In this document: one piece after another, positions 1 through 64,000 of the stretch | Layout of the letters: each line of letters opens with the position of its first letter | Position numbering within the stretch: the first letter of the stretch is position 1 | Source: Okamejei kenojei | Lineage: Eukaryota | Reading direction: 5' to 3' | DNA length: 64,000 bases | Assembly: GCA_035221665.1 (NCBI GenBank) | Contig: CM069145.1 | Coordinates: forward strand, 13,516,001 to 13,580,000 | The notes under the pieces: generated by a model | Databases searched by the model: none | What the model saw: the letters and a program-made list of their open reading frames with translations, nothing else | Told to the model about the DNA's origin: nothing | Program-made: the position numbers and the translations under genes

Positions 1-200
1 TGATGAACGACTGACTCTTCTTCAGACTGAAAGTCAGGGGAGAGGGAGGCACAGAGATATGGAAGGGTAAGGTGTGAAAATGTGACATCAAAGGGGACGA
101 TGTTCAAGGAAAATGTAGAAAAGATCATTGTTAGCTTGGGGAAGGTGACAACGAAGCAAACAGAGATAAAATGTAATCAAGAGGACAGCCAGACTGTTCG
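1..200 (-). mobile_element. Penelope-derived short repeat fragment (terminal module with partial hammerhead core)
   Basis: cttcttcagactga near 18-31 is the reverse complement of the tcagtctgaagaag module seen at 7468-7480 and 26092-26104, followed by the purine-rich tract typical of this family. Confidence 0.5.
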
Positions 201-409
201 GAGAACTAGAGGGAATACGATTTATTTGGAGGGATAATTGATATTTGAGATATATTACTTTCTATAGAAGGCATTTGAAGTGCTTTGATTTTTTTCTAAA
301 AGCGACAGATGAAAATTACCCTTTACACTGGATAAGTTGTATCAACGATATTAATGCTTGAAGGATCAGTGTGATAATTTACAGTTGGACCTTATTTCAC
401 ACGGTGTAT

Positions 410-490
410 CACTCGACACTTCCTTTTCTAGATCTCTCGGTCTCTAAACAGGAGATAGGCTAGCTAATAACACCCATTATTACATGTGCA
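410..490 (+). mobile_element. Old Penelope-like retroelement RT fragment (left piece of the host interrupted by DIRS)
   Basis: Translates to about LPFLDLSVS..GDRLANNTHY, the PLE RT segment that precedes YKPTDSHSYL. The continuation lies at 4427 onward. Confidence 0.6.
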
Positions 491-749
491 CCAACTACCG
501 ACTAGGGTGTGTGTGACAATAAATAGTAAGATTAAACGAGAACTTACCAGTTTGAAGTTTGATTGTTATTTTATGAGGAGTAACGATGAGGGATTACGTG
601 AAGAAGCCCCGCCTGGCGCTTGATCGGCATACTTCAAAGCAGCGGCATGAAAAACACAGAACATAATAGCCGGAGTAAGATAGTAAGGCTCAACATAGAT
701 TTAGAACTACCAGATGATCATTTATTTTATGAGGGTCGGTAGTGGAGGG

Positions 750-862
750 CACGTAATCCCTCATCGTTACTCCTCATAAAATAACGATCAAACTTCGAAC
801 TGGTAAGTTCTCGTTTAATCTTACTATTTTACTTCGGAGTCACGTGAGTGGCTATGTGAAGA
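750..862. other. DIRS internal complementary region (ICR)
   Basis: 750-829 is the reverse complement of 521-600 (right extension), and 826-862 is the reverse complement of about 4391-4427 (start of left ITR). The two parts join through ctattttactt, the circle-junction sequence. Confidence 0.9.
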
Positions 863-1129
863 TTTTGTAGCTTCTGTGATTTTTATGTCGTAGACTCATT
901 CCATACGACAATCTGGCTCAATCAACACAGTAATGAGCAAATAACACATTTTTTCCCAAACATTGCCTCAGTTTATGTGATAACTTTTTTCCATTATAAA
1001 AGAATGAAAATAATGCCCTTTTCATTGAAAGGCAAATTTATCACCAAATATCCATTGATAATATAATTTGATAGTATAAACAAAGCAACAATTACAGAGA
1101 ACCCAACACTCCGTGTCCAATTCTGACAC

Positions 1130-2000
1130 CATGACTGGTTCCTTGTAACTTTAATATTTATTTTACACCCTCCTGCGGCCTTGAATCTTTGCTCGAGCGG
1201 CCCATCCTGTGCCATTCCTGTGAATGTATCTACCTCCTTAATGGAGTGATTTTCCACATCTCAATGTCTAGTTCCACTGAGTTTTAAACATGTTTTAACC
1301 ATCTAGAATATAATTATCTAGAACTATCAGTTTTTACTGATACTTAATGTGGTTTTTGTGTGTAATAAGTAGTGCTGTCTCACCACCACAGAGACTCTTA
1401 CCTACTTTAACATATTGAGTCAATGTTGACCCATACACAATTTTTGGCCGACAGGATATGCTTAAATTTTACCTTGGTTCCAGCTCTTCCTGGTCTGCTT
1501 TGTTTGGTAAATTCATAAACATATAAGATAATGTAATCTGTAGCCACATGCAATTATATAACGTAACATTTGCAATATTTGCACTCCTATGCTGACACTA
1601 AAGTCATGAGCATTATCACTTTCAATGTGAATCTTTTATTTCNNNNNNNNNNNNNNNNNNNNNNNNNNNNNNNNNNNNNNNNNNNNNNNNNNNNNNNNNN
1701 NNNNNNNNNNNNNNNNNNNNNNNNNNNNNNNNNNNNNNNNNNNNNNNNNNNNNNNNNNNNNNNNNNNNNNNNNNNNNNNNNNNNNNGGATATTACAAATG
1801 AGCCTGATAAATTCTTGGTCAGCAATTTGTCCTAAATAGGACGATAAACACTATGAGCCCTATTATTGGCTCTATCACTTAGATGCTGAGAAAAAATGCA
1901 ATCCACAAGGAACTCCCATATATCTAATATGATAAAATAACTTTTACTGTCTGCAAAAGACTTCCAATTTCTTATAAACAAAATATTGTTTTTAAACTAT
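1130..2000 (-). pseudogene. DIRS tyrosine recombinase (YR) remnant
   Basis: Minus-strand pieces AYPVGQKLC..TLTQYVK..SLCGGETALL, SRWLKHV and HSIKEVDTFTGMAQDGPLEQRFKAAG resemble the YR C-terminal LCPV / ISRW / HSxR / ILKAAGW region. Frameshifted and interrupted by an N gap. Confidence 0.75.
1643..1786. other. Assembly gap (N run)
   Basis: Run of N. Confidence 0.99.
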
Positions 2001-2199
2001 TTCTCCAAATTGGAGGTATAACATTCCTTTTGTACGTAATTGTTATATTGTTATATTAGTTAAAACATTCATAGACCTCTTTGACCGTCAAACTGTTATA
2101 ATGGTCTGGTCAAACCTGCAGATAACCAAATTCATATCTTCATGCCCTGGATAAATTTGTACAACAATAAATTACTGCAACTATGAGTCATCATAACTG

Positions 2200-3950
2200 G
2201 TTCAAACATCATTCTCAACATTAATGAGAACCATGAAGGTCCAGTTTGGGCCACCAAAGCGCCCCTGGCAGCATCCTGCTACATTTTCATCAGACACTGC
2301 CCTATCAGACAAAAATGAGGAACATAAAAGAACATCTTTCCTCATGTAATTTAGCGAAATGCATCCACCGCTCCTGCTCTCAGTTTTCTCATGAGAACAT
2401 TTGAGAGATCGGTGATTTAATCTGAATACAACCAGATTAATGGTAAGTAATCCATATTACTGAAAATGTTTTTCCCCTGATTTGTTGTCTGCGACAACAT
2501 TGTCTCTTCCTTAGAGATAAACAGCTGAACTAAAACATTTTTAGAATATGCCACATCTGGTTACCCAGATAATCACTTGATAATGATCTTACTTGACTCA
2601 TGTGATTGATATATGCCACAGCCATGTTATTGTTCACCTGATATGACATGCACACTTTCATAATAGAACAATAGGCATTTAATCCATAAAAAGCTCCTGA
2701 TACTCCAATAATTAATACAAATGTTTGGAGAAAATTTCTTAGGACAATCCATTTGCAATTCCCTGGTGTTATTGTCCGTAGTCCCCTAAACAAGGGACAT
2801 ATCAAATATTAACTTGATAAGAATAGATATTATTCTTATCTTAACCCAAATAATCACAGAAGCTATCCATCATCCGATAATACTTGCTTCAGCTTGCAAC
2901 GGCTGCTAAGCTTATATATTTCAAGCAGCTTGTGGAACCTTTTCTTTCCACCACTTTAATTCTGATAACGTATCCTTTGGTATTTGCATAGGCCTGTCAA
3001 AAAGGCCTGCATACTCTTATAATGCTTGTGTTTCCCTTTTTTGGAGCTTTTTTACTCTTTTACCTAAGCTCCTTCTCTGATGGAGGGACAAAGTTTGTCA
3101 ACAAAGCAATGAGACATTTGTATCTCGGAAAACATTTTTCCCCCTCATATGGTGCTGAATTACTCCTAAACCCTGAATAGTAATTTAGGAATGTTTATGA
3201 ATGCCTAAACATAGTTTTTATTGGATGGGTCAAGACCCTTGCCTCTCAACAGGCTTGTAATTGCTGCACTAATTTGCAGCTGACTCCTGATCAACCTTCC
3301 AATTTAAAATGTGATCAAGATAAACCATGACCATGTCCTCATTAGTGCAAGTGCTGATCTTCTTATCAGTGCAATTGTTGTTCCAGTAATTATGTGAACA
3401 GCCTAGAACTGAATTTAATCCATTAGACAATGTCTTAACTTGCACGGCTGACCCATTCTAATTAATTCAAGCACCTGTAAATATGATAATAAATTGGTAC
3501 TAAATACCAATCCTTCGAGTCTTATAGTAATGATTAACAATTTGTTAATAACAACTGTTTTTCAATGTTGAAGATGTCCATTTTAATAAAATGTTTTTAC
3601 ACTGTAAAAGTGTATTTAAAATGATGTCTTGTATGGCTTTACCACCACATCTTCTTTTCCCTGGGGAAATTTATGATACAAATTACGTACCTCTTCTTTA
3701 TTGGAGATATTTTGGGTGTAAACCTAAAATCAAGTTTTAGGTTTTCCTATATAGGTGAACCAATTCCTTCTACAATTTTTTTTGTAGATCCTTTACACAT
3801 TAAAATAAACCAACCCTTTGTTATGCCATATCATTGATCATAACACACCTGTAATCTCCCACAATTGGAGATTTCATCAACTTCTTCTGTAACAAGTTTT
3901 TGCACCTCTTCAAATGTACATGAAGCCTTTCCTTCCCAATCATATGGGTT
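2200..3950 (-). pseudogene. DIRS pol remnant (RT - RNase H - methyltransferase-like)
   Basis: RT: PRLFT...MVYLDHIL near 3300-3405. RNase H: ORF 2530-2805 (VNNNMAVAYINHMSQVRSLSSDYLGNQMWH). MT-like: FRLNHR and FYVPHFCLIGQCL, comparable to FASRLN and FYAFPPFCLIG, near 2230-2440. Confidence 0.82.
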
Positions 3951-4214
3951 CACATAAGGCTGTGTTGGATAAATATTTATTTATCATATTTCTGCCATTT
4001 TGATCCATTATCAAATCTTTACATCGGATCATAATTTTTCCAAAGTTTAATGACCAATATTTCCTTTGTAATCAATGTCTTTGATTTATCCCGAGGCAGG
4101 TTTACTCCATAATAATCAGGAGTTTAACATAACTTGATCTGTTTTGACCTGCAAATCTAAAGTGCAAAATTGGTCCCAATAACAATTATAATTATAATTA
4201 CTTGATCCTAATTT

Positions 4215-4368
4215 CTTGATCCTGAGCTGTGGCTTCCCCTCTATCTTTGTTAACAAAGCCCTTGACCACCTTTCATCCGTTTCTTATGCATTTGCTTTCA
4301 CTCCCACTCCTCCAGGACACAGATAAGGTTAGAGTTCTGCTGGACTCGCCTTCCATCATTTTTTTTGC
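4215..4368 (+). repeat. About 150-bp near-identical copy of 4573-4728, located inside the DIRS element
   Basis: ttcttgatcctga(g/a)ctgtggcttcccctc...ccatcattttttttgc is present twice; ORFs 4229 and 4589 share their first 47 aa. Confidence 0.95.
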
Positions 4369-4426
4369 CGATCAAACGCCAGGCGGGGCTTCTTCACGTA
4401 GTCACTCACGTGATTCCGAAGTAAAA

Positions 4427-4825
4427 TGAACCTTATGAACTACCACATCTATCTCAACTCCTCTGTGTCACACCCTGCCTCCGGCAAGGACTCTGTTCCA
4501 CTCTCCCAGTTCATCCATCTGTATTGTATTTGCTGCAACAAGACTTTCTGTACAAGTGCCTCTGAAGTGTTTTTCTTGATCCTGAACTGTGGCTTCCCCT
4601 CTATCTTTGTTAACAAAGCCCTTGACCACCTTTCATCCGTTTCTTATGCATTTGCTTTCACTCCCACTCCTCCAGGACACAGATAAGGTTAGAGTTCTGC
4701 TGGACTCGCCTTCCATCATTTTTTTTGCAAGAAATCTCACCACTTTTCCTCTTCACTCCCTTCAGTATTTTGCACGGACCGTTTGTAACTTCCCTGTCCA
4801 CTCTTCCATTCCCACAAATCACACC
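4427..4825 (+). mobile_element. Old Penelope-like element, RT thumb fragment (middle piece)
   Basis: HIYLNSSVSHPASGKDSVPLSQFIHLYCIC resembles the PLE motif HSYLDYTSSHPxSCKDSIPYSQFLRLRRIC. Confidence 0.8.
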
Positions 4826-4829
4826 ACTT

Positions 4830-5795
4830 TAGACTTTGGCCGTACACCAGCACTATCCTACACACTAGGGACAATTGACAATTTACAGCAGCCAATTAAC
4901 CTACAAACCTGCATGTCTTTGGAATGTGGGAGGAACCTGGAGCACACAGAGAAAATCACAGGGGGAATGTACAAACTTGGTACAGACAGGCACCCATAGT
5001 CAGGATCAGAATCAGAATCAGATTCACACTTTATTCGGCAAGTATGTTTTGCAACATACGAGGAATTTCATTGGCCAGGTCAGTCATACAACTAGAAGTA
5101 ACAGATCACTTCAAAAACACATTTTAACATGAACATCCATCACAGTGACTCCTACACATTCCTCACTGCGATGGAAGGTGAAATAAAGTTCAAGTCCTTC
5201 CCCTTAGTTCTTCCTCGGTCGTGGGCCTTGAGTCTCCATTGACGGGATGATCTTAACTCCCGTAGCCGGCGGCGTTTGGGCCCTCCGCGTCAAGGCGATC
5301 TGCTCCTGCATCGGGGGGGGGGGGGGGGGCGATGTCAGCTCCCACGTGCTGGACGATCAAACCTCGTGTCGGGGCTGGTGAACCTTCAGCGACGTTGGAG
5401 CTCCCGACTCGGCCTCACCCGAGACTGTGAGCCCTTGATGTTCATTCCACGGTGGTCGCGGTGGGAGCGATCCTAGGCAAGGGATCCGCTCCGATGTTAA
5501 GTCCGCGCGCCGTGGTGGGGCTCACCACAGACCAAGGAGGCTTCCAGCTCCATCGATGGTAGGCTGCAGAGCCCGGAGAATGTGATCCGAAAATTGATCA
5601 CATCTCCGGGTAGGTAAGAACATGAAAAAAAGTTTCCCCCGATCCCCTCTCCCCTCCACCCACATAAAACAAACCGAAGAACATTAAAACAAAACTTTTA
5701 ACAAACTAAAAATCTCCCCGGCGCCCCTGGTGGTCGATCCCGTGTCTCTGGCGCTGCGAAGCAGCAAATCTACCGTTGAACCACCGTGCCGACCC
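4830..5795 (-). mobile_element. HE1/V-SINE-like tRNA-derived SINE split by an insertion at about 5006-5734
   Basis: 4830-5005 and 5735-5795 join into the reverse complement of the SINE at 11254-11547 (gccaattaacctacaaac...gtgggaggaa...cagtcaggatc | gatcccgtgtctctggcgctg...ccaccgtgcc). Confidence 0.8.
5006..5734 (-). mobile_element. Non-coding GC-rich retroposon with Rex1-like 3' tail and (TTCTGA)n end
   Basis: Begins on + with agaatcagaatcaga..tttattcggcaagtat..catacgaggaattt, similar to the reverse complement of the Rex1 3' end at 29638-29671. CpG-rich body, no recognisable ORF. Confidence 0.55.
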
Positions 5796-5799
5796 TTAA

Positions 5800-6215
5800 C
5801 TGTGCTGCCATTGCAAGATATTTTCTCTTGCAATGGCAGGCTATGCAACTCTTGTACGTTGACCTCTTTCCTTTGCACCATTCAGGGACCTAAAGAGTCT
5901 TTCCAGGCAAAGCAGTGAATCACTTCCAATTCTTCCCATGTAACATATTGCATAGTTCACACTGTGGTCCCTCTACAGTGGCGAAACCAAATGCTCTGCA
6001 GGGCATCCACGTTTAGACCACATTGGTGACACTGCCTCTCGCTGTCGGCCTCTTTAATTCACCATCCCACTCCTACTCCGGCCTATCTGACCTATTAGTC
6101 TGTGGCCTCCTGAACTGTTACAATGAGGCTCAAAACAGAACAGCTCATCATCTTCCATCTGGCCTTCCTGCAGCTTTCTGGACACATTATTGAATTTTAC
6201 AATTTTAGGTAGCTT
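5800..6215 (+). mobile_element. Old Penelope-like element, Cys linker and GIY-YIG endonuclease remnant (right piece)
   Basis: FSCNGRLCNSCTLTSFLCTIQGPKESFQAKQ followed by YCI..CG..YxGETK-like sequence. The Cys-rich linker is characteristic of Neptune-type PLEs. Confidence 0.8.
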
Positions 6216-6304
6216 CATCTCCCTTGATTGTAACTGTTATCCATTTGTGAGATTGGCTTAGCTTTTCCAGTATCCCCTTTTTATATCCTAACAAAGAAGA
6301 CAAA

Positions 6305-6545
6305 GTGGAATTTCTTTAGTCAGAAGGCGGTGATCTGTGGAATTCATTGCCACAAAAGGCTGTGGAGGACATCAATTGATATTTTTAAGGTGGAGAATGA
6401 CAAATTCTTGATTCGTAAGGATGTCTGGGGTTATGGGGAGAAGGCAGGAGAATGGGGTTGAGAGGGAAAGATAGATCAGACATGATTGAATGGTGGAGTA
6501 GATTTGATGGGTCAAATGGCCTAATTCTGCTCCTAGAACATTTGA
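6305..6545 (+). mobile_element. CR1-clade LINE 3' end
   Basis: Encodes a FFSQxVVxLWNSLP..FKxExDKFL-like ORF2 C-terminus, followed by the gatgggtcaaatggcctaattctgctcct 3' stem-loop. Confidence 0.75.
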
Positions 6546-6586
6546 ACATTTTCCTCTCTGCGAGTGGAGTACACACTAAACGTGAC

Positions 6587-6880
6587 CTTTAGTTTAGTTT
6601 AGAGATACAGTGTGGAAACAGGCCCTACGGCCCACTGAGTACGCGCTGACCAGTGATCCCCACGCATTAACACTACCCAACACACACTTGGGATAATCTT
6701 ACATTTTATACTGAGCTAATTAACCTACAAACCTCTACGTCTTTGCAGTGTGCGAGGAAACCGAAAATCTCGGAGAAAACCCACACAGGTCACATGGAGA
6801 ACGTACAAACTACATACACAGACAGCACAGGTAGTCAGTATCGAACCGGGGTCTCTGGCACTGTAAGGCAGTAGCTTATG
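6587..6880 (-). mobile_element. HE1/V-SINE-like SINE
   Basis: (tttag)n tail, ggaaacaggccc, central V-like domain, and B-box complement atcgaacc at about 6840. Confidence 0.85.
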
Positions 6881-7141
6881 GCTACCCACTGAGCACATTT
6901 TCCTGCTCTGAATTTTGCATCTCCTACATTATTTTATCAATGTTCTTATTCTCTCACTGTTCCTGTTGACACATTGACCAGATAGCCTTGTTTACAGCTG
7001 ATCTCCATGGTCACCCTGTTTTGGAAATTGTCAACCTGGAAAGAATGGTGTCTTGCAAAGAAAACAGTTTCAGGGAAAAAATAATTCCATGCAACCTCCC
7101 TGCAGTAATCAGGCACCAACGTCTCTTATGGACATGGTCTG

Positions 7142-7548
7142 GAGCAACACCGCAAGCTGGAGGAACAGCACCTCATATTCCGTTTGGGGAGTCTGCATCC
7201 TTTGGGCTTGAATATTGAATTTTCTCAATTCTGTTAACCCTTGCTGTCTCCTCCCCTTCCCACCTCTCCCTCAGCCCTCGGGCCCTGGCATTCCCTCTAT
7301 CTCTATCTCTCCCCCACCCTAGTCGCACCAGCTTCTCATTTTCACACCACAAACAGCTTACAATGGCTTGTTCCCTTTATCACCGATACTTTTTTGCATA
7401 TCTTTCACTCATTGTTCCTTATCTCTCCACATCACCGTCTATATCTCTCGTTTCCCTGATCCCTGACCAGTCTGAAGAAGGGTCTCGACCCGAAACGTCG
7501 CCTATCTCCTTCGCTCCTTAGATGCTGCTGCACCCGCTGAGTTTCTCC

Positions 7549-7586
<38 letters not shown>

Positions 7587-7593
7587 TGTACCC
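7142..7593 (+). mobile_element. Young 5'-truncated Penelope-like insertion with 20-bp TSD
   Basis: tctcttatggacatggtctg at 7122-7141 and 7594-7613. The body closely matches 25772-26186. The site is empty in the second copy (about 59695-59720). Confidence 0.92.
7472..7499 (+). ncRNA. Minimal type I hammerhead ribozyme motif (PLE-associated)
   Basis: CTGAAGA (C3-A9), an extra A, helix II GGGT/CTCG/ACCC, GAAA, then CGTC (vestigial palindromic helix III, GUC cleavage triplet). Helix I is weak. Confidence 0.65.
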
Positions 7594-7974
7594 TCTCTTA
7601 TGGACATGGTCTGTAGTTTCACCGCTGGTAAAATTAACAGATAATTTTAGTAATGTTTAGTCTGCTGATTTTACTTATTCATCATCAAAGATTTTATATT
7701 TGACCTTCCCATTTCCCTCAATATTTGGGGGAAAAAAAATCACTTCCTGTCTGAATACACAGTTACTGAATCGCTTTAAATGAGCTGAGACTGGACTGGA
7801 GCAATGGTAAAGGTATGCTAAATAAAGCAAATAAAAAATTGGAAACTTGAAATAAAAACAAAAAATGGGAGCAAGAAACAGAATTAAATGCCATCAAGCT
7901 AAAATGTTCATTTTCTTTCTTTCTTTCCATATGCTGCCTGACCTGATGAGTGGTTCCAGCATTTTCAGTTTAAT

Positions 7975-8178
7975 AGAGTCTCAGAAATATGCTCTTTGGC
8001 CCAAGTCGTCCATGCCAACCAAGGTGTCTTCCTGAGCTAGTCCCATTTATCTGCATTTGGCCCATTCCCTCAAAACCTTTCCCATCCATGAGCCTGTCCA
8101 AATGTCTTTTAAACATTGTAACTATACCCGCGTCCACCAATTCCTTTGGCAGCTGATTCCACATGCCCATCACCTTCT
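7975..8178 (-). mobile_element. CR1-clade LINE 3' end
   Basis: ORF 7970-8173 (MWNQLPKELVDAGIVTMFKRHLDRLMD) matches the CR1 ORF2 C-terminus. Confidence 0.8.
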
Positions 8179-8229
8179 ATGTTTTATGAAGGTTTTGGAG
8201 GGTTTGTCTCCACCGAGTTAGTACATTTA

Positions 8230-8651
8230 AGGGGCTGTCCCACTTGGGCGACCTAATTGGCGAGTTTAGAAGAGTTTGAAAAAATGTCATGTTGAAGACT
8301 ATGTAGAAGACCTCCTTCGACCTCCCTTCGACTATGATGAAGACTATCTACGACTACCTTCGACTACCCTCGATTACCTACGACTAACATGCCGACCTAC
8401 TCCGACTAAACCCACGAGAAAAGAAAGTATCGATTTCTTCCATGGCGACATTTTTTTACTCGCAGGCATTTGTCAACGTTGGAAAATACGCCGCGACCTA
8501 GCTGAGGCCTCGAGTACGCGGGGACCACTCTCGAGCATGAAGGAGAGTTACAAAGACCTCCTGGGACCTCGTTTCGACTATGCTGTGAGTATGAGTCGAG
8601 GGCAAAGTCTCCAGAACTTGCGGATTAGGTCGCCCAAGTGGGACAGCCCCT
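8230..8651. mobile_element. PIF/Harbinger-type MITE
   Basis: Perfect 28-bp TIR AGGGGCTGTCCCACTTGGGCGACCTAAT (8230-8257 / 8624-8651) with TTA on both flanks (3-bp TWA TSD). Internal (cgacta)-like repeats. Confidence 0.88.
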
Positions 8652-9499
8652 TTACTAAAATAAATTACCTAAAATGCTGCTTTGTGCCCCTATTTTGGAA
8701 TTAATTTGGGGAACCCTTTGCAAAGGGTGAAAGGAGCATCCGTTAATTGCAAGACAAAATTTCTCTATGCATTTTGGGGGCTTTTGACTTTACTGCTTCC
8801 CCCTTCACCGTTATATTTATGATTATAAAAATTTCTTCCAACAAGGAAAATAAATCTTCTCATCTTCCTCACGGGGATGCCAAAGCAGCTTTCTTCATGG
8901 GTTATCCAGGAGGCAGCAAGCTGTCAGAAGAAAACATTGAATGCTTTAAAACATTTGGAGCCAAGTAAAAACTGGTTAATACTTAATGTAGGTCAGATAA
9001 ACATTGCAACTTAACCTCGTGATTTAGTGGAAGATGTAAAGGAACCCTTGCACAAGAAGTCATTTTAGACTGTGGTGCTCAGAGAAAAGAATAATTCCAT
9101 TGCAATTACTGAGTGAATGGGCAGAGGCCCAACGTGAAGCATTGCACTGGAAACCAGTGCAGTTCTCTGCATGTCATGTAGAAACTTCAAATGATTTTTC
9201 ATTTGAATTGACTGCAGTCAACATTACCAGATCAGTCCATCCCCTCAGGCATCCTGCAAGTGTTATTCACTGCTATTTTCATCAAAGCATCCATCGTGAA
9301 TTAAAACAGAAATTACTGGCTGATGTTAGGAGCTTTTCTATTTTGACTGTTAATTATGCAATAATAATAACTCTCTATTTTTGGGTATTGAAATTACAAT
9401 ACTTGCATAATACCAGTTGAGTTCAACTGTTCTAATAGTGTGTAAAGTTGTACCTTATGGCAACGCACATGTACAATTTAATAGATCTTCCTATATATG

Positions 9500-9790
9500 G
9501 ACAATAGACAATAAACAATAGGTGCAGGAGTAGGCCATTTGGCCCTTTGAGCCAGCACCGCCATTCAATGTGATCATGGCTGATCATCCACATTCAGTAC
9601 CCCATTCCTGCCTTCTCACCATATCCCCTGACTGCTATCTTTAAGAGCTCTATCTAACTCTCTCTTGAAAGCATCCAGAAAATTAGCCTCCACTGCCTTC
9701 TGAGGCAGAGAATTCCACAGATTCACAACTCTCTGGGTAAAAAGGTTTTTCCTCATCTCCGTTCTAAATGGCCAACGCCTTATTCTTAAA
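9500..9790 (-). mobile_element. CR1-clade LINE 3' end with (TATTGTC)n tail
   Basis: gacaatagacaataaacaataggtgcaggagtaggccatt... is reverse-complement homologous to 6305-6545. Confidence 0.8.
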
Positions 9791-10241
9791 CATTACCCCT
9801 CAACAGACGTAAAAATAAGATGGATCCCACTCATTGCTTGCAATTAAAACTGTTGCTGAGAAGTTATGGTAAGTCAAAGAAAGAGCAAGGCTTGTACCTA
9901 GACCTGATTGAAAGGTCATGGTCTTGTTTAGCATTTTGAGTGTGAATTGGCCTTCTGGAGGAGCAAGGTAACAGCCTGCTCACCTGCCCTTATTTATGGC
10001 CCTGCATGTTTGCGATATCCAAATATTCTCTTGCTTTTTGAATTTACTTGCTAAATAACAAATGTTGCAGAATTATATTACTAATTCCAAATGTAAATGT
10101 TATGTTTCATGTATCATGAGCCCATCTATTCTTCTGCAAATTAACTCATGGCTTACCATCCTTGTTTACTCTCATGCAGAGTGTGTCATTCCATAAATAT
10201 GTTTCTTCTTAATGGACAGTCCCTTGGGATCATGTGTAGTA

Positions 10242-10488
10242 AGCAACTGCAGGTTCTGGTTTACACCAAAGATAGATGCAAAATGCTGGAGTAACTCAGC
10301 GGGTCAGGTAGCATCACCGGAGAAAAGGAATAGGTGACATTTCGAGTCAAGACCCTTCTTCAGACTCGAATGGTGGTGCTACGGACACATGAACTCTGAA
10401 GAAGGGACTCGATTAGAAACATCACCATTCTTTTACTCCAGAGATGCTGCCTGGCCCACTGAGTTATTCCAGCATTTTGTGTCTACCC
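10242..10488. mobile_element. Inverted pair of Penelope-derived hammerhead modules
   Basis: Arms 10270-10365 and 10394-10488 are reverse complements. Cores at 10336-10363 (-) and 10396-10423 (+). Confidence 0.75.
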
Positions 10489-10829
10489 TTGGGATCATGA
10501 ATGGCTTACACCCTCTTCTACTAATAAGGTCAATATGGAAATTGCATAAAGTGCCAGAGGTGTGGTCTTGGTGGCTAACAGGATGGGAGGCTAGGTGGGC
10601 TATTCGTGTGGTGGTCTACTGACATCTAGACTCAAGGTTCTCAATACCATTCTGAAAGCTCCTACAGCAGTCATGAACCAGAAATTCTCAGGTGTCAGTA
10701 CATTTTTTCAAGGAGCTTTGAGCACCTCCTTGAAACTTTCTCTCTGTCCATCGAATAGTCTCTTCCCATGACAGCGCTTGAATTTCCATTTCCAGGTCCA
10801 GGGTCAGACATTCGTATAAAGCTGGAACA

Positions 10830-11100
10830 CATGAAACTGCAGATGCTGGCTTAAAAAATAGACACAAAGAGCGGCAGTAATTCAGCATATCAGGAACGTC
10901 TCTGAAGAACATGGATAGGTGACATTTCCAAACAGGAACCTTCTTCAGACCGATTGGAATAGTGGGGGAGAAAGCTGGAAGAGAGGTGAGTGCAAGACAA
11001 AGTCTGGCAAATGATAGATGGGTACAGGTGAGTGGGGTTTCCAAACGGTAGGTGGTTAGACAAAGGCCAGAGACGAAAAGCCATAAGGATAAAAAGACAT
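10830..11100 (-). mobile_element. Penelope-derived short repeat with degenerate hammerhead core
   Basis: aactgcagatgctgg...gacacaaa...ggtgacatttcc..ccttcttcagac; same module as 10242-10365. Confidence 0.65.
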
Positions 11101-11253
11101 CTGAACAAAGTGGCCTTCTCACCATATCCACACCACCTGGAGTGTAACTAGGGCTTCAGTATTGGTGCATATGCTTGTAAAATTTACTTCAAATTTAATT
11201 AGACAGCAAAGTCACGTTGACCTTTACAATCGAATTAATGCTTATGTCCCATC

Positions 11254-11547
11254 GGCATGGCACGGTGGTGCAGCTGTAAAGTTGCTGCCTTACAGACCCG
11301 GGTTCGATTCTGTATGGAGTTTGTACTTTCTCCCTGTGACCTGTGTGAGTTTTCGCCAAGATCTTCGGCTTCCTCCCACACTCCAAAGACGTACAGGTTG
11401 GCAGGTTAATTGGCTTGGGATAAATGTAAAATTGTCCCTAGTGTGTGTAGGATAGTGTTAATGTGCGGGGATCGCCGGTGGGTGCAGCCTTTGTGGGCCG
11501 AATGGCCTGTTTCCGCGCTGTATCTTTAAACAAAACTAAGCTAAAAA
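11254..11547 (+). mobile_element. HE1/V-SINE-like tRNA-derived SINE
   Basis: A-box-like ggtggtgcagctg, B-box ggttcgattc, central domain (ggagtttgtactttctccc...ttcctcccacactccaaagacgt), CR1-like tail gggccgaatggcctgtttcc and a (taaac)-type end. Confidence 0.88.
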
Positions 11548-12739
11548 ACTATCCTGAAATTTAATCTGATAAATTCTTGATTCCAGTGTGTGGATTGCTG
11601 CAACTGGGCAATCTAGGGAATCAGTGTTGAGACCACTACATATGTGATATGTTCATGGCCTGGGGTTGGGTGTAAGAGGGACAATTTCAAAATTTACAGG
11701 GGACACATACCTTCAAATCAGATAGAAAATAGTGAGGAGAACAATTCAAATGTAAATCGTTCGGGTAATGTTGTCAAAGCTGCCTCGGCCAATATTCATT
11801 GCCTACAATTTGTTTTCCTGGAGAGAGCAACGATTTTGAACTCTTAACGTTTATTTTGTGGGTGAATGAATGGTATTATTGTGTAGAGATTTGCAAGATT
11901 TAGACCTAGTGAGGTTAGAGGAACTATTTGCAAGACTTGGTCAGGAAGCCTGCAGATGCTGGAGGCCCCATGACTCTGCTTCTCCTGGCAGCTGTAGTTG
12001 TAGATTCAGAGTGCTCTGTCACAATTGTCCAATGCAAGCAATAGTATGCATTTTGGAGATGATACAAAACGTAGCGATAAGAGATTTCACGAGGACATAC
12101 AAAGGTTAAGAGAACACGTGGAAATATGGCCATTTTAAAGCAGAAAAGTACCATGTGGTATCTTTTTGGAGAAGCGAAAGCTTAAATGAAGGGTTAAACA
12201 ACTGGTAAAATGTTTTAAATGTCTAATTCAACGTGTCCCTGCTGTTCCTTTGGTACATTGTTGTTGTAATTGTACACTTGTACAGACTGTTATCATTGTT
12301 AGGAATGTAAAGTATAACAAAGTGTATTAGCTCTGAAATAAAGGGCCGTAAGGTTAAAAACAGAAGTACGACGGTCAGTCAAACCAGAAATCATGCGAAC
12401 TGCAAAGAATGTACCACAACATAATTACGTTTGAAACCTGCAAAACGTGAAAGTCAAGGCACTAACAAAAAATGCAGTGTAATTTGAAATGGACAGATGA
12501 TCTGGGATTGAACAAGTATATGCTGTCTACCAGGAGAATGTTAACGAAATGAAGCTCTTGAAACAAGTAAATTAGGCCCATGCCAAGAACACAGTGTAAG
12601 AGGTGGTTCAAGTGTGTAGGAAGGAACAGCTGATGCTGAAGAAGGGTCTCAACGTGAAATGTCACCCATTCCTGTCCCGCTGAGTTACTCCGGTCTATCT
12701 TTGAAGGTAATTCAAAAAAGATCATGCTGCTGAGGTTAA

Positions 12740-13080
12740 TGCCATTTATTGCAGAATTCTAGACAATTAGTTCAAGGATATCATTCCGAATGAAAGGGAA
12801 GGTGTTTGACCTATACCAACTGCATTGCAGAATAAATGTGACCCTAAGCTCAGCAGCTGAGCAGCTGTCTGCCGATGATCTTGAGTTTGTACATGCTCAG
12901 AGACCAAGCCCCACAGCCAATGTCAGTGCCTTCGTGGAAACATGTGAGTGGACAAACCTTACCTTCAATATCTGCAAGAAAAAAGACCACTGGTAATTCA
13001 CGGCTGTTGCACCTTTATGCCCTCTGACAACGAAGGTTAAGCGACAACTGTACCTCAGCCACCACGGACACTGGAAAAAT
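12740..13080 (+). mobile_element. RTE-clade LINE RT fragment
   Basis: GKVFDLYQLHCRINVT..EQLSADD..VSAFVETCEWTNLTFNICK resembles RTE GKLFNLRRL..ELQYADD..F..A.E..GLT.N..KT. Confidence 0.75.
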
Positions 13081-13125
13081 ACCAATGCTCTCTCTACAAA
13101 AACTACTGGAAAGATAAATTAAAAG

Positions 13126-14307
13126 TTTGGACCACTTTGAAACTATACAATTCTAAAGTGGATGGGCTTGTATTGTGATGGGCTTGTATTTTCCACTTTG
13201 AAATCATCTTTGCCTTTCCTTATTTAATATTTATTTATATGGGATTGCCAACATGCTTTTCCACTAATATAAATACTGATACATAGAAAATAGGTGTAGG
13301 AGGAGGCCATTTGGCAGGTTTCTCAGACAATCAAACAGTTCCACACAAAAAAAAATTGAGACGGACAAGACATATATCTGCAAAAACAGTGTATCTTCAT
13401 CAATGCCTTCTTAAATTCTGCGATTTATTTTGTCTCAAGTATAACATTTTGCTTAGAATGTGTGAAGCAACTGCTTAGATCTTAACACCAAACCAAATGC
13501 TGAATATACTGGTTGAAGTACAGAAGGTTGCAATTTCTCAGCTGAACATCTTAATATCCTTTGATGTTAGACTTTTGATCAAGACCAAAGGATGGTCAAA
13601 TTGTGGAGTCTCATGATAATAGTGCGAATTATCTGAACATTTCAACAACATGTGGAAATATAATGACCCTTCTATCTGCTAATTTTACATTTACTTATGT
13701 AACTCATTTCATCTTACGCACCAGATCAAGGGTCTTCTGAACTGCTATATCTCATCCATGTTGAGCTGATATTCCATTCCCCCATTACAATTAATTCACT
13801 TTTTCGTGATATTTGCTTAAATTATTCAAAGTGGTGGAAAAAGTAAAATCCTGGTAACCCAGTAATTGATTTAATCTCCGATTGGAATTTTTTAACGTCG
13901 TTTCCACACCATTCGCTGCATTCATTCAAGATCAATAAATTCTTCCTAACTTACAGAATCACTAGATTCTTGGTCTACCCTACCTAACAAGGGCTTTGTA
14001 TTTCTGTAGTACAACTTCCACCAGCTTGTCCTGCTGCCTCCTTGATGTAAAGGTCAGAATCCATTGACCTTTTCATTATTTTCTGTATATTTGACAGGTT
14101 TCTCCGAGTCTCCCTGGGTTTTATCTTTCTATTTTTGGACCACTTTGAAACTATGCAATTCTAAAGTGGATGGGCTTGTATTTTCCACTTTGAAATCATC
14201 TTTGCCTTTCCTTATTTAATATTCATTTATATGGGATTGCCAAGATGCTTTTCCACTAATATAAATACTGATACAAAGAAAATAAGTGCAGGAGGAGGCC
14301 ATTTGGC
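13126..14307 (+). repeat. Direct repeat pair of about 175-190 bp (13126-13315 and 14134-14307)
   Basis: tttggaccactttgaaacta...ggaggaggccatttggc occurs twice with few substitutions. The first copy carries an internal duplication of gatgggcttgtatt. Confidence 0.9.
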
Positions 14308-14375
14308 CCTTCAAGACTGCACTATATGATACAAAATAACATTTCTTCATGTTACCCATTTCCTTATTTGCCTTA

Positions 14376-14728
14376 AACGCCTGTCCCACTGTGGCGACCT
14401 TTCAGCGACTGTCTTCGACCTTCAAGCTCGAGGGCACTCGCCTGAAAAACCTCGAGCTGGATCGACCGTCAGTGATGAAACCGCAAGCTGGATTGACTAA
14501 CTGCTTATACACACACACACATCGCAAAGGCGGGGAACAATGAAAGCGGGGGAGCGCTGTCTGAATTCACGCCCGCAATGAACAGAAAGGTAAAAGACGG
14601 CTGCACAGTGTACGGTAAGTCCTTTAGAGCGCGGAGGTGGGGGGGGGGGGGGGGGGGGGGAAGAGAGAAGGGGGGGGGGGGGGGGGGAGAGAAGGGGGGG
14701 GAGAGAGAAGTGGGTGGGGAGAGAAACA
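14376..14728 (+). mobile_element. Probable Harbinger-type MITE fragment (one end)
   Basis: cctgtcccactgtggcgacct resembles the TIR of the MITE at 8230. No partner TIR found. Confidence 0.45.
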
Positions 14729-14729
14729 A

Positions 14730-15822
14730 GCTCTGAGGAAATGCAGCTGTAATTGCACATAAAGAAGGCGTATACATGGCAGCAGTCACAATTTTTGTAG
14801 TTGTTTTGGACTTGCATACTCTAGAATAATGTCCCTTCTTGCCACAACTATTACAAGTTGCCTCTCGAGCAGGGCATATCTCTCTCATGAATATTACCCC
14901 CGCAAAAATAACAGTTCCTTTTTGAATAATTATATGCTGCAGCAAGGGCACCTTTATCCGTAGAGATTGTTTCAGCTTGCTCCATATTTGTACTTGGGTG
15001 AAATTTGTTTGTAGTAATTGCAGCAGAATACACATTAGATGAGCCATAAGCATCTGAATTTTTCTGAGCCAAGTCCAAAGAGTAAGCTTGATTGTAAGCT
15101 GACTGTAAATCCAAGGTTTTGTGTTCTAATAGTCTGTCGTATTAAAGGCGATGCCAAACCATTGATAAAAGAGTCTCGAATAACTTCCTGTCGATATTGA
15201 TCAGCCGTAACTGCTTTGAAGGCACAGTCTTTACTAAGTCTTTGAAGTTCTTGTAAAAATTCATCAAGTGACTCACCAGGTTTTTGTTTCTGAGTAGCAA
15301 GGAGGTGTCGAGCGAATATCACGTGGGTGTCTTAACGAAGAGTCTGCTTAGTACATCAATAGCAGAATCATAAGTTGTACATTCCTCTATGTACTCGTAT
15401 ACATCAGAAGAGACGAAGCTTATTAATGTCTTAAGCCTGTCTGGTGCATCGTTGCCACACTGCTCAAAGATGTTATTTAGTATACGAAGCCAGTGCTTCC
15501 AATTCTTTGCAGCAGCAGGTGAGTTGGGATCCAGATCCAAGCGTTGGGGTTTCAATAGTTTCTCCATCCCAAGTCGGACAGTTTGACTTGTAAGATAAGT
15601 TGCTTAAATTGTTGTGAGGTAAATGAAACTTTCACTACTTGTAATTTACTTAACTTTATTTAAGCTTTAAGCAACTTATTTCTTTAATACATTACTCAGA
15701 AACGTCTGGCAAGCATGGCTGATTCCGCAGGCCTTTCCCGCCCGAAATACTTTGCACATGCGCACACTCCGGGAATGTCCTGCGCATGCGCACACTCTAG
15801 AAGAACCCTGCACATGCGCACA
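14730..15822 (-). mobile_element. Ty3/Gypsy LTR retrotransposon fragment: 5' LTR (about 15610-15822) and frameshifted gag
   Basis: ORFs 15319-15567, 15035-15322, 14851-15114 and 14505-15053 join into a gag (WKHW...RHLLATQKQKPGESLDEFLQELQRLSKDC...IRDSFINGL) with two zinc knuckles (CYFCGGNIH..C; CNSCGKKGHYSRVC). The LTR ends ...CAACA at 15610 and has AATAAA at 15655-15660 (-). Confidence 0.85.
15781..15792. promoter_or_regulatory. NRF1-type palindrome TGCGCATGCGCA in the LTR, with two near-copies at about 15753 and 15809
   Basis: Exact match to the NRF1 consensus. Function not shown. Confidence 0.35.
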
Positions 15823-16367
15823 TTTCAGTCCATGATCCCCCACCTCACCTGATTCCACACACCAGCTCCTCTTGCACCTCTTTATACTGGCTATCTTTAC
15901 ACTCTCAGTCCTGCTGCTGGGTCTCAACCTGAAAAGTTGACCAGCAAATTGTCTTCACTAGTGCTGCTTAACCTGCCGAGTTCCTCCAGCAGTTTGTCGT
16001 TTGCCCCAGATTCCAACATCAGCAATCTCTTGTGGCTCTGATTCTTTGTCCCCCATTAACCAGCAAGACTAATCCTTCATCTTTATTATTTTTGCTTTTC
16101 TGTAGATATTATACTCATATTTTGAATCCATTCCTGACAATCCATTATTTATCCACTTATAATGTGTATTATTGAGCATGTATTATTTATATATCTATTA
16201 CTCAGGCTTGGCTACATGTCATACCTTCCAAGCCAAATTTATATCAGCAACATACTCAGTGTACTTTCACTCTATTCGTCTACATTAAGAACAGTTATCG
16301 GGCCACAGACATTATTCCAACATCTTGCTTTGACATTTAACTTGCAGCTTCCTTTTCTTTTGTGTGC

Positions 16368-16722
16368 GGGAAGGAACTGCAGATGCTGGTTTACACTGAA
16401 GATAGACAGCAGGACTGGAGGAGAGAGATAGATCTAGATAGATAGGTAGATAGATACCTTCTATAACTATATATTAAGGGTCACAACCCGAAACATCACC
16501 CTTTCTTTCTCTCTAGAGATGCTGCCTATCCCGCTGAGTTACTCCAGCATTTTGTGTCTATCTTTGATTTAAACCAGCATCGGCAGTTCCTTCCTACATT
16601 AGATACAGTCGATAGATGGATAAATAAACAGGAGTAACTCAGCGGGACAGGCAGCATCTCCATTCCTTCTCTCCAGAGATGCTGCCTGTCCCTCTGAGTT
16701 ACTGCAACATTTTGTGTCTATC
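16368..16722. mobile_element. Cluster of rearranged Penelope-derived terminal modules with a (GATA)n tract
   Basis: Alternating orientations of aaggaactgcagatgctgg / gatgctgcct..ctgagttactccagcattttgtgtcta. Partial core aagggtcacaacccgaaacatc at about 16476-16497. Confidence 0.65.
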
Positions 16723-16909
16723 TTCCTTTTTTTTTGCTGTTTGGCTCACCTGCATTCCATTTTGCACTTATCCCTTCACCCTTGCTGCCTGTTGCAGCTT
16801 TACATTCAATGATTGCTTTATTATCTGTGTACCAAGTACAGCAAGAGTCTTTATTTGTCTATGGATCAGTAAGACTATTGCCATACCTTTTGCTTCCTTT
16901 AGATCTATT

Positions 16910-17401
16910 CTAGACTAAATGGGACACATTGGGTCCCAGCTTCACACGGGAGGGCTGGTCCCCCAATGCAATATTCCACCTCTCCACCAATTCCATTATT
17001 GCTGGCCAGTGGGGGAAGGAGGGGGGGGGGGGGGGGTACTTTCTGGAGCGCTAGCATGGTGTTGTGGGCCGAAGGGACTGGTTTCCAGAGGGCTAGAATG
17101 GACATTGTGGGCCGAATGGATTATTGGGCTGGCAGCTCAGTCACTGAGACCACACAAGGACTTGCAGACTGAGTCACGTCCAGACATCTGGGGTTTTATA
17201 GTCCTGTCCCCCACCCCCGGAAGGGTGATTGGCAGGCGAGAAGATCTCAAGGTTATTTTAAACACTCATAACTTTTCTATTTTTCATCCTCAGGGCCTGC
17301 TCAGCGGAGGACTGTGAGTAAGATGGCCAAAAATCATAGCGATATATGGTAGCGTTTTTTCTAAAATCAATATACAGCGCAGACAGGAAGTGGTATATAG
17401 A
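16910..17401 (-). mobile_element. Possible non-autonomous Helitron-like element
   Basis: The minus strand starts A|TCTATATA (17401) and ends with a hairpin (tgggac/gtccca, 16920-16938) plus CTAG (16910-16913). 17300-17345 is homologous, inverted, to 30200-30240. The 3' flank is A rather than T. Confidence 0.4.
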
Positions 17402-17812
17402 TATTATTCTACCTTTTCCCACCCAAGCCTTATGACCATTTACTGCTTTAAAAATCCTTGAAAATGCCTTATTAATCCTTATTGCTTAAATGCTGATCCC
17501 AGCCTGATCAACAATCAATATCAATATTAGTTCCTACCTGTCCCCATACCACAATCTCACAAAATAGTTCACATCTTTCCCAGGGCACTTTTTACAAATC
17601 CATACCCATGTTAAGTTGAAGTTCTGTTTTAAAAAAATAATAATTAAGCTCTTGGCCATTTCAATGTTCCAATTAACATCACCCGTCCACTTGTATGCTG
17701 TTGATTGAAATACAAACCACAATGGTATTCATTAAGATGGATACAAATAATTTCCCCAAGCACCAGATTGTCATCTTAGCTTAGATTCATTTATCGTCAT
17801 GTATGTCCGGGT

Positions 17813-18230
17813 CAGGGCTGTGGAGTCGATACCCGACTCCTTGATTTCTTGTGTATCCGACTCCAACCCCAGCCCCTAGGTATAATAATAATTCTAAATC
17901 TGTTATGATGACATTACACAAGATGGCATTTCATAAGAACTACATGAATCATCAGGCTACCAATGTCCTTAAAGTTTTGAGTCTAATGGTTGTAGCTATG
18001 CTATTGTGGCTTTTTTTTAAAAAATTATTCTTGATATTCATTATGCTAAAAGAAAATAAATTACATATAGGACTATGACAAAATTAAAATTCCAGTGAAT
18101 TAAATAAAAATTATAAAAGCATTACTCCAAAATTTATTAAACTAAGGCAGGGGCCTCCAAACTTTTCAGCATGAGAGCCACATTATATATTTGACACAGT
18201 TTTGCGGGCGGTCGGAAAAAATAAAGAAAT
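17813..18230 (+). mobile_element. hAT-like DNA transposon ends (two fragments)
   Basis: CAGGGCTGTGGAGTCG..ccgactcc at 17813 and CAGGGGCCTCCAAACTTTT at 18148 resemble hAT/Charlie-type termini. Confidence 0.45.
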
Positions 18231-18231
18231 G

Positions 18232-18460
18232 TCACACACACACACCAACTGACACACCAACTGACACATACACATAATGACACACACACAGAAGCACACA
18301 CACACTGACACACACACACACACAGTGACATACACACATACTGACACACACAGTGACACACACACAGACACACGCGGCGACATACATACTCGCACACGTG
18401 GACTCCCACATACCGAAATCCACACAGACATAAAGACCCGCACACATACACACACACACA
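18232..18460. repeat. Imperfect (CA)n microsatellite followed by a GA-rich tract to about 18620
   Basis: Directly visible. Confidence 0.95.
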
Positions 18461-18959
18461 GAACCAGCTACCGATCCGTCGATCTCTGCAGGGCTGGCGA
18501 GAGGGGGGTGGGGGAGATGGAGAGGGGGGAGGGGGGAGATGAGAGAGCGAGAGGGGGACGTGAAAAGGGGGAGAGAGAGGAGAGAGGGGAGGAAGAGGGG
18601 GGAGGGGAAGGAGGAGGGCAGGGCTGGCCTTAGGAGGTGCTGGGCCCAATTGGGAACAATTTTCATAGAAATATAAATATATGACAGTCAGTCGCCTTAA
18701 AAAAAAATCTTAAACTGCGCATGCGCAGATTGTTATTCTCTCCGTAAAAATATAAAAATAAAAATAAATAAAGAAACAATTCAATTTGCCCAAGGCTTCT
18801 AAATGTCCTTCTTTCTGAATTACTGAATGGGCGGGGGGGTGGAGGGTGACGGCAGATGGAAAGATGGTGGGAAAAACGGAAGCACACCGGGACAAGTTGA
18901 GTCAGTTGCCATCTTATTGAATTACTATACTAGATCATGGGACCAATTGGGGGGGAGAG

Positions 18960-19521
18960 TTCCTATCACAGCGTGTGGGGAGTCTAGCCACGGGTAAAGT
19001 TGCGGGGAGGGCAGGAGCGTTGAGAAGGAGGGGGTCGGGGATCATGCCAGTAACCCACTCACTCACCGCTGCCGCGGCGCTCTGGGCGTGGAGCCACAGC
19101 ATTGTGGCCGGGGAGGGAAGCAGCACGCGTGGCTACGAGCTGCCGCCATCACTGGACAGCAGAACCGACTGCCATCTCAGCGCCTTCTGCCGGCCCGCTC
19201 ACCTCTGGCAGTGCTCTCCGTCTGAACAGTGAGGGGACCAGCTCAAGAGCAAAGTTCATAGAGCGGAGTGGGTCAGCGGGTGATGGATAACATCACAGCA
19301 GGCGGTGGAGCTTACTCCTGTGTCAGCGTAATCAAGCGACCAATTGAGGTTTCTCGCCCTGACATATGGAGTAAGCTCTACCGCTCACTGTCCTGTTATC
19401 CATCGCCCACAGACCCGCTCGAGCTGGAAGCTGGCATGATCCCCGACCCCCTCCTTCTCAACACTCCTGCCCTCCCCGCAACTTTACCCCTGGCCAGACT
19501 ACCCACATGCTGTGAAAGGAA
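18960..19521. repeat. About 90-bp inverted repeat (18960-19050 / 19431-19521), foldback-like element
   Basis: gggtaaagttgcggggagggcaggagcgttgagaaggagggggtcggggatcatgccag pairs with ctggcatgatccccgaccccctccttctcaacactcctgccctccccgcaactttaccc. A second inner IR lies at 19304-19318 / 19368-19382. Confidence 0.85.
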
Positions 19522-20669
19522 TTGTCCTTTTACAGCCGTTTCCCACTTTACAGCCGCTTCCCATCAGCTGTTAGCAATGAGGGATAGACTTGGCAATCCC
19601 TCAGTACAGCAACATTGTTCTTGATGTTGCTGTACTGAGGGATAACAAAGTCTATCTTTCTTGGCGAACAACCTAACCTTCAGCCTCCAAGATCCAGGTA
19701 CATTTTTTAGCAATGTTACAAAATTTTGAGATTAAAAAAATCAAGTCTGCAATTTATCCCATCAGATAAAGTATTAAAAAAAGTTTAATTTGACACTTAA
19801 TTCACTTTCATATCTTCAGTATTAAAAATGTTATGGCCATTTTCATACTCGGAAATTAGCTTCTTGTTCCCTATTGCTTTTCCATTGACAACACAAAAGC
19901 TGTGATCGAGGACGGTCAAAAGCCCATCACTTTCTTAAAAATTAAGAGAACAATGAAAGGTTCCGTTATTGTAGATTGAAGCATTCTGAAACAAATATAA
20001 AACATCTTACTTGGGTGACCTGAAATTAAAGCATATAATTAGTTAATTACCTAATTGTAACTAATTACAAAATTGACCATTGTGACGGAAATAGTAATAA
20101 ACACCCAGATTGCCTTGAAAATTCAAAAATGTGATATACTCAAGATCAGAACTTTAATATTATTATATTATATGCTGTTAATCCATAACAGATAGGTAAA
20201 TAAATTACAATCTCTAGCAATAGACCAGGTCTTTATGGAGAAGATCAGTTACTAACTGGTACATTGGCATATCATAATCAGTAGCATCATCATACTCCTC
20301 AGATTGTAACCAATAAGCAAATCTGTACACTTTGTTTTTCCTCAACTTTTCAATTTTGGCATTGTAAACTACAAGTTTTTGCTCTTCAAACCACGCATGA
20401 CATGCCTTTCTGCCCACTACTTTCCCATTAAGAATGTCCTGTAGATTCAATTTCTTAAGAAAAGGATAATTTTTAAAAATAGCCTAAGTATCCAAATAAC
20501 AAACTAATCCCATTCACACAAGAATATAACATGATTTTTTAATCTCACTGTCATGAATTTATATGCCAGATCAGTGATGGAAATGGGCTTTGGGAACAAG
20601 GGGTACGCTAAGGTCCGTGAGGCTGAGGTTGGGAAGGAAGGGGGTGGGGGTGTAGACTCTGAAATTGAA

Positions 20670-20875
20670 GATAGACAAATGCTGGAGTAGCTCAGCAGGA
20701 CAGGCAGCGCAGCGACTCTCCAGAGAAGACCCTTCTTCAGACTGAACTGAACTCTCGTCGGTGAGAGTACTTGTGATTGTCTGAAGAAGGGTCTTGACCA
20801 GAAACGCAACCCTCTCCCCAGAGCCCCTGCCCGTCCCGCTGAGCCACCACGGACAGGGAGTTGAAGGTAGACACA
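20670..20875. mobile_element. Inverted pair of Penelope-derived hammerhead modules
   Basis: gacccttcttcagact (20728-20743) and tctgaagaagggtcttgaccagaaacg (20780-20806), with flanking arms in inverted orientation. Confidence 0.65.
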
Positions 20876-21587
20876 GGTGGAGGTCCACCTTCAACTTCAG
20901 AGCCAAACAAAAAACACAGAGTGCTGGAGGAACTCAGCGGGCAAGGCAGCACCCGCGGAGGGAACATATCATTTATTTTCGCGAGCATTTCTAAACGTAG
21001 TTTCCAGTGACCGTTTGACGAAGTAACTAGCAGTGGCAGTAATACACAACGCACCATGTCTGAGGCAGGGTGTCCAACAGCGGAGGTAATGTTCACCGAA
21101 AACATTTATTATAAACGTGGAAACAACATACAAGGAAGGGTCCAAGGGTCACTCGGCCGAATAACGCTAGGCTACAGATAGACACAAAAAGCTGGAGTAA
21201 CTCAACGGGACAGACAGCATCCCCGGAGTGAAGGAATGGACAACGCTGGGCTACTGCAGCTTTCGGCCTGGTGACTGTTATTAATATTGACCTCGGTCAA
21301 AAAAGCTGAAACAGGGCAGGTGACATATTTTAACTTACTTTAAAATATCCCGTATTGCACTGCACCACGTGCGGACATGGTTCCATGTATCACAGAGAGA
21401 CAAAACCACTGGAGATTTTATTATTATTTATTATTGAGTCTTGTGCTAATATTTCTAATAACATAACAAATACAAGAAATGTATGCCAAGGCAAGCCCAT
21501 TGCGGCAGCCCATTGTTCGAACACTTACGGCAACTGTCAAATGCACCACTCTCCTTCAACTAGCACCCTGCCTCAACAGTCTATTTT

Positions 21588-34510: not shown

Positions 34511-36163
34511 CAGTGCCCTCCATGATGTTTGGGACAAAGACCCATCATTTAATTTATTTGCCTCTGTGCTCCACAATGTGAGATTTGTAATAGAAAAAAA
34601 AAGTAAAAAGTGCACATTGTCAGATTTTAATAAAGCCATTTCATACATTTTGGTTTTCACCATACAGAAATTACCAGCAGCGTTTATATACATACCCCCC
34701 CCCCCCCATGCACCATAATGTTTGGGACACAGCACTGTCATGTGAATGAAAGTAGCCATGTATTAGTAGTTTTGTTGCTTACCCTTTGCATGCAAATGAC
34801 TGTTTGAAGTCTGCGATTCATGGACAACACTCACCTGTTGCAGGGTAGCTTCTCTGGTGATGCATTGCCAGGCCTGTATTACAGTTTATGCTTGTTTTGG
34901 GGTAGTACTCTTCAGTTTTCTTTCAGCATATAAAAGGCATGCTCAATTTGGTTCAGATCGGTGATTGTCTTGGCCACACAAGAATTTGAACATTTTTTAG
35001 CTTTGAAAAACTCCTTTGTTGCTTTAAAAAGGGAGCGGTATGTTGGGATCATTGTCCATGCTGTAGAATGAACTGCCAGCCAATGAGTTTTGAGGCATTT
35101 GTTTGAACTTGAGCAGATGGAATCTGTCTATACCTTTCAAAATTCACTATGCTACTACCATCAGCAGTTGTATCAATCAATGAAGATAAGTGAGCCAGTA
35201 CCTTCAGCACCACACATGCCCAGCCATCAACACCACACACACAGGTAAAGTGGTATGCTTTGGAGCTTGGCAATTCTTTCTCTCCTGCCATCACTCTGAT
35301 ATGTTAATCGTCGTCTCATCTGCCCACAAGACCTTTTTCCAGAACTGTGGTTTTCACTTTAAGTACTTGGCAAACTGGAACCTGGGCATCCTATTTTTGT
35401 GCTAACCAGTGGTTTGCATCTTGCAGCGTAGCCTCTGTATTTCTGTTCATGAAGTCTTCTGCGGAAAGTGATCATTGACAAATCCACACCTGACTCCTGA
35501 AGAGTGTTTTCTGATCTGTCGGACAGGTGTTTTGGGATTTTTATTATTATAAGAGAATTCTTCTGCACAATCATCAGCTGTGGAGGTCTTCCTTGGGCTT
35601 GCCAGTCCATTTGCGATTTCCGTAAGCCCACCAGTGCGCTCTTTCTTCTTAATGATGTTTCAAACAGTTGATTTTGGTATGCCTAAGGTTTGGCTGATGT
35701 CTTGAACAGTTGTATTGTATTTCCTCAGTCTCATAATGGCTTATTTGACTTTCATTGGCACAACCTTGGTCCGTCAGATGTTGATAAACAGCAATAAAAG
35801 TTTCGCAAAGGTGAATGGGGAAAGACTGGAGGAAAGACTTGGTGCTGAGAGCTCTCTTATCCCTGCATTAAGAAGGCAATTAAACACACCTGAGCAATTA
35901 CAAACACATGTGAAGCCATGTGGTCCCAACCATTATGGTGCCCAGAAATGGGGGGGGTAGACTATGTATAAATAACACAGCTGGTCATTTCTACATGGTG
36001 AAACAAAAATGCATAAAAAATGACCTTTAATAAAATCTGACAATGCGCACTTCAATCTGACTCAACCACATGTGATTGTTTTTTCTCTATTACAAATCTT
36101 AAATTGTGGATACAAGAGGCAAATAAATATAGGTTTTTGTCCCAAACATTATGGAGGGCACTG
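34511..36163 (-). mobile_element. Tc1-like DNA transposon (IR/DR type) with degenerate transposase
   Basis: TIR CAGTGCCCTCCAT(G/A)ATGTTTGGGACAAA at both ends, TA flanks (34509-10 and 36164-65), inner direct repeats at about 34712 and 35922-35942. Transposase pieces LQESGVDLSMITFRRRLHEQKYRGYAARCKPL and LIGWQFILQH. Confidence 0.93.
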
Positions 36164-36189
36164 TACATATGAACAAATAGACAAAAGTA

Positions 36190-38887
36190 AAAGGGTTTAT
36201 TTTGGCAAGTAATAAAGTTTAAATTAAATCATGTGAATTGATGGTAATTAACATGAGAGATTTAATCTAGTAACCTGAAAAGAAAGCCAAAGTCAATACA
36301 ATATTCAAGAAGAAAAGGATTTTGCATCTCGTTTCCCATTTTTTTTAATTCCACTTTGAATCTACACACTAATTACTTCCACAAAATGTTTTGTGGGTCC
36401 ACAGTCTCATAAAGTATCCATTTACTTAGAACTTCATAATTTACAACTTAAAATCTAAAACAGATTTTTACAACAAATTGTATTAAATAATTGTGCATAT
36501 ATTAAAAAGAGAAATAAAAAGGCACATGCAATATACTTTTTTTTTTAAAAAAGCACACTTGAATTGTTTGGCACAGGTTAAACCTAATGCTTAAATGTGC
36601 TAAAACAAAGCACAATTTAAAATTGAGTATATCATTACAGCTCATTTACATATGCAACACATTGTTCCTATTTATATTTCAAAGCACTTTCACATTGTTA
36701 GAACACATGGAAGCTGCAAGGACATAATTAATAAACTTTAATTTGTAGACGGTAAGATCATTACAACATTGATTTATACAGCTTTCTGTGCACTTCATAT
36801 AAAAATGACAGGAAACCGTTGAAGAATATTATTGCTCTCAATAACATTGTAATTTATCATAAATCACCCTTCCATCTTTCATGCATAACCACAAATGCAA
36901 AAGTCTTATGCAAGAAAATTACTTAGACAATACTAACTCTCTATGTTCCACACCTTGAAACACATTTCAACAGAAATTAAAGTTTTATAATACACGAACA
37001 AAGTTGATTTTTTAAATATTATCCCCAAGCAACTATCCATCAATTATAACTATCCACTGTGTGAGCAGCTCTTTGTGTCTTTAAATAAAAAGAGCTCACT
37101 TTTATAATGGAAACCTTCAGAATTTTTACGACAATTTACTCCTTCATTTTGAGCACAACAACTTTTAATAGAAATGTGACAACCAGTTGAACAATGGAAC
37201 TATTGCAGCAGGAAGTGTTGAGACCAGATACTGTTTTTTATGGATGCTAAATTATGCCTAATACAAAGGTAATCAATTAGGTCTATCGAAAGTGCAGTGG
37301 AACTTTTTGCAACTCAGCAATTACAATGGAATGCGAAGTCTACATATTCTGTGCAGTGATTTTTCTAAAGTAAACTTAAACCTACCACCATGATTCAACC
37401 CAGAGTTGATTATCCGACTGATCCCAGCTTAGCACTACTGGAGAAGTGGTAATGGTTAGGAAAGATATTTTCAGTATACGACTTGTGAGAGCAACAACCT
37501 TACATACAGGAAATTTATGAAAATGCATGATGCATGAAAATTCAAACTATGTCCAATGCAATTATGCAAACATTATTTATCTCAGGTTTGATAGAAAGGG
37601 AGAACTGAAGCAATAAACATTTATATTTCTTGTTACACAAAAATAGGCCTATAAAATTGTGTGTATTTTGTACGCAACGCGAAAGTAATGACAGAACACA
37701 CAGAATCTAGAGTAGAAGCATGGCAGACAGGAATAATATAATTTATATTGTGATGTGATAACTTTTGTTTACCAGGTGGATGCAAAAGAGTAGTTAGCAT
37801 TCTCTAAACTGAAAGAGATAAATATACATGTCTTATTCCACAATGCAATGAAAAAATCTGAAATTTAGATACATGATGAGTATAGAATTTACTGCCAATT
37901 TCCAGCAACGTCAAAAGCTTAAGAAGCACTTTTATATACTGTTGTTTGCAAAAAATCTAAGGGAACTTGCTTAACTTTTCCAGTTCACTGGTTGAATTGG
38001 TTATCCAGATAAAGAAAGAAACAAAGAAAAAACTGAATGATTTTCTGAAGACTATAAAAATATAACTTTTTTTCCATTAACAACATTTGTAGATTTTTCA
38101 GTTAGTGGTTCAGTGAAATATGATACAAATCAGATTTCTAATGTCATACCATAATGCCACTTATTCAGATGTGCCTGAGAAAGTGTTACATAATTTATTA
38201 TACAATGTTAATTCAGTTTACTTCACACTATATTTTCCAGGACAAATTGCAAAAAAAATCACAAATCTACATCCATAATTTCAGATTAAAAACACATTAT
38301 TTCTTGTTTTCTTTTAATTTATTAACTCTTTTTACCCTATGTGGTATGGTTTATAGGTAGTTGAAGAAGTAAAAATGTTCCGAGAAGAAAACATCTGCCG
38401 AAACCTGCCACAACAGCCCAATAAAGTTCATATTTCGGAACTTTGAACCAAAGGAGTGAGGCCAGAGGATAATGTATACAGGTATAAACAAGCCTAACTC
38501 TTGTTCAAAAAGCTAAAATAACAGGAAGAATAGGTTACAACAGACATTAAACTATGCCTTGTGATTCACTGTGGTCTTTTCATTATGGAAAGTTCAGTCT
38601 TGATTAAATCATAAATTGGAGAGATCGTCTCACGCCCAGCACTGTCTTTCCAGTTACTCCCAGTTGGTTTCTCACATCTATAGATATAGTTGATGATAGT
38701 AACACCCTGACTGAAGGCAGAAATGCATCTCACGATTGAATGAACAAATGGGTAATTGTTACTCTCTGTAGCTGTAGATTCAAGGACATTAATTTCATCA
38801 AATAGAATAATTGGAGACCAATCTCTATTCCTGGGAAAAGAATGGCTGGACTGAATCAGTTAAATGCCTTGTCCTACAACAAGCCAG
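36190..38887 (-). other. PPP2R2D: Probable PPP2R2D 3' UTR (end not determined)
   Basis: Repeat-free AT-rich tract directly after the stop codon, with several minus-strand AATAAA (tttatt on +, e.g. about 38317 and 36196). Confidence 0.45.
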
Positions 38888-39174
38888 TTAATTTATTTTG
38901 TCCGGAATATAATACAAATTATTAGTTGCAGCAACAGCTATAATTGTTTCCTTTATATGCCAAGCTGTATGCGATAATCCTTCTTGTTGAGTCCAACTAT
39001 CAAACACTAATCTCATCCTTCTTCCCTTTTTTTCCCGCCTGTGCAAACCTTACGTGGCCTTCAAGAAGGCACGCGGTTTACTGCTTTCTCAGAGATGCCT
39101 CGAGTGTGATTCACGTTTGGTATTTCCTGTCAAGAGCTATTCGATGAAAGTTGTTGTAGAGCATCATAATAGCA
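38888..39174 (-). CDS. PPP2R2D: PP2A regulatory subunit B55-delta, last coding exon (apparent indels)
   Basis: After an AG acceptor: AIM..YNNF..TLEAS..SKPRA..RKVCTGGK..KDEISV..HTAWH..IIAVAATNNLY..DKIN-stop. SAIM, CTGGK and DKIN match B55-delta rather than B55-alpha. Confidence 0.9.
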
Positions 39175-40892
39175 CTGTTTATAAAACAAAGATAAACTAG
39201 TGCATTGGCAACAACATTTAAAAGTACACGACCTTCAGAAAAAAATACTGCAGATCCAAATCTAATTCCTGATGTCCGGTGTTATGACAAATATTGATGG
39301 CATTATGAAAAGAATATGCCGTTACTAATGGTTCCCCTATGACATCCCATAAAATTAAGCACATACAATTTAATGAAATGCAGCGAGAAAAAGTTACCAC
39401 ATAGCATTTCAATAACATGCAAGAATAAATACTTCATACGAACATTCAAGTGACGTATGAAGTATCAATATTTTCACTTTGTCATTTCTTTTCCATTCTA
39501 TATTGGGAACAAATGAATGACAGAATGAATACCTTATTGGCCAAGTATTGCACAGTATCAAGGCATCACTTCATTACCATTCAGTGAAGTATTTTTTTTC
39601 GCCTAAAATAAAACCTTAATAATTGGTTAGGTGAATTTGAATCGCACAGCAGTGTAGCCGAGCACTACTTGCAGTGGGAAAAGTGCCCGGAGTATTACTC
39701 CAGCTGTAGTTCAATTCCAAATCTGAAACACAATTTATGAATGCTGTTTTTTTTTGCTAGTTTCACATGATTACAAAACCCATTGTTAACCAGGTACATT
39801 TCACATAATAGAGAAGATATAAAAATAAGGTATTCATCACTTTCCCCTCTAGTATAAATGAATTAAATCATAGAATACAAAAATGGAACACACTACTATA
39901 ACAATCACAGCAAACTTAGAAGCAAAGTACTGTACAATAGTACTTAGCACAGAGAGGGAAATTGTTTACCAAATAAATTCTCTAGTCTGCATCATGATAG
40001 GATTTTGAAAAGGATCCTGATTTATCAAATTCTGAAAAATTGATGTGGAAGTGTATATTTGCACAAATTTTCAGGTTCAAAATGCAGGATTAGATAGTGA
40101 AACTGGAAGCTTTCTTGCACAAAGCCTTAAGTTGCAAATTTTAAAAAGTAATAATCTAAAAGAGGGCGATGCTCCATAATGGATCCAACCATCAAAATGA
40201 TGGTATAAATTTATTTTTATTCTCACACGATATGCCCAACTTTGTCTGCATAAATAATGAATTTAACTGTATTAAGGTTTGAATGAATTAAAAAAAGTAC
40301 ATTTGTAGAGTAACACACTTAGACACACAATTTACAGATTTGCAAACACAGTTTAGAATGACCTATTCAACAAATCACTGCAATTTGCACCATGTCACAA
40401 ATTTATTTTTTTATTAAACACATAGTGCTAAGAACTTTTAAAAAATATTGACTAATTTCAGTTTGTGAAGGATAACTGATGATTCACCTTATGCTGTACC
40501 TTTTCACATGTGCATAATGTAAATTTATAAAATGCAAAACTTTGCTTATACAAACGACAGTCCACTGAATGCAAAGCATATACCAACAGCTTGGGTAAAT
40601 GGCCCACAAGTTTTTTTGGTTTACTTGTGATAATGGGCATATGTGGAATGTGAGTCACACAGACATTTTATCTTTCACGAATATAAAGTACATGAGCCCA
40701 GAACTGCAAGATTCCCAAGTTTATTAATTCATGTAAAGGGGAAGAGTAGAACAACAAAGCACTACCATGAAAGTTGCAACTGAAGTGTGAGCTTAGTTTT
40801 TGAATAATAATCTGGGATATGAAATGTTACTTAGATACTAGATTAACAACTGAATTGACTGTAAATATGCCACGTCAATAAATACTACATAC

Positions 40893-40987
40893 CCCTGTCT
40901 GAAACATTCCAACAACACTCAAACTGTCAAAGATGCCAGTCATTCTCTGTACAAAGAACATAACTTGCTCCGCAAATAATCATGAAC
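40893..40987 (-). CDS. PPP2R2D: B55-delta internal exon
   Basis: cag|VHDYLRSKLCSLY..ND..IFD.FECCWN.SD|gtatgt. Confidence 0.9.
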
Positions 40988-41096
40988 CTGGAAAAAAGAG
41001 GCCATCAAACAAACCACAAATCATGATAACAGAATTATTTAAATGAAAAAATAATTTTGAAGTAAAATCAATAATCAGCAGTCTAAAAATACTCGC

Positions 41097-41399
41097 CTGG
41101 TATTGGTTTCCACTCTCCACTGTCTAGTTTCCATATTAACAATCCCACACCTTGACAGATAAATAGTCTCTATGTCATCATGTACCGCCCATTATGGCTG
41201 AACTTNNNNNNNNNNNNNNNNNNNNNNNNNNNNNNNNNNNNNNNNNNNNNNNNNNNNNNNNNNNNNNNNNNNNNNNNNNNNNNNNNNNNNNNNNNNNNNN
41301 NNNNNNNNNNNNNNNNNNNNNNNNNNNNNNNNNNNNNNNNNNNNNNNNNNNNNNNNNNNNNNNATGATCTACTGCATGATCTTCTGGTTCTTCAAAAAA
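41097..41399 (-). CDS. PPP2R2D: B55-delta internal exon spanning the N gap 41206-41363
   Basis: tag|FEEPED..RS [gap] KFSHNGRYMMT.DYLSVKVWD.NMETR..YQ|gcgagt. Confidence 0.88.
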
Positions 41400-41809
41400 C
41401 TAGATGCAAAATATAACAGAGGTTAGACATCTCTATCTGATCAGTCAATTAATCACTTTGTAGGACAAATGTACTAACTTTAAATATCGTTGCAATAAGA
41501 GCAAACAAAATGTGAGTATTTTGCAGCACATTCAGAAGTATGGGGAATGCTCTCTGTTTGCTAGCTGAATGCAAACAATCAAGCACTCCATACCATCCAG
41601 GAAAAGCATCTGCTTGATTGGCTTCTCTATCCCTTAACCCTAGCCATCTTAATTTCCCCTCCATCATTTAGCACGCCACTGCAAGCACGTGTCATCCATC
41701 TACAATAAAAAGGTGCCTCTCAACCTCTTCTCCATGAAACGTGAGGGCAGGTAGGCACACACAAACACCTGCCCATTCCCATCCAGTTACACACATAAAG
41801 CATAGGAAA

Positions 41810-41970
41810 AATACCAAATCAGGAACAAGCCCTTTGCCCTAAAATGTCTGTGCGAACATAGATGGCAATAAAAATAAATCTCATCTGCCTACACATGATC
41901 CAGATCCCTCCCTTCCCTGGCCTATCCAGGTGTCCATATCTAAAAGCCCCCTTAAACACCACTATCGTAT
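41810..41970 (-). mobile_element. CR1-type 3' end fragment (intronic)
   Basis: aggaacaagccctt..ccct..atgtctgtgc..catgatcca..tctaaaagcc; similar to 32945-33090. Confidence 0.5.
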
Positions 41971-44514
41971 CCAGTCCTTACTTGGAATGATTGGCATTCC
42001 TTAGTTATTTTAGCAACTCCATCCCATAAATGCTGTATCAGTCACATAAGTACTGCAGCAGTTCACAACTTTTTGCTACCATCACCTTAAGAATCCTACT
42101 AAGGACTAGGCCCCCCCAAAAGCATGGGCTTTGTGGAGCAATTACACCACATCCCAGGAAAAAACCAAATGAAGATCGCAAATGCGGACAACCTTGCCTA
42201 ATTCTATTTAAAAAACACATCTTGAAAGAAGAGCATGAATATTGAACTAATAAATACTGGTGACAAGTAAGAAGCTTCCAAACCAACTTTTTACCATTAT
42301 GATAAGATTATGAATGACCATCAACCTCCAGTTGCCACTCTCACCACTCCATCCTATAGCTCTTTAGTATCCAAAAAATCTTCTAAACTTCATCCTGTAT
42401 ATTCTCAATAGCTGAGCATCTGGTTGTGAAATTCCAACGTTCATAAGGTACTCCGCATCTCTATTATAAATATGTTATTTCTTGTGTTGACACTATGACT
42501 TTATTTCCCAGATCCTCCGATAAAATGAAACTTCCCCATTTTTCTGGATAAGGATTTCTAGTATTTCTGCATGTGCTTTTCAACTATTACCAAAAAAGTG
42601 TTTTTCTGCAAAAGTCTGACATAGAACACACAACTGTTCTCAGATTTCAAAACACATATAACATTAACATATCTCACAGGTGTCGATAGTTTTGTTTAAT
42701 GCCAATACAATAAATGTAACAACAGCAACTGGTACCAATAACTAAACCATCTATTTAAGTAATTACATTTATTATCTTATCAACAATCACACTTACCAAC
42801 TGTTCTATGAACAAAAAAAGTGCATAATTAGGTTTGGTTCCATAACCTGTGATCATAAACTGTTCAAGGAAGCAAAGTAACAGTTTTCAACAAGGATGTA
42901 ATCACAACAGATGTAAACCATAGGAGATGTTAAAATAATATAATGAAGAGTATCAATATCAAGAATGTAAAGCATGATATATACACAGAAATTGGCAGTA
43001 AATATAAGCAGTTGTGATCTGGTAACAATAGTCATGGTCAGATTTTTTCAATGGAAGAACGACAATAAAATGGGACTGTGAGATGTTGCTTAGATAATAC
43101 TATTCAGTATCAGAATGAGTACCACAAGGACTTTGAAGATCACAGGTGTAATAGTTGAAAAGTTTCATCCCAAAAGCAAAAGCTTGCAAGAGAACTCATA
43201 CAATTACTCAAATTCTTAATTAAACCATTTATTCCATGCTATCTCATTTATGGAAATCTGCTCTGTTGCTCTGGGTTCGTCTCTTCCCCCACCAACTCTT
43301 CCCTCCTTGTCATACAAAGAATTCCACTTGCAATAGGGCTAAGAATATCTTCCCTAGCAATCTGTGAATCTTCGATTTCATTTGCAAGGTTGATTACAGT
43401 TTTCCACATCACATTTAATTATGAACAGATGTCATATATATTAAGTTTGTAACAATACTTTCAATAAATGTTTGTACATTTATAGATTCCTAGGATCTGA
43501 CGGAATCAATAGCCTTTGCTCACAAAGATCGCTAATGATCGCCATAATCACTAATTTGCAATTTTTAGTGCTTAATTAACAATCAGTAGCCAGATTAATG
43601 TGCGACAATTATCTGTTCATTGTCGCATGCAAGTTGCTTCTGGGGTTGTATCACACATGGTGAATGATCAATATTTATATTTGTCCATTACCCACCCCTA
43701 CCCCTCAAAAATCTACAACATGCGCATGTATAGTTACAAAATTGGCATATAATAAATCAGAAATAAATTGTAAAACATATTTTTACAAATAATATGTCAT
43801 GTACTTGTGGCATCTGATAGATGTGACTAATGACCTTTAGAATATTAAGAATCTTTAGCTATGTACATATTAGGTAGTGCTAGTCAATTTAAATATCAGT
43901 CCTTATACCCCAGGGAATTAAATATAGGCACCTTTCCAACTATGAATACCACAGAAGGTAGACACAAAATGCTGGAGTAACACAGTGGTACAGGTCAGAA
44001 AAGTACAGCTACATTAAAAGAGTAGCATACTGAAGAGGGAGGCTACAAATGTCAAAAGTATAGTAATTTGAGACAGGACCAAGGGTTGGGCATATGAGAC
44101 TTTGATAATTATCTCTCTTCCTATGGAATAAATTTGGGTTCCTTCTAGTAGGTTCCTCCTTAAAAAAAACCAAAATTTTAATAACTGTAAATCCATTTTT
44201 GTTTTATAAATAAGAAACTCAAATATTTCATTTATTGACCACACGAAGAAAAAATCAAAATTACTTGGTCGTATTTGGCACAACATGTAATGAACCATCA
44301 GCTTTTGATGCCATCTGCTTAGAAGCAGCAAATTATCAGGTGTAGTCATAGGAACTTAAAATAAATTAGTTTTGTTTGGATGAAAAACCTTTTCTAGTAG
44401 TAAAACCAAAAATATTGCTAATTCTCAATTAAAACAAGAAAAATTTCAAAGTTAATGTTGACTAATAACTTGATAATTGCCAAAACCCATGTTCCAAGTA
44501 ATACGTATTCTTAC

Positions 44515-44683
44515 ATTTTGAATGCTTGTCGCACAGTGGCACCAGCCCGCATATCACAGAGTCTTATTGTTCCTTTACTACTACTGATAGGCAAACCCAG
44601 TTGCACTGATAGTATGACCATTCTGCTGCTGTAAATAACTTCTGTCATCTCTTCCATGTTGGCAGGTTTAATATCTACCATGT
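44515..44683 (-). CDS. PPP2R2D: B55-delta internal exon
   Basis: aag|..[40 protein letters not shown]|gtaag. Confidence 0.9.
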
Positions 44684-45684
44684 CTTTACAATTTGTTAAG
44701 ACAATTTTAAGAATTAACGTGGAAACAGTTGCATGTACATTTTACATGCTAAAATTGTATAATAAAATTTACCATAAAAATAAAAATCAGGCCCAAGTTA
44801 GAACAAAATGTAAGGAAGATAGAAGAGAATAAAATTACAAATTAAGATAACTATTGAACACGGTCCGATGTATCTAAATACAAGGATACAAAAAGAATTC
44901 ACAATTTTAAGTAAGGGAATCTCATCTTAAAGCACACTGTTTACCAATAATACACAACTAAAATTAAAATGCAAAAAAACAATGTCTGAGGAACTTCTTC
45001 AGAAGAAGGGTCCTCAACTCAAATACAAGTCTGTCCATTCCCTCCACGGTGCTGTACAGAACCGTGCTGGTTTTTCTCCAACCTTTGTTGTTTGTTCAAG
45101 CGTCGCATCCACCATCTGTAGTTTCCTGCATCCGCATGAATTTTGGACAATGGCATTTCTGAATATATATGGTACTAAGAATATATGGGCAGGAAAAATC
45201 TGTTTTACACATATTCCAAAAATAATCTGCACTTTAAATTGAGTTAACCTTCAGTAAAAACCCTAGCATTAACAAAAATCAATCTCATATTTTGTCCCTA
45301 TTTTCCATTTCCCTTACAAATTTTCTATGGTGTAAACTTCGGTCAAATTAAATCACTAGTGTAACAGGCAAATTCATCTGCATGCAATTTTCAACCATTC
45401 TGATTTTAAAAAAACAAACTTTTTTTAATTGTTGTTATTTATGTTGTATTTATTTGCTGAAAGAATCTAGTTTTGCTAACGTTAATTTGCCCACTGAGCT
45501 GGTCCTCTTTAAAAAAGGTCTAAACACTCAAATGGAAGCTGCTGTATTGGAACAAGTACTAATATTCCTTCAGCTGAAAAAAGTATTGGTTTTGGGTGTA
45601 ATAATATTTTATAGATACAAACAGGCATTACAAACATACATCATCAATATACTAGGAATAGAAACATTTTGAAAAATAGGATAC
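44684..45684 (-). other. PPP2R2D: U12-type (minor spliceosome) GT-AG intron
   Basis: Donor GTATCCT (45678-45684 on -). Branch-like TCTTAAC (44695-44701 on -) about 11 nt before the 3' splice site, with no polypyrimidine tract. Confidence 0.8.
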
Positions 45685-45865
45685 AAAACTAATCCTATCT
45701 GTAATTTCGAATGCCACAAGTTAATTCGAAGATCATCTATAAAGGTTAGGTTTCATAGTCACTATTTACGAAATTGAGTTAATGTGATATGTGTGCGCAT
45801 TTGCAAAATACTCTTCAGGTGACTTGCTCAAACCATCATTCCATATGTTTCGAGAGTACTGGTAC
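45685..45865 (-). CDS. PPP2R2D: B55-delta internal exon
   Basis: cag|VPVL..FANAHTYHINSI.VNSDYET..DDLRINLWH.EITDR.SF. Confidence 0.9.
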
Positions 45866-47020
45866 CTGTCAAGTTAAAATAAAGCATTTCTAAAAGAGAA
45901 TTTAATCTTTTATATTTAGCCACTAAGGCCCAAATATTTACAAATTTTTCACAACCCATCTATTCGGGGTTCCTTGAGTTTTGTGTTTTCTATTGAACAC
46001 TAAATTATGAATTATTTTTCTAGAATACCATAAGAAAAATTATAACAATTGATAGAATATGAAGAATATAATATCATCATTAGATTAGTTTAAAACAAAT
46101 ATTTTTTAGCTTATCTAAAGCACTTTCAGACTATGAAAAAGCAAATCATTTTTATTGTTAACAGGCAAAATAAAGAAAATTTCCTACGTATAAACCTGGT
46201 TTACATGTAGAATTTGGCAAAGTAATATACAAAATAGATGAAACAATTAAATACTTGAATAAAATCCCGATTGCATGCCCCAGTGTGGCCGGTTATAGCA
46301 TCCGAGATAATACACAGAAGCTCTGGACACATGGGACCCCTTTTTTATTTTCTGTCTAATTTCCCATAAACTTTTATTGAGCTATTCAATTAACCACCAA
46401 TATATATTTCCAATGAAAACACAATACTAATTGTTTACCTACTTTTAAAATTTAATGTCCGTCTGCGAGGAAAGGAAAGGATTGAAAACAAGTGGATATA
46501 TGTCCCCATTAGCATCAGAATCTTTCAGCCTCAATAATTTCCCAAATATACCCTGGAATATTCTCAAACAGAAACTGTTTCAATAGTGAGTTTCAATATA
46601 AATTAATTTTAATTTATACACAGATAAATTAAAGGAACACCTTAAACATTTACTCGTGCAACAAAACACAATTTCAATCTGACCGAGTTGAAATATTGTT
46701 AATTGATCAATAAGCAACTATTGGCACATAGGGATTCGATATATTTAAACATTCACCATTTAGGATCCTATTTCAAAAGATGGAACAAACCCTGATATGG
46801 CTGTCCCTAAATTAAGATATTAGACAAATCAGCTCACTAAAAAATGTTTAAATTCAGACAGAATCAATTAAATTGTAGTAATCTATAAATAATTAAAAGT
46901 CTACTAATTGGAACTATCTCTCTGAAACATAATCCTTCAAACCGCATCAAGGATCATATGCCAATATCCCCCACAAATTGTTATACGTGAGTCAGATCAA
47001 TCATATTAGCATCTTCATAC

Positions 47021-47134
47021 CCGCAGAGTGGTAATTCTGACAGTGATCCCAAATCTTCCATCTTCTTCTTCAAATTATAGCCTTTCTGCCGTTTGTCCCC
47101 TTTCACTATCTTCCACAATTTAATAGTTTTTTAT
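47021..47134 (-). CDS. PPP2R2D: B55-delta internal exon
   Basis: cag|(D)KTIKLWK..DKR..GYNLK.EDGR..RITTLR|gtatg. Confidence 0.9.
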
Positions 47135-49029
47135 CTGAAATCACAAGTTAAAACCAAAAGTTTTATATCTAGAATTACTTACTTCTAAGCACTGGATTTG
47201 AATCAATTGAAAATTCACTCTAAAAATCGAAAAAAGTCATGATAGTTATCAAATTGTACTTCTGTGCAATTTGGCCACCACATTCCCTATAATATTTTAA
47301 CAATTAGTAAACTTCAAAAACATTTCTCCATATAATAGCATTTTTGGATATTCAGATATCTTAAGCATTGAAAAAAAATATCTTTTTTCCAAAATGCAAA
47401 AGTTATTTTTAGGTTTTCGATCCTGTTACTTATCTTCAATAACTGAATGTAGTTAAATTTAGTCAAAGTACACAGGAAAAAATTTAGAGAACAAATCCTA
47501 GGAGTCCATACTTGGCAATGAAAAGGTGCGTTCTCTATCTATGTACATAGACAAAATGTTTTCTCATTCAATTCTATGCACATAGACAAAAATGCTCTCT
47601 CTCTCTTCAATTCTTTAAAAGCTTCAACCTAAATATTTCAGTGTATCTACTGCAAAATTACTATTTCTTAACAACTAGTTTCATAGACCCAAGTGAGGTG
47701 AGATTTGAAAATAAAAATTCAGAAGAAAAGGATGCAGATTTCATATGATTTCCAAACGAAGCACCATTTCACAAAACCCCAAACAACTTAACATCGAGTT
47801 TACAACTCTGACCCAATCCACCTATCGCTTATCCTTTTAAAACTTCAATTTGTAATAGTTTTTCGATTGAAACTAATAGCATCAAAAATCATCAAGATTT
47901 AAAAAAAGGGATATTAAGTTTTCCCATGCGTCGGCTTTGTTAAAAAGCCAATACAGCAGAGATCATTTTTTTTGGAACAAGGAAATGTTTCAGGAAACAA
48001 CAAAGGATGAAACAAGTATGAAGTATTAATAAAAGAGAAGAAATGTCGGGAAATAATGAGAAGCTTTTGGGTGCACAACATAAAATGAAAGGCTCACACA
48101 TAAAGTACGTGTTATTTTATTAAAGCAGGGAAATAGTTTCCTTAACCTCAGCATGAATGTGGTGCAAGGTTCCCAAATTTTTTTTTTTTTTTTTTCTGAG
48201 CAGCAATGCCATGGGGAACCTTCTAAACCATTACCTTGGGGATCAAACACCAAATCTTTGAAAAGTCATACGTAATTCCTCCATGGAAGCAAGATGAATT
48301 GGTAAGCAAATAAATAACCACAGCAAACTATCAACATTTAATGAAAAAAAGTTTATGCTAAACAGCATAGCCTCCTGGCCCAATGCAAAATGGAAATCAT
48401 AATTTGCACTGGATGTGAATTTCATTCACTATTAAAGCTTCCTTGGTCAATTTTTGGTGATATCGCTGACAAGAAAATTTGTGCTTTACTTTGTTATATG
48501 CAACTGACTCACTGCAAATTAACAAATATTGCAGCATATACTAAACGTAATTCACCCATGGATGAAAAACATCAGGCTGATGTGCAATATGATAAAGACA
48601 ATTGCCACCATAATGCTGGATTTTCATATTAGTTCATGAACTCTATGAAGTGGCCTTTCCTCCAGATTTGTGAAGAAATCCCACAGCATACAAATCTGGT
48701 TCTGAAATATTTAAAGTTCTGCATGAACAGATGAGTTCAGACATGGACATCTTATGGACTGTATTAATTGAACTTGTGGAATTGGAGACTATATGAAAAC
48801 CAAAACAAGAGACAGATAGATACACACCTACATTGGCACAGATGGGAATGTTGTACCTGGATTTACAAACAATACACATCAATTTCAGCAGTATAACACA
48901 AATTTGACCAGAAAAAAACAATACATTACACGGCATCATTAAGTTTGAAAAAAGTTGCACTAGCAATGGCCATCTAGCATGTTTATCTGGCCATTAAGAG
49001 TATTAAAATCGCCACCTACGTGCGAGCCG

Positions 49030-50585
49030 CACTGGCGCAGCAGTATAGTAGCTGCTCTATTCAAGAATCAAGAGGGTTTTATTGTCATATTCCCCGTAAT
49101 CTCCTCAGGAAGTAGAATCGCATATTACCTTCTTTAGAAATGCATCAGTGTTGCTGGAACCAGAAAGATCTTCCGGCAATCATTGCACTCCCAGGAATCC
49201 TTCCCCTACCAAAGTCCAACAATCAGTTCCATGGTTTTACTGAAGTTGAAGAGCCAGGTTGTTGTGCTGGCACCATTTGGTCAATCAGTCCGATCTCACT
49301 TTAGATATTGCTGCTACTCGTCACCATCTGTGATTTCGTCCAACAACGATTGTTGGTCGCGGCGAGTTCGCACTTATGTCCCCCGGCTACGGCAGTCATG
49401 GGTATAAGAGTAGTAAAGCAGGGGCAGAGTCCACGCAGACCTTGAGTGCTCCCATAAAACGGATTGTTGTTGAGATGAAGTGTTTCTGCCAATTCTGAAT
49501 AGACTGTGGTCTGTGGATAGGAAGGGTCGAGGATCCAATTGCAGAGGGATGCGCAGAGACCCAGTTCAGTGAGCTTGGTAACCAGCTTGAAGGGAATATG
49601 GATATCGAACACCGAGCTGTATTATAAACCAACAGCCTGACGTTTTTATTGTCCAAGTGTACTTTGCGGAGTGACAGCCAGTGAGACGCATCCTCTTTTG
49701 ACCTGTTGTGGCGGGCAGGCTAACTGTAGTTGGTCGAGGTTCTCGCCAAGTGGTAGGAGTGATATGCGCCAAACCAACCTCTCAAAGCACATCACCCACC
49801 ACAGACCATAGTGCCACTCACCCGATTTCATTTAGGCACGTCACCTTACTCTTCTTGGCACCAGTATTATGGATGCCCTCTTAAACAGGTGGGAACCTCA
49901 GAAGTGAAAGTTGAAAATTCCGCAAAAGCTCCCGCCCATTTGGTCTGCACAGGTTTTGGAACCTTCGACCGGGCTCGTCCAGGGAGTGATGCATCACTGA
50001 CTGTCGTTTAGCTAACCTTCTGATTTTGCCTTGTAGGAGGTGATGACATTCGAGCCTTGCCACAGTTGCCGAACATATCCCGCCTCAATCCTCCAGCTCA
50101 GAGGCAGAAGTCCCTTTTGGCCTTTTGGTGGCATAGGTCAAGGTCATAATCTGGACTTCATACGCCTCAGCTTCACCAGACCTGAATGCCCGAGATCTGG
50201 TTTTTCAGAAGTATGTGGATCTCATGATTCCTATCCAAGGCTTCTGGTGCTGTTTTGACAGACTACGTGCTGTTTGACAGACTACGGGTGCTGTTGGTAC
50301 AGAGTGAGGTTCTCAGAGATCTTTGATTTTCTCCCACTCTCCAAAGATGCACAGTTTTGTAGTAATTGGCTTGGTATAAGAGTAAATTTCCTTAGTGCGT
50401 GTGGGATAGTGGCCAATGTCTAGGATCGCTGGTCGCACGGTTTGCTCTAAAAAAGACGGTGTCAGTGTATTGGACACAGAATCTGTGAAGAACTTGTTTT
50501 AGTTTTTCCCTTCCCTGCATTTAGTCGGACTGCGCTGGCCGAGGGCTTTTCCTTTTTCCTACCCTGTAACTCTAAACTAAACTAC
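49030..50585 (+). mobile_element. HE1-like SINE split by an antisense Rex1-like LINE fragment (about 49060-50260)
   Basis: SINE head ggcgcagcag at about 49035 and body/tail at 50290-50585 ((taaac)n). The minus strand of the insert encodes LVTKLTELGLCASLCNWILD and DQLQ.A-type Rex1 RT pieces, with a (tcttga)n tail at about 49060. Confidence 0.65.
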
Positions 50586-50811
50586 ACTCCCCCTCCCTCC
50601 TTCCAAATTGATGCAAAAGTTGTGGCCCAAATGCACATTTCAACATTAAAAAAAGAATGCTGCTTGGTATTTCCTTTTAAAGCTCGTTTGAAATGATTGC
50701 AATGTGCATAGCCATATTGGGGAGGGAAAGAGTAATCACATTGATATCAGCATGGTGATTGGATGGGGGCAGAATGTGAAGATGGGGACATTGACTAGGA
50801 CGCACAGATTA

Positions 50812-51113
50812 CTTTTAGACTTAAGATACAGCGCACGAAATAAACCTGTCAGCCCTCCAAGTCCGCGCTGTCCATGATCACCCCATACCCTAGCACTACC
50901 TGCACACCTGGGGACAAAGTACAATTTTAACCAAAGTCCAATTTATCCGTATGTCTTTCATCAATGTGTGGGTTGAAAACAGTAGCATCCTGAGAAAACC
51001 CATGTGTCCCAGGGAGTACGTAGAAATTACCGTGCAGACAGCACCTTCATCAAGATCGAACCAGAGCCTCTGGCACTGTGAGCAACAACGCGACTGCTGC
51101 CACTGTACCACCC
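50812..51113 (-). mobile_element. HE1/V-SINE-like SINE, degenerate
   Basis: (tttagac) tail, gatcgaacc B-box complement and ccactgtaccacc head. Confidence 0.7.
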
Positions 51114-51789
51114 TGGGTCTGGGAAGAAATAAGGAGAGGAAGTTAGATGTATAAATAAATTCAGTATTGTGGGCTAGTAAAGTTTGTCTTGAGGATTCAA
51201 AAGCTCATCATCTGCCAATCTTAACAACCATGGGAAGACAATGTTTTTCTAGGTGTTACAACAAGGGCATCCGGGGATAAAGTTGTCTCAAACATTACCC
51301 TATCTAAAAGGATTGTTGCACAAGAGTGACATTATCCGAGGCTACCCACACGGGTTAGTCAGATCAGAATTCAAACCTAAAGCCCCCAAATGTATTTATG
51401 AGTGATGCTAAGTGATTATCTGAAAAAGATTCATGTTTTACTCTGAGCAGGAAAAAAGGTGAATCTTTTCCATAACGCAAAACAAAATAAGTGTAATGGA
51501 ACTAAATGTTTAGGAATATCAATCTTGTTAGAATAGAATTCCAGGATTAATTGACATCCAAATGACCTTTCTACCCATGGGTAAATTGTCAGAGGCTTGA
51601 TCATATTATCACATAGCATTCACACACATTTTTCATAGAAAGATCAGAGTGTAATAACAGGAGAATTGGCTGCCCATGAGATTAAGATTAATTTATATCA
51701 GAGTGATGGGAAGAGCAAAGTATGTGGAAAGAAGGAACTGCCCAAGATCCAAAGCATGACCACCTCATCTTAAAACACGTGTGGGGGTA

Positions 51790-52449
51790 CTGTGGCTTGG
51801 AATGTATGGTCTGCTGAAGGTCACTGGCTCACATATCTCATTCAACTGACACAGACAAAAACAACTGCTTTTTGTTAAGTAGCATAGATGAATTCTGAAT
51901 GGTATAGACAGATTCCATCTGCTCAAGTTCAAACAAATGCCTCAAAACTCATTGCCGGTGGTTCATTCTACTGCAAGACAATATCCCAAACATACTGCTA
52001 AAGCAACAAAGGATTTTTTCAAAGCTAAAAAATAGTCAATCCTTGAGTGGCCAAGTCAATCAACCCATCTGACCTAATTGAGCATTCCTTTTATATGTTA
52101 AGCGAAACTAAGGGGACTGACCCCAAAACAAGCCATAAGCTAAAGAATGCTGCAATACAGGCCTGCTGAACGCTCACCAGAGAAGACTACGCAGCAACTT
52201 GTGATTCCATGAATCACAGTACTTCAAGCAGTCATTGCATGCAAAGGATTGCACACAAAATACTAAACATAACCTAACTTTCAATTACCAAGACATTGGC
52301 CTAAACATTATGGTGCCTTGAAATGGGGGGGGGGCTATGTAATTGTGCATATCCATGTGATGTTTTCCATTACAACAGACTCAAATTGTGGATACAGAGG
52401 CAAATAATAAATGATGGCTTGTTCCCTACACATTATGAGGGCAAACTGT
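51790..52449 (+). mobile_element. Tc1-like fragment (transposase C-terminus and right TIR), same family as 34511-36163
   Basis: caagttcaaacaaatgcctcaaaactcattg and EWPSQS..DL..IEH-like motif. End cattatgagggcaaactg resembles the TIR. Confidence 0.75.
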
Positions 52450-52472
52450 CGAATAATGGAATTTGAACTCAC

Positions 52473-52645
52473 ATTTGTAAGACAGTAAGAAAGTGACAGC
52501 ATTCTGTTGGGGTAACCATCTGATTTTTATTTATTTTTTCCTCAATTTCTAGACTTTTCAAAGTAATCAAACTCTGTTCAGTGACTCTGGAAATGTACTG
52601 TAAACATTGGTATTTACGCCTCTATGGTGGGGTCCTGCTTTTATT
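52473..52645 (-). CDS. PPP2R2D: B55-delta internal exon (most 5' exon found in this window)
   Basis: cag|NKSR.H.RG..NVYSTFQSH..EFDY.KSLEIEEKIN.IRWLPQQNA..FLLS.TN|gtgagt. NKSR and QQNA fit B55-delta. Confidence 0.9.
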
Positions 52646-53542
52646 CTGCAAAACAAACAGGAATTATGCTGTAACTTAATGTTATTAAACTTGTATTTAC
52701 ATGCTTAATACATATCAACGAACAATATTAATGGAGAAATCTCTGTTTTATATTATCTAGATATCCATTATTCAAACCATCACATCTTTGAAAAATTGAA
52801 GCAACTTTAAAGAAATTCAGAGGTGTTGAAATATACAAACCATAGGAAGTGCTCTCCCCCCACCCAGAGTGCGTTTTTCACTTTACCAACATAATCTTTC
52901 CGAAATCACTGAACTGACAAAATTGTCATGCATTTATGAAGTGTCTTAATAATAAAATGATTTTGAATTTTTATGCTATACGCACAAATAGTAGTTTAAA
53001 AATAAATTATATATATATAGAATATATTTTATATATATATATATATAAGAAAAAATTGCCCTAAACAATATTTTTTTTGGCCTTCTATCTTACCCTCAAA
53101 CGAGTGTTTCCAATCTTTATAATTGCCATTCTGCAAAATTCTGAAAATGTGTTTATAAATTCTAACTTCTTGCCTCCTGGGTTGCTGACTGACATTATAT
53201 TATTCAATGTGCTTGATCTCTGGGCCACTGATATCGAATTGTAGATGATCAGTCCAAATGGGACTAATTCCTTAGACAATTGAATCATTGACATTACCAA
53301 CATTGAAAAAATTTAATCTATGCAACACAAATTGCGATAATCTTTCTGGCAAATGTTCTTACAAAAACAAAGAACATTGTTTCAATCAAAATGCAAGGTT
53401 AATGAGAAATGAAAGTCAACCTACATGGAAAGGTTTAACAATGAGGAAATTAAAGGAAAGGTAAACTCAAAATGCTGGTAATCACTCAGGCGGACAAGGC
53501 AGCATCCCTGTAGAGAAGGAATGGAAAATACTATCTACTATG

Positions 53543-54042
53543 NNNNNNNNNNNNNNNNNNNNNNNNNNNNNNNNNNNNNNNNNNNNNNNNNNNNNNNNNN
53601 NNNNNNNNNNNNNNNNNNNNNNNNNNNNNNNNNNNNNNNNNNNNNNNNNNNNNNNNNNNNNNNNNNNNNNNNNNNNNNNNNNNNNNNNNNNNNNNNNNNN
53701 NNNNNNNNNNNNNNNNNNNNNNNNNNNNNNNNNNNNNNNNNNNNNNNNNNNNNNNNNNNNNNNNNNNNNNNNNNNNNNNNNNNNNNNNNNNNNNNNNNNN
53801 NNNNNNNNNNNNNNNNNNNNNNNNNNNNNNNNNNNNNNNNNNNNNNNNNNNNNNNNNNNNNNNNNNNNNNNNNNNNNNNNNNNNNNNNNNNNNNNNNNNN
53901 NNNNNNNNNNNNNNNNNNNNNNNNNNNNNNNNNNNNNNNNNNNNNNNNNNNNNNNNNNNNNNNNNNNNNNNNNNNNNNNNNNNNNNNNNNNNNNNNNNNN
54001 NNNNNNNNNNNNNNNNNNNNNNNNNNNNNNNNNNNNNNNNNN
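53543..54042. other. Scaffolding gap of exactly 500 N
   Basis: A round-number length suggests an arbitrary scaffold join. Confidence 0.97.
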
Positions 54043-56627
54043 CCCTCATATGGTGCCTGAATTACTCCGCTAATCCCTGAATTTAGTTATTTAGGATTGT
54101 TTTGAACGGCCTAAACATTAGTTTGTATGGGATGGGTCAAGACCCTGCCTCTCACACAGGCTTGTAATTGCTGCATAAATTGCAGCTGACTCCCTGATTC
54201 TAACCTTCTATTTTAACATGTGATCAAGATAAACCCAGATGGGGGGACCTTGTCCTCATTAGTGCAAGTGCCGATCTTCTTATCAGGGCAATTGTTGTTC
54301 CAGTAATTATTAGCACTGGTGAACAGCTTGATACGGTATTATATACATTAGACAATTGTCTTAACTTAGCTCAGGGTGACACCATTCCTAAAATATTCAT
54401 GCACCATGTATACTTGTTTAATTTTGATTATAAATTGGTACCTAAATACCAAATCCTTCGAGACGCAGGCTATAGTAAATGATTAAACAATTTGTTAATA
54501 ACAAATGTTTTCTATGTTGAAGATGTCCATTTTAAGATAATGTTGATTTTTTACACTGTAAAAGTGGATTATAATGATGTCTTGTATGGCTGTACCACCA
54601 CATTTCTTTTTCCCTCGGGGAAATTAAAAATTTAAAAAAATAAAACAAATTAAATGAAGCAAAAAAAAATGTGAAAATATATATAAAAAAATAAAAAAAA
54701 ATTAAAATTTGTAAAATTTATTAAATTTTTGATACATATTTCGTACCTCTTCTTTTAAAATTGGAGAGATATTTTGGGAGTAATCCTAAAATCATTTTTT
54801 AGGTTTTTCTATATAGGTGAAACCAAATTCCTTCTACAATTTTTTTTGTAGGTTGATTGATCCTTTACACATTAAAATAAAACCTACCATTTGTGTATGC
54901 CATATCATGATCATTAAAACACACCGTGTAATCTCCCACAATTGGAGATTTCATCAACTTCTTCTGTAACATGGTTTTGCACCTCTTCAAATGTACATGA
55001 GCCTTTTCTTCAAATCATTTGGGTTCACATAAGGCTGTTGTTGGATGATAAATATTTATTTATCATATTTCTGCCAGTTTGATCCCATTATCCATATCTT
55101 TACTTGGATCCATAATTTAAATTTTTCCTAAGGTTTTAATGACCCAAATATTTACATTGTAATCAATGTCTTGATTTATCCCAAGGCAGGTTTACTCCAT
55201 AATAATAAGGAGTTTAACATTACTTGATCTGTTTTTGACCTGCAAATTCTAAAGTGCAAAATTTCTGGTCGCACAATAACATATTATAAATTATTTTTAT
55301 ATATTAATAAATCAATTAATATATATATAGTTTCTATCTTTTGAGCTCCACAAAACCCCTAACTAATTTCTTCTAATTTGTAATTGGCCCGGCAATTTGT
55401 CTTTTTATTTTAATTGTTTTCTATGTTTTACTTAAGGTAGTGATTGCCAAGCACCAGCCTTTTTCTTTCATGAAATAACTTTGTAATCGGTATTTCCTTA
55501 GGTCTCCATATAATTGAGGAACCTAGGTTCCATACTTGTTGGATTCACCGTTGATACCTTATAAAACATAATAAAAAAGTTTTATCACATTACTCTTGCT
55601 GTTTCAACCATAACAGTTTGGTGATGAGACCAATTCATTTTGGATTCCATGGTTACTTTCATTGCCCTCAACTCCATCATTCAGGTACGTAACCTACTAC
55701 ACTGTGTATTTCTATATTGGTGTGTATGTGGTGGGTTACTTTATGACCAGCCCCACTTTCAATGCACCTTTAGGGTCTAGTTTTTTCATATATTTTTACT
55801 GCCCTGGTTTCTCTGTGTTTTTCCTCAAGCGAGTACAAACTATTCCGAGGTATGAGATATTCCACAGTGATAAATTCACCATAAATATTAATTTATATTT
55901 AAGATGGAAACCCCTCAGGGTTTTGTTTTTGGTTAATTTTTGGGCCTTTTTTAAAACCCTTTGGTTGTTTTTTTTTATTTTTGGAGTGGAGTATTTCTCC
56001 CATTATATTTTTTAAGCATAAAGCTTTTTTATGTTGGAAGGCCTTTTATTAGAACTTTTTTAAAATCATTGGCCTCTTGATTTTTTTGTTTTTTGTTTTT
56101 TTTTTTTTTCCTCCCCACTGGAGTTTTTCCTTTGGAGTTTTTTCTTTTCTTTTTATCTTTTTAAATCGTTTTTTTGTTTCATTGCCAATATTTGTGGAGC
56201 CATTACTAAAGTCTCCCAATCAGTAATTTTAACGGCCACCCACGGTATCGGAGACTGATCCGCACTGTATCTTTAGCATCCCGATCGCTGAGTATTCCCC
56301 TGGGGACTCTTTTTAAACTCCCCGGAAGAGTATTTGTTTTTTTTCTTTTTATTTTAACTTTAGTTTTATTTTCTGCTTTTTAATTTCCATTTCTTTTTAA
56401 CTCCTGGTGGCTCTATACACCAGCACGGAGTTTGGATACGCCCTTGTACAGTATTTCTACTGCACTTACGCTACTTACCTGCGGGGGCCCGTTCCTACGC
56501 TGTTTAGGGAGAGCATGACCTCTGCAGATCTTGACTCTGCCCCTGTCTGCTTAGAAGTAATGCCGATCAAGGCCCCCAGACGGGGGTTCTTCACGTTGGT
56601 CACTCTCGTTGATTTCCGAAGTTAAAA
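54043..56627 (-). mobile_element. DIRS1-like element, second copy, retaining about 1.3 kb of 5'/gag-region sequence (55290-56560)
   Basis: The RT region matches 3142-4195. The left ITR tgccgatcaa..ttcttcacgt..ttccgaagt lies at 56561-56627. The intervening sequence is absent from the first copy. Confidence 0.8.
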
Positions 56628-59600
56628 AAGAACTTATGAACTTCCACACTTCTATCTCAACTCTCTGTTGTCTCACCCGGCCTCCGGCGCAAGGGACTCT
56701 GTTCCACCTCTCCCCTGTTCATCCATCTGTATTGTATTTGCGCAACAACAAGACTTTCTGTACAGTCTCCCTGAAGTGTTTTTTTTTCTGACCTGAACTG
56801 TGGCTTCACCCTTATCTTTGTTAACAAACGCCCTTGACCTCCTTTCATCCGTTGTTCTTATGCATCTTGCTTTCACTCCCACTCCTCCAGGACACGATAA
56901 GGTTTTGAGTTTCCGCTTGGACCTGGACTCGCCTTCCTTATTTTTTTTGCAAGAAATCTAACATTTTTCTCTTCACTCCCTTCGTTATTTGCAGGGGACC
57001 ATTTGTTATACTTCCCTGTCACTCTTCCTTTCCCAGAATCACACCACTTTAGACTTTGGCCGTACACCAGCACTATTTCTATCATAGGGGGACAATTGAA
57101 ATTTACAGAGCCCCAAAAATTGATCCTACAAACCTGCATGTCTTTGGATGTGGGAGGATAGGAACCCGGAAGCACACACAGAGGAAAATCACTGGGGGCA
57201 TGTACAAAATTGTGGTTACAGACAGGCACCCTAGTCAGGATCAGAATCAGTAATCGATCACAACTTTTTTCGGCATGTAGGTTTGCCAACATACGAGGGT
57301 ATTTCATTGGCCAGGTACAAGTCATTCAACTTTAAGTAACAGTTCATTCAAAAAAAACTACATTTTAACATGAACAATCCGACGAAGTGCAGTGACTCCG
57401 TACACATGCCTCACTGGTTGGAAGGTTGAAATAAAGTTCAAAGTCCTTCCCTTAGTTCTTCCTCAGTCATGGGCCTTGAGTCTCCATTCGACGGGGATGA
57501 TCTAAACTCCCGTAGCGGCGGCGTTTGGGCCCGCCCCCTCCGTGACAAGGCGGATCATTCGGCTCCTGCTTGGGGGGGGGGCGGGGGGGGGGGGAGGGGA
57601 TGTCAAGTCCCGTGCTGGGACGATAACAAACTTCGTCGTGGGGGGCTTGGTGAACCTTCAGCGACGTGGTGAGCTCCCGACTCGGCCTCACCGGAGACTG
57701 TGAAGAAGTCCTTGATGTTTCATTCCACGGTGGGGTTTTTTTCCGCGGTGAGGGCGGGGTGGGGGGATGGGGGGGTGGTGGGGAGCGATCCCAGGCAAGG
57801 ATCCGCTCCGATGTTAAGTACCGCGCCACGCGGGGGGGTGGGGGGTCTCATCCACAGACAAGAGGCTTCCACCTCCATCGATGGTATTTTGCTGCAGAGC
57901 CCGGAGAATGTGTTTCGAGAAAAGTTGATCACATCTCCGGGGCGGTAGGTAAAGAAAACATGAATAAAATTTCCCCATCCCCTATCCCCTCAACCCACAT
58001 TTAAAAACAAACCGATGAAAATCAAAAAATAAGATCATTTTAAAACAAATCTTTTAACAAACTAAAAATCCTTCCCCGGCGCCCCCTGGTGTTCGGCGAC
58101 CCGTGTCTTCTGGCGCTGCAAAGCCAGCTAATCTACGTTGCGCCACCTCCGTTTTTGCCGTCCATTAACTGTGCTGCCTTTGACAAAATTTTTCTGTGCA
58201 ATGGCTCATGGATATGCAACTCTTGTTACGGTTGACCTCTTCGTTCCTTTGCACCTCACCATTCAGGGACATTAAAGAGGGTCTTTCCAGGCCCAATGCA
58301 GTGAATCACTTCCTAATATTCTTCCCATGTGTAAACATATGCCCTAGTTACTCTATGTGGTCCTCTACAGTGGCGAACCTAATGCTCTGCAGGGCATCCA
58401 CGTTTAGACCACTTGGTGACACTGCTTTTTCTTCGGGGCTTTGTCGGCACCTCTACTCTCCCCGCGCCCCGCCTTCTTTAATTCACCATCCCCATCACTA
58501 CTCCGGCCTATCTGACCTATTAGTCTTGTGGCCTCCTGAACTGTTCAATGTGGCTCAACACGCAGAACAGCTCATCATTTCATCGGGCCTTCTGCGGCTT
58601 TCTGGACACATTATTGAATTTTACATATTTTTGGTAGCTTGATCTCCCTTGATTGTAAGCTTGTTATCATTAGTTTGTGAGATTGGGCTTTAGCTTTTCC
58701 GTATCCCTTTTTATATACTAACATAAGGAAGACAAAGTGGAATTTCTGTAGTCAAAGAAGGCGGAGTGTTTGGTGTGAGGGTGTGATCTGTGGATTTCAT
58801 TGCCACAACAGGCTGTGGTGGAGGTCCATCAATTGATTTTTTTAAGGTTGGTGAGAGAATGACTAATTCTGGATTCGAAGGTTGTATTGGGTCTATGGGG
58901 GTGGGGTGGTTGAGAAGGCTGGGTGTTTGGGGTTGATTGAGGGAAAGTTTGATCATGACATGATTGATTGGTGTGGATGTAGATTTGATGGGTCTTCAAA
59001 TGGGCCATTATTTGTACTAGAACTTTTGGAATATTTGTTCTCGCTGCTGCGGATGAGGGGACGGTACACACTAAACGTGACCTTTAGTTTAGTTTAGAAG
59101 ATACTAGTGTGGAAACAGGCCCTACGGCCAACTGAGTACTTGCCTGACCAGAGTGATCCCCAACGCATTATCATACCCACAAACACTTGGGATAATCTTA
59201 CATTTTTATACTTGAGCTAATAACCTAAAACGAACCTCTACATATTTGCGGTTGTGCGAGGAGGGAGGGGAGGCGGAGGAAAACGAACATCTCGGAGGGA
59301 AAGGAAATACCGAAACCCAAAAACCCACACGGGGTTACATGGAGAGGAGTGAACTACAAACTACTACACAGACACGGCACAGGGATAGTCAGTTATCGAC
59401 CGGGGTCTCTGGCACTGTGGCACTGTAATGGCAGAGAGTTATGGTACCCAACTGAGACCACTTTTTTCCTGCTTGAATTTTGCGAATCTCCTACTTTTAT
59501 TTTATCAATGTTCTTTTATTCTTCATGTTCATGTTACACATTGACCAGATAGCTAGTGTACAAGCTGATCTACATGGTGTCACCTGTTTTGGCATTGTTC

Positions 59601-60437
59601 CAACTGGAAGAAGAATGGCTTGTCTTGCAAAGGAAAACAGTTTCAGGGAAAAATAATTCCATGAAACCTCCCTGCAGTAAATAGGCATCCATCGTCTCTT
59701 ATGGACTGGGTTCTGTAGTTTCACCACTGGTTAAAATTAACAGATTATTTTTAAGTAATGTTTAGTCTCTGCTGATTTTTAATTATTCTTCATCAATGGA
59801 TTTATATTTGTCTTCCAATTTCCCTCATTATTTGGGGGGAAAAAAAAAAAAAAAATCTACTTCTGTCTGACATACACAGTTACTGAATCGCTTTTAAATA
59901 TGTTTTTGTGTTTTTAAATGAGCTGAGTCTGGACTGGAGCAATGTTTAAAGGTATGCTAAAATAAAGCAAATAAACATTTGGAGGAGAGTTGAAATTTAT
60001 AAAACAGAAAATGCGGAGCAAAGCAAGATGCAGATTTAAATGGGCATCAAGCTAAAATGTTCATTTCTTTCTTTCTTTCTTTCCATAATATTGCTTGCCA
60101 TTTGACCTGATGAGTGGTTCCAGCCATTTTTCAGTTTTTATTTAATAGGTAGTCTCAGAACTATGCTCTTTGCCCAAGTTAGTCCATGCACCAAAACCAA
60201 AGGTTGTCTTCCTGAGCTAGTCCCATTTATCTGCATTTGGGACCATTCCCTCAAATACCTTTCCCATACATGAGCCTGTCCAAATTGTCTTTTTTTAATA
60301 CATTGTTGTAACTATCACCGCGTACACCTATTCCTTTGGCAGCTGTTTCCACATGCCCATCAAACTTCTATGGTTTATGAAGGTTTTTGGAGGGTTTGTC
60401 TCCACCGACGTTAGTCCGAGGGTATAGTACATTTATA

Positions 60438-60897
60438 AGGGGGCTTGTCCCACTTGGGCGACCTAATTGGCGAGGTTTGATGAGTTTGAAAAAATGTCAT
60501 GTTGAAGACCATGTTAGAGAAGACATCTTCGGCTCCTTCGACTATGATGTGACTATCTTACGTCAAACCTCGTCGGACTAACTTCGTCTCTCGATTACTC
60601 GACCTCTAACGTGACGACATACTCCCGGACTAAACCCACGAGGAAGGAAAAGAAAGTATCGATTTCTCCATGGCGACATTTTTTTATCGCAGTCATTTGT
60701 CAACGTTGGAAAATACGCCTGCGACCTTGCTGAAGGCCTCGAGTCGCCGGGACCACTCTCTCGAGCATGAAGGAGAGTTACAAAGACCTCCTTCTTGGCA
60801 ACTAGTTTCGACTTTGCTGTGAGGTATGAGTCGTGGCAAAGCCTAAAGTCTCCAGAACTTGCGGATAATTAGGTTAGCCCAAGTGGGACAGCCCCCT
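60438..60897. mobile_element. PIF/Harbinger MITE, second copy
   Basis: Same TIRs as 8230-8651, with indels. Confidence 0.8.
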
Positions 60898-63800
60898 TTA
60901 CTATAATAAATTACCTAAATTGCTGCTTTGTGCCTACTATTTTGGAATTAATTTGGGGACACCCTTTCAATGGGGAAGGAGCATCCGTAATTGCAAGACT
61001 AAATTTTCTCTATGCCATTTTGGGAGGCTTTGGACATTACTGCTTCCCCCTCACCGTTATATTTTATGATCTATAAAAATCTCTTCACTGGAAAAAATAA
61101 ATTTCTCTTCTCATCTTTTCCTCACAGGGGATCCAATGCAGCTTTCTCCATGGGTTATCCAGGGGAAGGGCAGCAAGCTGTCAGAAGAAAACATTGAATG
61201 CTTTTTTTTAAAACATTTGGAGCCATGTAAATAACGGGTTAATACTTAATGTAGGTCAGATAAACATTGCTCATATTAACCGGTGATTTAGTGGAAGTAT
61301 GTTGTAAGGAACCTTGCACAAGGAAGTCATATTAGACTGTGAGTGCTCAGAGAACAAGAAATAATTCATTGCATGCAATTACTTTGACGTGAATGTGGCA
61401 GAGGCCCAGCTGTGTGTTGCATTGCACTGGAAACAGGTCTTGAAGTTCTCTGACATGTATGTAGTAGGAATTGTTTTTTTTTTTTTTTTGGGTTGATGCA
61501 TTGCACTGGAATCAGTTGCAGTTCTTTTCTCCTGATGTCATGGTAGAAATAGTAATTCAAAAGATTTTTCTTTTTTTGTACTTAGTTGACCCTGCAGTCA
61601 AATTACAGATCAGTCCATCCCTCAGCATCCTCATCCTGCAAGTGTCCTATTTCATGCTATTTTCATCTAAAGCATCCATCGTCGAATTAAAACAGAAGAA
61701 AATTACTGGCTGATGTTAGGAGTGCTTTTCTATTTTGACTGCTGTTAATTTATGCAATATTATAATCATCTATATTTTTGGGTTTGAAATTACAATTCGT
61801 GCATTAATACCAGTTGGAGTTCATACTCGTTCTTTAGTGTGTATAGGTTTTACCCCTTATGCAATGCTCTTGACAATTTAATAGATCTTTCCTTATATTT
61901 GGACAATAGACAATAAAACAATAGGTGCCTGGTGTTGGCCATTTGGCCCTTTGAGCCGAGCACCGCCATTCAATGGTGATCATGGCTGATTCATTCCACA
62001 TTTCAGTACCCCATTCCTGCCTTGTCGCATATCCCCTGTCTGCTATATCTTTAAGAGCTCTAGCTAACTCTCTCTGTAAGGGCATCCAGAAAATTAGCCT
62101 CCACTGCCGTTTGGGAGAGGTATTCACCAGATTCACAACTCTCTGGGTAATTAATAAAAAAAGGTTTCCTCGTCTCATTCTAAATGGCCAACGCCTTATT
62201 CTTGATACCTTACCCTCAACAGACGTAAATTTAAGAATGGAATCCCATCTCATTGCTTGCAATAAAACTGTTGCTATGAAGTTATGGTAAAGTCAAAGAA
62301 AAAGAAAGAAGCAAGGCTTGTACCTAGACCTGCTTGAAATATTTGAAATGCACGGCCTCATGTTCTTTCTCTTCAAGTTTTCATGGTCTTGTTTCCTTCA
62401 GGTTCTTGTTTAGCATTTTGAGTGTGAATTGGCCATCTGGAGGAGCCAAGGTAACAGACGGGGGTAACAAGTGCTCACCTGCCCTTCTTTATGGCCCCTG
62501 CCATGTTTTTGCGTATCCAAATATTATCTTGCCTTTTTGGGTATTTACTTGCTAAATAACAAATGTTGCAGAATTTTATTATATTTCCTAAGGTAAATGT
62601 TAAATGTTTTCAATGTATCATGAGCCCATCTATTCTTCTGCACATATTAAATCCATGGCTTACCATCCTTGTCTTACTCTCTTGGACAGGAGTGTTGGCA
62701 TTCACATTAAATATGTTTTTTCCTTAATTGACCAGTCCCCTTGGGATTCTATGTTTGTAGTTGCAACGAGGTCCTGGTTTTTACACCAAAGATAGATGCA
62801 AATGCTGTGAGTAACTCAACGGTGTCTGGGTAAGCATAACGTAGGAAAAAGGAATAGGTCTGTGACATTTCGACGTCAGACCCTTCTTCAGAATCGATTG
62901 GTGGTGCTTACGGGACACATGAACTCTGAAGAGTGGACTCGATTAGACAAACATCCAGCCATTCTTTTTCTCCAGAGATGTGCCTGGCCCACTGAGTTAT
63001 TCCGCATTTTGTGCTACCCTTGGGATCATGAATGGGCTTACACCTTTCTTACTAATAAGGCAATATGGAAAATTTGCAAATAAAGTGCCGGAGGTGTGGT
63101 CCTTAGGGGCTAACAGGATGGAGAGGCTACTAGTAGAGTGTGGGCTATTCGTGTGGTGGTCTTACGCATCTAGAACTCAGGTTTTCTCATAAGAGGAATA
63201 GTATTTCTGAAAGCTCCTAAAGGCAGTCATTGAACCAGAATTCTAGGTGTTATGGTTTTAGTGTCTGTACATTTTTTTCAAGGAGCTTTAACTTTGAGAC
63301 CCTCCTTGAAACTTTCACTTCTGTCAATCGAATGTCTCTTCCCATGGGACAGCGCTTGAATTTCCATTTCCAGGTCAGGGGGTCAGACATTCGTATATAA
63401 GCTTGGACAATGGAACTGAGACACATGAAACTGCAGATTGCTGGCTTAAATAATAGACACAATGAAAAGAGCGGGCAGTAATTCTGCACATCAGGAACGT
63501 CTTGAAGAACATTTGGTTAGGTGAATTTCCAAAACAGGAACCTTCTTAGACCGATTGGGAATTGTGGGGGGAAAGCTGGAAGAGAGGGTGGTGAGTTGCA
63601 ACCAAAGTCAAAGTCTGGCAAATGATAGATGGGTACAGGTGGTCTGGGGTTTCCAAAGGTAGGTGGTTAGTCAAAGGCCCAGATACAGAGCGGAAAATGC
63701 CATATGGTAAAAATAAAAGACTTCTGTACCTAAGTGGCCTTCTCGACCATATCCACATCACCTGGAGTGTAATAGGGGCTTCAGTATTGGAGGCCTATGC

Positions 63801-64000
63801 TTGTAAAATTTACTTCAAATTTAATTAGAGACAGCAAATTCACATTGGCCTGCTATACAAATCGAAATTAATGCTTATGTCCTTTATCGGCATGGCACGG
63901 TGGTTTTTGCCAGCTGTAAAGTTGCTCCTTACAGACCCGGTTCGATTCTCTGTTATAGGAGTTTGTACTTTCTCCCTGTGACCTGTGATGAGTTCTGCGC

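Follow-up and report, generated by a model that had tools for sequence, protein, structure and literature searches.

A minimal hammerhead ribozyme motif in the 3′ end of a Penelope-type insertion in the skate Okamejei kenojei

We analyzed a stretch of 64,000 nucleotides of Okamejei kenojei DNA (GenBank assembly GCA_035221665.1, contig CM069145.1, forward-strand positions 13,516,001 to 13,580,000), which we call the window and number from its first letter. It holds a short insertion, the focal copy of this study, within which a sequence-only reading had placed a hammerhead core. The insertion, its flanks and its empty counterpart are laid out as follows.

7122–7141, forward strand: left copy of the target-site duplication (TSD), 20 bp, identical at 20/20 positions to 7594–7613 (the best of 287 random controls scored 9)
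7142–7593, forward strand: focal copy, a 5′-truncated Penelope-like insertion of 452 bp, absent from the duplicate locus
7142–7237, forward strand: last 31 codons and stop of an RT-endonuclease ORF, by tblastn
7238–7470, forward strand: pyrimidine-rich 3′ UTR with an AG one base before the core, splice-acceptor-like by sequence
7470–7501, forward strand: minimal type I hammerhead motif, by sequence, descriptor scan and pair counts
7470–7471/7500–7501, forward strand: helix I, 2 bp
7472–7478, forward strand: CUGAAGA box
7479, forward strand: extra A after A9
7480–7483/7488–7491, forward strand: helix II, 4 bp, its G10.1–C11.1 pair being G7480–C7491
7492–7495, forward strand: GAAA box
7495–7498, forward strand: palindromic ACGU (15.2/16.2), without loop 3
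after C7499, forward strand: cut predicted from sequence only
7521–7551, forward strand: conserved 3′ block, common to all subfamilies and upstream of both 3′ termini in a 27-fragment alignment
7552–7585, forward strand: T34 run, expanded from the T4 of other copies
7594–7613, forward strand: right TSD copy, whose first 2 bases also match the element (microhomology)
59695–59715, forward strand: empty site, the target sequence in single copy in a duplicate of the locus, by pairwise alignment

Several other features lie elsewhere in the window. A Gypsy-like gag remnant with a weak zinc-knuckle match lies at 14505–15603 (−), a Tc1-type transposase remnant at 35359–35682 (−), and a U2 snRNA match, limited to the 5′ part, scoring under the gathering threshold and probably a pseudogene, at 2764–2866 (−). 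Long inverted repeats unrelated to the insertion, possibly MITE-like, occur at 19268–19418, 18954–19050/19431–19527, 19569–19670 and 21852–21954, and the fragments at 27203–29376 (+) and 49301–49719 (−) resemble what we take to be LINE reverse transcriptase remnants. One exon-like stretch of a PP2A B55 subunit was confirmed (E 8e-10); it departs from the human sequence mid-exon, perhaps through assembly errors. The other exon-like stretches on the minus strand, at about 38.9–47.1 kb, presumably belong to the same PP2A B55 regulatory subunit gene.

The insertion can be compared with its own empty site. The window's right end (54043–63994) duplicates 3142–11351 at about 80% identity, and the target sequence is present there once, without the insert. 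Differences between duplicate and original are dominated by insertions, and transitions make up only 14/80, 10/73 and 20/90 of the substitutions, as against 18/25 between two copies of the element; this excess of insertions and transversions disfavors an old segmental duplication. The pattern suggests instead that the duplicate likely represents this very locus, entered into the assembly as an unpolished long read; on that reading the insertion would be recent and present on only one of the two homologues (heterozygous). The T34 run might have been taken for a poly(A) tail, a reading we rejected given that the run is internal. The conserved 3′ block just upstream of it is likely part of the region recognized by the RT.

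What the insertion derives from is indicated first by its coding remnant. In tblastn searches with full-length RT/GIY-YIG proteins, its 5′ end matched the C-termini of P0023 (residues 774–804 of 806, E 0.002) and P0013 (873–902 of 904, E 0.001), and the last 30 residues of full-length relatives align to 7133–7225. The focal copy is also 89% identical over 419 columns to 25772–26178, which forms part of a much longer element:

23287–26221, forward strand: decayed, near-full-length element of the same family, with a 9-bp TSD (p 0.01)
24.0–25.4 kb, forward strand: its RT, frameshifted, with thumb and linker missing
25514–25846, forward strand: its GIY-YIG remnant, a weak match (P0013 residues 805–899, E 0.006)
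26116, forward strand: its dead core, with G12 changed to A
26187–26221, forward strand: its 35-nt tail

The RT core of the long element runs through shifting frames and includes the Penelope-type DKG motif (KPADKGG, near 24450). Five full-length relatives match 24.0–25.4 kb with tblastn E values of 1e-29 to 1e-43, and the best matches of the RT fragment are skate, stingray and shark proteins. GIY-YIG was found in all three full-length relatives scanned, in two of them above the cut-off; Pfam scans of window fragments (20, then 3) never named RT or GIY-YIG. The Penelope origin proposed in the sequence-only reading is thus supported, both by the ORF end in the focal copy and by a same-family element with RT and GIY-YIG remnants. 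A CX2-5CxxC linker between RT and EN, described as a mark of Neptune and Nematis (PMC8557442), is present in 112 of the 120 relatives listed and in a second remnant in the window, at 5823–5966. The element is endonuclease-bearing (EN+) and likely of the Neptune clade, a placement that we keep at likely because the linker region of the long copy is missing. The upstream pseudo-LTR, a partial tandem expected of an active copy, was not found at 23287–26221, which is a dead copy. The second remnant (4212–6215, +) is also decayed and Penelope-like; it represents another subfamily, retains the thumb region and a CX4CxxC linker, is interrupted by other repeats and, like the focal family, has a GT directly after the ORF end. 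A GIY-YIG remnant of a further Penelope copy lies at 30765–31021 (−).

The motif itself, CTGAAGA-A-helix II-GAAA-CGTC (28 nt), is found at 7472–7499 (+), letter for letter as it had first been read. It lies about 235 nt downstream of the Penelope ORF stop, in the pseudo-LTR, and the focal copy has all of the CUGANGA, GAAA and UH core, the extra base after A9, the G10.1–C11.1 pair and the palindromic 15.2–16.2. We searched the window with a structural descriptor requiring CUGANGA, 0–1 extra base, a helix II of 4–8 bp, GAAA, a self-complementary 15.2/16.2 and UH: the strict form matched only at 7472(+), and permitting G-U in helix III added one further match, at 10363(−). Could an ordinary repeat have matched the hammerhead consensus by accident? 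A loose pattern alone is weak, with 11 matches in the window against a chance mean of 4.36, a count that overlaps chance, and an Rfam scan at E≤10 returned 15 hits in the window, none of them to a hammerhead family. The descriptor, however, had no hit in any of 200 shuffled windows, and the pseudo-LTR position, the extra base, the G10.1–C11.1 pair and the palindrome are all reported features of Penelope ribozymes (PMC4209133). We therefore consider coincidence highly improbable, and refuted as far as sequence can refute it. The core at 7472–7499 is borne out, its description as a minimal type I motif fits the core boxes, extra base and palindromic helix III, and, judged by its letters, it is a genuine minimal hammerhead ribozyme motif within the 3′ end of a Penelope-type element. 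Pattern scans for relatives elsewhere gave no match in genome contigs, none in viral contigs and one in metagenome contigs; we judged the last (L001) to be a chance match, with 14 nt between the boxes, no matching helix II and unrelated flanks.

The ribozyme-bearing 3′ module is abundant. A profile built from 7 copies gave 28 hits at E≤1, 25 of them outside the duplicated right end (the reversed-sequence control gave 1 hit, E 0.5), and with 2 more added by eye there are 27 module fragments in about 52 kb of unique non-N sequence. The high copy number first proposed thus holds, at a density greater than the suggested one copy per 5 kb or so. Every one of the 11 other places that had been listed does contain a piece of this repeat, but several are not cores: 18–31(−) breaks off in helix II, 16476 has no CUGA, 21824–21852 is inverted inside the core, and 20728–20806 and 32780–32835 are junctions of head-to-head pairs. 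Sixteen of the 27 fragments touch the core and 11 span it. Among these 11, core and helices are both intact in one copy, or in two if G-U is allowed in helix III. Our alignment took in 13 of the 27 fragments, 10 of them core-spanning, and left out the copy at 12636 and 13 other partial fragments; all 11 core bases are kept in 4 of these 10 aligned copies, two of which also keep all four helix II pairs, and in the eleventh core-spanning copy (12636) helix II is broken. Most of the many copies are thus likely broken remnants unable to cut RNA, although assembly errors may add to the apparent decay. With 9–10 of the 11 core-spanning copies broken in core or helix, the picture of a large population of ribozyme-bearing copies is not supported. 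The suggestion of intronic copies fared somewhat better, in that two fragments do lie inside PP2A B55 introns, but neither has an intact core:

43945–45090: two module fragments between PP2A B55 subunit exons
about 43945–43994, reverse strand: fragment without core
about 44990–45090, forward strand: fragment with a decayed core, antisense to the gene

The ends of the fragments are informative about how they were made. In the reference copy there are two 3′ termini about 35 nt apart, both downstream of the predicted cut: the short one, where the focal copy also ends, at 26186–26188 (63–65 nt past the cut) and the long one at 26221 (98 nt past it). Assigned by eye, about 12 of the 27 fragments have the ~35-nt tail, about 10 end at the short site, 5 end earlier or unclearly, and none ends at the predicted cut. 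Within 26143–26210 and its homologues, a short 3′-block motif could pair with either of two stretches, each preceding one of the 3′ termini; the folds of five copies disagree as to which pairing forms. Many fragments form head-to-head pairs. The TSD score exceeded all 287 controls at 5 of the 15 insertions tested, and at 9 of the 15 was not clearly above chance. Four insertions illustrate the range:

10235–10485, both strands: head-to-head pair of short modules with a perfect 14-bp TSD, 10363(−) with the tail and 10396(+) without it
16363–16721: four module fragments in both orientations, with a 15-bp TSD (14/15)
21176–21241, reverse strand: 66-bp solo module with a 13-bp TSD (12/13), ending at the short terminus
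32737–32938: head-to-head pair of decayed modules with a 13-bp TSD (12/13)

The 5′ ends are less easily explained. In seven short copies the first base lies no more than about 5 nt from the 5′ edge of the core, and in three others it follows the predicted cut by 4 nt or less (both counts by eye and post hoc); the cleanest of these three is the solo module at 21176–21241, which starts at the base after the predicted cut and with 4 nt of microhomology to the target. Such clustering is not predicted by plain random truncation and counts against the explanation that we favor below. The starts at the core's 5′ edge favor an alternative view, in which the short modules form a non-autonomous family of their own (retrozyme-like or SINE-like): the ribozyme would release their RNA, which might then be circularized, and the Penelope protein would reinsert it. 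In the same direction, loose ends pile up before 26092 in public contigs (130 contigs of run X1 and 580 of run X16), and head-to-tail joints connect 26188 to 26092 (97 nt; at least 3 contigs, X16) and about 26130 to 26092 (39 nt; at least 9 contigs in X16 and at least 1 in X1, with further variants). A preprint also derives animal retrozymes from Penelope pseudo-LTRs, with some in one chondrichthyan (bioRxiv 10.64898/2026.07.22.740005). Against this, all seven copies that start at the core edge are arms of inverted pairs, and the module is absent from all 32 tandem-repeat rows of the window. The consensus of the loose ends is pyrimidine-rich with low agreement (0.37–0.38), as expected from the 3′ UTRs of other subfamilies, and the joints reach depths of about 10^2–10^3 against about 10^7 on the core in X16, values that are summed contig depths and not copy numbers. 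Units cut by the ribozyme should moreover begin and end at the cut, and the dispersed copies do not end there. We thus regard an independent family as improbable. The focal copy contains 31 ORF codons, and the fragments of ~100–130 bp are non-coding only through truncation; this ORF end and the lack of a tandem array in the window also speak against the sequence-only reading's population of non-coding, retrozyme-like retroposons.

An extension of the same idea, which we put forward as a long shot, is that skates and rays carry a self-propagating mini-retrozyme of about 97 nt, running from the 5′ edge of the ribozyme to the first RT start, in which head-to-tail dimers would supply the second strand; in the parent element, the acceptor AG might let splicing switch helix I, as proposed for D. 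virilis. If that held, few vertebrate ribozyme retroposons would be smaller, and its copy number would be very high. Of the copies with long upstream sequence, all six have a pyrimidine tract before the core (0.69–0.85), and five have the AG. We found no GT–AG joint among the 15 joints and 12 between-letter rows listed from public contigs. One RNA-library contig (X5 record 19) crosses the predicted cut unspliced, although by itself it reveals neither the strand nor whether the RNA was truly transcribed. In a DNA-sized run, 25805 is joined to 26096 across a single letter (depth 566); in this form an internal deletion places the ORF end beside the core. An ORF start at the ATG in the 3′ block was rejected, the frame being closed in several copies (by eye).

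How well the helices are kept bears on whether the motif is active. Across the 10 aligned copies the first two pairs of helix I form in 9 and the third in 3, so that the 2-bp helix I seen from the start in the focal copy is real but not peculiar to it, being family-wide. Because helix I stops at 2 bp there is no loop 1, and the canonical loop 1–loop 2 contacts of retrozyme hammerheads are absent. The palindrome is an intact ACGU in 2 of the 10 copies and AUGU in 3. In four monomer folds the probability of helix II was 0.003–0.024, so the hammerhead fold is predicted to be rare in the monomer, and a dimer folded in the hammerhead manner, but lacking helix I, is 7 kcal/mol less stable than the dimer minimum. 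RNAalifold predicted no consensus pairs from 13 copies. In the alignment, 76.7% of helix cells are paired and the covariation score is 0.286, values reached by 48 and 55 of 500 shuffles in a sample of only 13 decayed copies; the helix II covariation that had been proposed as a check is thus not above its shuffle control.

The core bases give a different picture. At non-CpG positions of the aligned copies, 9/100 core cells deviate from the majority, compared with 59/176 in the spacer after the cut (p 2e-6). The comparison is borderline against other non-CpG positions of the motif (22/119, p 0.052) and not significant against the 3′ block (40/256 cells, p 0.12), so the excess conservation proposed for the core is found relative to the spacer but not clearly relative to either of these. 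In 2 of 4 public-contig runs (X1 and X16), contig depth has one peak at the core bin and a second over the 3′ block, in the 26150–26177 bin that matches the focal 3′ block, and the majority letter at position 12 is G in public contigs. The low deviation relative to the spacer and these depth peaks together suggest that the core is held across subfamilies with differing neighbor sequence. Judged from these alignments, single copies decay although the core is kept across subfamilies.

A further reading is that the motif is a relic that cleaves in no context and is kept for protein binding, as a splice acceptor or for its closeness to the RT start, or is unselected altogether. Every subfamily seen has a 2-bp helix I, none of the GT donors tried within the element (8 and 86) extends it past 3 bp, and the RNAalifold and covariation results above point the same way, as does the failure of 8 of 9 Xenopus dimers to cleave (bioRxiv 10.64898/2026.07.22.740005). 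On the other side, the focal copy has all diagnostic features of minimal hammerheads except the helix lengths, and it has the X1 majority letter at eight places where the 26-kb copy differs (25781, 25833, 25852, 25856, 25880, 26020, 26062 and 26116, the last being G12); it departs from that majority at 26130, 26131 and 26136, which reflect sister subfamilies. A 2-bp helix I is also found in the D. virilis element (PMC4209133), and the Anolis ribozyme cleaves once its protein is added (PMC11167929). Loss of all activity is thus a possible but somewhat doubtful reading; it bears solely on activity and does not conflict with the Penelope anatomy.

From the observed anatomy, the TSD, the empty site, the two 3′ termini, the inverted pairs inside one TSD and the decay of most cores, we conclude with good though not full confidence that the motif is a minimal hammerhead sequence in the pseudo-LTR forming the 3′ end of a Penelope-like retrotransposon, one that bears an endonuclease and likely belongs to the Neptune clade, and that the focal copy is a 5′-truncated insertion with a 20-bp TSD. 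By analogy with the Anolis element (PMC11167929), the element's protein would nick the target DNA with a stagger, and reverse transcription of uncut RNA would begin internally, from either of two positions past the ribozyme, and in most cases end early. The ribozyme would then be copied simply because it lies within the first ~130 nt to be reverse-transcribed, and priming from both nicked strands could give rise to the head-to-head pairs. The ribozyme itself would have little activity, and any that it has would require either dimerization through the ACGU palindrome or help from the protein of the element; selection would act on it in master elements only, leaving it as neutral cargo in dispersed copies. 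The mobilization by Penelope RT that the sequence-only reading had proposed agrees well with the 5′ truncation, TSDs, optional tail and inverted copies seen here: a 30–40 bp tail, 5′ truncation and inverted copies are among the described Penelope hallmarks (PMC8557442, PMC3846280).

The pairing of Penelope elements with minimal hammerheads is already known from other animals, and what we describe adds no new class to either RNAs or mobile elements; rather, it extends the known association to a skate or ray family. No paper dealing with hammerheads in the Penelope elements of skates or rays turned up in a literature search that covered subscription journals thinly (the supplements of PMC4209133 and of the 2026 preprint may list such motifs), and, with the same thin coverage, none on twin priming in Penelope. 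The excerpted text of PMC4209133 names fish, coelacanth, frog and reptiles as hosts, cartilaginous fish not being among those named there. The metazoan Penelope minimal hammerheads that it describes (Cervera and de la Peña, 2014) have the same core boxes, the extra base between 9 and 10.1, the G10.1–C11.1 pair, the same palindromic 15.2–16.2 without loop 3 and the same place in the pseudo-LTR, and they likewise occur as thousands of mostly solitary copies with some close pairs on opposite strands. The differences are in helix length: helix II is 4 bp here as opposed to 6–8 bp in its examples, and helix I is 2 bp as opposed to 4–5 bp, with 2 bp only in D. virilis, so that the family lies at or under the lower limit of the described lengths. 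As in our family, helix I of the D. virilis Penelope has 2 bp and an AG resembling a splice acceptor sits at its 5′ edge, but the D. virilis intron has been shown to be spliced, whereas here the likeness is one of sequence (PMC4209133, PMC2377424).

Metazoan non-LTR retrozymes (PMC7229834, bioRxiv 10.64898/2026.07.22.740005) share the type I hammerhead, the kinship with Penelope and TSDs of more than 4 bp. They are, however, non-coding head-to-tail repeats of 150–450 bp that are expressed as circles, whereas our copies stand alone or in head-to-head pairs, and ORF sequence is present in the focal copy. The closest mechanistic parallel is PAc, a Poseidon element of Anolis (Frangieh et al., 2024; PMC11167929), in which the ribozyme likewise lies upstream of two internal 3′ termini separated by the tail and whose copies come from uncut RNA, as we infer for the skate family; the relatives of our element carry the Neptune-type linker instead, and its termini lie 63–65 and 98 nt after the cut. 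In the Anolis element, insertion was unaffected when the ribozyme was mutated, cleavage depended on the protein, and RNA-seq gave no ends at the cut (PMC11167929), and the role of Penelope hammerheads has been described as an open question (PMC8557442). To the model of internal starts, the skate family adds clean genomic support: the target site is seen both with and without the insertion, the TSD is 20 bp long, the two termini are separated by 35 nt, and inverted pairs share a single TSD. As a very abundant and possibly still polymorphic family with a 2-bp helix I, it would also offer a handy test of whether cut RNA ever serves as a template.
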